Shown: positions 1 through 64,000 of the stretch, piece after piece | How positions within the stretch are numbered: the first letter of the stretch is position 1 | How the letters are laid out: every line of letters begins with the position of its first letter | Source: Candidatus Uhrbacteria bacterium | Lineage (GTDB): Bacteria > Patescibacteriota > Patescibacteriia > UBA9934 > GWF2-40-263 | DNA: 64,000 bases | Direction: 5' to 3' | NCBI GenBank assembly: GCA_016188475.1 | Contig: JACPHT010000006.1 | Span: forward strand, 68,313 to 132,312 | Notes under the pieces: model-generated | Database searches by the model: none | What the model was told of the DNA's origin: nothing | The model's input: the letters and a program-made list of their open reading frames with translations, nothing else | Position numbers and translations under genes: made by a program

Positions 1-1213
1 TGTTGATCTGGAAGCAGGTCCAGACATGGTGAGAATTATGACAGTTCACGGCGCAAAAGGATTGGAGTTTCGATATGTTTTTGTTGTAAATCTTGTTGAT
101 CGTAAGTTTCCAACTCAACGCCGCGGTGAAGCGATTCCTCTTCCCGATGAAATTTTGAATAACGAAAAAACACTTGACGAATCGCTGAATCATCTTGAAG
201 AAGAGCGTCGGTTATTTTATGTTGCAATGACCCGAGCAAAAGAAGGTTTGTTTTTTACATCAGCGGAAGATTATGGTGGAGCTCGAAGTAGGAAGTTGTC
301 GAGGTTTTTAGATGAAGTAGGAATTGAAAAAGGTCTGAAAGGACAGAAAGGTCGGGAAGGTCAAGAGATCATCGAATTTTTTGATGATGATCAAGAGGTA
401 ATAGACAAAACAGAATTGCAATCATACACTCCAAAACGATTTTCGTTCACACAACTTGCGGCTTTTCAAACTTGTCCATTGCAATATAAGTTCGCGCATA
501 TTCTTCGGGTTCCAGTTCTTGGAAAATGGACATTTTCGTTTGGTAAAACAATGCACAATACATTGCATCGATATTTTTTAGCTTGGATGGAACGATCTGG
601 TCAGCGACAAACAACACTTTTTGCAAAAGAAAATCGAGACGCATCAAAAGACGGTTTACCAGTCGGGATTGATGAACTTTTTGAAATGTACAATTCTTGT
701 TGGCAAGATGATTGGTATCCAAACGATCAAACGAGAGAAAAGTATCGTAAAAATGGAAAGGATCAACTTGTTTCTTACGTTTCATTTTTAAAAGAAAATC
801 CTCCAGAGCCGATTGCCCTTGAACAAGGTTATACATATAAAATCGGTGACATTGTTTTGAAAGGTCGTATGGATCGAATCGATCGTTTTGAGGACGGCGT
901 TGAAATTATTGATTACAAAACTGGAAGTCCTAAAATAGAAAAAAAACTTGATCGCTTTGACAAAGAACAATTATGGTTGTATCAGCTTGCCGCGCGCGAT
1001 GTTCTTGGCTTAAACGTGAAAAAACTTTCGTTCGTATATTTGGAAAACAATTCCGTTGTTTCTTTTCTTGGAACAGATGATGATCTTTTGAAATTGCAAG
1101 AAGATATAGTCGATCGAGTAGCGCGAATCCGTGAAAGTCATTTTCCTCCAACTCCGGGATTTCATTGCCAGTATTGTGATTTTGCTGACATCTGTGAGTT
1201 TCGACAGATTTAG
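1..1213 (+). CDS. UvrD/PcrA-family helicase C-terminal region fused to a PD-(D/E)XK Cas4/AddB-like nuclease domain (5'-partial; start lies upstream of the window)
   Basis: ORF 26..1213 opens with helicase motif VI-like VHGAKGLEF...YVAMTRAKEGL. The downstream part carries nuclease motifs (GRMDRID...IIDYKTG...YQLAA) with a Cys near its N-terminus (QTCPLQY) and C-terminal CQYCDFADIC (4-Cys cluster typical of Cas4/AddB). The frame is open to position 1. Confidence 0.7.
   Translation, partial: VDLEAGPDMVRIMTVHGAKGLEFRYVFVVNLVDRKFPTQRRGEAIPLPDEILNNEKTLDESLNHLEEERRLFYVAMTRAKEGLFFTSAEDYGGARSRKLSRFLDEVGIEKGLKGQKGREGQEIIEFFDDDQEVIDKTELQSYTPKRFSFTQLAAFQTCPLQYKFAHILRVPVLGKWTFSFGKTMHNTLHRYFLAWMERSGQRQTTLFAKENRDASKDGLPVGIDELFEMYNSCWQDDWYPNDQTREKYRKNGKDQLVSYVSFLKENPPEPIALEQGYTYKIGDIVLKGRMDRIDRFEDGVEIIDYKTGSPKIEKKLDRFDKEQLWLYQLAARDVLGLNVKKLSFVYLENNSVVSFLGTDDDLLKLQEDIVDRVARIRESHFPPTPGFHCQYCDFADICEFRQI
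327..366. repeat. 9-bp-periodic GAAAGGTC-type tandem array (copy 1 of 4), inside the helicase-nuclease CDS
   Basis: aaaaggtctg|aaaggacag|aaaggtcgg|gaaggtcaa; translated in frame as the collagen-like GXY stretch EKGLKGQKGREGQE. Confidence 0.45.
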
Positions 1214-1228
1214 GATAGAATATCCAAT

Positions 1229-1549
1229 ATGTCCCTTACTCCAATACGCGATTTGCTTACAACAGCGCTTAAACGAGCAAATGTTTCAACACAGGTGAAC
1301 GCAACACAAGTTGTAACAAAAGCAAACGAAGAGATCGCGAGAATACTGCCTCAAGAACAAAATTCCGACGCTCGCGCAGTTTCCTTGAAGGATAATATAT
1401 TAACGATCGAAAGTTGTCACTCATCAACCGCCCAATTCGTATCAGAATTTGAACAACAGATTTTAAACGAGATAAAAAAAAAATTTCCCGAACAAAAAAT
1501 TATAAGAGTCAGATATCGAATAAGTAAAACATCAAATATCGCATTATGA
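1229..1549 (+). CDS. small DUF721-like protein (putative nucleic-acid-binding protein)
   Basis: 106 aa ORF; N-terminal RDLLTTALKR motif reminiscent of DUF721. It sits tightly spaced after the helicase gene. Confidence 0.35.
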   Translation: MSLTPIRDLLTTALKRANVSTQVNATQVVTKANEEIARILPQEQNSDARAVSLKDNILTIESCHSSTAQFVSEFEQQILNEIKKKFPEQKIIRVRYRISKTSNIAL

Positions 1550-1929
1550 CATTGCGTTGGTTTTTGACAATAATGACATTGTCAACTGTTGCGGCCTGGA
1601 TAGGTTGGGTCTTTGTGCTTAATACAACCGATCCGATAACAACGGGTTTAGTCGGATATTTACTTTTTTATTTGACCCTTGCAATTGCATTTTCTGGTAC
1701 AACAGCTTTATTTGGAACTTTAATTCGAATTTGGTTTCATCCTGATGGTATTCCTTATCGTCAGACAGTTCGTGCGCTGAGACAGAGCGTTATTTTTACA
1801 GGACTTTTCGTTAGCGCAATGATACTTCTTTCGTTTGATATAATGCGATGGTGGTCAGCCATTCTGCTTGTTGTGTTGTTTTCTTTGATTGAGCTATTAT
1901 TTTCAGCTCATAACAATCAATCCTTTTGA
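1546..1929 (+). CDS. hypothetical integral membrane protein
   Basis: 127 aa with 3-4 hydrophobic helices; 4-bp overlap with the upstream ORF. Confidence 0.4.
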   Translation: MTLRWFLTIMTLSTVAAWIGWVFVLNTTDPITTGLVGYLLFYLTLAIAFSGTTALFGTLIRIWFHPDGIPYRQTVRALRQSVIFTGLFVSAMILLSFDIMRWWSAILLVVLFSLIELLFSAHNNQSF

Positions 1930-1995
1930 ACACTAAATATATTCAACAGTGGGCTTGCTGTTGTTTTTGTTGTCGAGTAAACTTCTTGTAGTAAT

Positions 1996-3048
1996 ATGTT
2001 TAACAAGTTTTTCGGACGTTTCTCAAAAGATCTGGGTATTGACCTTGGCACGTCAAATACACTCGTCTACTCAAAAGACGGCGGCATTGTTGTAAATGAA
2101 CCGTCGATTGTAGCTGTCAACACTAGGACAAACCAAATTTTAGCTGTTGGAAAAGACGCAAAAGACATGCTGGGAAAAAATCCTCCTCACATTGAAATGA
2201 CAAAACCACTTACAAAAGGAGTTATTTCAGATTTTGAGGTCACTGAAAAAATGCTTAAGTATTTCATTGATAGAGTGCATTCTGAATCTTTTACAATAGT
2301 TCCTCGACCGCGTGTTGTTATAGGTGTTCCTCTTGAAACAACAGAAGTTGAGCGTAAAGCAATTGAAGATGCCGCGCTTTCCGCTGGTGCGCGTCAGGTT
2401 TTTCTTGTTGAAAATCCCATGCTCGCGGCTCTTGGGGCAAGACTTCCGCTTTCTGAATCTGTTGGAATGATGGTTGTTGATCTTGGAGGTGGCACAACCG
2501 AAATCGCGGTTATGTCGCTTGCAGGAATTGTGACCTGGAAATCTCTTCCGATTGCAGGTGACGAGTTGAACAAAAACATTATTCAATATGCGCGCGATGT
2601 TTTCAATCTTCTGCTTGGCGAACGTGTTTCTGAAAAAATCAAAATGAGAATAGGAACAGCAATCGAACAAGACGAACCTCTTGAAATGGAAATGAGAGGA
2701 AGGGATTTATTGACCGGCCTTCCAAAAGAAATCATAGTTAACGACACACAAATTCGTGAAGCATTGGAACGATCGATCAGAACAATTGTTGATAATGTTA
2801 AAGCCGTGCTTGAAACGACACCTCCTGAACTTGTTGCTGATATTTATGAGCGCGGAATTGTTCTAACAGGCGGAGGCGCATTGCTTCGCGGTTTGGATAA
2901 ACTTATTTCTCGTCAAGCCGCGATTCCTGTTCGAATCGCTGATGATCCGCTAACATCAGTGGTTCGTGGAGCTGGTTTTCTCCTTGACCAAGAGGATTTA
3001 CTCAAAGATATATCGCTTCCATCAGCCACCGAAGGTAACATTTTGTAG
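1996..3048 (+). CDS. mreB: rod-shape-determining protein MreB
   Basis: GIDLGTSNTLVY actin-fold phosphate-1 motif and DLGGGTTE phosphate-2 motif; 350 aa. Confidence 0.92.
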   Translation: MFNKFFGRFSKDLGIDLGTSNTLVYSKDGGIVVNEPSIVAVNTRTNQILAVGKDAKDMLGKNPPHIEMTKPLTKGVISDFEVTEKMLKYFIDRVHSESFTIVPRPRVVIGVPLETTEVERKAIEDAALSAGARQVFLVENPMLAALGARLPLSESVGMMVVDLGGGTTEIAVMSLAGIVTWKSLPIAGDELNKNIIQYARDVFNLLLGERVSEKIKMRIGTAIEQDEPLEMEMRGRDLLTGLPKEIIVNDTQIREALERSIRTIVDNVKAVLETTPPELVADIYERGIVLTGGGALLRGLDKLISRQAAIPVRIADDPLTSVVRGAGFLLDQEDLLKDISLPSATEGNIL

Positions 3049-3053
3049 TTTAT

Positions 3054-3797
3054 ATGAAACGTCGCGCTCGTTTATCATTAATTGTTTTAATAATTGTTTT
3101 TTTGCTCATTTTTGCAAGAGGTTGGTTTGAGCGCGGAATCCAAATTGTGCAAAGGCCATTGGCGCGAGCAGGAACTTGGTTTTATAAACAGCCGAATTTT
3201 TTAGAAGTTGAAGATAAATTTGTCTCACTCGCGATTGATAAAGCAAAATATGAACAGCTGGTTCGAGAGAATCAGGAATTAAAAGACGCTTTGAATTATA
3301 TCGAGCGGTCGGATTTATCGTCTGTAATAGCAACGGTTATTGCTAGATCAAATACAGTACAGACTTCGACATTTTCAATTGATCGCGGAGATCAGGATGG
3401 AATAAAAGTCGGTGATCCTGTAATTATTAAAGACGGGGTTCTTGTCGGAAAAATTATTTCTGTTACGCAAAAAAGTTCAACTGTAAGAACTTTAGCTGAC
3501 CCTTCTGTTGCGACAGCGGTTAGTTTGTTAAACCAGTCTCAAACAATCGGCGTTGCAGAAGGAATGACAGGAAATTTGCTGAAATTGAAATTTATTCCTC
3601 AGGAAACAAAAATTGATATTAATAATTTGGTTGTGACTTCGGGGCTTGAACCGCGTATACCGGCCGGATTACTTGTCGGAATTATTAATGACGTCCGACC
3701 TGAACAAAACGCTCCGTTTCTGGAAGCAATCATTGAACCGCTCGTAGATTCTCGTTTGCATACTTTGGTGAATATACTTATTCAGAAACAAATATGA
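3054..3797 (+). CDS. mreC: rod-shape-determining protein MreC
   Basis: N-terminal TM helix, coiled coil, then beta domain with the LVVTSGLEPRIPAGLLVG motif; position directly after mreB. Confidence 0.8.
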   Translation: MKRRARLSLIVLIIVFLLIFARGWFERGIQIVQRPLARAGTWFYKQPNFLEVEDKFVSLAIDKAKYEQLVRENQELKDALNYIERSDLSSVIATVIARSNTVQTSTFSIDRGDQDGIKVGDPVIIKDGVLVGKIISVTQKSSTVRTLADPSVATAVSLLNQSQTIGVAEGMTGNLLKLKFIPQETKIDINNLVVTSGLEPRIPAGLLVGIINDVRPEQNAPFLEAIIEPLVDSRLHTLVNILIQKQI

Positions 3798-4297
3798 TGC
3801 GAGTCGCAGTCTCAACAATTTTATTTCTTATTGTATTTCTTATTGAAATAAGTTTTATAAGTTCACTTCCTTCGGTTTTTTCAACGATCCCTCTTATTTT
3901 TGCGCTAAGTGTTTATTTGATTCAGCATCAAGGAGTCACTGATGGAATCGTGTGGATGATCGGTTATGGTTTTTTAATAGATTTGATGCATTTAAGCAGC
4001 ACTCGATTCTCAACAATACCTGCGATAGCGGCATCAATAGTTGCCGCAATTTCAGCAAAGCATCTTTTTTCAAACCGATCTTTTTACGGAGTTATTGCTT
4101 GCGCTGTAAGCAGTTATTTGACATACATTATTTTTGAGATTTTTTTGACACGAGCTGAATGGTCAATATTTTTTCAAACTCATGCTGAAAGACTCGGAAT
4201 GTTGATAGTTGTCGTAGTAATATTCTTTTCGCTCGCGCCTAGCATAAGAAGAATAGTTCAAGTGATGTTTATATCATCACATAAACGATTATATTAA
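3794..4297 (+). CDS. mreD: rod-shape-determining protein MreD (polytopic membrane protein)
   Basis: 167 aa multi-TM protein overlapping mreC by 4 bp and followed by PBP2. Confidence 0.55.
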   Translation: MMRVAVSTILFLIVFLIEISFISSLPSVFSTIPLIFALSVYLIQHQGVTDGIVWMIGYGFLIDLMHLSSTRFSTIPAIAASIVAAISAKHLFSNRSFYGVIACAVSSYLTYIIFEIFLTRAEWSIFFQTHAERLGMLIVVVVIFFSLAPSIRRIVQVMFISSHKRLY

Positions 4298-6202
4298 ATG
4301 TCAAATCAAATACCTCATTCTAGATTGTTCGTTTTGCAGGAAAACGGACCGATTGGAAAACTCACAGAAAGAAGTGGTGTTGCTGTTTTTGAACAACTTC
4401 CAAATACAAGGTGTATAGGATCGGTGATCACTTTGGGTCGTTTGCGTTTTTCACTTATTATTTTTTTCACACTGTTATTTATTTTTTTTGTTCGTTCGGT
4501 CCAACTTCAAATTTTTCAAGGAAATCATTTCCGCGCTCTTGCTGAATCGAATAAATATAGAACCGAACGTCTTGTTCCACAACGAGGTTTGATTTTTGAT
4601 AGAAATGGAATCGTGCTTGCACAGAACATTCCATCTTTTGTCTTAACAATGACAATAGCGGATTTGCCAAAGAACGAACAAAAGCGTTATGAGTTATTTG
4701 ATATTGTAAGCAAATTGGCCGGTGTTCAACCAACAGACTTGGATTTACTCATGACTCAATATGCGAAAAATCAAACCGAAGCGATCCCAGTTAAGAGAAA
4801 CATAAATTTTGAAAGAGCAATGAATCTTGAAATCGAAATCAAAAATCTTCAAGGATTTAATTTACAAACTTCAACTTTAAGAATGTATCCGCAGACGATC
4901 CCTTCACTTTCACATATTCTTGGATACACAGGGAAAATTACCGAAGATGATCTTTCTGTTTTAAAAGATCAAGGATATAAACCAATTGATGTTATTGGAA
5001 AAACAGGCGTTGAACGCGTAGATGAAAGCTTGTTACGAGGTCAGCCTGGCGAGGTCGTGACCGAAGTTGACGCAAGAGGAAAAGAATTGACAGTTGTGTC
5101 ACGTACTAATCCTGTTGTCGGAGCTAATCTGACTCTTACAATAGACTCTGAATTTCAAAAGTTTATTGAAACGCGACTTGAAAAAACAATGCAATCCGTT
5201 GGTTCAACAAAAGGTTCGGTCGTTGTGCTGAATCCAAAAAACGGAGAAGTTTACGCGCTCGTGAGCTTGCCGACTTTTGATAACAATCTTTTCGCGCAGG
5301 GAATCGAAGAAGATACATATAAAAAATTAGCTGACGATAAAGATCAACCTTTATTTTTTCGAGCGATTGCGGGTGAATTTCCATCAGGCTCCACATTCAA
5401 ACCGTTTGTTGCCTACGCCGCGCTTGTTGAAAAAATTATTAACGAAAATACGTCGTTTCTTTCAACAGGCGGAATTAGAATTAACGAATGGTTTTTTCCT
5501 GATTGGAAAGCCGGTGGGCACGGGATTACAAATGTTAGAAAAGCGCTTGCTGAATCAGTGAATACATTTTTTTACATTATTGGCGGCGGGCTTGATCAAA
5601 TCAATGGTTTAGGTGTTGAACGGATAACTGATTACGCAAGACGTTTTGGATTTGGTAAACCAACAGGGATTGATCTGCCGTCAGAAGCCGATGGATTTTT
5701 GCCTTCGAAGGAATGGAAAGAAGAAGTCAAAGGAGAACGTTGGTATGTCGGCGACACGTATCATCTTGCGATTGGACAAGGAGATTTATTAACAACGCCG
5801 CTTCAGATGGCGCACGCGACCGGAATTATAGCGAACAAAGGTGTGGATGTTTTACCACATGTCGTAAATAAAATAAACGATGTTGAAAAAGATATATCAT
5901 CTCAAACACTCGACTCGCTTGATTCGTATGCTCTTTCTGTTGTGAGACAGGGAATGCGACAAACTGTGACACAGGGAAGTGCGCGTTCGTTGTCTGTATT
6001 ACCGGTTTCTGTTGCTGGAAAAACTGGAACAGCCCAAGCTCCAGGACATGAGAAATATCATTCATGGTTCACGGGTTTTGCTCCGTACGAGGATTCGGAA
6101 ATCGCCTTAGCAATCATTGTTGAAGACGGTGGAGAGAGCACTGACGCCGCAGTCCCTCTTGCAAAGGAAATAATCTATTGGTGGTTGACAAATCGCAGAT
6201 GA
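4298..6202 (+). CDS. mrdA: penicillin-binding protein 2 (peptidoglycan D,D-transpeptidase)
   Basis: N-terminal TM helix, dimerisation domain, SGSTFKPF (SxxK) and KTGTAQ transpeptidase motifs; sits in the mreBCD context. Confidence 0.85.
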   Translation: MSNQIPHSRLFVLQENGPIGKLTERSGVAVFEQLPNTRCIGSVITLGRLRFSLIIFFTLLFIFFVRSVQLQIFQGNHFRALAESNKYRTERLVPQRGLIFDRNGIVLAQNIPSFVLTMTIADLPKNEQKRYELFDIVSKLAGVQPTDLDLLMTQYAKNQTEAIPVKRNINFERAMNLEIEIKNLQGFNLQTSTLRMYPQTIPSLSHILGYTGKITEDDLSVLKDQGYKPIDVIGKTGVERVDESLLRGQPGEVVTEVDARGKELTVVSRTNPVVGANLTLTIDSEFQKFIETRLEKTMQSVGSTKGSVVVLNPKNGEVYALVSLPTFDNNLFAQGIEEDTYKKLADDKDQPLFFRAIAGEFPSGSTFKPFVAYAALVEKIINENTSFLSTGGIRINEWFFPDWKAGGHGITNVRKALAESVNTFFYIIGGGLDQINGLGVERITDYARRFGFGKPTGIDLPSEADGFLPSKEWKEEVKGERWYVGDTYHLAIGQGDLLTTPLQMAHATGIIANKGVDVLPHVVNKINDVEKDISSQTLDSLDSYALSVVRQGMRQTVTQGSARSLSVLPVSVAGKTGTAQAPGHEKYHSWFTGFAPYEDSEIALAIIVEDGGESTDAAVPLAKEIIYWWLTNRR

Positions 6203-6253
6203 TATTGTAAAATTCTGTTTCTCGATTTTCGAGAAATATGGAGGAATGGAACC

Positions 6254-6487
6254 ATGTCATCTAGGCTTTCGATGGCTGGAATTAGCAAACTCTTCGAACT
6301 TTTGTCGAAGTCGTATCGTCCGCCTCAAGTCCTGAAACTTATCGATGAAATAAATGCGGCAACACGTGTCGCATTAGTAAGAAATTCTGCCGGTATGTTA
6401 GTCGGAACTGAAATCCAAAGAATCGAAAAGATGAAACAAGAATTGGAGTGTCTTTATATGGCCTGGGTGCAGGGCGAGATCGAATAA
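6254..6487 (+). CDS. hypothetical small protein
   Basis: 77 aa ORF followed immediately by an intrinsic terminator. Confidence 0.35.
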   Translation: MSSRLSMAGISKLFELLSKSYRPPQVLKLIDEINAATRVALVRNSAGMLVGTEIQRIEKMKQELECLYMAWVQGEIE

Positions 6488-6490
6488 CTG

Positions 6491-6520
6491 CTCGTGAGAT
6501 ATCTACTCGCGAGTTTTTTT
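6491..6520 (+). terminator. rho-independent terminator
   Basis: ctcgtgag-atatcta-ctcgcgag hairpin (8 bp, one G-U pair) followed by TTTTTTT. Confidence 0.5.
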
Positions 6521-6529
6521 GATAAATTA

Positions 6530-7333
6530 TTATTTGTTTGAAAAAATAAACGAAATAAGAAATATAAACGCGCCGACAAGAACGATTGTGGCGCCTGAAG
6601 GAAGATCATAAAAAAATGAAAGTGCCAAACCGAACACAATAATTATCTCTGAAAATAGAACTGCGAGAATCATGTGCGCACGAAAACTTTTTGCGTGCAG
6701 ACGGCTAATCGCTGGTGGAATAATAATAAGAGCTGAAACAAGAATTATTCCCAAAATTTTTACCCCTAGAACAGTTGCAATTGAAAGCGCAACATATAAA
6801 ACAGCCGTTTGAAAACGAACGGGAATTCCACTAACGATCGCTTGTTCTTCTGATAAAGATAAAAAAGTAAGTTGACGCCGTGAAGCAATGAGCCAAGTTA
6901 GAATTAAAATTGTTAAAATTGCTATTATCCACAAATCAATGACTGAAACGGAAAGTATACTTCCAAATAAAAAAGAAAGAAGTTCTGGCTGATAACCTGA
7001 AGTGAAATTCATCAAAATAACTCCAAGTGCCATTGCTGAAGTAAAAAAAATGCCAATCACTGTATCGATCGGAAGTTTTGTTTTTTGTTCGAGTATAAAA
7101 ATTAAAAGAGCAAGGAGGATTGCCCAAACTATGGCAACCGGTAACGGGCTAAATCCTGTAAGAATTGCAATTGCAATTCCCGCAAGTGAAGCATGGGCGA
7201 TTCCTTCACCAAAAAAAGCCATTTTTCGAAGTGTTACAAAAATTCCCAATCCTGCCAAAAGAATTCCAAGAAACATTCCAGCAATCAACGCGCGTTGCAT
7301 GAACGGATATTGTAAAAATTGAAACAAGTCCAT
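6530..7333 (-). CDS. metal (Zn/Mn-type, ABC-3 family) ABC transporter permease
   Basis: 267 aa, 8-9 TM helices; typical ZnuB/MntB-like architecture next to an ATPase and a TroA-like SBP. Confidence 0.8.
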   Translation of the reverse strand: MDLFQFLQYPFMQRALIAGMFLGILLAGLGIFVTLRKMAFFGEGIAHASLAGIAIAILTGFSPLPVAIVWAILLALLIFILEQKTKLPIDTVIGIFFTSAMALGVILMNFTSGYQPELLSFLFGSILSVSVIDLWIIAILTILILTWLIASRRQLTFLSLSEEQAIVSGIPVRFQTAVLYVALSIATVLGVKILGIILVSALIIIPPAISRLHAKSFRAHMILAVLFSEIIIVFGLALSFFYDLPSGATIVLVGAFIFLISFIFSNK

Positions 7334-7335
7334 AT

Positions 7336-8082
7336 TTAGTAATGCCTATGGTGAAAATAAAGTGACGTGTCCGTTTTGCCGTAAAGCTCTGAAAGTTTTT
7401 CTTGCGTTAGCGCTTGCTTTGGAGGACCAAAACAAACCAATTTTTTGTTTACACAAATTACTTGATCAACAACATTTGAAATAACCGCGATATCGTGCGA
7501 AACAAGAACGACTGTTGTTCCATGCTGATCTCGTTGTTCTTTTAGAAGATCATAAAATTGTTCCTCGCCAACTATGTCAATTCCTGTTGAAGGTTCGTCC
7601 AAAATAAGAAGAGACGGATGATGAATAGTTGCTTGTGCAATAAGAACTCGTTGCAGTTGTCCGCCGGAAAGCGACCCAAGAGGTTTATGAAGAATTGATG
7701 CTTCAAGACCAACCTCTTTTAATTTATGCGCATGTTCATGTTTGTGAACGTGAGGCTTTGGCAAATCAAGATATTCGCGCACTGTGATAGGGAAGTTGGG
7801 ATCGAAACGGAATCTTTGAGGAACATATCCGACATGCGAGCGAACATGAGACGGAGGTTCGTTGTCAATCAAAACTTCGCCATCAGACGGTATCAAACCC
7901 AACACCGCTCGAATGAGTGTTGTTTTTCCAGAACCGTTTGGACCGATGATCGCAGCAATTTCGCCGTGGTTTACATCAAACGAAACATGAGACAAAATAG
8001 TTTGATTGCCAAAAACGACCGATAGATTTTTCACTTGAATCATCGGATGCTGATTATTGATTTTTTGCGATTGTTCGCGCAT
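7336..8082 (-). CDS. metal ABC transporter ATP-binding protein (ZnuC-like)
   Basis: Walker A GPNGSGKTT, signature LSGGQLQRV, Walker B LLILDEP. Confidence 0.85.
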   Translation of the reverse strand: MREQSQKINNQHPMIQVKNLSVVFGNQTILSHVSFDVNHGEIAAIIGPNGSGKTTLIRAVLGLIPSDGEVLIDNEPPSHVRSHVGYVPQRFRFDPNFPITVREYLDLPKPHVHKHEHAHKLKEVGLEASILHKPLGSLSGGQLQRVLIAQATIHHPSLLILDEPSTGIDIVGEEQFYDLLKEQRDQHGTTVVLVSHDIAVISNVVDQVICVNKKLVCFGPPKQALTQEKLSELYGKTDTSLYFHHRHY

Positions 8083-8911
8083 TTGAAATCATCATGTTTA
8101 TGTATGAAGTAGATTCTGCGCCACCGCCTTCAGGATCGACAGTTGCTACAGAAATATCATGATCTTTGAGAAACGCTTCCATTCCTCGAGTTGAAAATTG
8201 CGGTTCGGCATAAAGTACGCGCACTCCTGTCTCTTTTATTTTTTGTGAAAGTTCTGCGAGATATTGTGGTGTTGGTTCGCGTCCGACAGTCGGTTCGAAC
8301 GTTCCTGCAATGTTCAAGCCGTATTCCTCTGCGAAATAATACCATGCATCGTGAAATGTGATTAGGTCGCGGTTTTTCACGCTTGCCAATTCCGATTTAA
8401 TTTGTTCATCCATTTTTTCAAGTTCTATTTGATAGAGCTTTTGGTTTTGGATTATCGTTTCCGATAATTCAGGGAAAGTCGATTTGAGAGAATCAGCAAC
8501 GGTTTGTGAAATCAGTATTGCGTTTTTGCCAGTTAAAAAATAATGAGGGTCGTCTGGTCGAAGAGCGATTCCATTATCAACAGCCAAAATTTTGCTTGAA
8601 TCATCAACTAAATTTTTAGTCCAATCATCCAGCCCATGACCGATCATAAAAACAGTTTGAGCATTTCCAACTTCGCGCAATATCGTAGGCGTTGGTTCAA
8701 ATGTGTGTGGACTCGCTCCTGGAGGTAAAATCAGGACGACGTTTATTTGATCACCTGCTATGTTTTTTACGATATCGTAAAGAGGGAACAGTGTCGCGGC
8801 AACGGTTGGTTTTTGATCGTTAGTATTTGATGATTCAGGAAATCCAAGAAACAAACCATAAGCGGCAAGGATCAATATAATGGTGATAAACGTAAGTCTA
8901 AAGAGTTTCAT
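8054..8911 (-). CDS. metal ABC transporter substrate-binding lipoprotein (ZnuA/TroA-like)
   Basis: Signal/TM N-terminus and TroA-like fold motifs (His-containing ...GHGLDDW, ...DPHYF...). Confidence 0.75.
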   Translation of the reverse strand: MKLFRLTFITIILILAAYGLFLGFPESSNTNDQKPTVAATLFPLYDIVKNIAGDQINVVLILPPGASPHTFEPTPTILREVGNAQTVFMIGHGLDDWTKNLVDDSSKILAVDNGIALRPDDPHYFLTGKNAILISQTVADSLKSTFPELSETIIQNQKLYQIELEKMDEQIKSELASVKNRDLITFHDAWYYFAEEYGLNIAGTFEPTVGREPTPQYLAELSQKIKETGVRVLYAEPQFSTRGMEAFLKDHDISVATVDPEGGGAESTSYINMMISNARTIAKNQ

Positions 8912-9008
8912 AAATATTACTGTCTGAGCCTGTCGAAGGCTGTTGATTACTTAAATCAATTACTAACGACATTATGACCGTATTTCCTAAAAAATACCAA
9001 TTCTGTTT

Positions 9009-9050
9009 GACCTTTCAGTCCTTTCCGACCTTTCTGACTTTTCAGACCTT
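9009..9050. repeat. 9-bp-periodic GACCTTTC tandem array (copy 2 of 4), directly upstream of the pilM -35 region
   Basis: gacctttca|gtcctttcc|gacctttct|gacttttca|gaccttt, followed by TTGACA (9055-9060) and AGGAGG (9108-9113) before the ATG at 9121. Confidence 0.5.
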
Positions 9051-9120
9051 TGCATTGACACTGTCCACGAAGTATGTTCAAATAAATTCGCTGAAGGCAA
9101 AAGCCTTAGGAGGTACAGTA

Positions 9121-10317
9121 ATGTCGCGAAAATTGCTCCTTGGACTGGATATCGGTTCTTCTTCAATCAAGCTGTGTCAACTCGCAGAGACTGGAACTGG
9201 GCTCAAGCTAGTCAAGTTCGATCAGTGTATGTTGCCACCAAAGGCTATCGTAGATGGTGCTTTGATAGACTACAGGGCAGTCGTGGAAAAGCTTCGTGAA
9301 ACAGCAAGACTGAACAAGTGTGAAGGTGCTCAATGTGCGATCTCGATGTCAGGGCACAATGTTATCGTCAAGCAGATCTCGATTCCAGAGATGACTCAAA
9401 AGGAACTGGAAGAGTCAATGCAGTGGGAAGCGGAGCAGTACATTCCGTTTGACATAAAGGATGTCAACGTTGATGTTCAAATCCTAAATCCCAAAGCAGG
9501 TTATGGACAGATGAAGGTTCTGTTCGTTGTCGCGAAGAAGGACACCATTAATGACTACATTCATGCGGTCCAAGAAGCGGGTCTTCGTCCAGTAGTCGTG
9601 GACATCGACACGCTCGCGGTCCAAAACGCATTCGACTTAAACTACGGCTGTCCTCCAAACGAGGTTGTTGCGCTTATCAATGTTGGTGCGTCATGCATCA
9701 ACATCAATGTGATTTCAAACGGAATTACAACCTTCACGCGTGACATATCGAATGGCGGGTTGCTCATGACAGAAGAGACAATGAAACAGCTCAATGTTTC
9801 GTGGGAAGAGGCTATGCACTACCAAATCGCTGGTGATGACACGGTTTCAGATTCCGGGACAGAACTCTTTCGTGAAGTGAGAAAACTTGAGGAACGCGTT
9901 TCCGAAATTCTTGTAACTGAAATTCAGCGTTCTCTCGATTTCTTCGCTGCAACGACCATCAATGCTGACATCGCACGAATTTACTTGAGCGGCGGTGCTT
10001 CTCAACCTTCAGCTTTCATAAGGGCTCTTGAGCGGCGACTGAAAATTCCTGTTGAGATAATCAATCCGTTCAAGAACATTAGCGTTGACCCGTCCGCTTT
10101 CAACCCCGATCTTCTTCGCACGATGGAACCGATTGCCGCAGTCGCGGTTGGTCTTGCAAGACGTTTCAAGGGCGACACAAGGATCGGTGGAAATGATGTC
10201 AGGATCAATCTCTGCCCATCTGACACGAAGTCTTCAAGATACTCACTCGGCAATCCTTTCAAACTTCCAATCTCTGTCAGGATTCCTTTCACTAAGAGAG
10301 TATTGACTCTCTCGTAA
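9121..10317 (+). CDS. pilM: type IV pilus assembly protein PilM (actin-like ATPase fold), fused at its 3' end to a remnant of the pilN start
   Basis: LLGLDIGSSSIKL, KQISIPEMTQKELEESMQWEAEQYIPFD and VVDIDTLAV are typical PilM blocks. AGGAGG lies 7 nt upstream of the ATG at 9121. The C-terminal tail ...GGNDVRINLCPSD resembles the PilN N-terminus (MxRINLLP). Confidence 0.8.
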   Translation: MSRKLLLGLDIGSSSIKLCQLAETGTGLKLVKFDQCMLPPKAIVDGALIDYRAVVEKLRETARLNKCEGAQCAISMSGHNVIVKQISIPEMTQKELEESMQWEAEQYIPFDIKDVNVDVQILNPKAGYGQMKVLFVVAKKDTINDYIHAVQEAGLRPVVVDIDTLAVQNAFDLNYGCPPNEVVALINVGASCININVISNGITTFTRDISNGGLLMTEETMKQLNVSWEEAMHYQIAGDDTVSDSGTELFREVRKLEERVSEILVTEIQRSLDFFAATTINADIARIYLSGGASQPSAFIRALERRLKIPVEIINPFKNISVDPSAFNPDLLRTMEPIAAVAVGLARRFKGDTRIGGNDVRINLCPSDTKSSRYSLGNPFKLPISVRIPFTKRVLTLS

Positions 10318-10340
10318 CAGCCTATTCTGGCTGTTTTTTG
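10318..10340 (+). terminator. rho-independent terminator after pilM
   Basis: cagcc-tattct-ggctg hairpin followed by TTTTTTG. Confidence 0.5.
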
Positions 10341-10382
10341 TTTCCTGACTTACGGCAGGCAAGTGTGGTAAACTATAAATCT

Positions 10383-11480
10383 ATGAAAAGATGGGTCATT
10401 ATTTTAAGTTTGTTTCTGTCCGCTCTTACAACAACGAATGTCCTTGCTCAAGTAGCGACAGAACCAAGAGAAGTAAAAGCGACAATCACAAACATTCAAG
10501 ATCAAGTGTCAGATGGAAAACATTTTTATAATTTTGAAGCAAAAGATTCTTTTGGTGAAATTTTTAAGGCTGACACGACTGCATCGTATCCAAATGGTCT
10601 TTTTATACCGCTCAAAATTGGCGACAGAGTTCGATTGAGAATTGTAGAAAATCCTGACGGTACACAATCAACTTTTTTTGATGACAAAATCCGAACAGGA
10701 TCTCTCGCGGCTTTATTTTTTATTTTTGCGGTAATTGCAATAGCTATAGGATTTTTTCGAGGATTGTTTTCACTCATTGGCCTTGCATTTACGCTCATTG
10801 TTTTATTTTGGTTTTTGTTTCCTCAAATTCTCGCGGGCCGCGATCCGATTCTTATGACAGTTCTGGCTTCGATCGTAATATTATTCGTCAACATTCATTT
10901 ATCTCACGGTCTTCGTGTCCGAACTTTTTTTTCATTTCTCGGGACAGTTGCGGGATTATTTGTAGTCGTGGTATTGAGTTATATTTTCACGCACGCAAGT
11001 TCACTTTCTGGAGTTGGAACAGAGGAGTCAACATTTCTTTTGTGGGAAATTAAAACGATAAAAGATCCCGTTGCACTTTTTATCGCGGCGGTTATATTAG
11101 GTACAGTTGGAGTTTTGGACGATGTTGCTGTAACACAATCTGAAGTTGTTGGTGAGATGCTTGAAGTTGATTCAACACTATCGCGTAAGGATTTATTTTT
11201 TAGAGCAATGCGAGTTGGACGGCATCATATTGCCTCGACCGTAAATACGCTTGTTCTTGTTTATGCAGGAGCCGCGCTTCCGATATTTCTGCTTTTCTTT
11301 TCGTCGTCTTCGGATGTTGGTACGTTTTTGAATAACCAAGCCGTTGCTGAAGAATTTGTCAGAACGATAGTCGGAACGATTTCCCTAATGTTAACAGTTC
11401 CGTTTGCAACAGCGTTTGCTACAATTCCAAGGTCGAAGCATGCAAAAGAATTTGTTGACATTCATTCAAAAGAACGGTAG
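10383..11480 (+). CDS. YibE/F-family integral membrane protein with N-terminal extracytoplasmic domain
   Basis: Signal peptide (MKRWVIILSLFLSALTT), soluble domain, then ~8 TM helices. Likely start at 10383 rather than the ORF-track start 10338. Confidence 0.55.
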   Translation: MKRWVIILSLFLSALTTTNVLAQVATEPREVKATITNIQDQVSDGKHFYNFEAKDSFGEIFKADTTASYPNGLFIPLKIGDRVRLRIVENPDGTQSTFFDDKIRTGSLAALFFIFAVIAIAIGFFRGLFSLIGLAFTLIVLFWFLFPQILAGRDPILMTVLASIVILFVNIHLSHGLRVRTFFSFLGTVAGLFVVVVLSYIFTHASSLSGVGTEESTFLLWEIKTIKDPVALFIAAVILGTVGVLDDVAVTQSEVVGEMLEVDSTLSRKDLFFRAMRVGRHHIASTVNTLVLVYAGAALPIFLLFFSSSSDVGTFLNNQAVAEEFVRTIVGTISLMLTVPFATAFATIPRSKHAKEFVDIHSKER

Positions 11481-11498
11481 GTTTTACGAATACATATT

Positions 11499-11951
11499 AT
11501 GGTTTATCTATCAAAAGAAAAATTAGAAGACTTAAAAGACGAACTTGAAAAACGATCAAGACAAACACGTCGCGAAATAGCGGATATAATTAGCTCTTCA
11601 AAAGAGCTCGGAGATTTATCCGAGAATTTTGAATATCAGGATGCAAAGGAACAGCAAGCTTTAAACGAAGCGCGAGTTGTTCAACTTGAAGACATGATTC
11701 ACAATGCTGTTTTGGTTCAATCAACAACCGGAACCGATTTAATCAATCTTGGATGCACTTTCAAAACTCTTGTGAATGGTGTTGAAAAAATTTTCGAATT
11801 GGTTGGTTCAACCGAGGCTGATCCTATTTCAGGAAAAATCAGCAATGAATCTCCGCTCGGCCAAGCATTTGTCGGACACAGGGAAGGGGACATTATTTCA
11901 ATTAATGTTCCAAACGGTACAATCGAATATAAAATTATTAAAATTTTATAA
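11499..11951 (+). CDS. greA: transcription elongation factor GreA
   Basis: LSKEKLEDLKDEL...coiled coil, GDLSENFEY, C-terminal FKBP-like domain; 150 aa. Confidence 0.9.
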   Translation: MVYLSKEKLEDLKDELEKRSRQTRREIADIISSSKELGDLSENFEYQDAKEQQALNEARVVQLEDMIHNAVLVQSTTGTDLINLGCTFKTLVNGVEKIFELVGSTEADPISGKISNESPLGQAFVGHREGDIISINVPNGTIEYKIIKIL

Positions 11952-11980
11952 TGAACTTGATTGCATATAATACAAAATTT

Positions 11981-12062
11981 TTAATGCAGTTGTTGTACTA
12001 TGTCTCCGGGCCATCGGACTGTCGCCGTTGTTCCCTCCGACACAGCACAACAACTGCATTAA
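11981..12062. repeat. structured hairpin element S (copy 1): 23-bp stem, ~36-nt loop; related copy at 29977..30057
   Basis: ttaatgcagttgttgtactatgtc...gacacagcacaacaactgcattaa. The stem is perfect on the minus strand with two G-U pairs. The loop tccgggcca(t/g)cggact... is shared with copy 2. Confidence 0.6.
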
Positions 12063-12141
12063 CCGAAAAACTTTACTTCTATTCTAAAACCATTCACCTT
12101 TGCTACTTTTCTCCTCTGATACTTTTCTTCTAATATAATCT

Positions 12142-13617
12142 ATGATAGATGAAACACAAGCAAGGCTCGCGCGACTTCAAGCAATGCGCGATGCTGGAAT
12201 CGAGCCGTATCCATCAACAGCGCAAAGGACAAATACAATTTTCGAATTTTCAAACTCTTTCGAAACTTTCCAAAATTCACAACAAGATTTGTCTTTAGTT
12301 GGCCGAATTAGATTGATTCGAACTCACGGCGGTTTAACTTTTTGTCAGATTCAAGATGGAACAGGGATCGTTCAAATCGTGATTCGCAAGGATCATTTAG
12401 GAGAAACACAATACAAACAGTTTTTGCAAATGATGGATATTGGAGATTTTTTGCAATGTACTGGAAAAGCTTTTGTAACAAAAAAAGGAGAAAAAAGTTT
12501 AGATGTTTTTGTATACGTTCCTCTTGCTAAAGCACTGCTTCCTTTGCCTGAAAAGTGGCACGGACTTTCGGACGTTGAAACACGTTTCAGAAAACGTTAT
12601 TTGGATTTGATAATGAATTCCGACGCTCGCGAGCGTTTACTTGCAAGATCGAAAATTATTGCCGCAATTCGCAACCTGCTTGATTCGCGAGATTTTATTG
12701 AAGTTGAAACACCAACACTTCAGCCTATATATGGAGGTGGTTTTGCACGACCTTTCAAAACTCATCACAACGCGCTTGACGCTGATTTTTTTCTTAGAAT
12801 TTCAGACGAGATGTATCTGAAACGGTTAATTGTTGGTGGTTTTGAAAAAGTTTATGAAATTACAAAGGTTTTTCGCAACGAAGGAATCGATCACGATCAT
12901 AATCCAGAATTTACAATGTTTGAAGCACAGATAGCATATAAAAACTATCTCTATGGAATGGATTTATTTGAAGAGATTTTTGAAACAGTTGCAAAACAAG
13001 CACTTGGAAAAACAAGTGTTCAGCACGGTGAAATAACAATAGAGCTCGCGCGTCCATGGAAAAGAATGAAGCTTGTTGAAGCTGTTGAAAAAATCGGCGG
13101 TCTTGGTTTGGATATATGGTCAAATGAGAAACAAGCGAGAAAAGAATTAAAAAATAAACTTCCAAAGTCTCAACACGAAATTGTTGATTCCATGAAAACC
13201 GTCGGTGAACTTATCGCGTTTGCGTTTGAGGAACTCGTTGAAGAAAAACTTATTCAGCCGACAATAATTTACGATTATCCAGTTGAAGTTTCTCCGCTTG
13301 CGAAAAAAAGTGATGATCCTCGATTTGTCGAACGGTTCGAGGCTTTTGCACTTGGAAGTGAGATTGGAAACAACTATTCTGAACTTAATGATCCGGTTGA
13401 TTTGGAAAAGCGTTTTATTGCAGAAAAAGCTCGGGAGAAAGCTGGTTTTGAAGAAGCCCATCAGACCGATTATGATTATTTGGAAGCGATCAAACATGGA
13501 ATGCCTCCTGTTTGCGGACTTGGAATAGGAGTTGATCGAATGGTCATGCTTTTAACCGGCGCGGAAAACATAAAAGAAGTTATTTTATTTCCGACATTGC
13601 GTCCGGAAATAAAATGA
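12142..13617 (+). CDS. lysS: lysyl-tRNA synthetase (class II)
   Basis: N-terminal OB anticodon-binding domain and class II motifs (..FRNEGID.., ..GLGIGVDRMVMLLTG..); 491 aa. Confidence 0.9.
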   Translation: MIDETQARLARLQAMRDAGIEPYPSTAQRTNTIFEFSNSFETFQNSQQDLSLVGRIRLIRTHGGLTFCQIQDGTGIVQIVIRKDHLGETQYKQFLQMMDIGDFLQCTGKAFVTKKGEKSLDVFVYVPLAKALLPLPEKWHGLSDVETRFRKRYLDLIMNSDARERLLARSKIIAAIRNLLDSRDFIEVETPTLQPIYGGGFARPFKTHHNALDADFFLRISDEMYLKRLIVGGFEKVYEITKVFRNEGIDHDHNPEFTMFEAQIAYKNYLYGMDLFEEIFETVAKQALGKTSVQHGEITIELARPWKRMKLVEAVEKIGGLGLDIWSNEKQARKELKNKLPKSQHEIVDSMKTVGELIAFAFEELVEEKLIQPTIIYDYPVEVSPLAKKSDDPRFVERFEAFALGSEIGNNYSELNDPVDLEKRFIAEKAREKAGFEEAHQTDYDYLEAIKHGMPPVCGLGIGVDRMVMLLTGAENIKEVILFPTLRPEIK

Positions 13618-13618
13618 T

Positions 13619-14005
13619 ATGAAAAAACTCGTGCTTGTATTCGGAACATTTGACGGACTTCATGCCGGTCATTTGTTTTTTTTGAAACAAGCAAAAAGGG
13701 AAGGGGACATGCTTTTTGTTTCGGTTGCCCGCGATGAGCATGTTTGGATTTTGAAACAAAAAAAACCTAAATTTAATGAGCAAAAACGTTTGCAAACAGT
13801 ACGCTCGATTCCGTTTGTGGAGCACGCGCAATTTTCTGATCAAGTACTTGGAAGTTATAGCGTTTTTGAAAACGTAAATCCAGATGTGATAGTTTTTGGT
13901 TTTGATCAGCAGCAACTTAAAGCCAGTGTTGAAAAATGGATGAACGAACACAGACGTTCTATTAGAACAAAAATGATTGGTCAAAAAGAAAATTTTTCAA
14001 ATTAA
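13619..14005 (+). CDS. cytidylyltransferase-family protein (TagD/RfaE-domain-like nucleotidyltransferase)
   Basis: VFGTFDGLHAGHLFFL is the (H/T)xGH motif of the cytidylyltransferase superfamily; 128 aa, similar in size to TagD. Confidence 0.6.
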   Translation: MKKLVLVFGTFDGLHAGHLFFLKQAKREGDMLFVSVARDEHVWILKQKKPKFNEQKRLQTVRSIPFVEHAQFSDQVLGSYSVFENVNPDVIVFGFDQQQLKASVEKWMNEHRRSIRTKMIGQKENFSN

Positions 14006-14010
14006 CACAA

Positions 14011-14044
14011 TCACACTTAACTACCGATCGGTAGTTAAGTGTGA
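14011..14044. repeat. perfect 34-bp palindrome P (copy 1 of 3): tcacacttaactaccgatcggtagttaagtgtga
   Basis: Read directly; lies between the cytidylyltransferase stop and the alr start. Same core at 30930..30961 and 32219..32254. Confidence 0.7.
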
Positions 14045-14052
14045 TAATGAAT

Positions 14053-15186
14053 ATGGAACGAACATGGATTGAAATTGATGAACAAGCAATTATTTCAAAT
14101 ATAAAAACATTGCGCTCTCTGTCACAGGGAACTTGTTTTTGCGCAATCGTTAAAGCAAACGCATACGGACATGGAATGAAAGAAGTCGCTCAAATTGCGG
14201 CCCGTGTCGGAGTACAATCATTCGGTGTTGATACTTTGGAAGATGCGTTTATTCTTCGTGAAATTTTACCGAGCGCGCAAATAATAGTGCTTGGATACGT
14301 CATGCAACACGATTATCCGGAAGCTGTAAGAAATGCAATTGAATTAACGATTTCTGATCGTGAAGATATTGAACAATTGGAGCGTGTATCTTCCGCAACA
14401 GCGTCAACGGCTCAAATACACGCCAAAATTGAAACGGGAACATCAAGGAGAGGTATTCTAATGGAAGAACTTGTTGATTTTTTGCTTGAAATCAAGCGTA
14501 GTCATCATGTTTCAGTCAATGGAATATCAACGCACTTTGCCAATGTTGAAGATACTGGAAATTCCGAATATGCTTCAGTTCAATTTTCTCGATTTTCTGA
14601 AGCCATAAATGAATTTCAAAATTACGGTTTTAATCCTCCCTATATTCACTGCGCTTGTAGTGCGGCTATACTTCTTTATCCAGCCACTCACGGAACTCTT
14701 GTAAGAGCTGGAATCGGTCTTTATGGATTATGGCCTTCAGAATCTGTTGAACAAACAATGCACAAACAAAACATTTCATGTGAGTTGCGTCCAGTTTTAA
14801 AATGGAAAACACGTATTGCGCAGGTGAAGTCGTATTCTATTGGAACACCGATCGGATATGGATCAACAGAAAAGCTGAAACAACGAAGTCGTATTGCTGT
14901 TCTTCCGGTTGGTTATTGGGATGGGTATGATCGGTCGCTATCTTCCATTGGCGAAGTTCTTGTCGGGGGTTATAGATGTAAAGTTGTGGGAAGAGTTTGC
15001 ATGAATATGATGATGATTGATGTTTCATCTGTTCCAACAGTCGAAAAAGAACAAGTTGTGACATTGCTTGGAATTGATGGAAGACATGAAATTAGTGCGT
15101 CTGAGATCGCTAGAAAAATTCAAACCATACCTTATGAAATTGTGACAAGAATCAATCCACAGCTTCCTCGAATTGTACTTTCGTGA
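14053..15186 (+). CDS. alr: alanine racemase
   Basis: PLP-binding motif AIVKANAYGHG and overall Alr length. Start most likely the ATG at 14053 (MERTWIEIDEQAI); the ORF track gives an alternative start at 14041. Confidence 0.85.
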   Translation: MERTWIEIDEQAIISNIKTLRSLSQGTCFCAIVKANAYGHGMKEVAQIAARVGVQSFGVDTLEDAFILREILPSAQIIVLGYVMQHDYPEAVRNAIELTISDREDIEQLERVSSATASTAQIHAKIETGTSRRGILMEELVDFLLEIKRSHHVSVNGISTHFANVEDTGNSEYASVQFSRFSEAINEFQNYGFNPPYIHCACSAAILLYPATHGTLVRAGIGLYGLWPSESVEQTMHKQNISCELRPVLKWKTRIAQVKSYSIGTPIGYGSTEKLKQRSRIAVLPVGYWDGYDRSLSSIGEVLVGGYRCKVVGRVCMNMMMIDVSSVPTVEKEQVVTLLGIDGRHEISASEIARKIQTIPYEIVTRINPQLPRIVLS

Positions 15187-16018
15187 AGATATGAGACGTA
15201 GAAATTTTTTTCGAAAAACTCAACAAAAGCGATATGCGTCTCGAACATTTCGAAACCCATATTTTCGTGAGAAAATTGATAAGCGACCAGCCGTTATTCT
15301 TTATGGTGTTATGATCTCATTTTTGTTTATTTTAATCGTGTTGATTATTATTTTTCTTAAACCGTCTTTCAAAATTAACGAAATTCACGTTGTCGGACTT
15401 GAAACAATTTCAAAAACTGAAATTGATGACGCTTTGAGATCTTACGCAGGCGAAAATCTGTTTCTCTTCTTTCCGCGCCAGAACAGATACTTATTCAATC
15501 AAGAAAGGCTTGTTGTGTACTTAAAAAATAGGTTTACTCTGCGTGATGTTACGATTAAAAGGATCAAAAATAAAATTGAAATTCAAATTGTCGAACGATC
15601 ATCTTTTTTGATTTGGCAAACAAAAGGAAAGTCGTTCGTAGTTGATCTTGAAGGTGTAGTAATTCGTGAATCAGAAGAAGAGGAGATTTCCTCACTGCCA
15701 ATTTTTGTTGACAGGAATAACGTTGAAATAAATATAGGAGACGCAGTTCTTTCACCAGAGGAAATTTCTTCAGTTCTAAAATTCGAGGAACACCTTAGAG
15801 CGCAAAATATTTCATATAAACAAGTTGAGTTTGATCGTCTGGCAGGGAAGTGGACCGGAGTTTTAACAAATGACGGCTACAGAATCTTATTTGATGTTAC
15901 AGGCGACATTGAAGCTCAAGCGCAAAGACTCGAACTCATTAAAAAAGAAAAAATCACAGATGTTTCTAAGCTTGAGTATATCGATCTTAGGTTTGGAGAT
16001 CATGTGTATTATAAGTAA
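15173..16018 (+). CDS. cell-division protein FtsQ/DivIB-like (POTRA domain)
   Basis: Basic N-terminus, single TM helix (VILYGVMISFLFILIVLIIIFL), POTRA-like INEIHVVGLETISKTEIDDAL... Confidence 0.55.
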   Translation: MYFREDMRRRNFFRKTQQKRYASRTFRNPYFREKIDKRPAVILYGVMISFLFILIVLIIIFLKPSFKINEIHVVGLETISKTEIDDALRSYAGENLFLFFPRQNRYLFNQERLVVYLKNRFTLRDVTIKRIKNKIEIQIVERSSFLIWQTKGKSFVVDLEGVVIRESEEEEISSLPIFVDRNNVEINIGDAVLSPEEISSVLKFEEHLRAQNISYKQVEFDRLAGKWTGVLTNDGYRILFDVTGDIEAQAQRLELIKKEKITDVSKLEYIDLRFGDHVYYK

Positions 16019-16242
16019 GAGGAAAGAAGAGAGTTGAAAAACTGGTGTGTCGTAAAATAAAATTTTCTCAAGAAAAAAGTAGATGAGAGAGAAGCACACG
16101 TTAAACTAAGGAATGGAAGATATTATGATTCAGTGTAAGTTTGTAAAATTCACCAAGATCTTATATGACTTGGTTTAAATTAGTTTCTTGCTTAAAAATC
16201 TAATCATGTGTCGTATAAGATACATTGTGCGACGCCACTAAT

Positions 16243-16446
16243 TTATCCAAACAAATTAGTGAGGTATAGAATGAGCAGTAAAATGGATCCCATGAAGAAG
16301 AAAGCAAGCCCGATAAGGACAAGCGCATTAACAACGACATCATCCCCCATTGCCCCCTTTATAACGTAAAAACTTACGCAGACGAATGCTAAAGTTGGAC
16401 CTAGTACAAACAACCATCCAATAACAGTAAGAGCTGCTTCTAACAT
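16243..16446 (-). CDS. hypothetical small membrane protein
   Basis: 67 aa with two hydrophobic helices; 3 bp after the M23 peptidase gene. Confidence 0.3.
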   Translation of the reverse strand: MLEAALTVIGWLFVLGPTLAFVCVSFYVIKGAMGDDVVVNALVLIGLAFFFMGSILLLILYLTNLFG

Positions 16447-16449
16447 ATT

Positions 16450-17646
16450 TTATTTTAAGTATGGAATAGGATCCGTTGGAATACCATCCTTACGAACCTC
16501 AAAATGGAGATGCGGACCAGTTGAAAGGCCTGTGCTACCAACCGCGCCTATAACTTGTCCTCGGGCTACAAACTCGTCAGGTTTCACGTCAATTCTGGAA
16601 AGATGAGCATAAAGCGTTGATAAACCGTTTGAATGAATAATCATGACGTAGTTTCCATACAAGCGTCCTTTTTTAGCCCATGCTACATAACCAGGCGCGG
16701 CCGATCCGATCGGAGTTCCTTTCGGTGCCGGCAAATCAATTCCTGAATGTTCAAAAAGATTTCGATAAGGATATGTTGGGTCGTTGAAATAAACAGAAAT
16801 ACCTTTTAATGGGTTAAACGGCCAGGACATCAAAGAGCTGTCACCTGAATTTTCTGATGCGCTCAACTTCCCTTCTATTTCTTTTTGTAAAACAGAAATT
16901 TGTTGAGTGATGAATTGTTCCTCTTCTTTCAGTTGCTGCAAAAGCAATCGGAATTGATTTTCAGAATTTTGTGTTTCACTTATTAGTATTTTTTGTGAAT
17001 CAACTTCTTCTTCGAGTTGATCCTTTTCACGCTCAAGTGCGAGTTGCATCTCCTGCATTTGGTCTCTTTTTGTTTGTTCAGTTTCACGCTTGCTTTCTAT
17101 TGCTATCTTAGATTGTTTCGTCCTTTCAAGAGTTTGTTTTAAATCTTTGTTGATTGTTTCGAGTGATTGAACCTCATCAAACAATTGAGACAAAGAGTCT
17201 GATCCAAAAAAAACTCTAAGCGGTAAATCCTGATCCTTGACTTGAATTTTTTGTAAAACAGACGCAAGAAGTTGTCTGTCTTTCTGTAAGGTCTTTTCAA
17301 GATCAGTCAGTTGATTGTTCAATAATGCAATTTCTGTGTTGACAAGGTCAATAGTTTGCTCTGTTTCCTCAATTTCAAGTTTCGTTTTTGCAATTCTATT
17401 ATCAAGTAAATTAACCTCAACCGTTAGAGAAGTTTTTTCAGCTTGTTTTTTTTCAATTTTTTTCTTGTATTCGTCAATTCTGTCATTTAGATTATCGATA
17501 TTCTTCTTTTTTTGTGAAATTTGGTCATTGAGGGCGTTGATTTCTGACGAAGCGCCACTAGTTTGCGCAAAAACAATCCCCATTAATGGTTGTATGGCAA
17601 AATAAAGTATAAAGATACTAAGAAAGAATTTTAACCGCATGTTCAA
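16450..17646 (-). CDS. M23-family metallopeptidase with N-terminal coiled coil (EnvC-like murein hydrolase activator)
   Basis: Long coiled-coil region, then an M23 domain (GIDLPAPKGTPIGSAAPGYV...HSNGLSTLYAHL...GSTGLSTGPHLHFEV). Confidence 0.8.
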   Translation of the reverse strand: MNMRLKFFLSIFILYFAIQPLMGIVFAQTSGASSEINALNDQISQKKKNIDNLNDRIDEYKKKIEKKQAEKTSLTVEVNLLDNRIAKTKLEIEETEQTIDLVNTEIALLNNQLTDLEKTLQKDRQLLASVLQKIQVKDQDLPLRVFFGSDSLSQLFDEVQSLETINKDLKQTLERTKQSKIAIESKRETEQTKRDQMQEMQLALEREKDQLEEEVDSQKILISETQNSENQFRLLLQQLKEEEQFITQQISVLQKEIEGKLSASENSGDSSLMSWPFNPLKGISVYFNDPTYPYRNLFEHSGIDLPAPKGTPIGSAAPGYVAWAKKGRLYGNYVMIIHSNGLSTLYAHLSRIDVKPDEFVARGQVIGAVGSTGLSTGPHLHFEVRKDGIPTDPIPYLK

Positions 17647-19075
17647 TACGTTTTAGGGATTCTTGTTTTTGGAGCACCCAAAGCAATTCAAACGGGCTTG
17701 GCGATCGTTCTGCGCCTGAAAGTGAAACACGAAGCGGCCACAAAACATTTCCATTTTCCAGATCGTTATCCTTAATATACCTTGATATCGCTTGTTCGAT
17801 CAATTGCGGATCGTTGAAAACGATTTCGTCAATTGAAGATATAAATTCAAGAATATTTTTTAATTGTAGTTTCGCATCTTTACTGTCTGATTTTTTCCAT
17901 ACAAGCAGTTCTTTTTCATAAACAGGATTGGATTGGTAAGAGTCAACGACTGCAGATATGTCAGACAATAAGTTTATTCTAGATTTCTCGATTTTACAGA
18001 TGCGTCGCAAAATATCGTCTTCAACTTTTCCCTTCAAAAATGGCTTAACTCTCGATACAAAATCTTCATCTGAAAGTTTTTTTATATACTGACCGTTCAT
18101 CCACAAAAGTTTGTTAACATCAAACACCGCTCCGCTTTTGTTAATTTTTTTAAGATCAAAATGCTCAATCAATTCTTCTCGAGTATATATTTCCCTATCA
18201 GCTGTTGGATTAAAACCAAGCAGTGAAACGAAATTTTCAAGCGCCTCTTCCAAAAATCCTTTTGCAAGATAATCTTCAACAGCAACATCTCCTTGTCGTT
18301 TTGAAAGTTTTGTTTTATCTGGATTCAAAATGAGTGGAAGATGCGCGAAAATTGGAATAGGAAAACCAAACCAATTATAGAGAATTACATGTTTTGGAAC
18401 CGAAGAGATCCACTCTTCCCCACGTATGATATGGGTCACACCCATCAAATAATCATCAACAACGACTGCTAAATGATAAGTTGGGAAACCGTCGGCTTTG
18501 AGAAGTACTTGATCGTCAATTTCTTGATTGTCGATCGTAACATCGCCTCGAATTTCGTCGTGAAACATTGTCTTCCCATCTGGAATTTTCATTCGTATAA
18601 CATTTGATTCACCTGATTGCAATTTTGTTTGAATTTCTTCTGCTGATAGCTTTAAACAATTTCGATCGTATTTTGTTGTTTGCTTAATTGCTTGTTGTTG
18701 TTCGCGTAATTTAGTAAGACGTTCTTTTGAGCAAAAACAATAATACGCATGGCCTGAATCAACTAATTGATTTGCGTATTTTTTATAAATTTCAAGACGA
18801 GCAGATTGAACATAAGGCCCATTGTTTCCTTTTTCAACAATCTTTCCATTTCTTACAACAGGACCTTCGTCATAATCAATTTTCATTCTTTCAAGTGTTC
18901 CAATAAGCGACTCAACAGCGCCTTCAACATATCGCTCGCGATCAGTGTCTTCAATTCGCAAAAGAAATTTACCATTATACTTTTTTGCGAAAAAATAATT
19001 ATAGAGCGCTGTTCTAAGCGATCCTACATGCAGATATCCTGTTGGAGATGGCGGAAAACGAGTTTTAACATTCAT
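17618..19075 (-). CDS. gltX: glutamyl-tRNA synthetase
   Basis: RFPPSPTGYLHVGSLRTALYNY (HIGH motif) and KLSKRQG (KMSKS-like); 485 aa. Confidence 0.9.
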   Translation of the reverse strand: MNVKTRFPPSPTGYLHVGSLRTALYNYFFAKKYNGKFLLRIEDTDRERYVEGAVESLIGTLERMKIDYDEGPVVRNGKIVEKGNNGPYVQSARLEIYKKYANQLVDSGHAYYCFCSKERLTKLREQQQAIKQTTKYDRNCLKLSAEEIQTKLQSGESNVIRMKIPDGKTMFHDEIRGDVTIDNQEIDDQVLLKADGFPTYHLAVVVDDYLMGVTHIIRGEEWISSVPKHVILYNWFGFPIPIFAHLPLILNPDKTKLSKRQGDVAVEDYLAKGFLEEALENFVSLLGFNPTADREIYTREELIEHFDLKKINKSGAVFDVNKLLWMNGQYIKKLSDEDFVSRVKPFLKGKVEDDILRRICKIEKSRINLLSDISAVVDSYQSNPVYEKELLVWKKSDSKDAKLQLKNILEFISSIDEIVFNDPQLIEQAISRYIKDNDLENGNVLWPLRVSLSGAERSPSPFELLWVLQKQESLKRIEHAVKILS

Positions 19076-19078
19076 AAT

Positions 19079-19840
19079 TTATTTGTGCTGTTTCAGTTTA
19101 TCCCAAATAACAAGCAATGGAAAGACGACAACAGCATTGAGAATTCTGCAAATGCGTTTTGGTTCAATTATAACTCTCCAAAGCCATTCCAGCCCATTTT
19201 TACGCATCCATAACGGCGCTCTTTTCAGACGACCGGAAATTGTGTCGAACGCTCCCCCTACACCGATAATTATTTTTAACGAAGGAATCTTTTGACTTAT
19301 TTCCAAAATGAATCTTTCCTGTTTCCCAAAAGATAACGCAACTGCAAGAACGTTAGGTTCTGATTTGATTATTTCATTGGTTAGTTCGTCTGAAATTGAA
19401 ACCGATTCTGAATTTCCCAAAACCAAACCCAGATCAACTGAATCAACGTTTAGATTATGAAATCGTTTCTTTAATATGTTTGCCGCTGATTGAGAAACAA
19501 AATTTTTTCCGCCCAACAAAACCAATTTTTTATTTGTCATTGAACATATTCCAGCCAATAGAATCAACGCGTCAATTCCTGTTTGACGATTTTTTAGTTG
19601 TCTGTTTGTTAGCGCAGATATTGCAAATTTAACACCAACACCATCTGCCAGAGACAGATCGCTTTGATTTAATACGTTCGTAAAATCTGAATCCTTTCGC
19701 GATTTTAAAAGAAATTCTGGGTTTGGAGTGAAAACTATTTTTGCCTGTGCTCCATTTAACCATTTCAAAAACAAGTCAGTTATTTCCTGCGTTGAAATAT
19801 CATCAAAAGGAACCCCGAAAATTTTGTGTCTTTCTGTCAT
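19079..19840 (-). CDS. WecB/TagA/CpsF-family glycosyltransferase (GT26)
   Basis: 253 aa; KIFGVPFDDIS...IVFTPNPEFL...LADGVGV... is characteristic of the WecG/TagA family. Confidence 0.7.
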   Translation of the reverse strand: MTERHKIFGVPFDDISTQEITDLFLKWLNGAQAKIVFTPNPEFLLKSRKDSDFTNVLNQSDLSLADGVGVKFAISALTNRQLKNRQTGIDALILLAGICSMTNKKLVLLGGKNFVSQSAANILKKRFHNLNVDSVDLGLVLGNSESVSISDELTNEIIKSEPNVLAVALSFGKQERFILEISQKIPSLKIIIGVGGAFDTISGRLKRAPLWMRKNGLEWLWRVIIEPKRICRILNAVVVFPLLVIWDKLKQHK

Positions 19841-19887
19841 AATCTGTTGTATTTTGTCTTCGGATGTTAATATAAAGTTATATTACT

Positions 19888-20289
19888 ATGCTTTACATAA
19901 AAAATCCTTTAAGTTTGATTTCAGGTTTGATCGTTTTACCGCTTATCACCTCTTTGATAATACCTTTGATAATTAGTGATATTTGGGTTGAAATTTATCA
20001 CAGAATCTGTTTTCCGCTTTATCACATACCGTGCGTTCGTAGAAAAAGTTACATCCAAATTATGGATAGATCAAGGCTTCCGTATTTAAGTTGGCTCCAA
20101 AAACTCTATTGCATGTATTGTGGATATGGAAACGGTGTTATCCGTTATTGGTCGCAGATTGCTGGAAGAACAGAGCACTATTGGTGCGGGATTCAACATA
20201 AGAAAATTGTTTCTTTTGTAGAACAAGAACATCAAAAAGATTTTTCAAAATATGACGATGAAGAGGATTTTAAAAAGAAGTATCTTTAG
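19888..20289 (+). CDS. hypothetical Cys/His-rich membrane-anchored protein
   Basis: N-terminal TM segment, then C..C/CxxC/HxxC spacing (CFPLYHIPC...CMYCGYG...HYWCGIQH) suggesting a zinc-binding module. Confidence 0.35.
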   Translation: MLYIKNPLSLISGLIVLPLITSLIIPLIISDIWVEIYHRICFPLYHIPCVRRKSYIQIMDRSRLPYLSWLQKLYCMYCGYGNGVIRYWSQIAGRTEHYWCGIQHKKIVSFVEQEHQKDFSKYDDEEDFKKKYL

Positions 20290-20310
20290 AAAATCAAAAA
20301 TTGAAACAAT

Positions 20311-20339
20311 TTGACAAACTTACGTTAGCACTCTAGTAT
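20311..20339 (+). promoter_or_regulatory. sigma70-like promoter of clpB (-35 TTGACA 20311-20316; -10 TAGTAT 20334-20339, 17-bp spacer)
   Basis: Consensus -35 with a near-consensus -10 at 17-bp spacing; overlaps the CIRCE operator. Confidence 0.45.
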
Positions 20340-20351
20340 TACGAGTGCCAA
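20325..20351. promoter_or_regulatory. CIRCE operator (HrcA binding site): TTAGCACTC-N9-GAGTGCcAA
   Basis: Matches the CIRCE consensus TTAGCACTC-N9-GAGTGCTAA with one mismatch; ends 3 nt before the clpB ATG. Confidence 0.7.
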
Positions 20352-20354
20352 AAT

Positions 20355-23036
20355 ATGTTACCAAACAATTTTACACTAAAATCTCAAGAAGCTTTGCAGC
20401 GAGCTCATAATATTGCTGTTGAAAGAGGCCAACAAGCTCTTGAGCCAATACATCTTTTAGCATCACTTCTCACTCAAGATGACGGAGTTATATCAGCGGT
20501 AATTGACAAAGTAACGCAAATGAAAGAAGAGCTTCAGCACGATGTTGATGAAATTTTGAATTCCCTTCCCTCATCAACAGAAGCAATGCCAAGTCATGGC
20601 GGAATGGCTCAAATTTATATGAGCCAACAAATGGCAAACGTCCTAGCAAGCGCTCATAAAATATCAAAACAATTCAAAGACGATTACATTTCAACAGAAC
20701 ATTTACTGCTTGGACTTTTATCAAACAAAGCGATTTCTCGTCTTCTTTCAAATTATCAAATAAATGAAGAAGCAGTGATGCGCGCATTAAAAGATATTCG
20801 AGGATCTCAACGTGTTGACACGCAAGAGCCAGAATCCAGATATCAAGTTTTGCAAAAGTATGGAATTGATTTAACTGAATCGGCTCGTTCAGGCGAGCTT
20901 GACCCAATTATTGGACGAGATAATGAAATCCGTCGCATCATGCAAGTTCTGTCTCGCAGAACAAAAAACAACCCAGTTCTTATTGGTGAAGCAGGAGTTG
21001 GAAAAACAGCGATTGTTGAAGGCCTCGCACAGAGAATTGTTTCTGGTGATGTTCCAGAATTATTAAAAGACAAATCAGTAATCATGCTTGACATAGGCGC
21101 AATGGTTGCTGGAACAAAATTCAGAGGCGAGTTTGAAGACCGTTTGAAAGCTGTGATAAAAGAAATTGAAAATTCTGATGGGAAAATTATTTTGTTTATC
21201 GATGAACTTCACACATTGGTCGGAACTGGAACAACAGAAGGCGGATCGCTTGATGCGTCCAATATGCTTAAACCAGCTCTTGCTCGAGGAAAATTACGAG
21301 CGGTTGGGGCAACAACTCTAAAAGAATACCAGAGATATATCGAAAAAGATCCAGCTCTTGAACGAAGATTTCAACCTGTGATTGTTGATGAACCTTCGAT
21401 TGACGACACAATCGCTATCTTGCGAGGAATAAAAGAAAAATACGAAGTCCATCACGGAGTTCGAATTTCGGATTCAGCAATTATTGCCGCGGCTCAACTT
21501 TCTGCTCGATATATCACAGAGCGTCATCTGCCAGACAAGGCTGTTGATTTAATTGACGAAGCCGCTTCAGCGCTTCGCATGCAAATTGATTCAATGCCGG
21601 AAGAGCTTGATGTTCTTAAGCGAGATATAATGCGTTTGGAAATTGAACAGCGAGCTCTTCAAAAAGAAGAAGACAAAGAATCAAAAAAACGATTGAAAGA
21701 AATTGAAAAGCAATTGGCTGATCTACAAGAGCAAGCCGGCGCTCTTGAAGGTCGTTGGAAAAATGAAAAAGAAAAAATTACAACTCTTCAAGAAATCAAA
21801 GCCAACATTGATCGTCTTCGCGCGCGTGCTGAAATGGAAGAGCGTAAAGGTGATTTGGAAAAAGTTGCGGAGATTCGTTATGCGAAAATTCCATCAGAAG
21901 AAAAGAGATTGAAAGACACAGAACAGCAACTTTCTAAAATTCAAAAAGAGCGCGGCTTGTTAAAAGAAGTAATAAACGAAGAAGATGTTGCGACTGTCGT
22001 TTCAAGATGGACACATATTCCTGTCTCAAAAATGCTTGAGTCCGAAATGGAGAAGCTTTCAAGAATGGAGGACGAGCTTTCAAGGCGTGTTGTTGGGCAA
22101 CAAGAGGCCATTAGCGCTGTTTCAAACGCTCTAAGGCGTTCTAGGGCTGGAATTGGCGAAGAAAGCCGTCCGATCGGATCTTTTATTTTTCTTGGACCAA
22201 CAGGTGTTGGAAAAACAGAGTTGGCACGAGCTTTGGCCTCATTCTTGTTTAATGATGAAACCTCGCTTATTCGTTTGGACATGTCTGAATACATGGAAAA
22301 ACACGGTACAGCAAAAATGATCGGTTCACCTCCCGGATATGTTGGATATGAAGAAGGCGGCCAGCTGACTGAAATGATTCGAAGAAAACCTTACAGTGTT
22401 GTCTTGTTCGATGAAATTGAAAAAGCACATCCTGATACATTCAATTTGCTTTTGCAGATTTTGGAAGATGGAAGACTTACTGACGCAAAGGGTCGTGTTG
22501 TGAATTTCAAAAACACAATTATTATCATGACAAGCAATATCGGCTCAGACATGATCTTGAGTTCTGGAACATCAAAAGAGCAAATGGGTTTTGAAACAGA
22601 CCGCTCCGAGACAAGTGAAGACGACGAAATGAAGAAACGAATCATGGGACTTTTGAAAGATCATTTCAGACCGGAATTTTTGAATCGTGTTGATGATATT
22701 ATTGTTTTCCATTCTCTATCACAAAAACAAATTGGAGAAATTATTGAACGACAATTGCAAATTGTTTTCCACCGTTTGCAAAAACAACGTTCAATAAATA
22801 TATCAATAACGTCTGGAGCAAAAGATCTTATTGCTGAGCGTGGATTTGATCCATCTTATGGCGCGAGACCTCTTAAGCGCGTAATCCAGTCTTTGATTTT
22901 AGATCCTCTTGCTCTTGAAATCGTAAAAGGAGAAATCCCAGAAGGATCAAATGTTTCAGTGTCTGTAAAAAATGACGGGATTCTCATTCAAAAAGAAATT
23001 AAAAAAGAAAGAAAACTGGTCAAAACCGCTGTTTAG
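20355..23036 (+). CDS. clpB: ATP-dependent chaperone ClpB
   Basis: N-domain, two AAA+ modules (GEAGVGKTA; GPTGVGKTE), long coiled-coil M-domain between them; 893 aa. Confidence 0.92.
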
Positions 23037-23051
23037 AGATACAATGTAGTC

Positions 23052-24482
23052 ATGAGATCGCCGGATTTATTTAAGAAAAATATCGCTATTTTGTTTATTT
23101 TGAGCCTTGTTTCACCGCAGGGTGTTTTAGCTTCGCAAGATCATGTTTCAATTGAAATTGACCCGGATAATCTTGCTAGTGACGAACAAATGTTAGATGT
23201 GTTCGCTTCAACAAAACAAGAACTCGACTCATTGCTTTCCAGAGGTTCTCTTAATGCTATGAAATTTGCAGATGTTTCGGGAGTTCAAAAAAAAGCAACA
23301 GATATAATTTGGGATACCGCGCAAAAATTTTCTTTGAATCCTAGATTTATAACAGTGCTATTGCAACGAGAACAAAGTTTGATTGAGGATCAAAATCCGT
23401 CAGATGACCAGTTGAATTGGGCAATGGGATATGCAATTTGTGATTCATGCTCAAAATCAGATCCACTCTTGCAAAAATACAAAGGTTTTGCAAATCAAAT
23501 TTTTTTTGCCGCAAAACGAATTCGCGAATCATATCTTTCTGATCTTGAACAGCGCGGATATACAGAAAGCGGAGTTGGTCCAGGGAAAAAAATTATTATT
23601 GATGGAGTCGGAGTAACACCGCAAAATTTCGCGACATCGGTTTTGTATACATATACTCCGCACTTGAATGGAAATCAGAATTTTGTTCGAATATGGAATA
23701 GATGGTTTAACAATCGATACTTTGACGGTTCATTGCTTCAAGACAAAACAACCGGTGGAATATGGCTCATTCAAAATAACTTACGAAGACCAATCGCTTC
23801 AAAAGCGGCATTCGCGTCACGGTTTAGTCAAAACAATATTGTTCAAGTCGGACCAAGCTTGCTTGAATTGTATGAAATCGGAGCCCCAATTATATTTCCA
23901 AACTATTCTCTTTTAAGATCTCCGCGAGGAACTGTTTATCTGATAGTTGACGATGAACGCCGCGGATTCAAATCACAAGAAGCATATCGCGCGCTTGGGT
24001 TTTCTCCAGATGAAATCGTAGATGTAACTTGGCAAGATTTGGATTCTTACAAGGAAGGTGAACCAATCGATACACAAGCTGTTTATCCTCAAGGTACACT
24101 TTTACAAAACAACAAAACTGGAGGCGTATTCTTTATTCAAGATGGAGTTAAACATCCAATCATGTCAAAAGAAATTTATCTTGCGAACTTTCCATCTTCT
24201 AAAGTTACACCAGTTAATCCAACCGATCTTGATGCGTACGAAACAGGAGACGCGTTGTTATTTCCAGATGGAACATTGGTCGCAACTCGAGAATCGCCTG
24301 AAATTTTTTTAATTTCTGACGGAGCAAGGCACCACATTGAGGATGAAGCAACATTTATTACGTTCGGATGGAGATGGAATCAAGTGGTCTGGACAAATGA
24401 AAGATCAATTTTGCTGCATCCGTTATCAAATCCTATAAGTACTTCAATCGTGGATTCTGACATCTCATTAGCAACCCAATAA
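23052..24482 (+). CDS. secreted hypothetical protein with four internal ~60-aa repeats
   Basis: Signal peptide. Repeated blocks: GGIWLIQNNLRRPIASKAAF / GTVYLIVDDERRGFKSQEAY / GGVFFIQDGVKHPIMSKEIY / EIFLISDGARHHIEDEATF. Confidence 0.5.
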   Translation: MRSPDLFKKNIAILFILSLVSPQGVLASQDHVSIEIDPDNLASDEQMLDVFASTKQELDSLLSRGSLNAMKFADVSGVQKKATDIIWDTAQKFSLNPRFITVLLQREQSLIEDQNPSDDQLNWAMGYAICDSCSKSDPLLQKYKGFANQIFFAAKRIRESYLSDLEQRGYTESGVGPGKKIIIDGVGVTPQNFATSVLYTYTPHLNGNQNFVRIWNRWFNNRYFDGSLLQDKTTGGIWLIQNNLRRPIASKAAFASRFSQNNIVQVGPSLLELYEIGAPIIFPNYSLLRSPRGTVYLIVDDERRGFKSQEAYRALGFSPDEIVDVTWQDLDSYKEGEPIDTQAVYPQGTLLQNNKTGGVFFIQDGVKHPIMSKEIYLANFPSSKVTPVNPTDLDAYETGDALLFPDGTLVATRESPEIFLISDGARHHIEDEATFITFGWRWNQVVWTNERSILLHPLSNPISTSIVDSDISLATQ

Positions 24483-24484
24483 GT

Positions 24485-25273
24485 ATGATTTGTTTTGCGG
24501 CTTTCACACCACATTCCCCTCTTCTCATTGATTCAATCGGAAAAGAAAATATAAAAAAATTGACTCAAACAAAAGAGGCGATGAATAAATTGTCAGATGC
24601 TTTGAAATTGAGTCGTCCTGATATTATTTTATTTGTTTCATCTCATAGCTACATGCACGAAAACGCGTTCACTTTGAATCTTCACGACGAGTACATTATT
24701 GAGTTCAATGAATTTGGTGACCTTTCCACGTCAACGGAATTCACGCCTGATCTCGAGCTTATTTCAGCAATACAAAGCGAAGCCAGAAAACAATCATTTC
24801 CTATTGTTGTTGAATCACACTCCTCACTTGATTATGGATGCGGTGTTCCCCTTTTTCTATTAAGCAAAGGAATTAAACCGCGCCTTGTTCCAGTTTCGTA
24901 TAGCGGAGTAGATCGTAAACAACATGTTATTTTTGGACGTCTACTAAACGAAGTCGTGCAACAAAGCCACAAGAGAATCGCTGTTATTGCTTCTGGCGAC
25001 TTGTCTCACAGTCTTTCAAGCGATGCTCCTATGGGATTTCATCCCGAAGGAAAGGAATTTGACGAGATGATGATTCATGCCGTTGAACAAAAATCAATTT
25101 CAAAATTACTTTCGTTCGATGAAAACAGTATTGAAAAAGCATCTGAGTGCGCTTTGAGACCAATGTTGATTCTTTTTGGAATAATCGACAAACTTAAGGT
25201 TCGCACTGAAAATCTATCTTATGAAGCTCCGTTTGGAGTCGGATATTTGGTAGTACAGTTTCATATTTTATGA
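24485..25273 (+). CDS. class III extradiol dioxygenase (LigB) family protein
   Basis: N-terminal AAFTPHSPLL and overall 262 aa size fit the LigB/YgiD family. Confidence 0.45.
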   Translation: MICFAAFTPHSPLLIDSIGKENIKKLTQTKEAMNKLSDALKLSRPDIILFVSSHSYMHENAFTLNLHDEYIIEFNEFGDLSTSTEFTPDLELISAIQSEARKQSFPIVVESHSSLDYGCGVPLFLLSKGIKPRLVPVSYSGVDRKQHVIFGRLLNEVVQQSHKRIAVIASGDLSHSLSSDAPMGFHPEGKEFDEMMIHAVEQKSISKLLSFDENSIEKASECALRPMLILFGIIDKLKVRTENLSYEAPFGVGYLVVQFHIL

Positions 25274-27075
25274 TAGCTGAAGTTTATCCACTTCGTCGGA
25301 TGCCGCGAAGATTTGGCCATTTTGATTATTTTGTTTCTGACAAAATATCACTTGAGCGCGGACAATTTGTTTTAATTCCATTTAGATCAACCACATGCGT
25401 TGGTGTTGTAAAACGCCTTAAAGAACAACAATTAAGAGGGATCGCTTTGAAGGATGTATTATCTATTTTAGATGGAATAAAATTAAGAGATGAAGAGCTT
25501 TCGTTTATTGAAACAGTTGCAAAAACGATTTTTCAGTCGGCTTCCACCTTACTTTTTTCAGCGTTTCCTCAACCTTCAAAATATTCACACAAACAATCAA
25601 ACAACATTGCACACGCAACACCGTTAACAGTTCCGAGCATCGAAAGTTCAACTATTGTGAGATTGGCAAACGCAATGACAGAAAGACGGATCGGCTTTAT
25701 TCAAGCTTTTGATCTTAGACGAACCAGCGCGATCATAGCCAAATTTTTATATGATCGTCCGAAACAAAAAGTCGTTATTTTATGTCCAAATGTTCGAGAC
25801 GCGAGGATTGTAGCAAAATTTCTTGAATCTTTTTCTCCATTTTGCGTTACCGGTGAAGAATCAAACAACGAAAGATTTTCAACGTGGAAATTATATAGGA
25901 AAAAAACAAACGGTCTGCTTATCACAACGCGTGTTGGGATATTTTTTTGTGATTCTTCGACGACAACGGTTGTTGTCGTTCGATCCGGCCATCAAAATCA
26001 CGTTGAACACAGACGTAATCCGCGAATCGATGCAAGAGAAATTGCATATTTATTTTCGCAAAATTTTTCAACGCAATTATTTTTTTTCGACGTTGTGCCT
26101 AGAGTAGATGATCTAATTCGATTTAAGGAAGAAAACATACTTCTGTATAATTCAAATACTGAAATTAAATTTGTGCGTCCATCAACGGAAAAATCCGTAT
26201 CAGAACACAATATAATTGTCTCATCAACAACAAAGTCGATTTCAGAAACTATTGAACAACATGGTCGGGTTCTTATTATCTTAAACAAAAAAGGTTATGC
26301 ATGGAGACTGCGTTGCGGAAATTGTGGGTATGTGTTTGTGTGCTCAAAGTGTGGCCATCTAGTACGTGTTGATGAACAAATATTGACGTGCATTCATTGC
26401 GGCACAATTGATCCTGTTCCATTACGTTGCCCGTCTTGTAACTCTTCAAAAATTGAATTTCGTGGTTTTGGAAGCGGTCGACTTGTTGAGATTTTAAAAA
26501 AATGCTTTCCAAAAACTTCAATTCAAGTCATTGATGCAGAAAAAAAGAATTTTGATCCTGGAACGGATATCACCCTTGCAACTCGAGCTTTTATTGAAAA
26601 TCTATTTGATCCTTCACAAAATAACATGTTTCAATGCGTAGTGTATCTAGACGCCGACCTCCCGTTATTTTCTCCAAATTTTCGAAGCGCTGAACAAGCT
26701 TCAATTTATTTTTATGAGTGGTTCGGATTAGCGCGAGCTAATCACGCGAAATATATCGTCCAAACAGAAGAACAAGATTTTTTTGAACAATATCTTTTCG
26801 AGCCCATTAAAATGTTGGGAGAAGAAAAAACGAGAAGATTAAAATTCCAACAACCGCCGTTTGAGTATTGGGTGCAAATAAAGCTCCGCGAAACAGAAGA
26901 AAGAAAACGTGAATTGCAATTAGATTTATTAAGACAACAACTAGAACGAATCCAATGCGTGCGAGTGACGCATGATTTTGTTGTAAGAGTTCCGTTTTCT
27001 CGAATAAAAGAAGTCCAGAAAATACTTGCGGATTTAAATGATCATTTTCTTATTGACACAAATGCTTTTTTGTGA
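25270..27075 (+). CDS. priA: primosomal protein N' (PriA)-like protein with degenerate ATPase motifs
   Basis: N-terminal 3'-DNA-binding region (GQFVLIPFRSTTCVGVV). PriA-type Cys-rich zinc region CGNCGYVFVCSKCGHL...CIHCG...CPSCN. Expected Walker A (GxGKT) and DEEH positions read QAFDLRRTS and VVRSGHQNH. Confidence 0.6.
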   Translation: MIAEVYPLRRMPRRFGHFDYFVSDKISLERGQFVLIPFRSTTCVGVVKRLKEQQLRGIALKDVLSILDGIKLRDEELSFIETVAKTIFQSASTLLFSAFPQPSKYSHKQSNNIAHATPLTVPSIESSTIVRLANAMTERRIGFIQAFDLRRTSAIIAKFLYDRPKQKVVILCPNVRDARIVAKFLESFSPFCVTGEESNNERFSTWKLYRKKTNGLLITTRVGIFFCDSSTTTVVVVRSGHQNHVEHRRNPRIDAREIAYLFSQNFSTQLFFFDVVPRVDDLIRFKEENILLYNSNTEIKFVRPSTEKSVSEHNIIVSSTTKSISETIEQHGRVLIILNKKGYAWRLRCGNCGYVFVCSKCGHLVRVDEQILTCIHCGTIDPVPLRCPSCNSSKIEFRGFGSGRLVEILKKCFPKTSIQVIDAEKKNFDPGTDITLATRAFIENLFDPSQNNMFQCVVYLDADLPLFSPNFRSAEQASIYFYEWFGLARANHAKYIVQTEEQDFFEQYLFEPIKMLGEEKTRRLKFQQPPFEYWVQIKLRETEERKRELQLDLLRQQLERIQCVRVTHDFVVRVPFSRIKEVQKILADLNDHFLIDTNAFL

Positions 27076-27563
27076 CAAAATTGATTACCACTATGAAAAT
27101 GCGTGTTTTAACTCATCCAAACAAAGCACTTCACGAAAAATCTAAGATTGTTGAAGCTGATCAAATTAAAAGTGAAACCACTTTATCGCTTGTTAATGAT
27201 CTTAAGGAAACGATGATTGAAGAAAACGGTGTCGGGATTGCGGCGCCTCAAATTGGTGTTCAAAAACAAATAATAATTATCGAAACAGAAGCCGGCCCAC
27301 AGGCATTCTTTAACCCGACAATCATACGACATTCAATTCGTAAAATTGAAAGTGAAGAAGGATGTTTGTCAGTTCCAGGAGTTTTTGGAATCGTTCGAAG
27401 ATATAGAAATATCACGGTACAAGCACTTGACGAACAAGCTCGTGTTGTCACAATCAAACTTGGCGCTTTTCCTGCGATTGTGTTTCAACACGAAATTGAT
27501 CACTTAAACGGTATTCTTTTCATTGAAAAGGTTGAAAAATTTACCGATCATAAAAATATATAA
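27072..27563 (+). CDS. def: peptide deformylase
   Basis: GVGIAAPQIG, EGCLSVPG and QHEIDHLNG motifs. Confidence 0.92.
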   Translation: MTKLITTMKMRVLTHPNKALHEKSKIVEADQIKSETTLSLVNDLKETMIEENGVGIAAPQIGVQKQIIIIETEAGPQAFFNPTIIRHSIRKIESEEGCLSVPGVFGIVRRYRNITVQALDEQARVVTIKLGAFPAIVFQHEIDHLNGILFIEKVEKFTDHKNI

Positions 27564-27565
27564 AC

Positions 27566-28507
27566 ATGAAGATCGTTTTTTTTGGCACACCATCCTTTGC
27601 GATTCCATTTTTAAAAGCTCTCATAAGCGAGAATGGTTTTGAGGTTATTGGTGTTGTCACTCAACCAGACAAACCTTCAGGACGCGGCAAGAAAATCCTT
27701 TCGTCTGAAGTTAAACAATTCGCCGTACAAAAAGGAATAGCTGTATTTCAATTTGCAAGTTTAAAAAAACCCGAAGCAGTTGAGGCACTTTCTTCATTGT
27801 GCGCTGACGTGTTTGTTGTTGTAGCTTACGGAAAAATTATTCCAAATCAAATTTTAAACATACCTCCTAAAGGTGTCGTTAACGTCCACCCTTCGATGTT
27901 GCCGAAATATAGAGGCCCTTCCCCGATGCAATGGGCAATTTTGAATGGGGATAAAAAAACTGGAATTTCAATAATGTTGTTAGATGAAGGAATGGATACC
28001 GGTCCGATACTCAAACAAACATCAATTGATTTATCCGAAAACGAGACAACAAAATCACTGGAAACAAAAATACACTCTGTTGGACCAAAATTTTTGTGTG
28101 AAGTTTTGAAATCGTACGAAAAAGGAAATTGTGCTCCATTCAAACAAAAAAAAGATGGCGCAAGCGGAACTCGACTTTTAACAAAAGAAGACGGACAAAT
28201 AAATTGGGACACTGACGCAAAAAGCATTGAAAGAATAATTCGAGCTTATACCGAATGGCCAACAGCTTGGTCAAAAATTAAGATAAATAACAAAACAACA
28301 AGACTAAAAATTTTGCAAGCAAAAGTCGTTCAAAAGAATTTTAATAAACCAAACGGAACATTGATCGAAGATGGAGGAAAACTTTTTATCGCTGTCAATT
28401 CAGAAGCTTTAGAACTCATGACTCTTCAGCCTGAAGGGAAATCACAGATGCCGGTGCAGGCATTTCTTGCTGGACGGAAAGATTGGATTGGTAAGATTTT
28501 TGAGTAG
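27566..28507 (+). CDS. fmt: methionyl-tRNA formyltransferase
   Basis: N-terminal formyltransferase domain (NVHPSMLPKYRGPSPMQWAILNGD) plus C-terminal domain; follows def. Confidence 0.9.
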   Translation: MKIVFFGTPSFAIPFLKALISENGFEVIGVVTQPDKPSGRGKKILSSEVKQFAVQKGIAVFQFASLKKPEAVEALSSLCADVFVVVAYGKIIPNQILNIPPKGVVNVHPSMLPKYRGPSPMQWAILNGDKKTGISIMLLDEGMDTGPILKQTSIDLSENETTKSLETKIHSVGPKFLCEVLKSYEKGNCAPFKQKKDGASGTRLLTKEDGQINWDTDAKSIERIIRAYTEWPTAWSKIKINNKTTRLKILQAKVVQKNFNKPNGTLIEDGGKLFIAVNSEALELMTLQPEGKSQMPVQAFLAGRKDWIGKIFE

Positions 28508-29966
28508 CTAAAGATTCAAATTCTTTTGGAACAAAGATCATCGTAAAAAGAATGAACCCCAAACCGATTGGATGATTTAGATACGGAGAAAATATGTGGG
28601 TTGCAAAGAGAAATACAAGACCACAAATCAGCCCAATTGAGATCCAAGAGTGTTCAGATTTCAAAAGCGTCATAAGGCGCTTGTTTATATATAAGAACAA
28701 AAACAAAAATCCAATAGGACCAAGTACTCCCATTTTCAACCACAACTCCAACCAGCCCCATTCCATAGCGTAAGTTGACCATTTTCCATCTACTTGAATT
28801 TCTCTTGCTCTTGGATCGTCAGTCTCAAAAGTTACCTCTTTGCCAAAACCATTTCCTATTATTGGATTTGATGAAATAGTTTGTATCATTGGGTCAACCA
28901 GTTTCCAACGACTTGAAATTGCCACGTCATCATTTTGTGTAAAACGTTTTACAAATAAATCAGATAAATCATGCCCTCCTACGCGTTGAGTTGGAAATGG
29001 AAATAAGACAATGATTGCAATAAAAAATAATGATAAAATTACGGAACTCAAAAAACAAATCAAACACAATTTCAATTTTATAACTTTCTTATTATCTCGA
29101 TGCAAGATAGTTACAAGAACAATAAGCGCAAAAATTATTCCTATCCAAAAACTTCTAGACAAACTTAAAATAAGAGTCGCAAACACCGCACTTAATAAAA
29201 CAACAGCTTGAACAGTTTCTCGTTTAGACTTTATGGAAGAAATCAACGCAAGAATGAATGTTCCAAAAACCAATGAAAAAAATTGAGTTTGAATAAAAAC
29301 ACGATAAATAGATGACCCGAGATTTGTAATTTCGGCTAATCGCACATCTCTTAAAAAAATGTAAGCCGTTTTAATTAACGTCTCTGAAACGTGTGTAAAA
29401 AAATAAAGAATAAAAAATGACAATAAGATATTCCACACTGCTCCGGCCGCGAAAACTTGAAGAAATTGCCCTTTTGATTTTTGGTTCCAATTGATTGAAA
29501 AAATTGGAAATGCGTAAAGCAAATAAAAATACGCGTTCCCGTCCTTAAAAACATTTAGCGCTTCATTCGAAATAAAACCTTTAACGAATCCGATTGATAT
29601 TGCAATCGCTAAAATCAAAAATGCAAAAATATCTTTCGATCTAACCAATGGTTTTCGTTTTGTTTTGATCAAATAAATTAAATAACCAATAAAAAAACCA
29701 ACAAAAACAGACATCCTTAGAGAAACGTTAAATGAAAATATTTCTGTTGATATTAGTTGCCCATGAGGGCCTGAAAAAAGTTCCAAAAAAACACCAAGAA
29801 GACCAAAAACTGGATTATATGCTGTAAAAAAAATCATGATCAAAACAATGAGAACCAAAAAGATGTCTGATCCTCCAACGAAATACGAAAGTAATGAAGT
29901 CAAAAACAAAACAAACAAAACGCAAAGCGACAAATAGAAAGTTTTGCCAAAGAATTGATCAATCAT
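28416..29966 (-). CDS. O-antigen ligase/polymerase (WaaL/Wzy_C)-like polytopic membrane protein
   Basis: About 12 TM helices; LSLSRSFWIGI and the periplasmic loop ...YAMEWGWLELWLKMGVLG resemble the Wzy_C/WaaL signature. Its 3' end overlaps fmt convergently by 92 bp. Confidence 0.55.
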   Translation of the reverse strand: MIDQFFGKTFYLSLCVLFVLFLTSLLSYFVGGSDIFLVLIVLIMIFFTAYNPVFGLLGVFLELFSGPHGQLISTEIFSFNVSLRMSVFVGFFIGYLIYLIKTKRKPLVRSKDIFAFLILAIAISIGFVKGFISNEALNVFKDGNAYFYLLYAFPIFSINWNQKSKGQFLQVFAAGAVWNILLSFFILYFFTHVSETLIKTAYIFLRDVRLAEITNLGSSIYRVFIQTQFFSLVFGTFILALISSIKSKRETVQAVVLLSAVFATLILSLSRSFWIGIIFALIVLVTILHRDNKKVIKLKLCLICFLSSVILSLFFIAIIVLFPFPTQRVGGHDLSDLFVKRFTQNDDVAISSRWKLVDPMIQTISSNPIIGNGFGKEVTFETDDPRAREIQVDGKWSTYAMEWGWLELWLKMGVLGPIGFLFLFLYINKRLMTLLKSEHSWISIGLICGLVFLFATHIFSPYLNHPIGLGFILFTMIFVPKEFESLATQKSYQSNLSVQQEMPAPASVISLQAEES

Positions 29967-29976
29967 ACAATTCAGT

Positions 29977-30057
29977 TAAATCAGTTGTCGTGCTATGTCT
30001 CCGGGCCAGCGGACTCTTCGCCGCTGTTCTCTACGACATAGCACGACAACTGATTTA
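29977..30057. repeat. structured hairpin element S (copy 2): perfect 22-bp stem, ~36-nt loop
   Basis: taaatcagttgtcgtgctatgtc...gacatagcacgacaactgattta. Shares loop and stem positions with copy 1 apart from compensatory changes. Confidence 0.6.
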
Positions 30058-30072
30058 GAAATCTTATTAGTA

Positions 30073-30918
30073 TCACATTGGTTTTAATAATGAAGCAATC
30101 ACACTGAATATCCAAAAAACTGGCTCTAGCAAAGTAAAGATTGAACCTATTACAATTCCAAAATGTTTACGCACGTACCTTCTAACGCTTCTGCGAAACA
30201 TGTTTTGTTTTTTTAGAGTTCCAACTCGATCAAAACTGCTTCCCTTTTTATGCTTTGCTTCAATATTTGCAAAATAGTGAACACGAAATCCAGAATTTTT
30301 CGCGCGTTTGCAATAATCAACTTCTTCGTACCACATAAAAAAATCATCATCCAGAAGGCCAATTCGATTGATCAAGGATCTTTTTATGCAAAAAAACGCA
30401 CCCATTACCTGATCAACATCAGCATCTCTTGAATAATCAAAATCATCCATTCGCCAGTTTGAAACTACTCGAACCGATGGAATTAAATGGTGAACTTTAA
30501 ACAAAAGAGCCAGTTGATTAGTTGGTGTTGGAAAACGCCACACGCATTTTTGTTGTGTCCCGTCAAAATTTTTCAGTGAAACACCACCGATGCCGATATC
30601 GGTTTCTTTGTCCATGGCATCTCTTAATTTATAAATTGAATCTTGAGTAAAAATAATGTCAGGATTTATTAAGACGATATAATCACCGTGCGCAGATTTA
30701 ATTCCTAAATTACATCCGCCGGCAAAACCAAGATTCACATTACTATAAATTATTCGAACACATGGAAAACGCATTGCGATTTTTGAGAGATCATCCCCGG
30801 AATTGTTTTCAACAACAATTACTTCAATATCATCTTTTGTGTGATTTGCAAAAAGACTTTCGAGCATGCGTTCGAGATAATCTGCTGTTTTATAATTGAC
30901 GGTAATTGTCGAGATCAT
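30073..30918 (-). CDS. family 2 glycosyltransferase
   Basis: ISTITVNYKTADYL...IEVIVVENNSGDD...INPDI; GT-A DxD-type architecture. Confidence 0.8.
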   Translation of the reverse strand: MISTITVNYKTADYLERMLESLFANHTKDDIEVIVVENNSGDDLSKIAMRFPCVRIIYSNVNLGFAGGCNLGIKSAHGDYIVLINPDIIFTQDSIYKLRDAMDKETDIGIGGVSLKNFDGTQQKCVWRFPTPTNQLALLFKVHHLIPSVRVVSNWRMDDFDYSRDADVDQVMGAFFCIKRSLINRIGLLDDDFFMWYEEVDYCKRAKNSGFRVHYFANIEAKHKKGSSFDRVGTLKKQNMFRRSVRRYVRKHFGIVIGSIFTLLEPVFWIFSVIASLLKPM

Positions 30919-30929
30919 AATTCAGACAT

Positions 30930-30961
30930 TTCACTTAACTACCGATCGGTAGTTAAGTGAA
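30930..30961. repeat. perfect 32-bp palindrome P (copy 2 of 3): ttcacttaactaccgatcggtagttaagtgaa
   Basis: Lies between two GT2 genes; the TAA stop of the upstream GT2 (30953-30955) sits inside the right arm. Confidence 0.7.
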
Positions 30962-31675
30962 ATTCTTAAATTTTAATCGATGTTTTATTTTAATCACTTT
31001 TTCTGCATTTTTAAAATCTCGTATCGTTTTTGGAGTCCATCCAATTGCGTACCACGGAATTCGATATAAAATAGATGGCGTCCATTTTGAAATATTTTTT
31101 CTTCCACTGACGTTTCTCACATAAAATAAAATCTCGTTAATCTCCATTCCAATTTTATTATTTTCAAGCATTGTCAACCACAAATCCCAATCTTGCAAAC
31201 GCTTAATTTTCGGATCAAATCCAGGGAAATCCTGTTTTCTTATGAGCGAGGTCGTATGTATGTAATTCGATTTACGAAGTTTGTCAGCGTCAAAGGTTTG
31301 AGCTGGAAATTTCTTATTATCCCAAAGAAATCCGCAATAAACATACGAAACGTCTTTGTGTGTTTCCAAAACAGAAAACATTTTTTCAAGCATGTTTGGT
31401 TTGAAGAAAATATCTGCATCAGAAAAAAGTAAAAAATTTCCAGTTGCTAGTTTAGCGCCGTTATTTCTTGCTGTCGGAGCACCTTGATTGTTTTGAAACA
31501 CGTATTTAATTTTATCACCAAAACGATCAATACGAATTTTTGTATCATCTGTTGATCCATCATCAACAACAATAATTTCTTTTGGAAGAAGTGTCTGCGA
31601 CAATAAAGAATCAATACAGTTTTCTATTGTCTTTGTATGTTGGAAGGTTGGAATGATCACCGAAATCTCATTCAT
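30953..31675 (-). CDS. family 2 glycosyltransferase
   Basis: ISVIIPTFQHTKTIENCIDSLLSQT...EIIVVDDGSTDDT. Start taken at the internal Met (MNEISVIIP) rather than the ORF-track start at 31711. Confidence 0.8.
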   Translation of the reverse strand: MNEISVIIPTFQHTKTIENCIDSLLSQTLLPKEIIVVDDGSTDDTKIRIDRFGDKIKYVFQNNQGAPTARNNGAKLATGNFLLFSDADIFFKPNMLEKMFSVLETHKDVSYVYCGFLWDNKKFPAQTFDADKLRKSNYIHTTSLIRKQDFPGFDPKIKRLQDWDLWLTMLENNKIGMEINEILFYVRNVSGRKNISKWTPSILYRIPWYAIGWTPKTIRDFKNAEKVIKIKHRLKFKNFT

Positions 31676-32769
31676 AAATACGGCTCGAGTTTTGCAAACT
31701 GTTGTGAACAAGTGAAATTTTGTTCAACATGTTCTTTTGCTTGTTTTCCTAATCTGATTCGCATTTCAGTTGAATTAGAAAGAACAGAAATTGCGCGACA
31801 CAAGTCTTCATGATCGTTTGGTTTAACTAAAAGTCCGGTTTGATTGTTAATTATAGCCTCGTTAATTCCGCTAATTTGAGTGCTGATTGACGGGACTTCA
31901 TAATTTGCGGCTTCTATAAACACAAATCCAAAACCTTCTTTGTCTTTTACATCATCGATAACCGGCATTAAAAATATGTCGGCGTTCATGTAAAAATTTA
32001 CTAATTGCTCATCGTTCACTAAACCATGAAATACAACCTCGTCCAAATGAAATTGTCCTGCGAGATCTTTGAGAGTTTGCAACATTGGCCCATCGCCAAC
32101 AATGTCATATTGAAAACTTGGGATTGATTTGGATTTTTTAAGTTCAGCAAGCGCCATCAAAACTTGTGTGTGACCCTTTCGTTTTACCAATCGACTGACA
32201 GTCAAGAATCTAAGCGTTATCACACTTAACTCCCGATCGGTAGTTAAGTGTGATTGGGTTTTTGTTACAGATTCCAAACATGGATACACAACGAGAGGTA
32301 AGGTTACGTCAAAAATTTCTGCGACTTCTTGCGCGAGTGATCGTGAATTTGCAACCACAACTCGCGCGTGCTTAAAAACAACTTTTGCAATTTGTTTTTT
32401 TATAAAGTTTGAACACGCGAGCCGAACATCCATTCCGTGAACAAAAATAACATACTGCTTTTTCGTAAACAAAGAAGAAAAAAATGCCGCTGTCCCAAAA
32501 GGAAGGACATGACTTAAAAGCGCGATATCATAAGATTGTCGAAATGTAAAAAACAATCTAACTGATTCAATCCACTTCGGCCAAAAAAATGGATTTAGAA
32601 GTTGCTGTTCAAGAACGGGAAACGGAGTTGTTTGCGCTGAATTTTTCACCGAAGAAATAACAAGAATGCGCGAAGAAAAATGTGTCGCCAGTTTTGATAA
32701 ATATCTAGCAACTCCTCCATTATTTGGTGGAAAATCCGGTGTTAGCAATAATAATCGATTTTCCCTCAT
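31672..32769 (-). CDS. family 4 (GT-B, GT1-superfamily) glycosyltransferase carrying an in-frame palindromic insertion
   Basis: LLLLTPDFPPNNGGVARY N-terminus and C-terminal ...SRLVKRKGHTQVL...GDGP...E(X7)E-type region. Residues SHLTTDRELSVI are encoded by palindrome P copy 3. Confidence 0.7.
   Translation of the reverse strand: MRENRLLLLTPDFPPNNGGVARYLSKLATHFSSRILVISSVKNSAQTTPFPVLEQQLLNPFFWPKWIESVRLFFTFRQSYDIALLSHVLPFGTAAFFSSLFTKKQYVIFVHGMDVRLACSNFIKKQIAKVVFKHARVVVANSRSLAQEVAEIFDVTLPLVVYPCLESVTKTQSHLTTDRELSVITLRFLTVSRLVKRKGHTQVLMALAELKKSKSIPSFQYDIVGDGPMLQTLKDLAGQFHLDEVVFHGLVNDEQLVNFYMNADIFLMPVIDDVKDKEGFGFVFIEAANYEVPSISTQISGINEAIINNQTGLLVKPNDHEDLCRAISVLSNSTEMRIRLGKQAKEHVEQNFTCSQQFAKLEPYL
32219..32254. 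repeat. 36-bp palindrome P (copy 3 of 3, one arm mismatch), inside the GT4 coding frame
   Basis: atcacacttaactcccgatcggtagttaagtgtgat. Length is a multiple of 3 and it is read through without a stop. Confidence 0.65.
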
Positions 32770-34193
32770 ATACTTGATCTAAGTGTTTTGAAATCATTAC
32801 GAGTTATCATTCCTGTAACAAACAAACAAGCAATGTACGCAATCACACAAATAGGAATCACAGCCAACCATCCGATTTGAGTTATAAGCAACTTCCCTAT
32901 CACGACCATAATAATTCCTGAACCAACAATTAAAATTGAATTTTTCAAAAGTGGCGCAAACTTGAATGACAAAATTACTTTTGGAACAAAGTAGAGTCCC
33001 ATCAAAAACATGAGTGAAAAACTAATCAACGCAGCATAAGCCGCTCCTTTAATTCCAAAATTTGGAATAAACAATACGTTCAAGATTATATTGAGCACCA
33101 TTGTTATTCCCATTATTGTTGTTTTTGTAGATTGTTTGTTCGCGGCATTTAATAATGAACCGATTGGAAAATCCAAAAAAATCGGAAATAAAACAAAAAT
33201 CAATACAGATAGAACCGGAGCTGATGCACTGTAAGAATCGCCTGCAAGCAAGACAACGTTTGGCGCGATCAACCAAAGTCCAAAAACAATCGGTGTTGAT
33301 AAAATCAACATGTACCACATTGATCTGTTAAACGTTTTGCTAAGGTTTTCATTATCAGAATCAATAAGTGAACTTAGGTTCGGGTACAAAGCGGCAATGA
33401 ATGCAAGAGGTAAAAATTGAAATGCGTATGTAAATTTATACGCCAGACCATAAAGACCAACTGAAGTGGCATCCATGAATTTTGAAATAAACACAGTGTC
33501 AACGTATGAATATACTTTTACAAAAATTGCCGCAAGAGCAAATGGCAAAGCGGCTTTAAGTAAAAATCTGATAAACTTCCAATCCAAAATTGGTAAAAAT
33601 AATTTAAAGCCAAATTTTCGAATTAAAACAGAACTTGATAGTACGACATTTGTGAGACTTCCGGCCATAAGAGCTAATACAAGAAGTTGCAAAGAAGGAT
33701 GGAGCCAAAGTATCAAAGCACCGACAATCGCCGTTATAAGTTGTCCTGAAAACATTCCAATCGACTCAATCGAGAGAATGTGATGACCTCGCAACACACC
33801 GTAAAAAAATAAATGAATCGAATCGAGAATCAAAACAAGTCCAGTGAATAAAACAAGTGACAAAATCTGAATTTCATATCCCATCAAAAAAGTTGAACCA
33901 ACAGCGAGAAAATAACCGATGAATAAAAGCGGAAATTTTACTGTCAGAGTTCTTCGAATAAGTTTATGAGTATCATCAGGGTGCTTTGCAATTTCACGAA
34001 TTATCACAGGCGTAATTCCAAAGTCTGCGATTACCGAAAAAATCATTGATATTGAAACCGCCAAAAAATATATTCCGGTTTGTTCCGGCATCATTATTCT
34101 TGCAAGGAAAAGAAAATAAACAAATGCGATGGCTTTTTGGCCAATTGAAGCGATCGTTAAAAACATGGTATTTTTGGCAAGACGACTCATCAT
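32766..34193 (-). CDS. oligosaccharide flippase (Wzx / polysaccharide biosynthesis protein, MOP superfamily)
   Basis: 475 aa with about 12-14 TM helices; N-terminal KNTMFLTIASIGQKAIAFVYFLFLAR is typical of Wzx-type flippases; sits in the glycosyltransferase cluster. Confidence 0.7.
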   Translation of the reverse strand: MMSRLAKNTMFLTIASIGQKAIAFVYFLFLARIMMPEQTGIYFLAVSISMIFSVIADFGITPVIIREIAKHPDDTHKLIRRTLTVKFPLLFIGYFLAVGSTFLMGYEIQILSLVLFTGLVLILDSIHLFFYGVLRGHHILSIESIGMFSGQLITAIVGALILWLHPSLQLLVLALMAGSLTNVVLSSSVLIRKFGFKLFLPILDWKFIRFLLKAALPFALAAIFVKVYSYVDTVFISKFMDATSVGLYGLAYKFTYAFQFLPLAFIAALYPNLSSLIDSDNENLSKTFNRSMWYMLILSTPIVFGLWLIAPNVVLLAGDSYSASAPVLSVLIFVLFPIFLDFPIGSLLNAANKQSTKTTIMGITMVLNIILNVLFIPNFGIKGAAYAALISFSLMFLMGLYFVPKVILSFKFAPLLKNSILIVGSGIIMVVIGKLLITQIGWLAVIPICVIAYIACLFVTGMITRNDFKTLRSSI

Positions 34194-34239
34194 ATGTTTG
34201 AAATCTTACGATAATTTACTGATTTTGGGAAGTTTTAAT

Positions 34240-34267
34240 AAAAAAACTCGGTGTGTTAATCACCGAG
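34240..34267 (-). terminator. rho-independent terminator of cassette gene A1 (hairpin ctcggtg/caccgag + T7 on the minus strand)
   Basis: The A1 stop codon lies in the hairpin loop; a 7-nt A-run on plus becomes a T-run on minus. Confidence 0.5.
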
Positions 34268-35080
34268 AAAAGTCAGAGAAGTGAGCCTTTCACGCCTGTC
34301 TTTAACAATCTCGCTTAGAGAACCTGACCCTATTTTGGTCTGGCCAATAGCGTCAAGTTTGTAACCAGAGAGACGCAACTGTTTAGACTGATTACCTTCA
34401 GCAAATTCCGCTCGCCAAAGGCTCTGAAGCACTGGTACGAAGTTATCTTGAACGATCTTTTCGACTTCTTCGTGATGAGTTTCAAGCCATTCGTCCTTTG
34501 CTGGAACATCTGGAATTGGAAGTAATGGTTGACCGATCTTCCACCACAGAAACTTCCAGTGGCCGAACAGATTTCCGGCACGTATTACTTCGTTCTCAAG
34601 AATGATGCGGTCTCGTTCGCGAACCAGATGAGCGATTGTGGACGCTTTCCACTCAACACTTGGAGTTCCATCTCGTAAAAACGCGAAACATATCTGAAGA
34701 GTGGTTTGCGTTGGAGGTCTTAAAGACGAAAGTTGAACGTGAGCGACTCGAAGCGCGTCCACAAGATCGTAGCGAACTCCTTCAACTTCGCGTTTCAGTT
34801 CACCTTTTTCTCGGCCGAGAAGTCGTTTGAGAAGTTGCTCGTCGTTTGGAGAAAAGACAACTCTCCATTTGTCTTGGTGTTCGAACATTCCGTCGTAACG
34901 AAGTAAAAGTTCTGTTCGAAATCCAACAACAGCTGGAATCAATCCGATGTGAACCAAATTCACTAAATCGATTCCATCAGGCAGATCATCAGTGAAGATA
35001 TTGAGTTCCCTGCTAACTAAGGGACCTTTTAGAGCGTCCACGAGTGATACGTGAACAGGAACAAACCTTCTTTCTTCCAT
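34256..35080 (-). CDS. hypothetical protein A1 of divergent two-gene cassette (no recognisable domain)
   Basis: Start preferred at ATG 35078-35080 (MEERRFVPVHV...), preceded by AAGGAGA. G/C-ending codon bias differs from neighbouring glycosyltransferase genes. Weak R-x6-H (RAGNLFGH) motif only. Confidence 0.5.
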   Translation of the reverse strand: MEERRFVPVHVSLVDALKGPLVSRELNIFTDDLPDGIDLVNLVHIGLIPAVVGFRTELLLRYDGMFEHQDKWRVVFSPNDEQLLKRLLGREKGELKREVEGVRYDLVDALRVAHVQLSSLRPPTQTTLQICFAFLRDGTPSVEWKASTIAHLVRERDRIILENEVIRAGNLFGHWKFLWWKIGQPLLPIPDVPAKDEWLETHHEEVEKIVQDNFVPVLQSLWRAEFAEGNQSKQLRLSGYKLDAIGQTKIGSGSLSEIVKDRRERLTSLTFLGD

Positions 35081-35212
35081 GGTTCTCCTTATTAAGCCTA
35101 AAGGTACGACCATAGAAGTTAAACATTGTTCGTATTGATTGTCAAAGCTGATCGTGCTAGTTTAATTCATGGTGAAAACGAACGTTCCTTTCAATTTATC
35201 GGAGGTGTGCTA

Positions 35213-36505
35213 ATGGAACTTACATCGATCCAAGATGCTGAAACGAAAATTTCGGAGCTTGTTGAGCATTCAAGTCGGCTTCAAGCTGAGTTGCGTGAAA
35301 TTCAAACAAGATCAAGATACGCTGACAGCGAGAAGGATGTCGGGTATTTTAATGAAGAGCGCATTCGTATTCGCAATAACATTGATACTACCCAGAGAGA
35401 GATACTTATCCTAGAACAATATATTCGTGAAGCCCGAGTTAGGACTCTGTCATCTCCTCCAAGAACTATAAAGTCAGCACGAGATGAAGTGGATACTCTT
35501 TTGGTCCAACTTCCTGAACTCCGATCGAGGATTGATTCAACTTCTGAAAGGGGTCTGTCATACACAAAGATGATTGCTCAGAGAAGATTTATCTCTGCTA
35601 GGCTCCATTTTCTTGGTGATTGGATCAAAGAACAAAGACAGCTCCCGAATAACACCGTCGTCAAAGTCGACGATACCATACCGAGTTGTTCAGGAGATGC
35701 GGCTAGAGAGATAAACACACTATCAGAAAAAATCGCCGATCTGATACGTGTATTTGAAGACTTCGATGTTTCTGGACTTTCAGAAGAACGCCTCTCACTT
35801 CTGCTTCAAATAAAGCAGAAAGAAGCGCGGATCGGATTTTTGAGAGAACTTTTGCCTCGGCTTTCCAGAAACCGTCTTCCTACGAACTTTGTTCCTCCAG
35901 ACAGTGTCGCTGAAGCCAGATCTGAATGTGAAAGACTGGCAAAAGAAGTGAACTCGATACAACACAGTCTGAAACGCCTGCCAAGACACGACAATTCTGG
36001 ACGACGTGCAGAACTGGCCAACATGAAATGTGGGGTCGATCAGCGCTTAAACCAACTGCATCGCTGGATCAGTGAACAGGATGAGATAACACGAGCTGGA
36101 ATAACGCGAGAGTATGGAGACATACTTAAGAAAAGCGCGACAGACGAACCAGAGTCAATACAAAACGCAACAACAGAGTTCAAGAGAATTGTCACCTTCC
36201 TTGGCGCACACAAGGAGTCAGAAGTTTCATGTGTGGAAACTTTCAATAAGCTCCGTCAGCGCAAGAACTTTCTTGCTCGATGGATTTCGGAACTACGACA
36301 CAAAGATGGAAATGAATTCGCTGGTATTGATCTTGAAACTCAAGAAGGAATCCTGTCCGCTGTTGACAGACTTTTATCTCTAATCTCACAGGATGATAAA
36401 ACGATAATATTCGATCATCCTGAAAGAGTGGCGGTCTGGAATGCTTTACGAAGCAGGATCGGTTTCAAACCCATGCATTGCAACGTCAGCAAGCTTACTA
36501 CTTAA
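35213..36505 (+). CDS. hypothetical protein A2 of divergent two-gene cassette (430 aa, all-helical, Arg/Glu-rich, internal repeats)
   Basis: GGAGG lies 7 nt upstream of ATG 35213. Four repeated helical blocks: RRFISARLHFLGDWIKEQ / RIGFLRELLPRL / QLHRWISEQDE / NFLARWISELR. No TM helix, no catalytic motif recognised. Confidence 0.5.
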   Translation: MELTSIQDAETKISELVEHSSRLQAELREIQTRSRYADSEKDVGYFNEERIRIRNNIDTTQREILILEQYIREARVRTLSSPPRTIKSARDEVDTLLVQLPELRSRIDSTSERGLSYTKMIAQRRFISARLHFLGDWIKEQRQLPNNTVVKVDDTIPSCSGDAAREINTLSEKIADLIRVFEDFDVSGLSEERLSLLLQIKQKEARIGFLRELLPRLSRNRLPTNFVPPDSVAEARSECERLAKEVNSIQHSLKRLPRHDNSGRRAELANMKCGVDQRLNQLHRWISEQDEITRAGITREYGDILKKSATDEPESIQNATTEFKRIVTFLGAHKESEVSCVETFNKLRQRKNFLARWISELRHKDGNEFAGIDLETQEGILSAVDRLLSLISQDDKTIIFDHPERVAVWNALRSRIGFKPMHCNVSKLTT

Positions 36506-36536
36506 AAACAGAGGTTTCCCCTCTGTCTTTTTTTAA
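36506..36536. terminator. bidirectional rho-independent terminator between cassette gene A2 and rpsI
   Basis: acagagg-tttcc-cctctgt hairpin flanked by an A-run (5') and a T-run (3'). Confidence 0.55.
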
Positions 36537-36937
36537 CGTTTTGACCATTGCGGTGATCGGCGAGCAGATTTTTTTCCGAACTTCTTTCGTTCACGGATGC
36601 GCGCGTCTCGGCTTAAGAAGCTTGATTTTTTTAATACTGCTCGAAATTCAGGATTAAAATCAACAAGTGCGCGAGCAATCCCTAATCGAATACTGTCTGC
36701 TTGTCCGTGAATTCCGCCGCCTACAACCTTCACCGAAACATCAAACATATTTTCTGTTCCAGTTTGTTTAAATGGTGAAAGCACGGATTGACGCAAGAGC
36801 GCAACAGGAAGATAAACTTCGAGTGTTCGTTTATTGATCAAAAATGCTCCTGTTCCACCGTTTACAAGCCGTACACGAGCGATCGCGGCTTTGCGTCGTC
36901 CAACTGCCTCAATATATTTTTTTGTAGATTCAGTCAT
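36533..36937 (-). CDS. rpsI: 30S ribosomal protein S9
   Basis: GGGIHGQADSIRLGIARAL...KKFGKKSARRSPQWSKR C-terminus. Confidence 0.92.
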   Translation of the reverse strand: MTESTKKYIEAVGRRKAAIARVRLVNGGTGAFLINKRTLEVYLPVALLRQSVLSPFKQTGTENMFDVSVKVVGGGIHGQADSIRLGIARALVDFNPEFRAVLKKSSFLSRDARIRERKKFGKKSARRSPQWSKR

Positions 36938-36938
36938 A

Positions 36939-37298
36939 CTAGTTCTTCACTATAAGACGCTTCATGCGTTCTGTGCGATGTTTATTTTTAGGAAGCATTC
37001 TTGAAACAGCACGCCGTAAAACATCAGATGGATCTTTGCTCCACAAAGCTTTTAATCCAACCATGCGAAGTCCTTGTCCATGTGTTGTGTGGTGCCAATA
37101 AACTTTTTGATCCATCTTATTTCCAGAAAAAATAATTTTTGACGCATTCACAACTTGAACATGATCGCCCAAATCGCGATTTGGTTCAAATACAGGTTTG
37201 TCTTTTCCAATTAAAATAGTGGCGATATGTGATGCTAATCGTCCAAGTGTTTGTCCTTCAGCGTCTATTGTTTTAATGTCGCGTTGTTCTTCTCGCAT
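36939..37298 (-). CDS. rplM: 50S ribosomal protein L13
   Basis: Typical L13 sequence (LGRLASHIATIL...VVNASKI...YWHHT..). Confidence 0.9.
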   Translation of the reverse strand: MREEQRDIKTIDAEGQTLGRLASHIATILIGKDKPVFEPNRDLGDHVQVVNASKIIFSGNKMDQKVYWHHTTHGQGLRMVGLKALWSKDPSDVLRRAVSRMLPKNKHRTERMKRLIVKN

Positions 37299-37299
37299 A

Positions 37300-37653
37300 T
37301 TATTTTACAAATTCTATCTGAACCATGTCAGCTCCATCAGAAGGACGGTGACCAAGTTTGGTGATTCGAGTATATCCCCCAGATCGGCTTGCATAACGAG
37401 GACCCAAAACTTCCAGAATCTTCTTAACTGGATGTTCTGTGTAAAAAAAAGTCATGAGTTTACGACGTGTTGCAAGCGTCGGCTTTTTTCCAGAAGTTAT
37501 TGCCTTTTCAACAATCGGACGAACCATCTTTGCTTTTGCTTCAGTCGTCTTAATTTTTTCGTGTAATACAAGACTTGCGGCAAGACTTCTCATCATTGCG
37601 TTTGTTGCAGTTGCTGAACGTCCAATTTGTTTCTTAACCTTACGATGACGCAT
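37300..37653 (-). CDS. rplQ: 50S ribosomal protein L17
   Basis: MRHRKVKKQIGRSATATNAMMRSLAASLVLHEKIKTT... Confidence 0.9.
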   Translation of the reverse strand: MRHRKVKKQIGRSATATNAMMRSLAASLVLHEKIKTTEAKAKMVRPIVEKAITSGKKPTLATRRKLMTFFYTEHPVKKILEVLGPRYASRSGGYTRITKLGHRPSDGADMVQIEFVK

Positions 37654-37654
37654 A

Positions 37655-38338
37655 TTATTTTATGAGCAATGAAAAGTGATCAATCAAAAATTGCGCTGAC
37701 TGCTTCACTGCTTCCTCTGGAGTAATAGTTCCGTCAGTTTCAATCGTCATTATCAACTTGTCGTAGTTTGTAATTTCTCCGACACGTGTATCTTCGACAC
37801 GATATCCTACATTTCGAATTGGTGAAAACAAAGCATCGATTGCGATTGTTCCTAGATCTGACGCTTCTCCGGTTCGTTCCTCTGTTGGAGAGTAACCGCG
37901 TCCTTTTTTAACAGTCACCTCCAAATCGATTTTGCTTTTTGGATCTGTTGTTGTCATTATTTTCATTTCAGGATTTACGATTTCAACATCTGCATTCGAT
38001 TCAAAATCTGCTGCTGTGATTATTTTTTCTCCTGATACCGAAAGTTTGAGTGTTACTGGTTCGTCTGAAAACATTTTAAGCCTAAGAGCTTTGAGATTTA
38101 AAATAATTTCCAGTGCATCTTCCTTAACATGCTCAACCGACTGAAATTCATGATTTACTCCTTTCATTTTGATCGCTGTGACGGCGGCACCAGGAAGTGA
38201 AGAAAGCAAAACACGGCGCAAAGCATTTCCAAGCGTTGTGCCATAACCATGAAAACACGGCTCAATAATCAACACTCCTTCGTTAGGCCTCTGACCTTTC
38301 TCAAAAGTGATGGAAGATGGTAGACGAATATTTTCCAT
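37655..38338 (-). CDS. rpoA: DNA-directed RNA polymerase alpha subunit, N-terminal domain only (227 aa, no alpha-CTD)
   Basis: ALRRVLLSSLPGAAV... alpha-NTD motifs. The ORF ends about 100 aa short of canonical alpha; next gene is rplQ. Confidence 0.85.
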   Translation of the reverse strand: MENIRLPSSITFEKGQRPNEGVLIIEPCFHGYGTTLGNALRRVLLSSLPGAAVTAIKMKGVNHEFQSVEHVKEDALEIILNLKALRLKMFSDEPVTLKLSVSGEKIITAADFESNADVEIVNPEMKIMTTTDPKSKIDLEVTVKKGRGYSPTEERTGEASDLGTIAIDALFSPIRNVGYRVEDTRVGEITNYDKLIMTIETDGTITPEEAVKQSAQFLIDHFSLLIK

Positions 38339-38347
38339 ACAAATATA

Positions 38348-38962
38348 TTAACGAGAATAAAATTCAACGATCATTGTTGGATCAAAGATTTGGTCGAGTT
38401 CCTCTCCTTGCGGAATTGCCGTGACTTTTCCAGAAAATATCTTTTCATCGCGAGAAAGCCATGAAGGAAGTTTGCTTGCAGTCATTGCTTCTGGAATTTG
38501 TTTAATGATCCCTTTTTCTTTTTTATTTTCTTTGATAGTAATTTGATCTCCAATAGAAACACAAAACGAAGGTATATTAACACGCTTGCTGTTCACCAAA
38601 ATAAATCCATGACTTACCATTTGGCGCGCTTGGCGTCTTGTTTTGGCAAAACCCAGACGATAAACAGCATTGTCAAGACGCAGTTCCAAAAATTGAACGA
38701 AAGCTTCAGCTGTATTCCCTTTCTTACGGCTAGCTTTTTCAAAAATTTTTCTCATCTGGCGTTCCAAAATTCCGTAAAGCGCTTTCGCTTTTTGTTTTTC
38801 TTGCAACTGTTCTCCATATGAAGAAAGACGAGCGCGAGAACGCGCTTGTTTTGGCCCGTGAATACCGGGCGGATAATTACGTCGACGAGCGGCTTTTTCT
38901 TTTCCAAGCACAACTCCAAGACGACGTGAACGTTTAACAATTGGTGTAAAATCCTTTGCCAT
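38348..38962 (-). CDS. rpsD: 30S ribosomal protein S4
   Basis: AKDFTPIVKRSRRLGV...S4 domain. Confidence 0.9.
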   Translation of the reverse strand: MAKDFTPIVKRSRRLGVVLGKEKAARRRNYPPGIHGPKQARSRARLSSYGEQLQEKQKAKALYGILERQMRKIFEKASRKKGNTAEAFVQFLELRLDNAVYRLGFAKTRRQARQMVSHGFILVNSKRVNIPSFCVSIGDQITIKENKKEKGIIKQIPEAMTASKLPSWLSRDEKIFSGKVTAIPQGEELDQIFDPTMIVEFYSR

Positions 38963-38965
38963 ACT

Positions 38966-39391
38966 TTATATTCGACGAGGTTTAGGTGGACGGCAACCGT
39001 TATGAGGAAGAGGAGTCGTGTCCTTAATCGACAAAATTGTTAGTCCATTAGCATTCAAGGCGCGAACCGCTGAATCTCGGCCAGAACCAACACCGCATAC
39101 AAACACATTTAATTCCTTTAATCCTGTTTCTTTTGACCTTTCAACAGCGTCCTTTACAACAATCCCTGCCGCATATGGAGTTGATTTTTTCGGACCTTTA
39201 AATCCGCAGTGCCCAGCGCTTGACCACGCGAGTGTGTTTCCATTCAAATCTGTAAAAGTGACGATCGTATTATTAAACGTCGCTTGAATATACGCGCAAC
39301 CTTGTGAAACCTGACGAACCGATTTCTTTTTTCTTGATTTCGAGGTTTTCGGCGCCGTTGTTGCTTTTGATGTTTGTTTTTCCATTTCCAT
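38966..39391 (-). CDS. rpsK: 30S ribosomal protein S11
   Basis: AYIQATFNNTIVTFTDLNGNTLAWSSAG... Confidence 0.9.
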   Translation of the reverse strand: MEMEKQTSKATTAPKTSKSRKKKSVRQVSQGCAYIQATFNNTIVTFTDLNGNTLAWSSAGHCGFKGPKKSTPYAAGIVVKDAVERSKETGLKELNVFVCGVGSGRDSAVRALNANGLTILSIKDTTPLPHNGCRPPKPRRI

Positions 39392-39453
39392 AATTTTAGC
39401 GTTTCTATTCTCTTATTTCTTCCTTACCACTCGCCCCTTATCTACCCATTCTT

Positions 39454-39843
39454 TTATGTCTTTGTAAGAACACGACGACCGCTTCCAGTTGTACGCCTTG
39501 CATTTCCTCGCACTGTTCGGGAGTTTGATTTTGTTCGTTGACCGCGAGCCGGCAAATGCTTTGCATGTCTACTGCCACGATAAGAACCTATTTCTTTCAA
39601 ACGTTTTATGTTTCCGAGAACATCGCGCCTCAAATCTCCTTCAAGCCGTGTTTCAGGAACTTCCAAAATTGCACGGATCGCTTTGACTTGATCATCAGAA
39701 AGATCTTTAGTGCGAATACTTTCATCTACACCGGCTTGTTTCAAAATTTTTTGCGACATTGGTTTTCCAACTCCATAAATATACGCCAGAGCAATGACGA
39801 TTCGTTTTTCAGATGGAATATTAATACCTGCTATTCTTGCCAT
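39454..39843 (-). CDS. rpsM: 30S ribosomal protein S13
   Basis: [26 protein letters not shown]... Confidence 0.92.
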
Positions 39844-39851
39844 AATTTTGT

Positions 39852-39965
39852 TTAACCTTGACGTTGTTTGTGTTTAGGATTTTTACAAATGACAACCACA
39901 CGTCCTTTTCGACGCGTCACTTGACAATCGCGACAAATTTTTTTTGCTGATGCTCTAACTTTCAT
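39852..39965 (-). CDS. rpmJ: 50S ribosomal protein L36
   Basis: Not in the ORF track (below 60 aa). Manual translation of the minus strand gives [37 protein letters not shown]. Confidence 0.85.
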
Positions 39966-39967
39966 AA

Positions 39968-40189
39968 TTAAAAACGATAAACGACTCTGCCCTTAGTAAG
40001 ATCATAAGGACTGATTTCGACCTTCACCTCATCTCCAGGAAGTAATCTTATTCGAAACCTGCGCATTTTTCCTGAAAGATGGCCAAGAATCATTTGACCG
40101 TTTTCAAGCTTAATTTTAAAATTTGCGGACGGCAGAAGTTCTTCCACTGTGCCTCGCATTTCAATGAAATCTTTTGTAGACTGACCCAT
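39968..40189 (-). CDS. infA: translation initiation factor IF-1
   Basis: [63 protein letters not shown]. Confidence 0.92.
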
Positions 40190-40216
40190 AATTTAATGAA
40201 TTTGTGAGGCGGCGGT

Positions 40217-40245
40217 ATTTTACGCATTCCTGCGATTGCTGTCAA
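40217..40245 (-). promoter_or_regulatory. sigma70-like promoter of the infA/r-protein/rpoA operon (minus strand: TTGACA-N17-TAAAAT)
   Basis: Minus-strand reading of 40245..40217 gives TTGACAgcaatcgcaggaatgcgTAAAAT, about 30 nt upstream of infA. Confidence 0.5.
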
Positions 40246-40283
40246 GAAACCTCACGTGGATAATGGAAAAAGTTGTTTTTTTG

Positions 40284-42152
40284 CTAATTTAAGCTAGCTT
40301 TTATACGTCTGACTCCAGATCCGACAGACTCCTCTTTTTGAATTTTAAAGCGACCGAGTTCGCCCGTATTCTCCACATGAGGGCCTCCACAGACTTCTTT
40401 GCTAAAGGATTCACCTATAAAGTATACCTTTATCTTGCCTCCAAGTTGAGCATATTTATCATCAAAAACTCCAATTGCACCTTTTTGTTTTGCGGTTTCT
40501 AAATCTAAAATTTCAAAATGTACCGGAAGATTTTTTTGGATATTTTCGTTCACGATCGATTCGACTTGTTTGATCTGCTCGTCGGTCAATCGATCTGGAT
40601 GAGAAAAATCGAATCGTAATCTCTGGTGAGTTATATTTGAACCGCGTTGAAAAACATGATCGCCAAGAACTATTCGAAGCGCCTGATTTAACATGTGAGT
40701 TGCAGTGTGAAGTTTAACTGTTTCCGTAGAGTGATCAGCAAGTCCACCAATAAATTTTTCTGTTGATCCAGCACGAGAAAGATTTTGATGTTTACCAAAC
40801 TCTTCTGAAAAAATTTGTTTATCTATTTTCTGTCCTTTTTCTTGAGCCATTTCTTCTGTAAGTTCAAGTGGAAATCCAAATGTTGCATACAGCAAGAACG
40901 CGTCTTGACCAGAGATTTTGCCGTGTTCAGAAAATATTTTTTCAAACTCACGTTCTCCCTTTGAAAGAGTCTTGAGAAATTTCTTTTCTTCCTCATTTAG
41001 TTTATCTAAAATAATTTTGGTCTGTTTTTCAAGTTTAGGATAATTATTTTTATAGGCGTCAATCAAAGATTGAGCGATTTGGGAACAAAAAAAATCTTGA
41101 ATCTCAAGTTTATGACCAAATCTCACAGCGCGTCTAATTAAACGCCGCACAAAATATCCTTGATCTTTATTTGAAGGCGTAACACCGTCGGCGATTAAAA
41201 ATACAGAAGCGCGTATATGATCCAAAATTACACGAAAATTGAATTTAAAATCATCGTTATCATTATATTTTTTTCCAATAATACTCTCTATTTCTTTTCT
41301 CGCTTGATCAAATGCATCAATCAAAAAAATGTCTGGTGTGTTGTTTATTGCCGCTGTGATGCGTTCAAGCCCTCCTCCGAAGTCTACGTTTTTATTTGGC
41401 AACGCCTCAAAACCGGTTTCTGTTTTTTTATATTGCATGAAAACATTGTTCCCTATTTCTAAAAATCGCCCACAATCGCAGTTGACATGACACTGTTCAT
41501 CCTTGAATCGTGAGTTTTCGTGCAATTTAAGTTCCTCTCCAAAATCCCAAAACATTTCGCTATCAGGTCCGCCAGGTTCTCCAACAGGCATATTCTCTGG
41601 AACTCCAGACCGCGACCACCAGTTTTTAGTTTCATCGAAATAAAAAATTCTTCCGCTTTGCATTCCATCCCGTTCTGAAAAATCAACATCAACAGCATCA
41701 ATTCCAACTTCTGCAAATGCTTTTTTCCAAAGTTCAACAGATTCGCTGTCGCGAGGAATTCCAAGTGATTCATTGCCGCGAAAAACAGTCACAAATAATT
41801 TATTTGGATCTAGTCTGATTTCTTTTGTTAAAAATTCAAATATCCAACCGATCTGTTCTTCTTTGAAATAATCTCCAAGCGACCAATTTCCAAGCATCTC
41901 AAAAAAAGTTGTATGACGATTATCTCCAACCTCATCTATATCTTGTGCACGAAAGCATGTTTGACTGTTTGTAATTCGTTTTCCAAGCGGATGTGCCTGA
42001 CCCAAAAGATACTGAACCATTGGTTGCATTCCTGAACCAGTGAAAAGTGTTGTTGGATCGTTTTCAGGCAAAAGCGAAGCAGATGGCACAATCTTGTGTC
42101 CTTTCTTTTCAAAGAAATCCAGGTATTTTTTTCTGACATCACTAAGTTTCAT
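40284..42152 (-). CDS. alaS: alanyl-tRNA synthetase (short form, 622 aa)
   Basis: N-terminal KYLDFFEKKGHKIVPSASLLPENDPTTLFTGSGMQP aminoacylation-domain signature. C-terminal HxxxH-type editing region (HTATHMLNQALR). Lacks the C-Ala domain. Confidence 0.85.
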   Translation of the reverse strand: MKLSDVRKKYLDFFEKKGHKIVPSASLLPENDPTTLFTGSGMQPMVQYLLGQAHPLGKRITNSQTCFRAQDIDEVGDNRHTTFFEMLGNWSLGDYFKEEQIGWIFEFLTKEIRLDPNKLFVTVFRGNESLGIPRDSESVELWKKAFAEVGIDAVDVDFSERDGMQSGRIFYFDETKNWWSRSGVPENMPVGEPGGPDSEMFWDFGEELKLHENSRFKDEQCHVNCDCGRFLEIGNNVFMQYKKTETGFEALPNKNVDFGGGLERITAAINNTPDIFLIDAFDQARKEIESIIGKKYNDNDDFKFNFRVILDHIRASVFLIADGVTPSNKDQGYFVRRLIRRAVRFGHKLEIQDFFCSQIAQSLIDAYKNNYPKLEKQTKIILDKLNEEEKKFLKTLSKGEREFEKIFSEHGKISGQDAFLLYATFGFPLELTEEMAQEKGQKIDKQIFSEEFGKHQNLSRAGSTEKFIGGLADHSTETVKLHTATHMLNQALRIVLGDHVFQRGSNITHQRLRFDFSHPDRLTDEQIKQVESIVNENIQKNLPVHFEILDLETAKQKGAIGVFDDKYAQLGGKIKVYFIGESFSKEVCGGPHVENTGELGRFKIQKEESVGSGVRRIKASLN

Positions 42153-42172
42153 AGAAGAACCTTTGGGATATT

Positions 42173-43777
42173 CTACCCAAGTGTTTGAGTTGCGTCCACT
42201 TGCGCTTTTTTAAGAATCTTCTTCTGCATTGACTCGACAAACGCTTTCATCTCATCCGCTTTTAACAACCACGCTATCAAAAAGTATGCAAACAATCCAA
42301 CTCCTCCAGCAACGAGTCCTTGAAAAAACACATCAAAAAAAGTGTGCAGAGGTAAAAATAAAACCAAAACATATTTTATTCCCTGCATAACAACACCGCT
42401 GATTAATCCTGAAACTGCAAATTTTATAATTGACTGTAATATAGACGCCTCATCAAGAGATTTGATTCTTTGTCTAAGAGGAACCCATAAAAGAACAGCA
42501 TTGATAATAGCAGATAGTGAGTATGCCATTCCAAGTCCGACAACTCCAAAAGTTGGGCTGAATAAGTAAGCGCTTATAATTCCTATCAATGCTCCGACAA
42601 GTCCTGCTGTAAGAGGCGTGATGCTGTCATGAAGCGCGAAAAAAGCACGAGCTAAAATAAAAACAAAAGCTTGAGGTATAAAAGTAAGAGCAAAAAACGC
42701 AAGAGTGTCGGCCGTTAGAACTGTTGAAGTCCAATCAAAAGCCCCAGCCCCGACAACAACACGAACAATTTGAGAACGCAAAATCAAAAACAAAAGCATG
42801 AACGGAATAAGCAAAAATAAAGTTTGACGAATCGTTGAGGAAAAAGATTCACGGAAAGATTTTATATCATCATGAAGTATATGTTCTGAAAAAAGCGGAA
42901 AAGCCGCGATTGCAAATGAAACTCCAATAATTCCAACTGGAAAAAATTGAATATTGTACGCGAATTGAAAAACCGTAACGCTCCCGGTCGGAAGAGTTGT
43001 CGCTATAATCATCAAAATAAAAAACAATAATTGATTAACAACGATTCCAAGCATTCTCGGACTTGTCATTCTAACCATCTCTTTGATTTCTTTTGTATTT
43101 TTTGAAAAAACAAATTTGTGGCTATAACCAGACCTTCTACATTCTATCCATTGACTTAAAACGTGCAAAAACGCACCGAGCACAACGCCCCATGCCAATC
43201 CAATCGGTCCAAAAAATTTAGTAAAAAACAAGGCACCAAAAATAATTCCAATGTTGTAAAAAATCGGAGCAAGAGAATAAAGAAAAAATTGTTTGAAACT
43301 TTGAAGAACACTTCCAAAAACCATTGAAAAAGAAAGTAGCACTTGCGCTATCAGCATAACACGCATGAACTCACTCACTGCCTCTCGCTTAACATCATTA
43401 AACCCAGGAGCAATCAACGCACTTATTGGATTTGAAAACAATAACAAAATTATAGATAAAACGATCATGATAAGGCCCAAGATATGTAAAACTGTGTTTG
43501 TGAATTTCCATGCCTCCTCTTTTCGATTTCCAAAATATAATTCTGAAAAAAGAGGAATAAAGCTTGATGAGATCGCACCAACAACAATTAAATTAAACAT
43601 CAAATCAGGAACTTTAAATGCGGCGTAATAGACATCCAACGTGTCCCCTGCTCCAAAAGCACCGGCAAGTAAACGATCGCGAATAAAACCAACAAATCGA
43701 CTGACAAACGAAAGAGCGCCGACAATCGCGGCGGCTCCAATTATTGTTTTTGATTCTGTGTGAAGAAAGCGGAACAT
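42173..43777 (-). CDS. murJ: lipid II flippase MurJ (MviN)
   Basis: 534 aa, 14 TM helices; N-terminal AAAIVGALSFVSRFVGFIRDRLLAGAFGAGDTLDVYYAAFKVPDLMFN is MurJ-like. Confidence 0.8.
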   Translation of the reverse strand: MFRFLHTESKTIIGAAAIVGALSFVSRFVGFIRDRLLAGAFGAGDTLDVYYAAFKVPDLMFNLIVVGAISSSFIPLFSELYFGNRKEEAWKFTNTVLHILGLIMIVLSIILLLFSNPISALIAPGFNDVKREAVSEFMRVMLIAQVLLSFSMVFGSVLQSFKQFFLYSLAPIFYNIGIIFGALFFTKFFGPIGLAWGVVLGAFLHVLSQWIECRRSGYSHKFVFSKNTKEIKEMVRMTSPRMLGIVVNQLLFFILMIIATTLPTGSVTVFQFAYNIQFFPVGIIGVSFAIAAFPLFSEHILHDDIKSFRESFSSTIRQTLFLLIPFMLLFLILRSQIVRVVVGAGAFDWTSTVLTADTLAFFALTFIPQAFVFILARAFFALHDSITPLTAGLVGALIGIISAYLFSPTFGVVGLGMAYSLSAIINAVLLWVPLRQRIKSLDEASILQSIIKFAVSGLISGVVMQGIKYVLVLFLPLHTFFDVFFQGLVAGGVGLFAYFLIAWLLKADEMKAFVESMQKKILKKAQVDATQTLG

Positions 43778-44842
43778 TTATTTTTTATTCAATTTCCAAA
43801 ATACAGAACCGCCAGTTGCGAGCAAAATTACAAGAAATCCAATCAACAGATCGATATATATATTTTCCAAAGTAAAAAACGGAACCAGAACCGTAGTCGA
43901 TTCTTTTTCTGAAAGCCCGTCTTCTGAAATCTTTGAAAGTGTCACAACATAAGCGCCGCTCTTTTTGTATTCGTGCGTAGTATTTATCTTGTTTGATTTA
44001 ATTCCATCTCCGAAGTTCCATTCGTATTGAGAACTCTTGTCAATTGGTCCTACAACTGAAAACGTAAATGTATTCCAACTGTCGTGTGAATAGCCAAAAA
44101 CCGTGTGAGGTGAGAACATCAGGGAATCAGAAACGACTGGTTCTTCTTCACTTACTTTTTCAGTGTTCTGCAAATCCGCAACGACCTGATTTACAATTTT
44201 TGAAAATGTTTCCGATAGATTTGTTTGTTTCGCGTCATTTGGAAAAGAATCTTTTTTATCAACAACTCCGTCGGCATCTGTATCTTTTTGAATTGGTTTT
44301 GATCCAAGTTCTGCTTCAACCTCATCTGACAATCCGTCGTTGTCGTCGTCTTCATCACATAAATCACCTAAACCATCTGCGTCAAAATCATTCTGGTCCG
44401 CGTTCGCTAAATTTAGACAATTATCTTTTTCATCAATAACACCGTCTGAATCTTGATCGTGAACCGGTTCAAACATTCCAGTAATTGCCGTATTATTGTT
44501 CAAGTTTGTATCTGTGGGATCAGTACCTTGAATTTCTGCTCTTATATTAAAAACCCCTGATGGAACAGTAAAATCAATATACACTTCTTCAGGCAAACCG
44601 CCGCTTAATAATGAAATCACTTGAGAGTTTCCCAAAACTGTTGTGCCTTGAAAAAAAGTCACATAACCAGTGACATCTTCTTCACCAACATTTTGAACAC
44701 GCGAATAAAGTCGTACTTTTTCGCCAGAAACAAGAGTCTCTTTTGAAAACCGAATATCGCCTGCGCTAATGGAAAGATCAACGACAGCCGCGCTAACCAC
44801 CAATGGGAACATTATTAAAATTGTGAATAAAATATAACGCAT
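43778..44842 (-). CDS. secreted thrombospondin type 3 (Ca-binding Asp-rich) repeat protein with C-terminal membrane anchor
   Basis: Signal peptide; multiple DxDxDGxxDxxD repeats (DQDSDGVIDEKDNC..DFDADGLGDLCDEDDDNDGLSD); C-terminal hydrophobic helix. Confidence 0.55.
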   Translation of the reverse strand: MRYILFTILIMFPLVVSAAVVDLSISAGDIRFSKETLVSGEKVRLYSRVQNVGEEDVTGYVTFFQGTTVLGNSQVISLLSGGLPEEVYIDFTVPSGVFNIRAEIQGTDPTDTNLNNNTAITGMFEPVHDQDSDGVIDEKDNCLNLANADQNDFDADGLGDLCDEDDDNDGLSDEVEAELGSKPIQKDTDADGVVDKKDSFPNDAKQTNLSETFSKIVNQVVADLQNTEKVSEEEPVVSDSLMFSPHTVFGYSHDSWNTFTFSVVGPIDKSSQYEWNFGDGIKSNKINTTHEYKKSGAYVVTLSKISEDGLSEKESTTVLVPFFTLENIYIDLLIGFLVILLATGGSVFWKLNKK

Positions 44843-44845
44843 AAA

Positions 44846-45763
44846 TTATAATCTATGTTTTTTCACAATAAACATAACGATCGCAAACATCACTAACAAT
44901 GAAAACACGAAAATGAAAAATACAAAATCCGGTCTATGCGCGAAAGGAAGCCAAGGAACATTCATTCCATAAAAACCCGCAATAAAAGTTGGAACCATTA
45001 TTGAGGCTGAAATTATTGTCAGAAAAGTAATGACATCGTTTGTCTTATGAGAAAGTAAAGCCTCGTTAACATCGAATAATCCATCGACAAATAATTTTAA
45101 GTTGTCGGTAGATGACCAAACAGTATCGAGACTATCTTTCAAATCATCAAAATATACATTAAAATCTTCAGAAATAAATTGACGTTTAGAAACAGTGAGG
45201 TTCGAAACAATTGTGCGTTGCGGATCAATCAAATGCCGAAGGAATAAAATATTACGTCTTGTTTTTCCAAGATCAACTGTAATTTTTTTATCATGACTAT
45301 TGTTTATTGCTTCTTCAAGTCTTGCGACCTCACTTGTTAGAAATGAAACAATAGATTGAGTTTCACGAAATGCGTCCATTAAAATTCTGTAAAGCATAAA
45401 CGCTGGACCTTTCGACAAAACATTATTTCTAAACTTATTTACTTTTTCCATGTGATCATAAAGTTTTTCAATTGAAACGATCGGTTCACGAGTTAGAGTT
45501 ATGATGTTTTTATCATTCAAAAAAATATACAATTCATTTCCACCAACTGTTTTTCCATCTTTTTTCAAAACCGGAATATGGAAAGTAAAAAAAAGATAAT
45601 GTTTGTACGTGTCTATTTTGGAAAGAGATGTCCCTGCTCGGATATCGTCGTAATCAAGATGATGAAATTTAAAATTTTGTTTTAGATAATCCAAGTCCGC
45701 TTCATTGACACGGCTTATGTGAATCCAGCCGATGTCTTTTACCTCAAGTATTTTGTTTGTCAT
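44846..45763 (-). CDS. corA: CorA-family magnesium/cobalt transporter
   Basis: C-terminal two TM helices with the YGMN motif (GFYGMNVPWLPF). Confidence 0.8.
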   Translation of the reverse strand: MTNKILEVKDIGWIHISRVNEADLDYLKQNFKFHHLDYDDIRAGTSLSKIDTYKHYLFFTFHIPVLKKDGKTVGGNELYIFLNDKNIITLTREPIVSIEKLYDHMEKVNKFRNNVLSKGPAFMLYRILMDAFRETQSIVSFLTSEVARLEEAINNSHDKKITVDLGKTRRNILFLRHLIDPQRTIVSNLTVSKRQFISEDFNVYFDDLKDSLDTVWSSTDNLKLFVDGLFDVNEALLSHKTNDVITFLTIISASIMVPTFIAGFYGMNVPWLPFAHRPDFVFFIFVFSLLVMFAIVMFIVKKHRL

Positions 45764-45921
45764 ATTCGCATCAGGAATTAGATCTGTTGCTAAATAATCA
45801 TTTAGGACAAAATTATGATATTTCGAGTCAAAAGTAGAAAAACAAATTTTGAAGTTTAGCTGAGCTAAGCAGAAAAATTTTTTTTCGCTTTTGGCCGAAA
45901 GAGCAAATTTTGAACAAATTA

Positions 45922-46650
45922 TTATTTAGCAGCAGATCTACTATTGCGTTTTTTTGAATGACCAAACGTGTAATGAAAACGATTGTGTCGAATAGGACCT
46001 ATAAAAGCTGTGTGAAGCTCGGCAAGTAAATACTTAATCGCTATATTGATTCTCCCGTCACGATCGAGCCTGCGTATTGAAACAGGAATTTTTGTTTGTT
46101 TTAAAAATCCGAACTCGCCGACATCAAGAAAACGGCGCGCATAATCATGGTCTTCACAAAATGTGACACTCTCATCAAATCCTTTAATTTTGTCATGCTT
46201 GTCTTTTCTCACAAACATACAAAAACCGGGAGCGTGCGGAAACAATGATCCCCACGCGCGAGCATATGTATTATAAGCTTTATGCATGAAGTGATCTAGC
46301 AGATCATCTGAAAGAGGAAACACATCGCATGTTGCAAGATCAAGTTTCCGTTCTTTCATTTCCCCAATCGCTTTTTCTAAAAATTCTGGATCGCGCAGTT
46401 CAACATCAGCATCTAAAAAAAGAACGAATTCCGTTTTTGCGATTGACGCGCCTCGATTGCGCCCGACTCCCGGCATTCCTCCTTCTATTACTCGTGCCCC
46501 GTACGATCGCGCAATTTCTTGTGTTCGATCTGTTGATCCTGAATCTGCAACGATAATTTCAGAAGGTTGAATGGTTTGTTTGCGAATCGAATCAAGAAGT
46601 TTTGGTAAAAATTCTTCTTCGTTTTTTGTAGGAATTACAACAGTCAACAT
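45922..46650 (-). CDS. family 2 glycosyltransferase (polyprenyl-phosphate glycosyltransferase-like)
   Basis: LTVVIPTKNEEEFLPKLLDSI...IIVADSGSTDRT...FLDADV. Confidence 0.75.
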   Translation of the reverse strand: MLTVVIPTKNEEEFLPKLLDSIRKQTIQPSEIIVADSGSTDRTQEIARSYGARVIEGGMPGVGRNRGASIAKTEFVLFLDADVELRDPEFLEKAIGEMKERKLDLATCDVFPLSDDLLDHFMHKAYNTYARAWGSLFPHAPGFCMFVRKDKHDKIKGFDESVTFCEDHDYARRFLDVGEFGFLKQTKIPVSIRRLDRDGRINIAIKYLLAELHTAFIGPIRHNRFHYTFGHSKKRNSRSAAK

Positions 46651-46743
46651 AATGCAAATAGTTTAGCGAAAAAAGGGTTTATTGACAAATGAACACCGAC
46701 GCAGTAAGACTAATTTGTCATCAACTTTGGAGGCAATACGTCG

Positions 46744-48222
46744 ATGGCACGTGAATCATTGATCAGGTTTGCTGAAAACGATTCTCCAGTTCATTCCAAT
46801 TCATATCGCTTACGGCGCTTTCTAAACTGGTTCCCTCTCGGATTCGGTTATGCAAGTCTCGTGTTCATGCGCTATGGTTTAAACGCTGGCCAGCACGCGC
46901 TTGGAGACGACAACCTAATGTCAGAAGCGGATTTCTACAACATCTTCGCCTGGGGCGCGGCGTCCTACGTGATCGGATTTCTAACCCTAAGCCCACTTGT
47001 TGATCGAAAAGGCGGACGCTGGGGCATGATAACAGGACTCATGGGAACGATCTCTGTCAATCTAATAATGGCGCTCGTAGTGAGGAAGACGATTGACGAA
47101 ACTGCACACCTGCCGTTCGTATTCTGCATGACAGCGCTTTATTGCGCGAACATGTTCTTCCAGTCGCTTGGAGCGATGTCGATCGTTGCCGTAAATGTTC
47201 CGTGGTTTCATGTGCGAGAGCGCGGAAAATTCGCGACGATCTTCGGAGTGCTAATAGCGCTTGGCAACTACTTCGCGTTCGATTGGGGGTACGCGATCGT
47301 TGATGCGACGCGCAAATACATCAATCTTGACAAGCTTTCATTTACAGCTTCCATTTTCCAAGGGCTTCTTGGAACTGGTGGAAAAGCCGTAAACGAAAGT
47401 TGGTGGTTGTTCTTGTTCCCTGCGCTGTTCGGACTCTTCTGGCTTATTCCCATAGTGATCACACTTCGAAATTCACCAAAAGAGGCAAGCTTCAACGATT
47501 TCGAAACAGGTATCGAGCACATGAGTGCTTCTCAACTTACGATGTTTCAAATGTTGAAGGAAGTCTTCCTCAATCCAAAACACAGAGTCGTCCTGGTTAT
47601 CTGTCTTATCGAATTCTGCTCTGGCGCAATTCGAAATGGAAGTATTCAGACATATCCTAAGTTCGCAGAACATATAGGATTCAAACACGACTTTGCGCTT
47701 TCTGAACATTGGGGACTCTTTCTTCTGATCGCCGGGGTAATCGGAGCTAACGCGACTGGATTCATATCTGACAAGTGCTTCAACTCGCGTCGCGGTCCTA
47801 TGGCGGTAATTCTGTATGTGCTCATGGTATTCGGAATCTCGATGATACTTTTTTCGCTTGGTTCAAACGCGCCGCATAGCGGATCTATCAATACTGGAAT
47901 CGGACTGTTCATCCTTGCAACTTGTGTAATAGGCGTTCACGGAATTCTATCAGGAACAGCCGCGGCTGAATTCTCTGGCACGAAAAACACGGCAAAAGCA
48001 GTCGGAATCATAGACGGTGCTGTATATCTTGGAACATCCGCACAATCGTTTTTGATGGGCCTGTTCGTTCCAATCTTCCAGCCGGGAGCATTAGCTCACA
48101 AGATCACGGATCCATCCTCATGGATGGCTTGGCCAATCATCCTATTACCGTTTGCAGTGATAGGAACCATACTCGGAACGAGCATTTACAGCGCTTATCC
48201 GAAAGGAAAACATACTCACTGA
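46744..48222 (+). CDS. MFS transporter, organophosphate:Pi antiporter (OPA)-like (sugar-phosphate/glycerol-3-phosphate transporter type); compositionally atypical gene
   Basis: 12 predicted TM helices and a DRKGGRW motif in loop 2-3 as in the GlpT/UhpT family. Noticeably more G/C-ending codons than flanking genes. Confidence 0.55.
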   Translation: MARESLIRFAENDSPVHSNSYRLRRFLNWFPLGFGYASLVFMRYGLNAGQHALGDDNLMSEADFYNIFAWGAASYVIGFLTLSPLVDRKGGRWGMITGLMGTISVNLIMALVVRKTIDETAHLPFVFCMTALYCANMFFQSLGAMSIVAVNVPWFHVRERGKFATIFGVLIALGNYFAFDWGYAIVDATRKYINLDKLSFTASIFQGLLGTGGKAVNESWWLFLFPALFGLFWLIPIVITLRNSPKEASFNDFETGIEHMSASQLTMFQMLKEVFLNPKHRVVLVICLIEFCSGAIRNGSIQTYPKFAEHIGFKHDFALSEHWGLFLLIAGVIGANATGFISDKCFNSRRGPMAVILYVLMVFGISMILFSLGSNAPHSGSINTGIGLFILATCVIGVHGILSGTAAAEFSGTKNTAKAVGIIDGAVYLGTSAQSFLMGLFVPIFQPGALAHKITDPSSWMAWPIILLPFAVIGTILGTSIYSAYPKGKHTH

Positions 48223-48276
48223 ACAACTTGGGCTTCTTCACAGAAGCTCTTTTTTCATATAATGTGACGTCTATAT

Positions 48277-49131
48277 ATGCCAAAATCTGGATTTGTAGTG
48301 CTTTTCGGCCGTTCAAACGTTGGAAAATCAACGCTTCTTAACGCTATCATCGGATCGAAAATTTCCATTACAACTCCGAAACCTCAAACAACGCGTTTGC
48401 CAATTCAAGGAATTCTCACTCGCGATGAAGGTCAGATTGTTTTTGTTGATACACCGGGAATTTACAAAAAACGACGCGACGAATTAACAAAAAAATTACT
48501 TGAAACAGTAAAACAATCTTTGAAAGAAGTTGATGTGGTCGGATATGTCATTGATCCAACTCGAGAAATTGGAGATGAGGAACGTGAGGCTTTGAGAATT
48601 ATCAAACAGATTGACGCAAAAAAAATTCTCATAATCAACAAAATAGACGAAAGAAAAAAACCTTTCATTGATTTTTACCGTGATCTTTCACCAGAATTTG
48701 ATGCAACGATCGAAGTTTCTGCATTGCGCGAAACAAACATCCAAGCGCTTATCAACATTTTGTTTTCGTTTCTTAAAGAGGGCAACTATTTTTATCCGGA
48801 ACATCAGATCACAAATATACCAAATGCTTTTTGGATCGCTGAATTGATTCGAGAAAAATTATTTCTGCGACTTCGTCAGGAAGTTCCTTACACAACCCAC
48901 GTTGAAGTAACTGATATTGAAGAAAAAGAAAACGGAATGTTGGTTATTTCTGCAACTATTTTTACAACAGATGATCGTTATAAAAGAATGATAATTGGAA
49001 AAGGTGGACAAGGAATCAAAGAAATAGGACAATCGACTCGAAAAGAACTTGAAGGCGCGATGAATCGAAAAATCTTTCTTGAACTTACTGTTGACGTTGA
49101 TCCACATTGGACGGAGAGATTTGAAATGTAA
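48277..49131 (+). CDS. era: GTPase Era
   Basis: G1 GRSNVGKST, G2-G4 motifs and C-terminal KH domain; 284 aa. Confidence 0.9.
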   Translation: MPKSGFVVLFGRSNVGKSTLLNAIIGSKISITTPKPQTTRLPIQGILTRDEGQIVFVDTPGIYKKRRDELTKKLLETVKQSLKEVDVVGYVIDPTREIGDEEREALRIIKQIDAKKILIINKIDERKKPFIDFYRDLSPEFDATIEVSALRETNIQALINILFSFLKEGNYFYPEHQITNIPNAFWIAELIREKLFLRLRQEVPYTTHVEVTDIEEKENGMLVISATIFTTDDRYKRMIIGKGGQGIKEIGQSTRKELEGAMNRKIFLELTVDVDPHWTERFEM

Positions 49132-49173
49132 AATTTTAGGAGTAACTGATTTCTAATGGCTAATAGCTAATGG

Positions 49174-50088
49174 CTAAAGGCTGATATCAGTTACTTCATA
49201 TCCCCAAAATGCTTCTCCAAGGGCTTTTCGATTAAAAATGTTAGCTGTTCCTCGCGAAGCAGGTGAAAGCATTATCTCCAAAATAAGCGGGTTATTTTCG
49301 TTTGCCAAAATTGTATAACGAGCAAAAGCGTTTTGCGCCTGAATCGCGCGAACATCTGTCAAAACTCCGTTGACTTTTAACCTGAACGTTTTCCAATCAA
49401 TATCCGCCTCGATTTCTGAAATATTTTTTTGATCTTTGACTTGCGGTTTTCCTTTAAGTTGATCTATAAACGATTCAATCTGATCAGTGATTCCTGTTAC
49501 ATACGACACAGAATCATCAAACAATCCAAGATGAATCTCGGTGCGACGATTTTCAACAAGTTCTTTATATTGTTTGTTTGAAAGCCAGATGAGTGTCGAA
49601 TCGCTTTTTAGGTTTTCGTCTTTTTGCCAAAAAAAAGGTAAAAGTATTTTATTTCCATTTTCAAGCGAGTTTGTTTCAAGTATGCCTTTTTCCAAAATAT
49701 TTTCGTAAACTGGTTCTGGAGGATTTGGTAATTGTGTGCCGATCGCGGCTGAAGTGTAGTCGTCAAAATATTTTTTGCGCGTAGCAGTTGAAGCATCGGT
49801 TTCTTTTTTCAAAGATCGTTCCCAAGAAAAAACTCCTCTGACTTTCGGTTCCCAAAAATTTACCGAAATGATTCGATCGGCATCTGTTCCTTCAAATAAG
49901 GAAATCGCTTTTCCACCAACACCAAATATAGTCTCTCGCAAAATGATTTTCGAACCAGCTTCAATATTGAGAAGCGCTGCCGCTTGTTCCGGAGTTTTAT
50001 CTGAAACAATCTGTTGAGTGCAACCTGCCCCAACAAAAAGAATCGCACAACATGTCAGAGCGACAGAACGATTCAGTCTTAAGTTCAT
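49174..50088 (-). CDS. hypothetical lipoprotein
   Basis: Signal peptide with lipobox-like LFVGAGC; no recognisable domain. Confidence 0.45.
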   Translation of the reverse strand: MNLRLNRSVALTCCAILFVGAGCTQQIVSDKTPEQAAALLNIEAGSKIILRETIFGVGGKAISLFEGTDADRIISVNFWEPKVRGVFSWERSLKKETDASTATRKKYFDDYTSAAIGTQLPNPPEPVYENILEKGILETNSLENGNKILLPFFWQKDENLKSDSTLIWLSNKQYKELVENRRTEIHLGLFDDSVSYVTGITDQIESFIDQLKGKPQVKDQKNISEIEADIDWKTFRLKVNGVLTDVRAIQAQNAFARYTILANENNPLILEIMLSPASRGTANIFNRKALGEAFWGYEVTDISL

Positions 50089-50097
50089 AAAAGTTCA

Positions 50098-50346
50098 TTA
50101 TGAGGCCCATTTGCGAACTTCATCTTCTGAAGCTTCGCCGCAAATTGATTTGCCTGTCTCTTCATTAAAGAAGAACGGAACTCCTCCGCATTTTCCACCG
50201 TCTTTTTGATCAAAAATTTTCGCGTTTTCTGGATGATGCCAAGTTTCGAGCTTGGTAATTTCAACACCTTCGGCGATTAACTTATCCACAAGTGGCATCA
50301 TAACATGACAATGAGGACATTCATCCCCGTAAAAAAAGTATTTCAT
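50098..50346 (-). CDS. glutaredoxin/thioredoxin-like small redox protein
   Basis: 82 aa with YGDECPHCHVM (CxxC) near the N-terminus and a thioredoxin-fold-like remainder. Confidence 0.6.
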   Translation of the reverse strand: MKYFFYGDECPHCHVMMPLVDKLIAEGVEITKLETWHHPENAKIFDQKDGGKCGGVPFFFNEETGKSICGEASEDEVRKWAS

Positions 50347-50347
50347 A

Positions 50348-50986
50348 TTGTGCTATTATCTTAACATGCAACAAACTCGTATTCAAATTCTAGTAGCCGC
50401 TCTATTTTTCACCGTAATTGCCGGCCTTCTTTTAATTCGACGTTTCGATACTCTTCCAGAAGAAATAGTAACTTTAGTTTCAACTACGGGATCAGATAGA
50501 ATTATTGGAGAAAAATTTCGTCGAGGCGAATTTATTGAAACAAAAGCAGGAGAGCATCTTGCTATCAGTATTGGAAACAACATTCAAATTGGAATTGATG
50601 AGCGTTCAAGACTTGAACTCTATCGGCTGTTCAAAGATGAACGTAAAATCCGCTTTCAAAAAGGAAGAATCATCATTATCAATAAAGAACGAATCCCTCT
50701 TTTTATAGAAACGAATAAAACAGAGAACGTTTTAGCAAGTGGTTCAGCAACGTTAATCAACTATGATTATCAACAATTAGTGACAATTGCGCCGCTCGAA
50801 GGATCGATTCAAACTCACATAAAAGGAATGAATGAGTACATGCTTATACCAATTCCAATCAGTGTAAATGAAAAAGATCCGGCTTCATATTCGAAAACAA
50901 AAACAGACCCATTGTCTGGAGCAAAAAAATTTTATGAGTGGTTTTACTCAATTATTCCTCCACCCAACATCACTTCCCCATCATAA
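50348..50986 (+). CDS. hypothetical membrane-anchored protein
   Basis: N-terminal TM helix (ILVAALFFTVIAGLLLI), soluble remainder with no recognised domain. True start may be the Met at 50366. Confidence 0.35.
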   Translation: MCYYLNMQQTRIQILVAALFFTVIAGLLLIRRFDTLPEEIVTLVSTTGSDRIIGEKFRRGEFIETKAGEHLAISIGNNIQIGIDERSRLELYRLFKDERKIRFQKGRIIIINKERIPLFIETNKTENVLASGSATLINYDYQQLVTIAPLEGSIQTHIKGMNEYMLIPIPISVNEKDPASYSKTKTDPLSGAKKFYEWFYSIIPPPNITSPS

Positions 50987-52086
50987 AAAACAATTGATTG
51001 TCCCGATGTTACTGCGCGCTGTGGTTTATCAAATTTAACCACAGCTTTTTTTTGTGGAAGAAAAGTTACTGCGCAAGATTGAAGCGGCTGACGATAACGA
51101 ATTCTCGCTTCGCATTTGATTTTTTTTGGAAGTGATTCTACTAGCAAATTAATTTGTTCAATTTCCAGTTCATCTTTATACAAAGACGGATGATAATTAC
51201 TTGTGACAACAAGCTCTTTCGTTTTCTCACGTTTTTCAACAACATAGTAAGGATTTCCACCACCGATATTCAAGCCATGGCGTTGACCGATTGTGAAAAA
51301 ATTTATTCCGGAATGTTCACCAACGATTTTTCCATCTGAAGTTACTATTTTTCCAGGATCCTCTTTAATTCTTGTTTTTAAGAATTCACGCATCTCAACT
51401 TCACCAACAAAACAAATTCCAACGCTGTCTTTTTTTTCAGCCACATCGAGCCCGAGCTTTCGAGCCTTTGCGCGAACTTCTGGTTTTGTCATTTCTCCAA
51501 CAGGAAAAATTATTCTCGGTAAAATTTTTTTATCAATCGCCCACAAAAAATACGTTTGGTCCTTGTTTGAATCTTTCCCAGCTAAAACACACTTTTTGTC
51601 ATTGCGAGGGAGCGCAGCGACCGAAGCAATCTCTTTTCCTAGATTTCTTCGCTTCGATCGCAATGACGGAAAGGTGGCTATACGAGCATAATGCCCCGTC
51701 GCAACATACCCACACCCAAGCCGATCAGCTTCTCTCACAAAACGATCAAACTTGATGAATTTGTTGCACATAACGTCCGGATTTGGCGTTCGTCCTGCAG
51801 ATGATTCGCGAAATAAATATTCGATAACATCTCGCCGATATTCTTTTTCAAAATCAAAAGTTAAAAATGGAATTCCGAGTTTGGCCGCAACACGCGCCGC
51901 ATCACGCCTTTCTATTTTCCAACCGCACTCTTTGAACTCTGGTCCTTCACATTCATTTTCAGACCAATTTTTCATGAAAGCTCCGATCACTTCATATCCT
52001 TGTTCCAACAACAAAGCCGCTGACACTGACGAGTCAACACCTCCTGACATTCCAACAAGAACTTTTTTCTTCCTTGTCATAATCAT
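50944..52086 (-). CDS. mnmA: tRNA-specific 2-thiouridylase MnmA
   Basis: PP-loop VLVGMSGGVDSSV and catalytic Cys regions; 380 aa. Confidence 0.9.
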   Translation of the reverse strand: MIMTRKKKVLVGMSGGVDSSVSAALLLEQGYEVIGAFMKNWSENECEGPEFKECGWKIERRDAARVAAKLGIPFLTFDFEKEYRRDVIEYLFRESSAGRTPNPDVMCNKFIKFDRFVREADRLGCGYVATGHYARIATFPSLRSKRRNLGKEIASVAALPRNDKKCVLAGKDSNKDQTYFLWAIDKKILPRIIFPVGEMTKPEVRAKARKLGLDVAEKKDSVGICFVGEVEMREFLKTRIKEDPGKIVTSDGKIVGEHSGINFFTIGQRHGLNIGGGNPYYVVEKREKTKELVVTSNYHPSLYKDELEIEQINLLVESLPKKIKCEARIRYRQPLQSCAVTFLPQKKAVVKFDKPQRAVTSGQSIVFYDGEVMLGGGIIE

Positions 52087-53456
52087 GAAAACGTTCTTTT
52101 CAAATTTTCAAATTTCTCTGAATCTTCACGCAGAACAAAAAAATCAGTGAAATTTAGCTTCTCATTATATTTTTGTAGCAAATCTGAATACTTAAAAATA
52201 GGAATATACTCCACGCCATTTACCAATCGTTTTGCAACATAGATCATCGTTGCACGCTCTGAATCGCCTTCCCCAAAATGAGAAAGTTCGTTCAAAACAG
52301 AATAAGTAAAATACCTGATCTTGTTTTGATAACAAAATTCTGACAAACCCGAGAGCAAAATTTGATCTTCTTCTTTGGATTTTTGTAAACGCAAAATTCG
52401 TTTCGCTGGAATTCGTTTTACAATATGCTCTGACCAATAATTTTTCGGATTTTTTGATGACTCAAAAATTTGCTCAATCACAGGACCGTCGCGCAACTGC
52501 GTATATAAGTATGGATCCGTGGGAATTTTCAATGAGATCTCTCTGGTTCGAATTGCTTCTTCCAAATAATGTGAAAATCCCGCCTTTGTTTTATGATAAT
52601 AAACTTGATCTATCATGTGATAACGAGCAAGAAGCATGTCTTCATACGCTCGCACTCCGTTTTCAGAAAGAGTCATGATCAGTTGATCATCGTGCTGTGC
52701 AACCCCAAACGATGAGATCAACCAATCAACATCATAATTCCCATACGCGACTCCACAAAAATAACTGTCACGCAAAAGATAATCCATTCGATCAGAATCT
52801 GCCTCGCCAGAAATAAGTCCTTTGAGAACTCGTCCGAGCCCAGGAATACGTACTGAAATTTTTTCCAAGTATTCAGACGGAAAAATATCTTTGTGCATGA
52901 TCGATGCGACATCTTGTGCGAACGATTTTTCCAAAACACCTTCTTGAACAAGAGTTTGAATCAATAGAATGCTGTAATCTTCGTGAGCGGATTTTCGATT
53001 AGGTTTTTGTTTCCACCAAGACCAGTCAAATGGAAAATCCTCGAGCGATGGAAAAATATATTCTGACGCGTGAGAAAACGGACCGTGCCCAATGTCGTGT
53101 AAAAGTCCTGCAACACGAACACGAGAACGAAGGGCTTGAATGTCAACATCAAAAATTGGAACGTTTCGTGAATCTGAAAACAAATGATCAAATAGTCGTC
53201 CGGCAACATGCATTGTCCCAATCGAGTGTAAAAATCTGTCGTGAGTTCCACCAGGATAAACATAAGAATGCAAAAAACCAAGCTGGCTTATGAAACGCAA
53301 ACGCTGAAAAAACGGATGATCAATGATCGTCCGTTCAAATTCGCTAAATGAAATGCGATGATGAATTGGATCGCGAAGTTCGTATGAGGACATAAAAAAG
53401 TAGCTGATACTTCTTTCTTCTTGATACTTGCTACCAATTATCATTCGAAATGTCAA
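52083..53456 (-). CDS. HD-domain phosphohydrolase, dGTPase-like (dNTP triphosphohydrolase family)
   Basis: HDRFLHSIGTMHVAG...LLHDIGHGPFSH...DSDRMDYLLRDSYFCGV HD motifs. 4-bp overlaps with the genes on both sides, so co-operonic. Confidence 0.75.
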   Translation of the reverse strand: MTFRMIIGSKYQEERSISYFFMSSYELRDPIHHRISFSEFERTIIDHPFFQRLRFISQLGFLHSYVYPGGTHDRFLHSIGTMHVAGRLFDHLFSDSRNVPIFDVDIQALRSRVRVAGLLHDIGHGPFSHASEYIFPSLEDFPFDWSWWKQKPNRKSAHEDYSILLIQTLVQEGVLEKSFAQDVASIMHKDIFPSEYLEKISVRIPGLGRVLKGLISGEADSDRMDYLLRDSYFCGVAYGNYDVDWLISSFGVAQHDDQLIMTLSENGVRAYEDMLLARYHMIDQVYYHKTKAGFSHYLEEAIRTREISLKIPTDPYLYTQLRDGPVIEQIFESSKNPKNYWSEHIVKRIPAKRILRLQKSKEEDQILLSGLSEFCYQNKIRYFTYSVLNELSHFGEGDSERATMIYVAKRLVNGVEYIPIFKYSDLLQKYNEKLNFTDFFVLREDSEKFENLKRTFS

Positions 53457-55423
53457 TCAAACTTGATGGTTTGCCCTGGTTTTAATGTGCCTGTATTTTT
53501 TTGCACGGTAGGTGTTGAAGAAAGTAAAGGGGTATTAGGAATCTGAACATTCGGTTTCTTATTTCGATTACGTTTTCGTTTTTTAGGTGAACTAACAGAA
53601 AAATTTACTGGCGACCCAATTGAGTTCGCCTTTGGAAGTGAAACGACTGGCGGTTTTTTAATTTCACTTGAAAGCCAATCATCTTTAAGCTGAGAAGCGG
53701 GCGTTGAAGCACTGCCTTCGACCACCGGACTTGGCGAGGTCACATCTGAAAGCTGGGCAAGCTCAGGCAATACATGTGTTTTCTCTTCAGCCCTTTCAGT
53801 CCTTTCAGTCTTCTCTGGCTTCACATTCAACCTGTTCAAACTAATTGGCTCAGAAGTTGTCTGACGCTCAACTATCGTTCCTTCAGACGGTCTTGGCGGT
53901 AATTCAGATTTTGAACGAACCTCTGTTCGTTTTGGTTTACCATGCTTACGTTCTTCTCTAACAATTTCAATACACTCCTCGCAATAAATCGGTCGAGAAC
54001 GATCAAGTTCAACCGCTAAAACAATTTGTTTATTACATCGTGTGCAATTATATTCAAAACGAGGTTTGCGCGATGATTTTACAAGTTTCTTTTTTTCTTC
54101 TGCTTCCTTAAGCAATGTGTCCATGTCAGCATCTTCCATCCCGCTCCATTTCAAAATCTTTTCTTCAATTTCTTTTCGTGGATTTGCGAAACGTTCACGC
54201 GAAACTTTAATGACCCTATCAGCAGAACCGGTTTTTTTTGAAATTGGTGGCAACGTAATCGCTGAAAACGGCTGGCTTGAAACTCCATCAATAAGCAACT
54301 TCAAATAAACGTTGTATTTGGGAAGATTAATAATATCTTCGGGCATAAAACGCGGAGCGAATTCCTTTTCCATATACAATCCGTCTGGCGAACCGACACG
54401 ATATGAAATTATTGTTCCAACGTTTCCGAAGACCGCTTCGCGAACTTCATCAGTGAGTTGCGCGATATATTGATGAGCCATTGTTAAACACAAACGATAT
54501 TTGCGAGCTTCGGAAAGAATTCCTGCAAACGACTCGACAGCAAAATTTTGAAACTCATCAACGTACAAATAAAAATCTTTTCGATCTTTTTCAGGAACGT
54601 CTACTCGTTCCATTGCGGCAAGCTGAAGTTTCGTGATGAGGAGCCCGCCAAGCAAACGAGAGTTGTCTTCACCAATGCGACCCTTTGAAAGATTTATGAT
54701 GAAAATCTTTTCAGAATCCATTATTTCGCGAATGTGAATCGTCGATTTTACTTGCGCGACAATGTTTCGAATAACTGACGCTGATAAAAATTGCCCGATC
54801 TTGTTTTGAATTGGTGCAACTGCCTCTTGCGCGTACTTATCGTTATACGATGCGAATTCTTTGAGCCAAAATTGCTTGACAACAGGATCTGTGACATTTC
54901 CGACAATTCGATTTCTAAATTCTTCCTCTGAAAGCATGCGATTTATTCCAAGTAATGTCTGTCCGGGATTATCAAGAAGAGCCAAGATCGTGTTATTCAA
55001 AATGTATTCCATACGCGAAGACCACATGTTTTCCCAAATCTTCTTGAAAACACCCATCATTCCGCTCGCAACCAAATGCTTATGGCGTTCGCTCACAGCT
55101 TCCAAAATATTAAAACCAATCGGGAAATCAACATCAGACGGATTGAAATAAATTACATCGTTGATTCGCCAGCTTGGAATGTAATCAATCAATTTTTCAG
55201 CCGTGTCTCCGTGTGGATCAACATAACAACAGCCGTGTCCTGCATAAATATCAGACAAAATAAAATTTTCGAGTAAAGTCGTTTTTCCCATGCCTGTTTT
55301 TCCAATCACATAAACATGGCGACGTCTATCGTCGGTTTTGATTCCAAACTTTGTCATCGAATTTCTGAAATTCGTTTTTGCAAAGTATGTGACTTCATTT
55401 TCGTGGTCGTGATTATGGGACAT
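53453..55423 (-). CDS. FtsK/HerA/TraG-superfamily P-loop ATPase with C-terminal CxxC-N17-CxxC zinc ribbon and Lys/Ser/Pro-rich tail (T4SS coupling-protein-like)
   Basis: Walker A VIGKTGMGKTT, Walker B FYLYVDEFQNF, zinc ribbon CTRCNKQ...CEECIE. No TM helix. The first ATG is at 55423; the ORF-track start at 55438 is a TTG. Confidence 0.55.
   Translation of the reverse strand: MSHNHDHENEVTYFAKTNFRNSMTKFGIKTDDRRRHVYVIGKTGMGKTTLLENFILSDIYAGHGCCYVDPHGDTAEKLIDYIPSWRINDVIYFNPSDVDFPIGFNILEAVSERHKHLVASGMMGVFKKIWENMWSSRMEYILNNTILALLDNPGQTLLGINRMLSEEEFRNRIVGNVTDPVVKQFWLKEFASYNDKYAQEAVAPIQNKIGQFLSASVIRNIVAQVKSTIHIREIMDSEKIFIINLSKGRIGEDNSRLLGGLLITKLQLAAMERVDVPEKDRKDFYLYVDEFQNFAVESFAGILSEARKYRLCLTMAHQYIAQLTDEVREAVFGNVGTIISYRVGSPDGLYMEKEFAPRFMPEDIINLPKYNVYLKLLIDGVSSQPFSAITLPPISKKTGSADRVIKVSRERFANPRKEIEEKILKWSGMEDADMDTLLKEAEEKKKLVKSSRKPRFEYNCTRCNKQIVLAVELDRSRPIYCEECIEIVREERKHGKPKRTEVRSKSELPPRPSEGTIVERQTTSEPISLNRLNVKPEKTERTERAEEKTHVLPELAQLSDVTSPSPVVEGSASTPASQLKDDWLSSEIKKPPVVSLPKANSIGSPVNFSVSSPKKRKRNRNKKPNVQIPNTPLLSSTPTVQKNTGTLKPGQTIKFD
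53784..53816. repeat. 9-bp-periodic GAAAGG(A/G)CT tandem array (copy 3 of 4), inside the ATPase CDS
   Basis: Plus strand ctcttcagccctttcagtcctttcagtcttctc; encodes ...ERTERTERAEE... on the minus strand. Confidence 0.45.
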
Positions 55424-55466
55424 AGGAAGAAAGGTCAAAAAGTACGGAAAGGTCTGAAAGGTCGAA
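55424..55466. repeat. 9-bp-periodic GAAAGGTC tandem array (copy 4 of 4), in the 5' leader of the ATPase gene
   Basis: gaaaggtca|aaaagtacg|gaaaggtct|gaaaggtcg. In mRNA sense it reads GACCTTTC x4 just upstream of the ATG, as at pilM. Confidence 0.5.
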
Positions 55467-55471
55467 AAACG

Positions 55472-57040
55472 TCAAACTGGTAAATTTGGTGGAACAAAAT
55501 CGTCACTTTGCGTTAATGGTTTTTCTTTTACCGGACTTGTTGGTGGTTTAACATCTGGGACTTCGGCGGAACCTATTGTGTCTTCGATCTTCGTTTCACG
55601 CTGGTTAAAGCCAGTGGCTTCAGCGTCTTCCTCCTTTCCTTCAGTTTTATTCATCCCTTCCATTTCTTCCTTCTCTTCCCTCCCCACTGCCAAGGTCTCC
55701 TCTTCAAACGTAATTGGAAGTCCAACAGGAGGTTCAGCTCGTCGAGCTTCGGCTTTCTTAACCAACGGCGCCTTAAATCCAAATGTCGGGAAGTGCCAAA
55801 GCGAAGCTATTTCCTCAACATTCAGAAATGATGGATCGGCTCCGATTCCCCAGCTTCGGTTTTGGTACGCCTTCATAAGCGTATGCTGTTTTTTTGTATA
55901 AACCCAACGCATCCAAAAATAATCATCTTTAGGAACTTGTGGAATAAAGAGCTCAAACTTATTCAACGCAAGATCAGCATATTGATTCAGGATGCCTTTT
56001 ACCATTCCAGTTCGTTCAACTTTCACAAACGCGTTCTTTTTCGCGACATAAAGAATTCGAATTTTTGTTCCCATTCCAACTTTTGAAAGTTTTCGGTATA
56101 AAGCATCTGCCTCTTTTGTTTCTTGTAAAGGCAGTAAAACATACGGCTCTTTTTTTGTTTCTTCTGTTGTGATGCCAAATAAGCCTCCAAGATCAGTTCC
56201 GGTTGCATTTGCGACCACTCCAATTGGCCACGAAACAACTGAATCAATAGCGGAAACTATCGCGCTCTTTTTTGCTTGCTCTGTTTTACCATAAAGTTTA
56301 TTGAGTCGTGCAATTCCTTCCTTAATCCAATCGTTCGTCGATGGCTGAACGATCATTTGAAACCAAAAATGTTCTCCTGGACGCATTTTTGCGAGTTGTT
56401 CAAGCGTGTGTCCAAGTGGATCCTTGATCTCTCCAGTTACCTTATCCTCAAATTCTATGTATGTACGAATTGGATACATTGAAGGTTTTGCAAGTTTGAA
56501 TTCCCCGCCCCACATTTCATATTCATTATCTGGATATACATTTGGAAATTTGGTTGAATAATCCTCGACTTCTGAAATTTCAGCATCAGGATAATGAGCA
56601 TAAATTCCGGCTTCGATCATGTCACGAAAACGAGTTTGCGTTCGAACAAGAAATTGGATATACCCCTCGGCTGAAATTATTTCAAAAGAAAAACTTGGAT
56701 GATATTTTCCAACTATCCACGTTTCCTTCCAAGTTAGAGTCGACTTGGATCCATACAAACTCGAAAACAAATTCTCAAGCGCTTTTGGCGTTTGTTCTGT
56801 CATTGAAGGAACGTCTATCGCTAACAAAACAAATTTTAAAGTCTTTGACCATTCGCCCTGACGATAGTTTTGCCACATCATCACAAAACCCCAACCAAGT
56901 GTGATCGCAATCGGAATCCATCCAAACCAAATAAAAAAATTAAAAAGAATGACGTCAATTGGACGTTCAAAAAACGGAACTGCTACAGCTGAAGTTTGAA
57001 CTGCTTGTTGAACGATTGGTATTGCAAAAAGCGGAAGCAT
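55472..57040 (-). CDS. hypothetical membrane-anchored protein (2 N-terminal TM helices, large soluble domain, acidic C-terminal tail); partner of the ATPase
   Basis: 522 aa. TM helices around residues 1-25 and 35-60, no recognised domain, C-terminal Glu/Lys/Pro-rich low-complexity region. 33-bp gap to the ATPase gene. Confidence 0.45.
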   Translation of the reverse strand: MLPLFAIPIVQQAVQTSAVAVPFFERPIDVILFNFFIWFGWIPIAITLGWGFVMMWQNYRQGEWSKTLKFVLLAIDVPSMTEQTPKALENLFSSLYGSKSTLTWKETWIVGKYHPSFSFEIISAEGYIQFLVRTQTRFRDMIEAGIYAHYPDAEISEVEDYSTKFPNVYPDNEYEMWGGEFKLAKPSMYPIRTYIEFEDKVTGEIKDPLGHTLEQLAKMRPGEHFWFQMIVQPSTNDWIKEGIARLNKLYGKTEQAKKSAIVSAIDSVVSWPIGVVANATGTDLGGLFGITTEETKKEPYVLLPLQETKEADALYRKLSKVGMGTKIRILYVAKKNAFVKVERTGMVKGILNQYADLALNKFELFIPQVPKDDYFWMRWVYTKKQHTLMKAYQNRSWGIGADPSFLNVEEIASLWHFPTFGFKAPLVKKAEARRAEPPVGLPITFEEETLAVGREEKEEMEGMNKTEGKEEDAEATGFNQRETKIEDTIGSAEVPDVKPPTSPVKEKPLTQSDDFVPPNLPV

Positions 57041-57063
57041 AGGTGCCTATAAAAATAGTATAT

Positions 57064-57096
57064 CAAAAAAACGGACTGCTGTCGTCCGTTTGTTTT
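57064..57096 (-). terminator. rho-independent terminator downstream of secF
   Basis: Minus-strand hairpin aaacggac-gacagca-gtccgttt followed by TTTTTTT. Confidence 0.6.
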
Positions 57097-57128
57097 TACC
57101 TCCAGCTTCTTCATCCTCTCCAGCTTCT

Positions 57129-58022
57129 TCAGCTTCTCTTCTTCATCTTCTCCCAAACCACGAGCAGTGGACTTGCTAAAAAAATTGAAGAGTATGTTCC
57201 AACTGTGATTCCAATAATAAGGGCAAGCGCAAAAGGTTGCGTGCTATCGCCGCCAAAAATGAAAATTGCAATCAAAGCAAGGATTGTTGTCAAACTTGTA
57301 TTGAGTGATCTAAGAAGAGTTTGCTCAATGCTCATTTCTACTGTTTCCGATAATGTATGAGCTGTTCTACGAAGCAAGTTCTCGCGTGTGCGGTCAAAAA
57401 CAACGATTGTATCGTTGATTGAATAGCCAAGAACTGTCAGTGCGGCCGCGATAATCGCGGCACCGACTTCCCATCCAAACCAAACACCAAATAACGCGAA
57501 TGCCCCGATCATGATAACAACATCATGAAATGCGGTTAGGACTGTAATGGTTGCATATTTCCACGAAGCAACAGGTTCCGAAACCTTACGAAACGCCCAT
57601 GCAACATAAAGTCCAATCAAAATAAGCGTCAAAATAACACCAATAGTCGCTGTGCGTCTCAGTTCGCTCCCGATCACTGGTCCAACTGATTCAAAACTCA
57701 ACTCTGTTAAATTACCATGGGCTGTTTTTATTGCACCTAAAACCGATTGATGCTCATCTTCCGAAAGCATCTGCGTGCGAATCAAAAAACCATTTTCACC
57801 TGACGTTTGAATCGTGGCGTCTTTATATCCAGCATCATCAAACGTCTGTTTCATTGCGCCAACACTTACAGGTTGATCGAATTTAATTTCAATGAGACTT
57901 CCACCTGTAAAATCAACTCCATATTTCAATCCCGGATAAACAATAAGAACAAGGCTCGCAACAACGAGAAATCCTGAAAGAAAAAACCAGTAATTTCTAT
58001 TTTTGATAACTTGTAATTTCAT
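57129..58022 (-). CDS. secF: protein-export membrane protein SecF
   Basis: 297 aa, 6 TM helices, N-terminal ...GVDFTGGSLIEIKF periplasmic domain signature. Confidence 0.85.
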   Translation of the reverse strand: MKLQVIKNRNYWFFLSGFLVVASLVLIVYPGLKYGVDFTGGSLIEIKFDQPVSVGAMKQTFDDAGYKDATIQTSGENGFLIRTQMLSEDEHQSVLGAIKTAHGNLTELSFESVGPVIGSELRRTATIGVILTLILIGLYVAWAFRKVSEPVASWKYATITVLTAFHDVVIMIGAFALFGVWFGWEVGAAIIAAALTVLGYSINDTIVVFDRTRENLLRRTAHTLSETVEMSIEQTLLRSLNTSLTTILALIAIFIFGGDSTQPFALALIIGITVGTYSSIFLASPLLVVWEKMKKRS

Positions 58023-58023
58023 A

Positions 58024-58162
58024 CCCGGTAGTACAACAATGATTTATATTATCGATTAATTATTTCTTTTGCTAACATTGGTTCGACTACTCATGTTGAA
58101 TGTCATACAGGCTGTGTTAAAGCACGGAAGAACAGGCGACAGATCATTGTTGTCCTACCGGG
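58024..58162 (-). promoter_or_regulatory. ~139-bp structured element E (copy 1) with 20-bp terminal inverted repeats, abutting the secF start codon
   Basis: cccggtagtacaacaatgat ... atcattgttgtcctaccggg (1 mismatch). The 3' arm (mRNA sense) ends 1 nt before the secF ATG. The secD TAG stop lies in the other arm. Confidence 0.5.
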
Positions 58163-60164
58163 CATTATTCGATTTTTTTACGCAAAAGAGCGCAAACTTC
58201 CGCGCCCATTTCCATGCGAGAACATTTTTGAGATAAACACGACTTACCATTATCGCACTAAACATGCTCAATATAACTCCGATCGCAAGTGTTAGCGCAA
58301 ATCCGCGAATAAAACTTGAACTAAACCAGTACAAAACAGCGGCCGCTATCAATGTTGTTAGGTTTCCATCACGAATTGAAGTCCACGCGCGCGTGAACGC
58401 CTCATCAGTCGCTGAACCGAAATCTCGTCCAGAATGAAGCTCTTCCTTCAAGCGCTCAAAAATAAGAACGTTAGCGTCAACTGCCATACCAATCGACAAA
58501 ACAAATCCCGCTATTCCAGCAAGCGTTATTGTGACATCAAAAAAACGATATGCCGCAAGGTTTATAACTGCGAAAAACAAAAGCGCAAGAGTCGCAATAA
58601 GTCCTGGCAATCTATAAAAAACTAGCATGAAAAGCCCAACAAGAATTAACCCAATAAGCCCAGCGTTGATACTTTTTGCAAGTGATACAGCTCCGAGAGT
58701 TGGACCAACGGTTTGTTGTGAAACCAAATTTATCGGAACTGGCAAAGCTCCAGCATTCAAATCCTGCGCAAGCAAACGCGCTTCATCAACAGTGAAATCA
58801 CTAGTTATTACAGCTTGACCGCCATAGATTGCCTGTTGAACTCTCGGAGCTGAAATAAGTCCTCCATCAAGAAAAATCGCTATCGGTTCTCCAACATGAG
58901 CCTCTGTTAGTTTTCCAAATAAATCAGAACCTTCATCGTTGAAGTCAAGCAAAACATTCGGCGCTCCTGATCTTTGGTCAAATTGAACTGACGCTCGCTT
59001 TAGGTGTTTTCCTGAAAGCGCTGTATTTTTCCAAGGTGAACTTGGAACAATGTCAGCTTCGGTTGTGAACGGCATCAAAATGCGCTTTACAGTTACAGCC
59101 GAGACAGGACGCTCATCGCGTTTATAAATTATGTGAAAACCAAACTCTGATTCAACAACATCTGAAATTTCTCCAACTGGAGTTGAAAGAGCCGCAAGCG
59201 CAAAAGCGTCAACGTACTTATCTGGTGTTGCCCACCCAAGATCTTCCACTCCTTCGAGTGTTGAGAAGCTTTCCGGAGTTGCAGATTTTTTCAAATTTTG
59301 AATTTTGATTGAAGCTTCAATTTCAGGGATTGGTTTTTCACATCGCAGTTTACCTTCGTAGCAAACAAGAACATGCGAAAGCAACATTTCTTTTGTATCA
59401 CCAACTTCTTCAACACGGAAAATACTAATACCTTCGTTAGTTTCCAAAACCGAATTTGAAATTTGACCGGCCTTCAACTTTTTTTGTTTGGCTTGAATAA
59501 AATAATCTGAAAATTGAGAATTTGCTGTAATATTTTTGATTGTTGATTTTGCGAGTGGAACTTTGCTATTTTCGGAAATAAGTTTGTCAAAATCTTCGCC
59601 AGCGAGCGCTCGGTCCAAAACAGCATTCGCAGATGCTCGATCATTTTTTTGCATTTCTTTAAGTTGCGTTTTCTCGTCATCGGTCAAAGCGCGTCCAGGC
59701 TCTTTAACAGGTTCCTTAAATTCAAGAACTGGTGTTTTGCCGATTTGCTCAATAGCTTGTGTAACATCTTTGATTCCTGCGAGTTCGATTACCAAACGAT
59801 ATGTGCCGCCAGTTGAGATTGTTTGAACAATAGGCTCTGAAACTCCAAACGAATTAACACGACGTTCGATCACGTTTTTAACTCCATCGAGAGCGTTAAC
59901 TCGCTCTGTAGCAGGTATTTCCGTCATGTCAGCCTCGTAAACAAGATGCGTTCCACCCTGAAGATCGAGTCCAAGACGAAAAGGAGTTTCGGCAATTTTC
60001 ATTCCATCAAGACTAACAGCGCGCACAGCTTGATTCCACAACTGTGGAAAATCATAGCCAGCGAACACAAGTGTCAAGACAATCATGAGTACGCCAATGA
60101 TTCGTCTTGCCCAAGGTTTTTTAGTTTTATTAACTGACTTTCTTTTAATTTTCCATGTTTGCAT
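58155..60164 (-). CDS. secD: protein-export membrane protein SecD (long form)
   Basis: 669 aa; N-terminal TM helix, large periplasmic region, C-terminal 5-TM SecD/SecF core (..LIGLILVGLFMLVFYR...). Confidence 0.85.
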   Translation of the reverse strand: MQTWKIKRKSVNKTKKPWARRIIGVLMIVLTLVFAGYDFPQLWNQAVRAVSLDGMKIAETPFRLGLDLQGGTHLVYEADMTEIPATERVNALDGVKNVIERRVNSFGVSEPIVQTISTGGTYRLVIELAGIKDVTQAIEQIGKTPVLEFKEPVKEPGRALTDDEKTQLKEMQKNDRASANAVLDRALAGEDFDKLISENSKVPLAKSTIKNITANSQFSDYFIQAKQKKLKAGQISNSVLETNEGISIFRVEEVGDTKEMLLSHVLVCYEGKLRCEKPIPEIEASIKIQNLKKSATPESFSTLEGVEDLGWATPDKYVDAFALAALSTPVGEISDVVESEFGFHIIYKRDERPVSAVTVKRILMPFTTEADIVPSSPWKNTALSGKHLKRASVQFDQRSGAPNVLLDFNDEGSDLFGKLTEAHVGEPIAIFLDGGLISAPRVQQAIYGGQAVITSDFTVDEARLLAQDLNAGALPVPINLVSQQTVGPTLGAVSLAKSINAGLIGLILVGLFMLVFYRLPGLIATLALLFFAVINLAAYRFFDVTITLAGIAGFVLSIGMAVDANVLIFERLKEELHSGRDFGSATDEAFTRAWTSIRDGNLTTLIAAAVLYWFSSSFIRGFALTLAIGVILSMFSAIMVSRVYLKNVLAWKWARKFALFCVKKSNNAR

Positions 60165-60165
60165 A

Positions 60166-60303
60166 CCCGGTAGTACAACAATGATATTTATTATCTGTTA
60201 GTATTTATTTGTAGGACATTATTACAACTCCTTAAGTGGGGTGTCGTACAACCAAAATCAATGCACAATAGAACAGGTGACAGATCATTATTGTCCTACC
60301 GGG
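60166..60303 (-). promoter_or_regulatory. ~138-bp structured element E (copy 2) with the same 20-bp terminal inverted repeats, abutting the secD start codon
   Basis: cccggtagtacaacaatgat ... atcattattgtcctaccggg. The conserved ~37-nt distal end agaacagg(c/t)gacagatcatt(g/a)ttgtcctaccgggcat is shared with copy 1, but the interiors differ. Confidence 0.5.
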
Positions 60304-60374
60304 CATACGGCGATAAGTCTAAAAGAAAACCACGATTGGCGCAAGTGGATGAAAAATCGTAAAATACATAAATT

Positions 60375-61625
60375 ATGAACATCAAAAAAACTCTCAAACG
60401 GCTCGGACCTGGATTTATCACCGGCGCTGCCGACGATGATCCGTCTGGAATCGCAGCTTATTCACAATCCGGAGTTCATTTTGGATACGGACAACTTTGG
60501 ACAGCTCTATTCTCATTTCCATTTATGGCCGCTGTTCAAGAAATGTGCGGTCGAATCGGAATGGTAACTGGCAACGGATTGTCTGGAGTGATTCGCAAAC
60601 ATTATTCCAAGCCAATACTTGGAATCATGGTAACACTCCTTGTTGCCGCAAACACAATAAACATAGGAGCGGATTTGGGCGCAATGGCATCAGCTACTCA
60701 ACTGATACTTGGTTTGCCTTTTATTTTTTGGCTTCTTGTTTTAACAGCGTCCACACTTGTACTAGAAATTTTCATTTCATATCCAAAGTATTCCAAAATT
60801 CTAAAATATCTCACTTTTTCATTATTCGCTTACATCATTGTTGCTTTTATTGTTAAACAAGATTGGAAACTCGTTGCTTTTTCAACTTTCATACCATCGT
60901 TTTCACTTGAAAAAGAATATCTGCTGAACATTGTCGCAATCCTTGGAACAACAATCTCGCCGTATCTTTTTTTCTGGCAAGCTGACGAAGAAGTCGAAGA
61001 AGAAGTCGAAGAACACAAAATTTCCGGAATTGGAGAAGGACAACCTAAATTCAATCTTGGTGACTTAAAAGGAATGCGGATTGATACGATCTTGGGAATG
61101 TTTTTTTCAAACCTTGTGATGTTTTTTATTATCATGACAGCCGCATCAACAATAAGATTGAGCGGAATAACAAGCATTGATACCGCTTCGCAAGCCGCGG
61201 AAGCGCTTCGTCCGTTGGCTGGAGATTTTACTTTTTTAATTTTTACTTTGGGAATTTTAGGAACAGGATTGCTCGCGGTTCCAATTCTTGCTGGTTCTGC
61301 ATCGTACGCAGTTTCAGAAGCGTTTGGATGGAAAAGTGGATTATATAGAAAATTTAAAGAAGCTCACGGATTTTACGGAGTTATAACTGTCGCTATCATA
61401 GTTGGACTGATTATAAATTTTCTAAATATCCCTTCATTCAAGATGTTATACTACACAGCGATCTTCAATGGACTTGCCGCGCCTCCACTTCTCATTTTGA
61501 TTCTTCTGATTTCAAACAACAAAAAAATAATGGGGAAATACACAAACGGAAAACTTTCAAATGTTTTGGGTATTTTGATTGCTGGAATCATGATCATCGC
61601 AGGAATTGCAATTTTCGTGTTGTAA
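60375..61625 (+). CDS. mntH: NRAMP-family divalent metal (Mn2+/Fe2+) transporter
   Basis: GPGFITGAADDDPSGIAAYSQSG...AAVQEMCGRIGMVTG N-terminal NRAMP signature; 416 aa, about 11 TM helices. Confidence 0.85.
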   Translation: MNIKKTLKRLGPGFITGAADDDPSGIAAYSQSGVHFGYGQLWTALFSFPFMAAVQEMCGRIGMVTGNGLSGVIRKHYSKPILGIMVTLLVAANTINIGADLGAMASATQLILGLPFIFWLLVLTASTLVLEIFISYPKYSKILKYLTFSLFAYIIVAFIVKQDWKLVAFSTFIPSFSLEKEYLLNIVAILGTTISPYLFFWQADEEVEEEVEEHKISGIGEGQPKFNLGDLKGMRIDTILGMFFSNLVMFFIIMTAASTIRLSGITSIDTASQAAEALRPLAGDFTFLIFTLGILGTGLLAVPILAGSASYAVSEAFGWKSGLYRKFKEAHGFYGVITVAIIVGLIINFLNIPSFKMLYYTAIFNGLAAPPLLILILLISNNKKIMGKYTNGKLSNVLGILIAGIMIIAGIAIFVL

Positions 61626-61631
61626 GTGTTG

Positions 61632-64000
61632 TCACACACCATGACAACGCTTGAATTTCTTCCCGCTTCCGCAATAGCATGGGTCATTTCGTCCGAGTTT
61701 TTTATCCTCTCCCACTCGCCCCATTTCTCCCTTTTCTCCCTCTCCTCCAGCCATAACAATTCCCTTCTTTTCAAAAACTGAACGATCAAGCTCTGCTTGA
61801 ACTTTCATATCAACCGCGTGTTTGGCGTATTTGAAAAACGAATATGTAATTTCAGAATTGATCGAGGACAGTAATCGCTGAAATAAATCAAATCCTTCTT
61901 TTTTATATTCAACGAGCGGATCGCGCTGACCATATCCGCGCAAACCAATTCCAGTGCGAAGCGCTCCCATTCCAGCCAAATGATCAATCCAAAGAATATC
62001 TATCGCCCGCAAAATCACTCCGCGTTCGATGTGATAAATTTCTTTTTTGTCTTCAAACAAATCATAAAGTTGATTATATGAACCGCGAACAATTTCCATA
62101 ATTGCCTCAATCAATTTCGTTTGTTTTTCCGCCAGATCTTTTTTATCTTCAAGCGAACCATATTCTAATTTTAGAATTTCATCTTTTTGAATTTCCGAAA
62201 GCGGAATAATAGTTTGAAGTGTTTCAACAATCTCTGACTTTTTTTGTTTTCTATCTTTGCTCTCTTGGTCCTCTGGGCCATTCCCCAAATGGAACAAAAC
62301 GACCTGTTCAACTTCACCCTCGATAATATCGAGCACACGTTCTTTCAATTTCTCCGGCGAGTTCGCAAACGTTTCCAAAATATCTCGACGTCGCGCGTAA
62401 ATGACTTCTCGATGTTTGTTCAAAACATCATCGTACTCAAGCAAATGTTTTCGAGTGTCAAAATGATGACCCTCAACACGTTCCTGCGCTTTTTCCATTG
62501 CGCGCGAAACCATTTTGTTTTCAATCGGCATGTCGTCAGGAATTCCAAGACGATCCATCATTGACTTTGTTCGATCTGATCCGAAAATTCGCATAAGATC
62601 ATCGTCCATTGAAAGATAAAACTGCGATGAACCAGGGTCTCCCTGACGCCCTGAACGGCCGCGCAACTGATTGTCAATGCGACGAGCGTCATGACGCTCT
62701 GTACCTATAACATGCAACCCACCGAGTTCTTTTACGCGCTGTTCTTCTAAAGCGTCCGGCGGATTTCCACCTAAACGAATGTCAACTCCGCGTCCTGCCA
62801 TGTTTGTTGCGATAGTAACAGCGCCGACTCGTCCGGCTTGAGCAATGATTTCAGCTTCGCGCGCGTGGTTTTTCGCGTTCAAAACCTCGTGCGGAACTCC
62901 AGCTTTTGTTAATAGTTCAGAAAGCACTTCGTTTTTTTCAACTGAAACTGTTCCAACTAACTGCGGTTGACCTTTTTCATGAAGCGCTTTGATTTCTTGA
63001 ACAAGCGCTGTAAATTTTCCTTTTTCAGATTTATAAATTCGATCTGGCAAATCATTTCTAGCTGCGGGTTTGTTTGTTGGAATTTCAGTCACTTCCAAAT
63101 CATAAATTTTCGCAAATTCTTCTGCTTCTGTTGCGGCAGTTCCTGTCATACCTGAAAGTTTTTCGTACATGCGAAAAAGATTTTGAAAAGTAATTGTCGC
63201 GAGTGTTTGGCTTTCTTTTTGAATCGCAACTCCTTCTTTTGCTTCGATTGCTTGATGAATTCCTTCTGAAAAACGACGGCCTTGCATAAGACGACCAGTA
63301 AATTCATCAACAATAATTACTTCGCCGTCTTTCACGATGTAATGAATGTCTTTTTTGTAATTCGCTCGCGCTCGAAGCGCAGTGTCAGCAAAACGAGCGT
63401 GCATTCCAGCTCCAACAGCATAAAGATTTTCAACTCCAAGAGCGCGTTCAATTTTTTCAATTCCGGCGTCTGAAAGTGTTGCTGTTCTCATTTTTTCGTC
63501 AACGTTAAAATCTTCATTCTCTGTTAAACCTGCTACAATTTGCGCAAAACGAGAATACAAAACATCTGATTCCTCTGACGGAGCTGAAATAATAAGTGGA
63601 GTTCGAGCTTCATCAATCAAAATAGAATCGATTTCATCAACGATCGCGTAATGCAAATCTCTCATCACGCACTGCTCAACAGTCGGCGACATGTTGTCGC
63701 GCAAATAATCAAAACCAAATTGATTGTTTGTACCATACGTGATGTCAGCCGTGTATGCTTCTTTGCGCGGACACGGTCGCAAATAATCTTCGCGAACGTG
63801 AAATGATTCGGTTTGAATTTCAACCTCTGTCTCCACTTGTCTTCCATTGTCTTCCATTTGCTTATATTCCGGATCATAAATCAATCCACCATCTTGCTGA
63901 ATACATCCAACGCTCAAACCTAAAAAGTGAAACACTTGTCCCATCCAAACAGTGTCACGGCGAGCGAGATAATCGTTGACCGTAACAAGATGACAACCTT
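61632..64000 (-). CDS. secA: preprotein translocase ATPase SecA (N-terminus extends beyond the window end)
   Basis: DEAD-like motifs (MAGRGVDI, TNMAGRGVDI), C-terminal zinc finger KLGRNDPCYCGSGKKFKRCHG. The minus-strand frame stays open to 64000 (..HLVTVNDYLARRD..). Confidence 0.9.
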   Translation of the reverse strand, partial: GCHLVTVNDYLARRDTVWMGQVFHFLGLSVGCIQQDGGLIYDPEYKQMEDNGRQVETEVEIQTESFHVREDYLRPCPRKEAYTADITYGTNNQFGFDYLRDNMSPTVEQCVMRDLHYAIVDEIDSILIDEARTPLIISAPSEESDVLYSRFAQIVAGLTENEDFNVDEKMRTATLSDAGIEKIERALGVENLYAVGAGMHARFADTALRARANYKKDIHYIVKDGEVIIVDEFTGRLMQGRRFSEGIHQAIEAKEGVAIQKESQTLATITFQNLFRMYEKLSGMTGTAATEAEEFAKIYDLEVTEIPTNKPAARNDLPDRIYKSEKGKFTALVQEIKALHEKGQPQLVGTVSVEKNEVLSELLTKAGVPHEVLNAKNHAREAEIIAQAGRVGAVTIATNMAGRGVDIRLGGNPPDALEEQRVKELGGLHVIGTERHDARRIDNQLRGRSGRQGDPGSSQFYLSMDDDLMRIFGSDRTKSMMDRLGIPDDMPIENKMVSRAMEKAQERVEGHHFDTRKHLLEYDDVLNKHREVIYARRRDILETFANSPEKLKERVLDIIEGEVEQVVLFHLGNGPEDQESKDRKQKKSEIVETLQTIIPLSEIQKDEILKLEYGSLEDKKDLAEKQTKLIEAIMEIVRGSYNQLYDLFEDKKEIYHIERGVILRAIDILWIDHLAGMGALRTGIGLRGYGQRDPLVEYKKEGFDLFQRLLSSINSEITYSFFKYAKHAVDMKVQAELDRSVFEKKGIVMAGGEGEKGEMGRVGEDKKLGRNDPCYCGSGKKFKRCHGV

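What the first reader, a model, noticed from the sequence alone, without database searches (positions are those of the whole stretch)
32219..32254. 36-bp palindrome inserted in-frame inside a GT4 glycosyltransferase gene
The palindrome atcacacttaactcccgatcggtagttaagtgtgat (one arm mismatch) is 36 bp, a multiple of 3. It is translated without interruption as ...TQSHLTTDRELSVITL... just upstream of the conserved (V)GRLVxxKG region of the GT4 C-terminal domain. The same core occurs as perfect palindromes at 14011..14044 (alr upstream) and 30930..30961 (between two GT2 genes, supplying the stop codon of one). A mobile palindromic element that tolerates, or is selected for, in-frame coding insertion is unusual. 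The insert may add a 12-residue loop to the enzyme or mark a recent insertion.
Basis: seen in the sequence. Interest (0 to 1): 0.55.

Follow-up and report, generated by a model that had tools for sequence, protein, structure and literature searches.

The report
Conserved palindrome translated inside glycosyltransferase linker
A 36-base DNA palindrome read through as 12 amino acids in a floppy linker of a sugar-transferase gene is real and old, and it is one of a few scattered copies of the palindrome that brackets a small DNA-binding-type protein gene in the same bacterium, so it is most likely that protein's docking site.

Summary
The window has three copies of a 28-bp invariant palindrome core with 4-bp palindromic extensions, and none is expected by chance. 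The copy at 32219-32254 lies in frame in a GT4 gene on the minus strand. It encodes residues 173-184 (SHLTTDRELSVI) in the disordered linker between the two GT-B domains. A perfect palindrome would read TAG in this frame; the single arm mismatch makes it GAG.

It is not a recent insertion. All three window copies sit at orthologous positions in a Uhrbacteria MAG (JACQXU01) whose flanking genes are only 68-79% identical, yet the core is unchanged. Closer relatives lack the copies at the two sites that could be checked.

The family is confined to this small clade: 10 hits in 185,579 species genomes, in two MAGs.

The new finding is an association with one gene. A single-copy gene for a roughly 194-aa protein (probable winged-helix domain plus PaaX_M/Cas2-like domain) carries a palindrome upstream in all five lineages examined. 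It also carries one at its 3' end in all four where that end could be read. The palindrome sequence differs between lineages. The window's own assembly almost certainly encodes this protein.

Best reading: these are dispersed copies of that protein's cognate site. Binding and any regulatory effect are inferred, not shown.

The parts
32219..32254 (-). Palindrome copy 3, translated in frame as GT4 residues 173-184 (SHLTTDRELSVI). The coding strand reads ...CGG GAG..., where the perfect palindrome would read CGG TAG.
31672..32769 (-). GT4 (GT-B fold, PimB'/BshA-like) glycosyltransferase gene that hosts the palindrome in its inter-domain linker.
30928..30963 (.). Palindrome copy 2 (ATTTCAC...GTGAAAT; core 30932-30959) at the junction of the two GT2 genes. 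It supplies the last codons and the TAA stop of the upstream GT2 gene and ends 9 nt before the ATG of the downstream GT2 gene. Palindrome-free relatives have a 4-nt ATGA overlap at this junction.
30953..31711 (-). Upstream GT2 gene. Its C-terminal extension (...KFKNFT*) and stop codon come from the inserted palindrome-bearing segment.
30073..30918 (-). Downstream GT2 gene, immediately 3' of palindrome copy 2.
14010..14045 (.). Palindrome copy 1 (perfect 36 bp). It lies 4 nt after the stop of a cytidylyltransferase-like gene and 7 nt before the conserved ATG of alr (14053).
14053..15186 (+). Alanine racemase gene downstream of copy 1. The start was placed at the ATG conserved with JACQXU01 (MERTW).
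13619..14005 (+). Cytidylyltransferase-like gene upstream of copy 1.

Best explanation
The 36-bp palindrome in the GT4 gene is one of a few dispersed copies of the palindrome that brackets a single-copy gene in this Uhrbacteria clade. That gene encodes a small protein with a probable winged-helix domain and a PaaX_M (Cas2-like) domain; in the window's genome it is HYV69_03670 (P0122), on another contig. The likely history is that a 36-bp unit was copied into a handful of permissive places in an ancestor of the window lineage and JACQXU01. Those places are tiny gene junctions inside operons and, in GT4, the disordered linker between the two Rossmann-like domains. Since then the 28-bp core has stayed unchanged while the surrounding genes diverged by 20-30%. 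This argues that the sequence itself is recognised, most simply as a dimer-binding site for the PaaX-like protein, acting as an operator or roadblock. In GT4 the DNA site is the selected object, and the peptide SHLTTDRELSVI is a tolerated passenger in a hypervariable loop. It stays open only in the variant that reads GAG instead of TAG. What is shown: the family, the positions, the conservation, the linker location and the gene-palindrome association. What is inferred: protein binding, the copy-and-paste origin and any regulatory effect.
For: (1) Real family: 3 copies where 0 are expected. (2) Narrow clade: the pattern TTAACTNCCGATCGGNAGTTAA hit only 10 stretches in 185,579 species genomes. 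Eight are in JACQXU01 and two in DeMMO2_27. JGI metagenomes gave two contigs and viral contigs none. (3) Orthologous conservation: copy 1 = L015 2233-2268, copy 2 = L014 7231-7266, copy 3 = L012 536-571. Palindrome identity is 36/36, 32/36 (the four differences are symmetric and outside the core) and 36/36, against 70-82% in the 40-nt flanks. (4) Codon test in GT4: 11 of 12 palindrome codons are identical between window and L002, against 52% identical codons at identical-residue sites elsewhere in the gene (P about 4e-4). The linker is otherwise hypervariable among homologues. (5) Gene association: the only two hits in DeMMO2_27 flank the PaaX-like gene, one 11 nt upstream of the ATG and the other supplying the last codons and stop. 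JACQXU01 has both flanking copies. (6) Covariation: homologues at 60-64% identity (L019, L020, L021) are flanked at both ends by related but different palindromes. In four of five lineages the 5' and 3' copies match each other (23-28 of 28) better than they match any other lineage (15-23 of 28); L021 is the exception (21, against 23 to the L020 5' copy). (7) Same genome: P0001 (MBI2475133) and P0122 (MBI2475495, HYV69_03670) have accessions 362 apart. (8) Protein type: PaaX_M scores 37-39 bits, above the 24-bit cut-off. There is a collinear weak match to PaaX regulators, and a family profile matches ArsR/CzrA winged-helix repressors in the PDB at E = 3e-4. (9) Permissive site: the AlphaFold model has mean pLDDT 90.8. 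Its only segment below 50 is residues 177-179, inside the palindrome peptide, in coil before strand 186-191. The fold is PimB'/BshA-like GT-B. (10) No homologue of the protein turned up from the samples of the palindrome-free relatives L003 and L004. This is suggestive only.
Against: There is no binding data. The winged-helix assignment rests on weak matches, and the structure model of the protein is unusable (pLDDT 41). Dispersed copies are almost identical to one another over 36 bp. That looks like copy-and-paste repeats rather than a naturally evolved regulon. Their neighbours are functionally unrelated: alr, GT2, GT4, Wzy, enolase, PepA, a serine recombinase. The consensus scan found no sigma-70-type promoter at the PaaX-like gene in L022. 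The TATAAT seen in the right arm of the 5' copies of L019-L021 is a by-eye observation. DeMMO2_27 has the protein and its two flanking copies but no dispersed copies matching the pattern. The copying mechanism is unknown. Presence and absence on the GT4 tree are equally parsimonious as one gain with losses or as repeated gains.
Confidence: 0.5

Rival explanations
1. REP/RAYT-like selfish or semi-domesticated system. The protein's Cas2-like domain would be the enzyme that copies the palindromes that flank its own gene to new sites. The dispersed copies would be non-autonomous replicators rather than regulatory sites. The GT4 copy would survive only because it landed in a permissive linker.
For: The architecture matches that of RAYT genes and REP sequences: a single-copy, syntenic gene flanked by cognate palindromes, plus dispersed near-identical copies (bioRxiv 10.1101/2021.07.10.451892 for the REPIN-RAYT description). 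Dispersed copies share the outer ATCA/TGAT and so resemble each other more than they resemble the gene-flanking copies. Asp121 in the SFDIPE strand is invariant across 56 family members. The C-terminal domain matches Cas2 weakly: PDB E about 4e-3, and TIGR01573 at E 0.045. Copies sit wherever insertion is harmless, with no functional theme.
Against: The protein has no HUH/Y1 transposase domain or any other known transposase domain. No nuclease or transposition activity is known for PaaX_M domains. Copy number is very low. No target-site duplication is seen and no recent insertion polymorphism could be demonstrated. A 100% conserved core at three orthologous sites is not expected for neutral relics.
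Confidence: 0.25
2. The palindromes act as RNA hairpins in polycistronic mRNAs, independently of the PaaX-like protein. They could be processing sites, stabilisers, or devices that uncouple translation at gene junctions. The GT4 copy would be a by-product.
For: The predicted hairpins are very stable: -23.8 kcal/mol for the perfect copy and -19.7 for the GT4 copy, with z-scores of -7 to -8. Most copies lie in short spacers just upstream of start codons of co-directional genes. Symmetric double changes keep the pairing: the outer TT/AA against CA/TG in copy 2, the C/G variant in L013, and the T->A variant in the 3' copy of L022.
Against: A purely structural function would let the arms covary freely. 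Instead 28 bp are invariant across all dispersed copies and across genomes. The A.G or C.U mismatch variant is tolerated in intergenic copies too (L010, L016). On the transcribed strand the copies are not followed by T-runs; the terminator-like calls are on the opposite strand. This reading does not explain the specific bracketing of one gene in five lineages.
Confidence: 0.15
3. The palindrome is native GT4 coding sequence that happens to be palindromic, or it is an assembly artefact.
For: Orthologues do have a linker of similar length at this position.
Against: The same 28-36 bp occurs at two other places in the window and in at least nine places in another genome. It was recovered in independent assemblies from different samples: L001, L017, L002 and L012. 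Palindrome-free orthologues show no sequence similarity there, only 6 of 39 nt.
Confidence: 0.02

Closest known systems
REP/REPIN sequences with their RAYT gene (Gammaproteobacteria)
   Same: Short palindromes of about 35 bp are dispersed in the chromosome. A single-copy, vertically inherited gene is flanked by its own cognate palindromes. Palindrome and protein change together between lineages, and copies persist at orthologous sites.
   Different: The flanked gene here encodes a probable winged-helix plus PaaX_M (Cas2-like) protein, not an HUH/Y1 transposase. Copies are single perfect palindromes, not REP doublets. Copy number is about 10 rather than tens to hundreds. One copy is translated.
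Rickettsia palindromic elements (RPE) and intragenic MITEs (ERIC, Correia, Nezha)
   Same: A palindromic repeat is inserted in frame in a housekeeping enzyme gene. It is read through as extra peptide at a structurally permissive surface or linker position while the host gene stays intact.
   Different: RPEs are about 100-150 bp and encode a conserved peptide module. This element is only 36 bp and has stops in 2 of 3 frames. It has no detectable target-site duplication. It is linked to a specific protein gene. It comes from a CPR bacterium.
Autoregulated winged-helix repressors with palindromic operators (PaaX, ArsR/SmtB-type)
   Same: A small protein of winged-helix type has a palindrome immediately upstream of its own start codon. 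A symmetric site suits a dimer. The site changes with the protein.
   Different: The sites are 28-36 bp perfect palindromes, identical between loci, and evidently spread by copying. A second copy sits at the 3' end of the gene. The protein lacks the PaaX C-terminal domain. No common functional theme links the other sites.

Membership tests
REP/REPIN-RAYT system | The cognate gene flanked by the repeats encodes a RAYT (HUH/Y1 tyrosine transposase, Pfam Y1_Tnp). | tested here: not met
   Pfam and NCBIfam scans of P0121 and P0123-P0126 give PaaX_M plus weak winged-helix matches and no transposase family.
REP/REPIN-RAYT system | Short palindromic repeats dispersed mainly in extragenic space, with copies flanking the cognate gene. 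| tested here: met
   Copies lie in gene junctions, with one intragenic. The PaaX-like gene has a palindrome upstream in all five lineages examined and at its 3' end in the four where that end could be read.
REP/REPIN-RAYT system | Repeats occur as inverted doublets (REPINs) in tens to hundreds of copies. | tested here: not met
   Copies are single palindromes. There are 3 in 64 kb of the window, 8 pattern matches in JACQXU01 (plus a variant 3' copy found in L022) and 2 in DeMMO2_27.
MITE | Terminal inverted repeats with a target-site duplication at the insertion. | tested here: not met
   The whole unit is one palindrome. Abutting flanks of 12 copies share no direct repeat beyond the palindromic AT ends. 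Comparison of filled and empty GT2/GT2 sites is ambiguous, with at most a TA.
MITE | Presence/absence polymorphism between related genomes with a recognisable empty site. | tested here: met
   In L003 and L004 the two GT2 genes overlap by ATGA, where the window, L017 and L014 carry about 55 extra nt that include the palindrome.
Rickettsia palindromic elements | In-frame insertion in a conserved gene that adds a peptide segment without disrupting the fold. | tested here: met
   Residues 173-184 lie in the low-confidence coil between the GT-B domains. The invariant residues of the 27-sequence GT4 alignment (including the EGFG...E motif) are conserved, and the ORF is intact in three lineages.
Rickettsia palindromic elements | Sequence membership in one of the RPE families (about 100-150 bp). 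| not tested
   No RPE library was available. The length (36 bp) and the host phylum differ. The Rfam gathering search of the window found nothing.
Winged-helix repressor/operator pair (PaaX-like) | The protein has a winged-helix DNA-binding domain. | tested here: inconclusive
   A family profile matches ArsR/CzrA repressors at E 3e-4. PaaX N-terminal and GntR matches are below threshold. The AlphaFold model is poor, pLDDT 41.
Winged-helix repressor/operator pair (PaaX-like) | A palindromic site at its own promoter, with site sequence covarying with the protein. | tested here: inconclusive
   The palindrome lies 11 nt or less upstream of the ATG in five lineages and differs between lineages. 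No canonical promoter was found by the scan in L022.
Winged-helix repressor/operator pair (PaaX-like) | Specific binding of the protein to the site. | not testable with these tools
   Needs EMSA, footprinting or DAP-seq.
Intrinsic terminator | Hairpin followed by a T-run on the transcribed strand. | tested here: not met
   The terminator-like calls for copies 1 and 2 are on the strand opposite to the flanking genes. Copy 3 is inside an ORF.
GT4 / GT-B glycosyltransferase (host gene) | Glycos_transf_1 and Glyco_transf_4 domains and a GT-B fold. | tested here: met
   Pfam E = 1.5e-35. The model matches PimB' and BshA with TM 0.8-0.84.

The most novel reading that the evidence does not exclude
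A previously undescribed two-part system in CPR bacteria. A single-copy gene for a winged-helix plus Cas2-like (PaaX_M) protein is bracketed by its own 28-36-bp palindromes, and that protein copies or maintains them at other chromosomal sites. It would be a functional analogue of REP-RAYT built on a Cas2-like fold instead of an HUH transposase. The protein family is large: 1,269 representatives of 50%-identity clusters.
Probability: 0.2. Interest if true: 0.8.

Novelty: new variant of a known kind. Interest (0 to 1): 0.55.

Why it matters
Three points make this more than a curiosity. First, it is a clean case in which a nucleic-acid-level signal, not the protein, is what is conserved inside a coding region: 12 codons are frozen in an otherwise hypervariable enzyme linker. 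Second, it links a dispersed palindrome family in an uncultured CPR lineage to a specific candidate partner protein. That makes the function directly testable with one recombinant protein and one oligonucleotide. Third, if the partner protein turns out to mobilise the repeats, it would be a new enzymatic basis for REP-like elements. It would also give a first function to a large family of short PaaX_M/Cas2-like proteins.

Tried and rejected
- **Regulon idea:** neighbours of 12 copies were annotated and show no common function.
- **Target-site duplication and TTAA target:** none was found.
- **Known RNA family:** no Rfam hit in the window.
- **Terminator:** the calls fall on the wrong strand.
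- **Phage or plasmid origin:** no palindrome in viral contigs. No homologue of the PaaX-like protein in viral contigs, plasmids or phages.
- **Extending the window's contig:** two look-ups with window-end ORFs failed because the called starts differ. The look-up of P0122 also failed, so the palindromes around the window genome's own PaaX-like gene could not be read.
- **Structure of the PaaX-like protein:** unusable, pLDDT 41.
- **Paralogues:** a search of all held loci with two profiles found none.
- **Literature:** searches for PaaX with Cas2-like, or PaaX with Patescibacteria, found nothing.
- **Recent recombination patch in GT4:** rejected, because the immediate flanks are at background identity.

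Full report
**1. Observation**

The sequence at 32219-32254 is a 36-bp palindrome with 18-nt arms, no spacer and one mismatch. Its 28-bp core CACTTAACTACCGATCGGTAGTTAAGTG occurs three times in the window. The positions are 14014-14041 and 30932-30959, both perfect, and 32223-32250 with one mismatch. Dinucleotide-preserving shuffles gave 0.00 matches.

The host ORF is 31672-32769 on the minus strand and encodes 365 aa. It is a GT4 glycosyltransferase (Pfam Glycos_transf_1, E = 1.5e-35). It is identical to NCBI protein MBI2475133 from a Candidatus Uhrbacteria MAG.

On the coding strand the palindrome reads TCA CAC TTA ACT ACC GAT CGG GAG TTA AGT GTG AT, which gives residues 173-184, SHLTTDRELSVI. 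A perfect palindrome would read TAG where the gene has GAG. So the single arm mismatch is exactly what keeps the frame open.

The perfect element is open in only one of three frames, and because it is a palindrome this holds on both strands. This is why copy 2 supplies the stop codon of the upstream GT2 gene.

**2. Is it an insertion, and where in the protein?**

In an alignment of 27 orthologues the peptide falls in a hypervariable segment between the two conserved domains. Of the 120 GT4 homologues retrieved, only P0001, P0002 (85% identity) and P0005 (65%) contain the peptide.

The linker from YPC to TVSRL is 25 residues long in carriers. The mode is 20, with a main range of 17-27 and a few longer outliers, in 106 homologues. 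It is 25, 21 and 27 residues in the palindrome-free relatives P0004, P0003 and P0006. So the palindrome is foreign in sequence, but it is not a clean 12-residue addition.

The AlphaFold model is confident overall (mean pLDDT 90.8). Its only segment below 50 is residues 177-179. Residues 166-185 are coil, leading into the first strand of the C-terminal domain at 186-191. The fold matches PimB', BshA and MshA with TM scores of 0.8-0.84. The residues invariant across the 27-sequence GT4 alignment are all present. The peptide is therefore in the inter-domain linker of an apparently functional enzyme.

**3. Age and conservation**

The DNA of the carriers holds the same palindrome with the same TAG->GAG change. 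These are L001 for P0002, L002 and L012 for P0005, and L017.

Window and L002 are 68.6% identical across the rest of the gene but 37 of 39 nt identical across the palindrome region. At residues that are identical between the two proteins, 52% of codons are identical outside the palindrome. Inside it, 11 of 12 are identical (P about 4e-4).

All three window copies have positional orthologues in MAG JACQXU01:
- alr upstream = L015 2233-2268
- GT2/GT2 junction = L014 7231-7266
- GT4 = L012 536-571

Palindrome identity at these sites is 36/36, 32/36 and 36/36. The 40-nt flanks are 70-82% identical. The four differences in copy 2 are two symmetric pairs outside the 28-bp core.

The closer relatives L003 and L004 are 78-89% identical to the window. 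They have no palindrome at the GT4 linker, and their two GT2 genes overlap by ATGA.

On GT4 identities, the window, L001 and the L003/L004 pair are about equidistant (0.83-0.86). L002 and L006 are distant (0.65-0.67). One gain followed by losses and several independent gains are therefore equally parsimonious. I prefer a single origin, because the position, the frame and the G variant are all identical.

The insertion is not recent. What is conserved is the nucleic acid sequence, not the peptide.

**4. Distribution**

The pattern TTAACTNCCGATCGGNAGTTAA hit 10 stretches among 185,579 species-representative genomes. Eight are in JACQXU01 and two are in MAG DeMMO2_27. JGI metagenomes gave two contigs and viral contigs gave none.

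Copies lie in short spacers between co-directional genes, once between convergent genes, and once in a coding region. Their neighbours are functionally unrelated: alr, GT2, GT4, Wzy, enolase, PepA, a serine recombinase and dCMP deaminase.

No target-site duplication is visible.

**5. The associated gene**

The two DeMMO2_27 hits lie in adjacent stored blocks (L016 and L010). They bracket a 194-aa gene. One palindrome lies 11 nt upstream of the ATG, and the other encodes the last residues and the stop.

JACQXU01 has the orthologue (88% identity). It carries a 5' copy at L022 9954-9989 and a 3' copy at 10577-10608. The 3' copy has a symmetric T->A change in both arms, which is why the pattern scan missed it.

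Homologues at 60-64% identity, on contigs L019, L020 and L021, are each flanked at both ends by palindromes of the same layout but different arm sequence. Examples are ..ATACATCCGGCCGGATGTAT....ACATCYGATCRGATGT.. and ..ACTTCCGATYGGAAGT... In four of the five lineages the 5' and 3' copies match each other at 23-28 of 28 positions. That is more than either matches any other lineage (15-23 of 28). L021 is the exception: its two copies match at 21, while its 5' copy matches the L020 5' copy at 23.

The gene keeps its chromosomal neighbourhood. It is convergent with a dCMP deaminase / deoxyribosyltransferase gene, inside a thymidylate-metabolism cluster.

The window's own assembly almost certainly encodes the protein. 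P0122 is MBI2475495 with locus tag HYV69_03670, which is 362 accession numbers after the GT4 protein. Its DNA could not be fetched.

No homologue was found from the samples that yielded the palindrome-free L003 and L004. Given incomplete MAGs, this is only suggestive.

**6. What the protein is**

- Pfam PaaX_M ("PaaX central Cas2-like domain") scores 37-39 bits, above the 24-bit cut-off.
- There is a weak collinear match to the PaaX regulator model, and a weak cas2 match.
- An exhaustive profile search found 1,269 representatives of 50%-identity clusters at E <= 1e-3. Most are 160-200 aa long.
- A 56-sequence family profile matches ArsR/CzrA winged-helix repressors in the PDB at E = 3e-4 in its N-terminal half. 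It matches Cas2 at E about 4e-3 in its C-terminal half.
- Asp121, Arg130 and Ser148 are invariant in that alignment.
- The structure model is unusable, with pLDDT 41.

**7. Interpretation**

The best-supported reading is that the palindrome is the cognate site of this protein and that the GT4 copy is a dispersed copy of that site. The copies are identical over 36 bp, including the outer ATCA/TGAT that the gene-flanking copies lack. This implies an origin by copying, not by point mutation. Their invariance at orthologous sites implies continued sequence-specific constraint.

I cannot tell whether the protein is a repressor whose sites were spread by some other mechanism, or whether it spreads them itself as a REP-RAYT-like system. 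I rate these at about 0.5 and 0.25.

A purely RNA-structural role explains the strong hairpins (-20 to -24 kcal/mol) and the symmetric double changes. It does not explain the invariant 28 bp, nor the specific bracketing of one gene.

Terminator function is not supported, because the calls are on the wrong strand. No canonical promoter was found at the PaaX-like gene. The TATAAT hexamer in the right arm of the 5' copies in L019-L021 is a by-eye observation only.

**8. Comparison with known systems**

In-frame palindromic repeats are known, for example Rickettsia palindromic elements and intragenic ERIC and other MITEs (PMC10969869).

The architecture of a single-copy gene flanked by its cognate palindromes, with dispersed copies elsewhere, is that of REP/REPIN-RAYT (bioRxiv 10.1101/2021.07.10.451892). 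However, the defining HUH transposase is absent here. I found no paper that links PaaX-like or Cas2-like proteins to dispersed palindromes.

I file it as a new variant of a known kind, with interest 0.55.

Noticed in passing
window 11981-12062 and 29977-30057: A second inverted-repeat family: 23-24-nt arms around a G+C-rich 34-35-nt spacer, with the two copies 86% alike. Both lie between co-directional genes. The inner part is conserved at the orthologous GT2/Wzy junction in L003 (12665-12691) and L004 (8303-8340), but is absent from JACQXU01 (L014). There is no Rfam match. It could be a structured RNA or another small element.
   Followed up: partly
L004 1813-1937 and 2653-2772 (also L005): Two elements of about 120 nt with terminal inverted repeats of about 17 nt. 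They are inserted exactly at the stop/start junctions rpoA|rplQ and rplM|rpsI. The window and L003 have 2-nt junctions there. This is a different small insertion family in a sister lineage.
   Followed up: partly
L015 167-216 and L022 19883-19918 (JACQXU01): A second family of long perfect palindromes centred on CCGGCCGG (for example TTCCAAATAACATCCGGCCGGATGTTATTTGGAA). It resembles the palindromes that flank the PaaX-like gene of L019. No second PaaX-like gene was found in the DNA held.
   Followed up: partly
L020 317-832: The PaaX-like gene of this contig has an in-frame TAG where homologues have TGG (Trp). The reading frame continues to a normal end 60 nt later. This could be a pseudogene, a sequencing error or a recoded stop.
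   Followed up: no
window about 27566-29966: Gene orientation and GC skew both switch near 28.4 kb. The plus-strand fmt gene (27566-28507) and the minus-strand Wzy_C gene (28416-29966) converge and overlap by about 90 nt. This may be a replication terminus or only a local convergence.
   Followed up: no
L011 1-1236 (JACQXU01): One dispersed palindrome lies 64 nt downstream of a large serine recombinase gene (Recombinase plus Zn_ribbon_recom domains). A link to an integrated element was not examined.
   Followed up: no
L022 7596-14134 (JACQXU01): The PaaX-like gene sits inside a deoxynucleotide/thymidylate cluster: dCTP deaminase, deoxyribosyltransferase, dCMP deaminase, DHFR, ThyA, dUTPase-like and Tmk. 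The same convergent dCMP-deaminase neighbour is seen in L016 and L020. This hints at what the protein might originally regulate.
   Followed up: partly

Follow-up and report, generated by a model that had tools for sequence, protein, structure and literature searches.

Gene content and expression signals of the rpsI-wzx spacer

The window, a 64,000-nucleotide stretch of a Candidatus Uhrbacteria (CPR) genome from groundwater, contained two divergently oriented ORFs, A1 and A2, flanked by rpsI, rplM, rplQ, and rpoA on one side and by wzx, a GT4 gene, and a GT2 gene on the other (Table 1). The alpha ribosomal-protein operon ends with rpsI, and the wzx side is a polysaccharide/glycosyltransferase cluster. 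ORF calls bore out both reading frames of the original prediction and the 132-bp spacing between them (35081-35212). Longer starts were rejected for both genes: the annotated 285-aa start of A1 had no Shine-Dalgarno (SD) site and misfitted the homologue alignments, and the 456- and 459-aa starts of A2 had the same two faults and lay in host DNA outside the insert that carries A2. An Rfam scan detected no RNA family in 33500-37500 or elsewhere within the window.

Table 1. Features of the A1/A2 region (window positions)
Feature	Position	Strand	Details
A1	34256-35080	-	274-aa ORF
A1 terminator	34240-34267; stem-loop 34247-34267	-	CTCGGTG-ATTAACA-CACCGAG, then T-run
A1 SD site	35084-35090	-	AAGGAGA, 3 nt 5' of ATG, read from sequence
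A1 promoter-like element	35117-35145	-	TTGACA 35140-35145, 17-nt spacer, TTAACT 35117-35122
A2	35213-36505	+	430-aa ORF
A2 repeat 1	35213-35437	+	helical hairpin
A2 repeat 2	35438-35641	+	helical hairpin
A2 repeat 3	35642-35869	+	helical hairpin
A2 repeat 4	35870-36082	+	helical hairpin
A2 repeat 5	36083-36298	+	helical hairpin
A2 C-terminal domain	36299-36502	+	conserved
A2 SD site	35201-35205	+	GGAGG, 7 nt 5' of ATG
Candidate hybrid A2 promoter	35139-35166	+	host TTGTCA 35139-35144, 16-nt spacer, insert TTTAAT 35161-35166
Strain-specific insert, ~1,354 bp	35150-36503 (+/-3 nt)	.	carries A2 and 63-bp leader; AG microhomology at borders
rpsI native terminator, reused by A2	36503-36534; stem-loop 36508-36526	.	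A-run and T-run flanks

Slots with A1 had the order rpsI terminator, A1 promoter, SD, A1, A1 terminator, and wzx. A hairpin plus T-run was present at the same position in every A1 homologue, with differing hairpin sequences; in the window, this terminator had a folding energy of -10.3 kcal/mol (z, -4.9), and the A1 stop codon, TAA, was located in the hairpin loop. The SD core was found upstream of A1 in all seven genomes, and the remaining leader was poorly conserved. The TTGACA-17-TTAACT element was kept in L001, L002, L004, and L005, and its -35 box was also present in L006; on the grounds of consensus and conservation, the element is the putative, sigma-70-like promoter of A1. The downstream gene wzx had a conserved promoter region of its own, apart from A1.

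Both hairpins at the locus combined a GC-rich stem with a U-run, as intrinsic terminators do, and the claim that each gene is capped by its own terminator held for A1 but not for A2, whose hairpin is the native rpsI terminator. The hairpin ACAGAGGGAAACCTCTGT with its T-run followed rpsI in L001, L002, L004, and L005, all of which are without A2, and a different hairpin was found at the same post-rpsI position in L006. Folding energies were -15.2 kcal/mol on the (-) strand and -10 kcal/mol on the (+) strand (z, -3.4/-4.6), and because an A-run and a T-run flank the stem, this terminator should be able to act both ways. The A2 stop codon, which had also been placed inside its hairpin, lies in the A-tract flanking the stem and not in the loop. 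The strong SD sites described for the two genes were both present in the sequence. The candidate A2 promoter is a by-eye consensus match at which the consensus scan made no call; it may be a hybrid of a host -35 half and an insert -10 half, and it overlaps the A1 -35 box on the opposite strand.

The predicted excess of G/C-ending codons was supported by GC3 values of 0.38 for A1 and 0.376 for A2, compared with a window mean of 0.30 (sd, 0.047), which ranked the two genes third and fourth among the 55 large ORFs measured in the window; overall GC was 0.45 and 0.44, respectively. Consistent with the statement that housekeeping genes here lack SD sites, only 4 of 58 window genes had one near the start codon, and these four, the PilM gene, A1, A2, and an MFS transporter gene, also had the four highest GC3 values. 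The A1 homologues in L001 and L002 likewise had the top GC3 of their neighbourhoods. Since the raised GC3 and the SD site of A1 persist despite saturated dS, they are not accounted for by simple ancient acquisition with subsequent amelioration. The near-identical GC and GC3 of A1 and A2, together with the presence of an SD site in both, make it conceivable that the two came from the same donor pool or are functionally linked.

Slot occupancy and the A2 insert

A check of wzx-rpsI synteny in relatives, as the original prediction had proposed, revealed a variably filled slot among Uhrbacteria. A1 was present alone in six genomes (L001, L002, L004, L005, L006, and, as a distant homologue, L012), A1 and A2 were present together in the window genome only, the slot was empty in L011, L014, and L015, and the slot of L013 contained the unrelated, foreign orf513 and orf258 (GC3, 0.71). 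As in genomic islets and hotspots between conserved operons, unrelated genes were present, absent, or replaced at one spacer in a conserved syntenic position, composition and expression signals (GC3 and SD) were atypical, and insertions lay between a terminator and a promoter with no gene disrupted. Unlike such islets, the rpsI-wzx site was without a tRNA gene, integrase, transposase, or flanking repeats, was a 60- to 160-bp spacer following rpsI in a CPR lineage of very small genome size, and held an occupant, A1, that has been kept under purifying selection through a whole sub-clade.

Alignment of the window with L001, L004, and L005 gave a single gap, extending from the rpsI terminator T-run to the A1 -35 box. 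The junction in the relatives reads rpsI stop, hairpin, TTTTTAG, and TTTTGACAA, and in the window it is interrupted by one 1,354-bp gap. The insert was seen only in the window's genome among the compared genomes; A2 was its sole gene, no transposase or integrase gene was found in it, and neither inverted nor direct repeats were present at its ends. The junction between insert and host DNA falls within the A2 stop codon (36503-36505), which is completed by host bases. The same junction was present on a Logan contig that had been assembled independently, which makes an assembly chimera unlikely. A transposon or integron was rejected as the vehicle of A2 for want of terminal repeats; none of the marks of insertion sequences, transposons, or integron cassettes (transposase or integrase, inverted repeats, target-site duplication, and attC) was found, and there is no room for an attC site because the A2 stop abuts the host terminator.

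Ribosomal-protein identity to the window was 93.8% for L001, 87% for L002, and 82% for L006, and given this order, one gain of A2 is more parsimonious than at least three precise losses; the genomes compared for dating the insertion were all ≤95% identical to the window genome. The comparisons indicate that A1 was already in the slot in the sub-clade ancestor, as a monocistronic gene with its own promoter, SD site, and terminator, and that after the split from the L001 lineage, the window's lineage gained a 1.35-kb foreign A2 fragment, which landed exactly between the rpsI terminator and the A1 -35 box. The absence of repeats and of a recombinase, the 2-nt microhomology, and the completion of the stop codon by host bases suggest that this insertion was illegitimate and not site specific; transcription of A2 would now run from the hybrid promoter to the bidirectional hairpin of rpsI. 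Because the A1 promoter is older than A2, the 132-bp control region that the two genes had been said to share is a secondary juxtaposition.

The A1 and A2 proteins

Homologues of A1 were found only in Uhrbacteria, and all were in the same rpsI-wzx slot (6/6). The five close homologues, in L001, L002, L004, L005, and L006, were 61 to 75% identical to A1, and the distant one, in L012, was 26% identical; a profile search from the A1 alignment again yielded these six. In homologue comparisons, dN/dS was 0.12 to 0.17, showing that A1 is under purifying selection across its sub-clade, and its evolution was faster than that of every neighbour gene. A1 is soluble, has a pI of ~6, and matched nothing in Pfam, NCBIfam, PADLOC, PHROG, or the PDB. 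An AlphaFold2 model from the six-sequence alignment (pLDDT, 34) was too poor for fold comparison, and A1 can be described only tentatively as an alpha/beta protein. Two motif-based assignments were rejected. The R-x6-H motif that had been read as HEPN-like is one of four Rx4-6H strings, all of which vary among the six homologues; A1 thus shares such strings with HEPN-domain proteins but neither their conservation nor a match to a HEPN Pfam profile. A PD-(D/E)xK reading had its basis in a “VEWK” string within a predicted strand and was abandoned because the homologue in L012 has this motif at a shifted position.

A2 consists of five helical-hairpin repeats of ~70 aa followed by a conserved C-terminal domain, and the repeat signature has P-x-S-I-x-x-A-x-x-E at its start and R-x-x-F-L-x-x-W-I-x-E at its end. 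The repeated blocks had thus been recognized correctly, with five units in place of the four counted, and the description of A2 as entirely helical and rich in Arg and Glu agreed with the all-helical prediction and with contents of 10.9% Arg and 9.8% Glu. Among 1.84 billion representative proteins scanned, the A2 family had three members, A2, P0008, and P0010. P0008 was 31% identical to A2 over its full length and kept the repeat and C-terminal motifs, and the C terminus of A2 was ~9 aa shorter than that of P0008. The P0010 gene adjoins a DDE transposase gene, and the P0008 gene adjoins a tRNA-Thr gene. An A2-related gene in L007 had an in-frame stop. A scan of genome and metagenome contig collections found no A2 relatives. 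The family would appear, tentatively, to be very rare and tied to mobile DNA.

Searches of Pfam, NCBIfam, PHROGs, and PADLOC with A1, A2, and their homologues gave nothing significant, in keeping with the expectation that neither protein belongs to a housekeeping family. Sequence-profile searches of the PDB gave no match for either protein, tblastn of both against phage and plasmid collections gave 0 matches, and nothing was found in IMG/VR with the A1 and A2 alignments. The repeat signature of A2 had no Pfam model, and A2 itself gave weak coiled-coil PADLOC and PHROG matches only. The likeness of A2 to the ESCRT-III/CHMP4B hairpin, prefoldin, and SMC/LmuB arms reflects a generic fold, because it extends over ~75 residues at 10 to 15% identity. 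A2 lacks the ESCRT-III core, the beta hairpins of prefoldin, and the Walker A/B ATPase heads of SMC/LmuB coiled-coil ATPases (no SMC_N, AAA, or ABC domain was found), and its tandem five-fold repeat sets it apart from all of these proteins. The single-sequence structure model of A2 was of only moderate quality (pLDDT, 61). A2 is provisionally pictured as a rod or scaffold without enzymatic activity, in which five long alpha-helical hairpins are followed by a small C-terminal domain; it would most likely act by binding a partner. The A1 and A2 proteins, it is suggested with similar reserve, do not need each other.

Origin of the two genes

Taken together, the region probably arose by two single-gene acquisitions, independent of each other and placed side by side in a recurrent Uhrbacteria insertion hotspot, the spacer between the rpsI terminator and the wzx promoter, and there is good reason to think that A1 and A2 are mutually unrelated and entered the gap separately in time. 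Both look like horizontally acquired accessory genes because of their SD sites, raised GC3, patchy slot occupancy, and lack of a housekeeping family.

A2 could instead be a captured gene fragment without function in its host, that is, neutral foreign DNA that arrived, for example, by natural transformation and is intact only because it is recent. Its confinement to one genome lineage, the end of the insert at the ORF end with a C terminus shorter than that of P0008 and a stop finished by the host, the absence of mobility machinery, and the L007 relative, which shows that decay occurs in the family, would all fit such an origin. The 430-codon ORF is intact, however, and has a strong, ideally spaced SD site and a usable -10 element and terminator, and it shares its repeat and C-terminal motifs with P0008 over the full length, so that this explanation is considered unlikely.

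That A1 is not foreign but belongs natively to the downstream wzx/glycosyltransferase cluster, as an accessory component or a regulator, is improbable. The gene directly precedes wzx, in the same orientation, in all seven genomes and is under purifying selection; nevertheless, the wzx-GT4-GT2-GT2 cluster occurs without A1 in L011, L013, L014, and L015, A1 has a terminator and wzx a promoter region of its own, GC3 and SD are atypical in every A1 genome, and glycosyltransferase, regulator, and membrane features are all absent from the protein.

A more elaborate scenario is a long shot: A2, P0008, and P0010 would form an undescribed family of tandem 70-aa helical-hairpin repeat proteins, whose genes are carried singly by mobile or transforming DNA in groundwater bacteria; A2 would be kept because it modulates A1, through the overlapping -35 boxes or protein binding; A1 would be a fast-evolving factor, conserved in its SD site, with a part in host, phage, or episymbiont interplay; and the pair would be a two-component accessory system at birth.

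Independent acquisition of A1 and A2 also bears on the self-contained two-gene cassette that the original prediction had proposed, a functional accessory module for defence, toxin-antitoxin, or addiction with a shared divergent control region. The divergent arrangement with overlapping putative -35 boxes, the SD sites of both genes in a nearly SD-less genome, their similar GC3, the orphan status of both, and the sole PADLOC-DB v2 match of A2, to the LmuB coiled-coil region (E, 7e-5), would be compatible with it. Against it, A2 was absent from all six other A1 loci, and no A1-like sequence turned up on the contigs of the two A2 homologues apart from a 43-aa match at chance level (E, 0.09). Conservation of the A1 promoter and terminator extends to genomes without A2, and the LmuB match excluded the ATPase region and was not reproduced with P0008 or P0010, which, like the A1 homologues, had no match in PADLOC-DB v2. 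The pair resembles type II toxin-antitoxin and two-gene anti-phage systems in being compact, of foreign composition, and equipped with its own expression signals, but type II systems are small co-transcribed pairs (70 to 150 aa each) that are co-inherited across genomes, whereas A1 and A2 are divergent and not an operon, are served by separate promoter and terminator signals, are large (274 and 430 aa), co-occur nowhere else, and matched no known toxin, antitoxin, or defence family (Pfam, NCBIfam, and PADLOC; 0 PADLOC matches for A1). They lie next to a ribosomal-protein operon and a polysaccharide cluster and not in a defence island, and the Rx4-6H motifs of A1 are not conserved. A1 and A2 arrived at different times and therefore are not a co-inherited defence or toxin-antitoxin module; a functional module of any such kind is very improbable.

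The analysis thus removes as a false lead the idea that A1 and A2 make up a new defence or toxin-antitoxin cassette. It documents, in a CPR lineage whose genome is very small, a small, well-defined insertion hotspot for which at least four states of occupancy are seen. A2 is a clean case of foreign-gene capture without mobility machinery, in which the incoming gene makes use of a terminator, and probably of half a promoter, that belong to the host. The combination of an SD site and raised GC3 picks exactly four genes in the window and may flag acquired genes in SD-poor Parcubacteria. In addition, about half of Parcubacteria are reported to have lost the anti-SD motif (PMC9297842), and the A1 SD site has a bearing on that report: because this site is conserved in seven genomes, it suggests that the ribosomes of the A1-bearing lineage are still able to use SD sites.

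Gene layout and flanking sequence

The divergent genes A1 (minus strand) and A2 (plus strand), which lie in the genome of a groundwater Candidatus Uhrbacteria bacterium (CPR/Patescibacteria), are probably two independent acquisitions at one hotspot and not a cassette. Both are accessory orphans, a kind of gene already known from insertion hotspots. The two genes are 132 bp apart and are flanked by wzx, GT4, GT2, and GT2 on one side and by rpsI, rplM, rplQ, rpoA, rpsD, rpsK, rpsM, infA, and alaS on the other; NCBI protein HYV69_01785 is identical to A1. The original prediction had described two divergent open reading frames (ORFs) with Shine-Dalgarno (SD) sites and hairpins, and these coordinates and signals were recovered. 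As a whole, its observations were partly confirmed, and its interpretation held for foreign accessory genes and failed for a module or defense system.

Features of the window and of the compared loci
Feature	Sequence	Position	Strand	Remarks
PilM gene	Window	9121-10317		SD-bearing; true start 9121
Terminator-like hairpin, A1 side	Window	34247-34267	-	
A1 ORF	Window	34256-35080	-	274 aa; AAGGAGA 3 nt upstream of ATG
Possible hybrid A2 promoter	Window	35139-35144 (host TTGTCA), 35161-35166 (insert TTTAAT)	+	16-nt spacing
A2-bearing insert	Window	35150-36503, +/-3 nt		Alignment gap; AG microhomology
A2 ORF	Window	35213-36505	+	430 aa; GGAGG 7 nt upstream of ATG
Terminator-like hairpin, A2 side	Window	36508-36526		Folds on both strands
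MFS transporter gene	Window	46744-48222		SD-bearing
26-aa ORF	L007	20-100		Ends in TAA; in frame upstream of P0008
P0008 (A2 homolog)	L007	113-1432		439 aa; E 3.5e-26; 1.7-kb contig, tRNA-Thr gene downstream
tRNA-Thr(GGT)	L007	1605-1675		~170 bp downstream of P0008
P0010 (A2 homolog)	L008	136-840		234 aa; E 8e-7; GC 0.53; convergent with transposase
IS66/Mutator-like DDE transposase	L008	862-1638	-	258 aa; tail to tail with P0010
513-aa ORF	L013	3454-4995	+	Contains hydrophobic segment
258-aa ORF	L013	5139-5915	-	GC3 0.71 vs ~0.48 in neighbors

The A2-bearing insertion and the A2 family

Alignment of the window with three loci that carry close A1 relatives (L001, L004, and L005) left a single gap of ~1,354 bp. 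Because this gap has the T-run of the rpsI terminator on one side and the A1 -35 box on the other, the hairpin "capping" A2, which had been taken for a terminator of its own, is the native rpsI terminator; it is conserved in relatives without A2. The A2 stop codon (36503 to 36505) straddles the insert-host junction, and the A2 C terminus is ~9 residues short of that of P0008. The junction was seen again on an independently assembled Logan contig, and the insert contained no terminal repeats, transposase, or integrase. Ribosomal-protein identity to the window decreased from L001 (93.8%) through L002 (87%) to L006 (82%); a single gain of A2 in the lineage of the window accounts for the data, and at least three precise deletions would be needed if A2 had been lost. 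Host TTGTCA and insert TTTAAT could together form a putative hybrid promoter for A2. In the insert-borne A2 leader, between the putative -10 box and the SD site, lies the imperfect palindrome GAAAACGAACGTTCCTTTC (35173 to 35191), which could be an operator or a chance occurrence.

When 1.84 billion representative proteins were scanned in full with HMMER, P0008 and P0010 proved to be the only true relatives of A2. The three proteins contain repeat units of ~70 aa (five in A2, five in P0008, and three in P0010) that start with P-x-S-I-x-x-A-x-x-E and end with R-x-x-F-L-x-x-W-I-x-E, and an HMM built from the P0008 and P0010 repeats only had five matches in A2 (i-E values, 6e-14 to 3e-4). It is unlikely that A2 is neutral captured DNA. 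A ~65-aa C-terminal domain (…VWNxLRxRIGxxPM) is common to A2 and P0008. The sole PADLOC match of A2, to the LmuB coiled-coil region, was not seen with P0008 or P0010. A2 defines a tiny, previously undescribed helical-repeat family, and the position of P0010 beside a DDE transposase hints that this family moves with mobile DNA. On the P0008 contig, the tblastn alignment of A2 runs across the TAA stop before P0008, which possibly reflects a pseudogene, a sequencing error, or readthrough. The same contig carries a 10-nt copy of the tRNA-Thr(GGT) 5' end, GCCGATGTAG, ~85 bp before the tRNA gene.

A1 and the spacer after rpsI

Among 5.8 billion proteins, a word-indexed search identified five relatives of A1 (61 to 75% identity), all on Uhrbacteria-type contigs, and a profile search with A1 found none beyond these. 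In all five, the elements lie on a single strand throughout, in the order rpsI stop, hairpin and T-run, promoter-like element, SD, A1, its own hairpin terminator, conserved wzx promoter region, and wzx; the promoter-like element is TTGACA-17-TTAACT, of which L006 keeps the -35 box only. Upstream of wzx, a conserved motif, CTTCA(C)AAAA…CGTAAGATT (window positions 34194 to 34246 and the matching spacers in L001, L002, L004, and L005), is probably the polysaccharide-cluster promoter, distinct from the A1 unit.

A1 is a genuine gene under purifying selection (dN/dS, 0.12 to 0.17) and evolves fastest in its neighborhood, with 74% identity to L001 versus 77 to 96% for its neighbors. It had no match in the Pfam, NCBIfam, PHROGs, PADLOC, PDB, phage, plasmid, and IMG/VR collections. 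The protein is soluble and mildly acidic (pI 5.95), and a low-confidence AlphaFold2 model (pLDDT, 34) mixes alpha and beta elements. The proposed HEPN-like motif was not upheld, since the Rx4-6H strings vary between homologs.

Further states of the slot between rpsI and wzx came from loci of GTDB species representatives, retrieved with wzx as the query. The slot was empty in L011, L014, and L015, where wzx directly follows rpsI; in L012, it held a 292-aa distant A1 homolog (26% identity; hhalign probability, 95%; E value, 2e-8) that also carries an AGGAGG site; and in L013 (Uhrbacteria UBA12432), it held two unrelated orphan ORFs that matched nothing in Pfam or PADLOC. Because the slot is thus empty, A1 filled, or occupied by unrelated ORFs across Uhrbacteria loci, the spacer 3' of rpsI is a recurrent insertion hotspot. 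A1 could serve the polysaccharide cluster that it adjoins, but this is quite improbable, as the cluster is present without A1 in four genomes. The predicted defense or toxin-antitoxin module is very improbable, given that all five close A1 relatives lack A2, so that the pair does not co-occur, and that homology support was not found.

SD sites and codon composition

The suspected foreign composition of A1 and A2 was borne out further than first proposed, in a GC3 excess (0.38 for both versus 0.302 +/- 0.047 across the window's genes) and in SD sites that are rare in the window. An SD core near the start codon was present in only 4 of 58 window genes, and these (the PilM gene, A1, A2, and the MFS transporter gene) are exactly the top four in GC3, with values of 0.376 to 0.50 versus at most 0.347 for every other gene. 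In L001 and L002 as well, the A1 homolog stands out, with the highest GC content among neighboring genes. The SD core before A1 is kept in seven of seven genomes (the window, L001, L002, L004, L005, L006, and L012), and the remaining leader is poorly conserved. Synonymous sites are saturated between A1-carrying genomes, yet the SD and raised GC3 persist, which argues against one old transfer with later amelioration and suggests selection or (repeated) allele exchange with a more GC-rich pool.

The genome of the window is nearly devoid of SD sites; the window has no rRNA gene and therefore no 16S anti-SD sequence. For roughly half of Parcubacteria, an anti-SD motif reportedly cannot be detected (PMC9297842). 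An SD site combined with high GC3 may be an easy flag for acquired genes in SD-poor Parcubacteria; alternatively, genes of this kind may form a special translational class.

What the first reader, a model, noticed from the sequence alone, without database searches (positions are those of the whole stretch)
52083..57040. Operon: membrane anchor protein + FtsK/TraG/HerA-type ATPase with zinc ribbon + HD dGTPase-like hydrolase
Three genes on the minus strand are tightly linked, with 33-bp, 4-bp and 4-bp junctions, then mnmA. Gene 1 (55472..57040) is a 2-TM protein with a large soluble domain and an acidic low-complexity tail. Gene 2 is a 655-aa soluble P-loop ATPase (Walker A GKTGMGKTT, Walker B DEFQNF) ending in a CxxC-N17-CxxC zinc ribbon and a Lys/Pro/Ser-rich tail. 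Gene 3 is an HD-domain dNTP-triphosphohydrolase-like protein. The ATPase resembles type IV coupling proteins and FtsK/HerA DNA translocases but lacks its own TM segment, so the membrane partner may substitute. dGTPase-like HD enzymes can act as nucleotide-depletion defence effectors, so coupling to a DNA-translocase-like ATPase is unusual. The ATPase 5' leader and an internal site both carry the 9-bp GAAAGGTC arrays. This could be a DNA uptake/transfer module or a novel membrane-associated defence system.
Basis: partly seen in the sequence, partly recalled or inferred. Interest (0 to 1): 0.62.

Follow-up and report, generated by a model that had tools for sequence, protein, structure and literature searches.

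The report
Split type IV coupling ATPase in Uhrbacteria
Two adjacent genes in this ultra-small (Patescibacteria) bacterium together make a membrane-anchored motor ATPase of the kind that feeds DNA or proteins into conjugation-type secretion machines, here split into an anchor protein and a soluble motor, while the neighbouring HD nucleotide hydrolase is only a local neighbour and not part of a defence system.

Summary

The ATPase directly follows DUF8128 in 74/74 Uhrbacteria-like genomes and 37/49 more distant metagenome loci, usually 0-10 nt apart. In Bacillus phage G gp156 and a Niallia conjugative-type plasmid protein, both parts are fused in one chain (hhalign probability 97-98%), beside VirB4-like, VirB6/TcpE-like and relaxase-like genes.

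The HD gene is a SAMHD1/EF1143-type dNTPase homologue. It lies downstream in only 31/59 close and 4/28 distant loci, so the three-gene defence reading is not supported.

The substrate is unknown. Weak clues point to DNA transfer or uptake. Orphan T4CPs in Patescibacteria were already reported in 2025, but I found no report of the DUF8128 partner.

The parts
57069..57091 (-). Terminator-like hairpin plus T-run between secF and gene 1, overlapped by a promoter-like site (57085-57057). It probably marks the 5' boundary of the transcription unit.
   Evidence: No terminator-like site lies between gene 1, the ATPase, HD and mnmA. The next one is at 50918-50904.
55472..57040 (-). Gene 1: DUF8128 (PF26449) membrane anchor/scaffold protein, 522 aa
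   Evidence: precomputed PF26449. The family has 1826 50%-identity cluster representatives.
56876..56956 (-). Single clear transmembrane helix (residues 29-55). Positive residues follow it, so the large domain is predicted to be cytoplasmic.
   Evidence: Hydropathy, AF2 long helix 28-67, coordinates.
55736..56839 (-). Cytoplasmic alpha/beta domain (residues 68-435) with a VirB4-N-terminal-domain-like fold. It is homologous to the N-terminal domain of fused 'long' T4CPs.
55493..55705 (-). Acidic disordered linker/tail (residues 446-516)
   Evidence: pLDDT <50, composition. Length varies among homologues.
55475..55492 (-). Conserved extreme C-terminal peptide PPNLPV, a candidate docking motif for the ATPase. 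It echoes the internal EPPVGLP that leads into the ATPase domain in fused homologues.
   Evidence: P517, L520 and P521 are invariant or nearly so. The motif is present in 104 of 112 loci with an adjacent ATPase, against 7 of 13 without one (Fisher p 7e-4, not corrected for phylogeny).
55429..55467 (-). 9-bp tandem array (GACCTTTCN, about 4.5 copies) that fills the gene1-ATPase spacer. It is strain-specific.
   Evidence: Not conserved in relatives. A similar array lies upstream of pilM.
53453..55423 (-). Gene 2: soluble T4CP-like FtsK/HerA-superfamily ATPase, 656 aa
55280..55303 (-). Walker A GKTGMGKT
   Evidence: Invariant in A4.
54542..54565 (-). Walker B YVDEFQNF
   Evidence: Invariant in A4.
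53972..54046 (-). CxxC-x17-CxxC zinc ribbon
   Evidence: Cysteines are invariant in A4. Homologues carry PF23477/PF09723.
53456..53971 (-). Disordered K/P/S/T-rich tail (includes KKRKRNRNKK), ending in the conserved C-terminal motif GTLKPGQTIKFD (53456-53491)
52083..53444 (-). HD gene: SAMHD1/EF1143-type dNTP triphosphohydrolase homologue. It is a syntenic neighbour and probably co-transcribed, but it is not a conserved partner of the module. The start codon is uncertain (53444 or 53393).
   Evidence: 2hek E 5.5e-37, SAMHD1 about 1e-22. Motifs HDIGH and DSDRMDY. Distribution.

Best explanation
Genes 1 and 2 together encode one machine: a split version of the 'long' type IV coupling protein (T4CP) found in monoderm conjugation-type systems.

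Proposed assembly:
- The DUF8128 protein sits in the cytoplasmic membrane through one N-terminal TM helix. It presents a cytoplasmic domain with a VirB4-N-terminal-domain-like fold.
- The soluble ATPase (FtsK/HerA superfamily, VirD4/VirB4 branch) is made from the next, translationally coupled gene.
- The ATPase is recruited to DUF8128, probably through that domain and the conserved C-terminal PPNLPV peptide at the end of a flexible acidic tether.
- It is expected to form a ring ATPase at the membrane, like other T4CPs.
- Its zinc ribbon, basic disordered tail and conserved C-terminal peptide would bind the cargo or an adaptor.

What is shown:
- family assignments;
- the fold similarity;
- near-universal adjacency;
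- the existence of fused homologues inside T4SS/relaxase gene clusters.

What is inferred:
- physical docking of the two proteins;
- hexamer formation;
- topology.

Most likely role (about 40%): an ATP-driven substrate receptor/translocase for nucleic acid. It would serve the T4SS-type and/or competence-linked DNA transfer apparatus that Patescibacteria encode elsewhere in the genome.

The module is a conserved chromosomal gene pair of ABY1-class Patescibacteria. It is neither a mobile element nor a defence island. The HD dNTPase-like gene and mnmA are downstream housekeeping neighbours in Uhrbacteria only.
For: 1. ATPase assignment. It is T4CP-like by curated Pfam cut-offs and by fold: DptH C-domain 16.0, DotL 15.1, VirB4 C-terminal domain 14.9, TrwB 14.3.

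3. Rosetta-stone fusions.
- Gene 1 and gene 2 hit the same PHROG family, phrog_5156, at profile positions 40-290 and 405-807.
- Bacillus phage G gp156 (825 aa) is matched by both proteins. hhalign of the DUF8128 profile gives probability 97.2, E 4e-11.
- The Niallia plasmid 867-aa protein gives probability 97.7, E 2.4e-12.
- The Embleya 812-aa T4CP has a TM, then a collinear weak match (E 5.6e-4), then the ATPase (30% identity, E 3e-55).

4. The fused homologues lie in T4SS/conjugation-type clusters.
- Phage G: TrbL_4 and a VirB4-like gene.
- CP-51: Replic_Relax next to gp91.
- Embleya: PrgI, a VirB4-like gene, replication-relaxation and NlpC/P60.
- Niallia: replication-relaxation, TcpE and a VirB4-like gene.

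5. Synteny.
- The ATPase lies within 1 kb downstream of DUF8128 in 74/74 genome loci and 37/49 metagenome loci.
- The median spacer is 9 nt, and 14 loci have an ATGA overlap.

6. Housekeeping character.
- secD-secF lies upstream in 65/66 close loci.
- Median ATPase identity is 68%, against 54-60% for SecD, SecF and MnmA.
- There is no integrase, relaxase or VirB4 in the 64-kb window.

7. Literature.
- 5,713 VirD4-type T4CP homologues occur in 2,918 Patescibacteria genomes, and only 148 lie near virB4 (PMC12102498).
- Southlakia SEML1_0293 is 921 aa with the T4CP domain at 402-719. It is flagged 'core' and 'Patescibacteria-enriched' (PMC10633639 supplements). That length fits an unsplit form.
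Against: - No direct evidence that the two proteins bind each other. A fused-chain structure prediction could not be run.
- The ATPase model is only moderately confident (pLDDT 66.5), and the DUF8128 model has pLDDT 72.
- The similarity to the VirB4 N-terminal domain is at fold level only. The DUF8128 profile finds no sequence similarity to VirB4-like neighbours or to PDB chains.
- About a quarter of more distant DUF8128 genes (Magasanikbacteria and Falkowbacteria types) have no adjacent ATPase, so the partnership is not obligate in cis.
- No T4SS, relaxase or comEC gene is in this window, so the channel served is unknown.
- The Southlakia T4CP homologue, the likely orthologue, is non-essential, whereas T4SS genes are essential. 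This argues against a simple role as 'the coupling protein of the essential T4SS'.
- Orthology to SEML1_0293, and the DUF8128-like nature of its N-terminus, were not verified because I had no access to its sequence.
Confidence: 0.7

Rival explanations
1. The split T4CP has been exapted as the cytoplasmic motor of natural competence. It would pull DNA in through ComEC after capture by type IV pili (a ComFA/ComB4-like role), with the products feeding nucleotide salvage.
For: - In Magasanikbacteria, DUF8128 is followed directly by ComEC (Competence domain plus MBL), PilM, a response regulator, a pilin, the prepilin peptidase and LigA.
- ABY1 T4SS loci are reported to co-localise with comF, recG and radA (PMC12102498).
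- In this genome the same 9-bp GACCTTTCN array lies upstream of pilM (9009-9051) and of the ATPase (55429-55467).
- Both the Southlakia T4CP homologue and comEC are non-essential.
- A dNTPase-like HD gene is the neighbour in Uhrbacteria.
- The ATPase has a zinc ribbon and a basic tail.
Against: - In the very loci where DUF8128 abuts comEC, the ATPase is not adjacent and the PPNLP motif is lost.
- No comEC or pilus gene lies next to the pair in 74 Uhrbacteria-like loci.
- The 9-bp array is not conserved in relatives and also occurs inside coding regions.
- All lines of support are circumstantial.
Confidence: 0.2
2. One reading: membrane protein, ATPase and HD hydrolase form a three-gene membrane-associated anti-phage defence system, with nucleotide depletion by the HD enzyme.
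For: - The genes are tightly packed and co-directional, with no terminator between them.
- PADLOC gives a mad8-like hit for the ATPase (E 1.9e-17) and a weak dGTPase hit for the HD protein (E 1.7e-5).
Against: - HD is downstream in only 31/59 close and 4/28 distant loci, while the pair persists.
- HD is absent from all fused-homologue contexts.
- NCBIfam anti-phage dGTPase scores 15 bits against a cut-off of 383.
- No other MADS or Dnd genes are present.
- The locus is fixed between secDF and mnmA, with very strong sequence conservation, which is unlike defence islands.
- No composition anomaly.
Confidence: 0.04
3. The pair works with the Sec machinery, or as an FtsK-like division/segregation motor. 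That is, it would be a protein-export or chromosome-segregation ATPase rather than a T4SS/competence component.
For: - secA..secD-secF-DUF8128 synteny is conserved in Uhrbacteria, in Magasanikbacteria and in many metagenome loci.
- The second-best structural match of DUF8128 is EccE of the type VII protein secretion system, whose motor EccC is FtsK-like.
- The ATPase is very strongly conserved.
Against: - A terminator-like hairpin separates secF from gene 1.
- Falkowbacteria-type loci replace secDF with a sigma-factor gene.
- Pfam FtsK_SpoIIIE scores 16 bits, below the cut-off of 24.
- Homologues with informative context sit in conjugation-type clusters next to relaxase-like genes, not next to Sec or division genes.
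Confidence: 0.08
4. The pair is a remnant of an integrated conjugative element or prophage, carried by chance in this genome.
For: The closest non-CPR homologues are on plasmids and phages.
Against: - The position and orientation are the same in 74/74 related species, with housekeeping flanks.
- The ATPase core is 60-88% identical across them.
- No integrase, relaxase or other T4SS gene is in the window.
- GC is uniform.
Confidence: 0.02

Closest known systems
'Long' type IV coupling proteins of monoderm conjugation-type loci: Niallia plasmid NZ_CP137637 867-aa protein, Embleya plasmid NZ_CP108778 812-aa T4CP, Bacillus phage G gp156, phage CP-51 gp91 (phrog_5156)
   Same: The two modules appear in the same order. 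A DUF8128-like N-terminal domain (hhalign probability 97-98% for gp156 and the Niallia protein) is followed by the same ATPase (22-30% identity, E 1e-15 to 3e-55). The Embleya protein also has a single N-terminal TM helix.
   Different: - In those proteins the modules form one polypeptide. They sit beside VirB4-like, VirB3/TcpE/PrgI-like, VirB6-like and replication-relaxation genes on mobile elements.
- Here the protein is split into two genes. The anchor has gained an acidic tether and a PPNLPV end, and the ATPase has gained a zinc ribbon and a long basic tail.
- Here the pair is chromosomal, next to secDF, with no T4SS or relaxase gene nearby.
Canonical VirD4/TrwB/TraD/DotL coupling proteins
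   Same: - Nucleotide-binding domain with Walker A/B and a helical insertion.
- Pfam TrwB_AAD_bind, TraG-D_C and T4SS-DNA_transf above cut-offs.
   Different: - Canonical T4CPs carry a short 2-TM N-terminus in cis and no VirB4-NTD-like domain.
- Sequence similarity is weak (TrwB E 5e-4).
- They are normally encoded with a relaxase or a T4SS.
VirB4 (TrwK) with VirB3
   Same: - Overall logic: a membrane-associated N-terminal alpha/beta domain plus a C-terminal FtsK/HerA-type ATPase.
   Different: - No sequence-level similarity to VirB4 N-terminal domains.
- No CagE_TrbE_VirB or AAA_10 hit.
- Two polypeptides instead of one.
Orphan VirD4-type T4CP homologues of Patescibacteria (Quinonero-Coronel et al. 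2025, PMC12102498; Southlakia SEML1_0293, PMC10633639)
   Same: - Same PGAP name and same Pfam set (PF10412, PF12696, PF01935).
- Encoded far from virB4.
- Flagged as a core, Patescibacteria-enriched family.
- A sigma-factor gene lies upstream, as in Falkowbacteria DUF8128 loci.
   Different: - SEML1_0293 is a single 921-aa protein with the ATPase at 402-719, presumably unsplit (not verified).
- The papers read here do not mention a DUF8128 partner, a split architecture or a VirB4-NTD-like domain, and no paper in the library contains 'DUF8128'.
SAMHD1 / EF1143 / Aquifex 2HEK HD-domain dNTP triphosphohydrolases (for the HD gene only)
   Same: N-terminal DPIHxxI...QRLR motif, HDIGH and DxDRxDY metal-binding motifs. 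E 5.5e-37 to 2hek and about 1e-22 to SAMHD1 catalytic cores.
   Different: - No SAM domain.
- Allosteric-site residues and activity were not assessed.
- Not a member of the curated dGTPase equivalogs.

Membership tests
Type IV coupling protein (VirD4/TraD/TrwB) | FtsK/HerA-superfamily nucleotide-binding domain with Walker A and B | tested here: met
   GKTGMGKT (41-48) and YVDEFQNF (287-294), invariant among homologues.
Type IV coupling protein (VirD4/TraD/TrwB) | Matches curated T4CP profiles above their gathering scores | tested here: met
   PF10412 43.9 bits against 20.5, PF12696 24.2 against 22, PF02534 22.5 against 20.1. All NCBIfam T4CP equivalogs score far below their cut-offs.
Type IV coupling protein (VirD4/TraD/TrwB) | All-alpha domain inserted in the nucleotide-binding domain | tested here: inconclusive
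Type IV coupling protein (VirD4/TraD/TrwB) | N-terminal transmembrane anchor in the same polypeptide | tested here: not met
   The ATPase has no hydrophobic segment. The anchor is supplied in trans by DUF8128 and is fused in homologues.
Type IV coupling protein (VirD4/TraD/TrwB) | Encoded with a relaxase and/or T4SS channel genes | tested here: not met
   No VirB4, VirB6 or relaxase among 44 ORFs of the 64-kb window scanned with Pfam. This feature is met for the fused homologues. The rest of the genome was not available.
Type IV coupling protein (VirD4/TraD/TrwB) | Recruits substrates and delivers them to a T4SS channel | not testable with these tools
   Needs genetics or biochemistry.
VirB4 | N-terminal membrane-associated domain with the VirB4 NTD fold | tested here: met
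VirB4 | Sequence membership (CagE_TrbE_VirB / AAA_10 profiles), single NTD+CTD polypeptide | tested here: not met
   No such Pfam hit for either protein. hhalign to VirB4-like neighbours of the fused homologues gives probability <1%. The module is two genes.
Pfam DUF8128 (PF26449) | Match to the family profile | tested here: met
   Precomputed PF26449 is assigned to the identical protein and to nearly all homologues. The local Pfam copy appears to lack this model, since it gave 0 hits for gene 1.
SAMHD1/EF1143-type HD dNTP triphosphohydrolase (HD gene) | HD-domain metal-binding motifs and similarity to characterised members | tested here: met
   HD E 1e-8 and HD_assoc_2. 2hek E 5.5e-37, SAMHD1 about 1e-22. 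Motifs HDIGH and DSDRMDY. Enzyme activity is not testable here.
Anti-phage dGTPase / nucleotide-depletion defence | Membership of the curated anti-phage dGTPase family and a defence-island-like, variable context | tested here: not met
   NF003701 scores 15 bits against a cut-off of 383. PADLOC dGTPase reaches only E 1.7e-5. The housekeeping context is fixed.
MADS (methylation-associated defence system) | Presence of the multi-gene mad set including a methyltransferase | tested here: not met
   Only a mad8-like hit for the ATPase. No other mad gene is near it.
FtsK/SpoIIIE and HerA | Profile match above the curated cut-off | tested here: not met
Competence (ComEC/T4P) operon | Adjacent comEC, comF or pilus genes | tested here: not met
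   None lies next to the pair in this window or in 74 related loci. pilM lies 45 kb away. The feature is met only for DUF8128 alone in Magasanikbacteria.

The most novel reading that the evidence does not exclude
ABY1 Patescibacteria may have taken the coupling ATPase of a monoderm conjugation machine and split it into a membrane tether (DUF8128) and a free motor with a zinc ribbon. They may then have re-purposed it as a housekeeping DNA-import motor, working with ComEC/type IV pili or the T4SS to acquire host DNA or nucleotides.

A corollary concerns evolution. The VirB4-NTD-like fold of DUF8128 would show that the common ancestor of VirB4 and T4CPs already carried this N-terminal domain, and that canonical VirD4 proteins lost it.
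Probability: 0.15. Interest if true: 0.75.

Novelty: new variant of a known kind. Interest (0 to 1): 0.5.

Why it matters
Patescibacteria make up a large share of bacterial diversity. They depend on hosts for nucleotides and other building blocks, and how they move macromolecules across their envelope is largely unknown.

A 2025 survey found thousands of 'orphan' T4CP homologues in these genomes and could only say they might be exapted (PMC12102498). This analysis adds three things:
- It gives the orphan ATPase a partner, the uncharacterised DUF8128 family.
- It explains how a TM-less T4CP can reach the membrane.
- It links the pair by gene fusion to coupling proteins of Gram-positive conjugative elements and Bacillus phages.

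It also suggests that VirB4 and this class of T4CP share an N-terminal domain architecture. The resulting hypotheses can be tested in the genetically tractable Saccharibacterium Southlakia: the interaction, the localisation and the transformation phenotype.

Finally, it removes a false lead. The locus is not a new HD-based defence system.

Tried and rejected
1. Complex prediction with a fused chain. Gene 1 and gene 2 are in the same frame, separated by one TGA. With a hand-fused sequence, MAFFT misaligned the ATPase homologues, so I abandoned this.

2. The afdb50 fold library was unavailable.

3. A DUF8128 profile search against PDB sequences gave only spurious coiled-coil hits.

4. I looked for fused DUF8128-ATPase ORFs within Patescibacteria loci and found none in 135 loci.

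5. DUF8128 searches in plasmids by tblastn and in IMG/VR by pattern scan gave no match.

6. Literature searches.
- 'DUF8128' appears in 0 papers.
- Searches for VirB4-NTD/TrsD/EccE, for MADS/mad8 and for phage G T4SS genes gave nothing directly relevant.

7. I considered the leader 9-bp array as a conserved regulatory element of the pair. I rejected that, because it is absent from all but one relative.

8. I considered a defence system (PADLOC) and rejected it on the phyletic pattern and context.

9. I could not verify that Southlakia SEML1_0293 has a DUF8128-like N-terminus, because I had no access to its sequence.

Full report
OBSERVATION

The window is a chromosome segment of a Candidatus Uhrbacteria bacterium (Patescibacteria/CPR). 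Gene 1 is 100% identical to NCBI protein HYV69_01905.

On the minus strand the gene order is as follows:
- secA (61632-63944);
- an Nramp gene on the opposite strand;
- secD (58155-60164) and secF (57129-58022);
- gene 1 (55472-57040);
- the ATPase (53453-55423);
- the HD gene (52083 to 53393, 53444 or 53456, depending on the start codon);
- mnmA (50944-52086).

Four details need correction.
- Only one segment of gene 1 is hydrophobic enough for a TM helix (residues about 29-55).
- Homologue N-termini support the ATG at 55423 for the ATPase. The spacer is then 48 nt, not 33.
- The 4-bp ATPase/HD junction depends on an unlikely TTG start. ATGs at 53444 (gene callers) or 53393 (alignment to solved homologues) are more plausible.
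- The 'internal' 9-bp site is degenerate and in the opposite orientation.

A terminator-like hairpin lies between secF and gene 1. There is none between gene 1 and the end of mnmA. Co-transcription of the four genes is therefore plausible.

WHAT THE PROTEINS ARE

Gene 1 had no hit in the local Pfam or NCBIfam copies. It carries the precomputed Pfam family PF26449 = DUF8128, and no paper in the library mentions that family. An AF2 model (pLDDT 72, with a well-predicted core at residues 20-430) shows:
- a long TM helix;
- an alpha/beta domain;
- a disordered tail.

The HD protein is a SAMHD1/EF1143-type dNTPase homologue. It scores E 5.5e-37 to 2hek and about 1e-22 to SAMHD1 cores, and it has the HDIGH and DSDRMDY motifs.

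CONSERVATION

In 80 species-representative genomes (mostly Uhrbacteria, DUF8128 identity 35-88%):
- the ATPase lies directly downstream in 74/74 loci that have enough DNA;
- secF lies directly upstream in 65/66;
- HD is downstream in 31/59 and mnmA in 43/59.

In 80 more divergent metagenome loci (33-87% identity), the figures are ATPase 37/49, secF 25/42 and HD 4/28.

The spacer between the DUF8128 stop and the ATPase start has a median of 9 nt. In 14 loci the codons overlap as ATGA.

The ATPase core is unusually conserved. Its median tblastn identity is 68%, against 49% for DUF8128 and 54-60% for SecD, SecF and MnmA (these are HSP-limited values).

Named members of the DUF8128 family come from groups I recall (from memory of GTDB) as belonging to the ABY1 class: Uhrbacteria, Komeilibacteria, Jacksonbacteria, Magasanikbacteria and Falkowbacteria. 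The family has 1826 50%-identity cluster representatives.

Loci without an adjacent ATPase fall into two types:
- the Falkowbacteria type: sigma70/HARE-HTH gene - DUF8128 - GT4 - DUF4012;
- the Magasanikbacteria type: secA - secD - secF - DUF8128 - comEC - MBL - pilM - response regulator - pilin - prepilin peptidase - ligA.

DUF8128 proteins end in a conserved P-x-[NDE]-L-P peptide after a variable acidic tail. The motif is present in 104/112 loci with an adjacent ATPase and in 7/13 without one (odds ratio 11, p 7e-4, not corrected for phylogeny). The Magasanikbacteria type has lost it.

THE FUSION EVIDENCE

Against PHROGs, gene 1 matches positions 40-290 and the ATPase matches positions 405-807 of the same 824-position family, phrog_5156 (E 1.9e-11 and 9.7e-59).

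- Phage G gp156. tblastn finds both proteins inside this single gene of Bacillus phage G (825 aa). hhalign of the DUF8128 profile to gp156 residues 15-323 gives probability 97.2%, E 4e-11. The family's signature motifs line up: FSFEI.S, YP..EI.EV.D and LN..E....H.P.
- Niallia plasmid protein. This 867-aa protein gives probability 97.7%, E 2.4e-12 for residues 55-316. Its C-terminal part is 27.6% identical to the ATPase.
- Embleya plasmid T4CP. This 812-aa protein has one TM helix and a collinear but weak DUF8128-like match (E 5.6e-4), followed by the ATPase (30% identity, E 3e-55).
- CP-51 gp91. This 911-aa protein is similar, with a weak N-terminal match.

All these fused proteins sit in conjugation-type clusters.
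- Phage G: gp153 TrbL_4 (VirB6-like) and gp155 P-loop_TraG/AAA_10 (VirB4-like).
- CP-51: gp90 Replic_Relax.
- Embleya: PrgI, a VirB4-like ATPase, replication-relaxation and NlpC/P60.
- Niallia: replication-relaxation, TcpE and a VirB4-like ATPase.

In these systems the fused protein occupies the coupling-protein position, next to the relaxase-like gene. In the fused proteins the DUF8128-like domain ends in a PP..(L/I)P stretch that leads straight into the ATPase. In the split form the break falls right after the equivalent EPPVGLP. The anchor has also acquired a tether that ends in a second copy-like PPNLPV.

MECHANISM

The most economical reading is a split long T4CP. DUF8128 anchors the motor to the membrane (N-terminus out, large domain in, by the positive-inside rule). 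It also supplies the VirB4-NTD-like scaffold. The ATPase binds it and presumably forms a ring, as other T4CPs do. Its zinc ribbon, basic tail and conserved C-terminal GTLxxGQxIKFD peptide are candidate cargo- or adaptor-binding elements. Docking, oligomeric state and substrate are all inferences.

Which channel does it serve? PMC12102498 reports 5,713 VirD4-type T4CP homologues in 2,918 Patescibacteria genomes. Only 148 lie near virB4, and relaxases are rare (109). The authors note possible exaptation.

In Southlakia, SEML1_0293 is 921 aa with the T4CP domain at 402-719. It lies downstream of an essential sigma-factor gene, as in Falkowbacteria-type DUF8128 loci. It is flagged 'core' and 'Patescibacteria-enriched', and it is called non-essential. 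Normalised reads nevertheless fall from 5817 to 2940 to 1372 over passages. A second T4CP-like gene, SEML1_0142, is essential. The size and layout of SEML1_0293 fit an unsplit orthologue, but I could not check its sequence.

Clues that point to DNA and competence:
- the Magasanikbacteria comEC/pilus neighbourhood;
- the reported co-localisation of ABY1 T4SS loci with comF, recG and radA;
- the same 9-bp GACCTTTCN array upstream of pilM and of the ATPase in this genome.

These clues are weak. The array is not conserved in relatives, and the comEC-linked DUF8128 genes lack the adjacent ATPase.

HD GENE AND THE DEFENCE IDEA

The HD gene is a plausible housekeeping dNTPase. It travels with mnmA in Uhrbacteria and is dispensable for the pair elsewhere. 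PADLOC's mad8-like and weak dGTPase hits and the DptH structural match reflect shared ATPase and HD folds, not system membership. No other system genes are present. The curated anti-phage dGTPase model scores 15 bits against a cut-off of 383. The locus also has none of the variability expected of a defence island.

NOVELTY AND LIMITS

What is new: I found no report of the DUF8128 partner, the split architecture, the fusion link to monoderm long T4CPs and Bacillus phage proteins, or the VirB4-NTD-like fold. No paper in the library contains 'DUF8128'.

What was already known: orphan T4CP homologues in Patescibacteria have been published, and the ATPase is annotated as T4SS-related in public records. 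I therefore rate this as a new variant of a known kind, with moderate interest.

Limits:
- model confidence is moderate;
- there is no interaction test;
- there is no whole-genome view of this organism, so the presence of virB4 or comEC is unknown;
- sampling is restricted to the top-ranked homologues that the tools return.

Noticed in passing
window 9009-9051, 55429-55467, 329-363, 53786-53810: Tandem arrays of a 9-bp unit (GACCTTTCN, 2.8-4.8 copies). One lies just upstream of a promoter-like site, RBS and ATG (9122) of pilM. One fills the DUF8128-ATPase spacer. Two lie inside coding sequence (an AddB-like ORF and the ATPase tail), where they encode 3-residue repeats. GAAAGGTC occurs 12 times against 2.1 expected. 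This could be a regulator-binding repeat shared by pilM and the ATPase, or a slippage-prone minisatellite. It is not conserved at this locus in relatives, apart from a partial copy in L005.
   Followed up: partly
window 55424-55474: In this strain, gene 1 and the ATPase are in the same reading frame, separated by a single TGA and 15 sense codons made of the 9-bp repeats. Read-through would recreate a fused protein like the plasmid and phage homologues. In most relatives the spacer is not a multiple of three or the codons overlap, so this is probably coincidental.
   Followed up: partly
window 58155-60164 (secD): The SecD product carries PpiC-type rotamase (PF00639/PF13616) hits between its first domain and the P1 head. 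The same hits appear in the Magasanikbacteria SecD (L165). A peptidyl-prolyl isomerase domain inserted in SecD is unusual.
   Followed up: no
L165 (Magasanikbacteria contig Ga0172380_10000008), 2836-19809; also L117, L130: The order is secA - secD - secF - DUF8128 - comEC (Competence domain) - MBL - pilM - response regulator - pilin - prepilin peptidase - ligA. Here DUF8128 lacks both the adjacent ATPase and the C-terminal PPNLP motif.
   Followed up: partly
L166 (Bacillus phage G, JN638751 87772-93336) and L167 (phage CP-51 gp91-gp90): The jumbo phage G encodes a T4SS-like trio: gp153 TrbL/VirB6-like, gp155 VirB4-like and gp156, a fused DUF8128-like domain plus T4CP-like ATPase. SPO1-like phages (CP-51, JL, Shanette, SP-10) carry the fused ATPase, and in CP-51 it lies next to a replication-relaxation protein. 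All members of phrog_5156 are listed as 'unknown function'.
   Followed up: partly
window 53456-53491 and alignment A4: The ATPase ends in a conserved peptide (S)GTLxxGQxIKFD after a long, variable, disordered K/P/S-rich tail. This looks like a second short linear motif, possibly for partner binding.
   Followed up: no
L095 8680-11873; L149 13075-14376: Some loci carry a second, divergent (40-42% identity) paralogue of the ATPase, in tandem or nearby. This fits the roughly two T4CP homologues per Patescibacteria genome reported in PMC12102498.
   Followed up: no
window 57100-57152: An 18-bp / 9-bp tandem repeat (CTCCAGCTTCTTCAGCCT) spans the 3' end of secF and runs into the terminator-like hairpin at 57069-57091.
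   Followed up: no
window 23052-24482, 34256-35113, 35126-36505, 49174-50088, 50348-50986, 3794-4297: ORFs of 167-476 aa with no Pfam match at E<=1e-4 or 1e-5. Typical uncharacterised CPR proteins. Not examined further.
   Followed up: no
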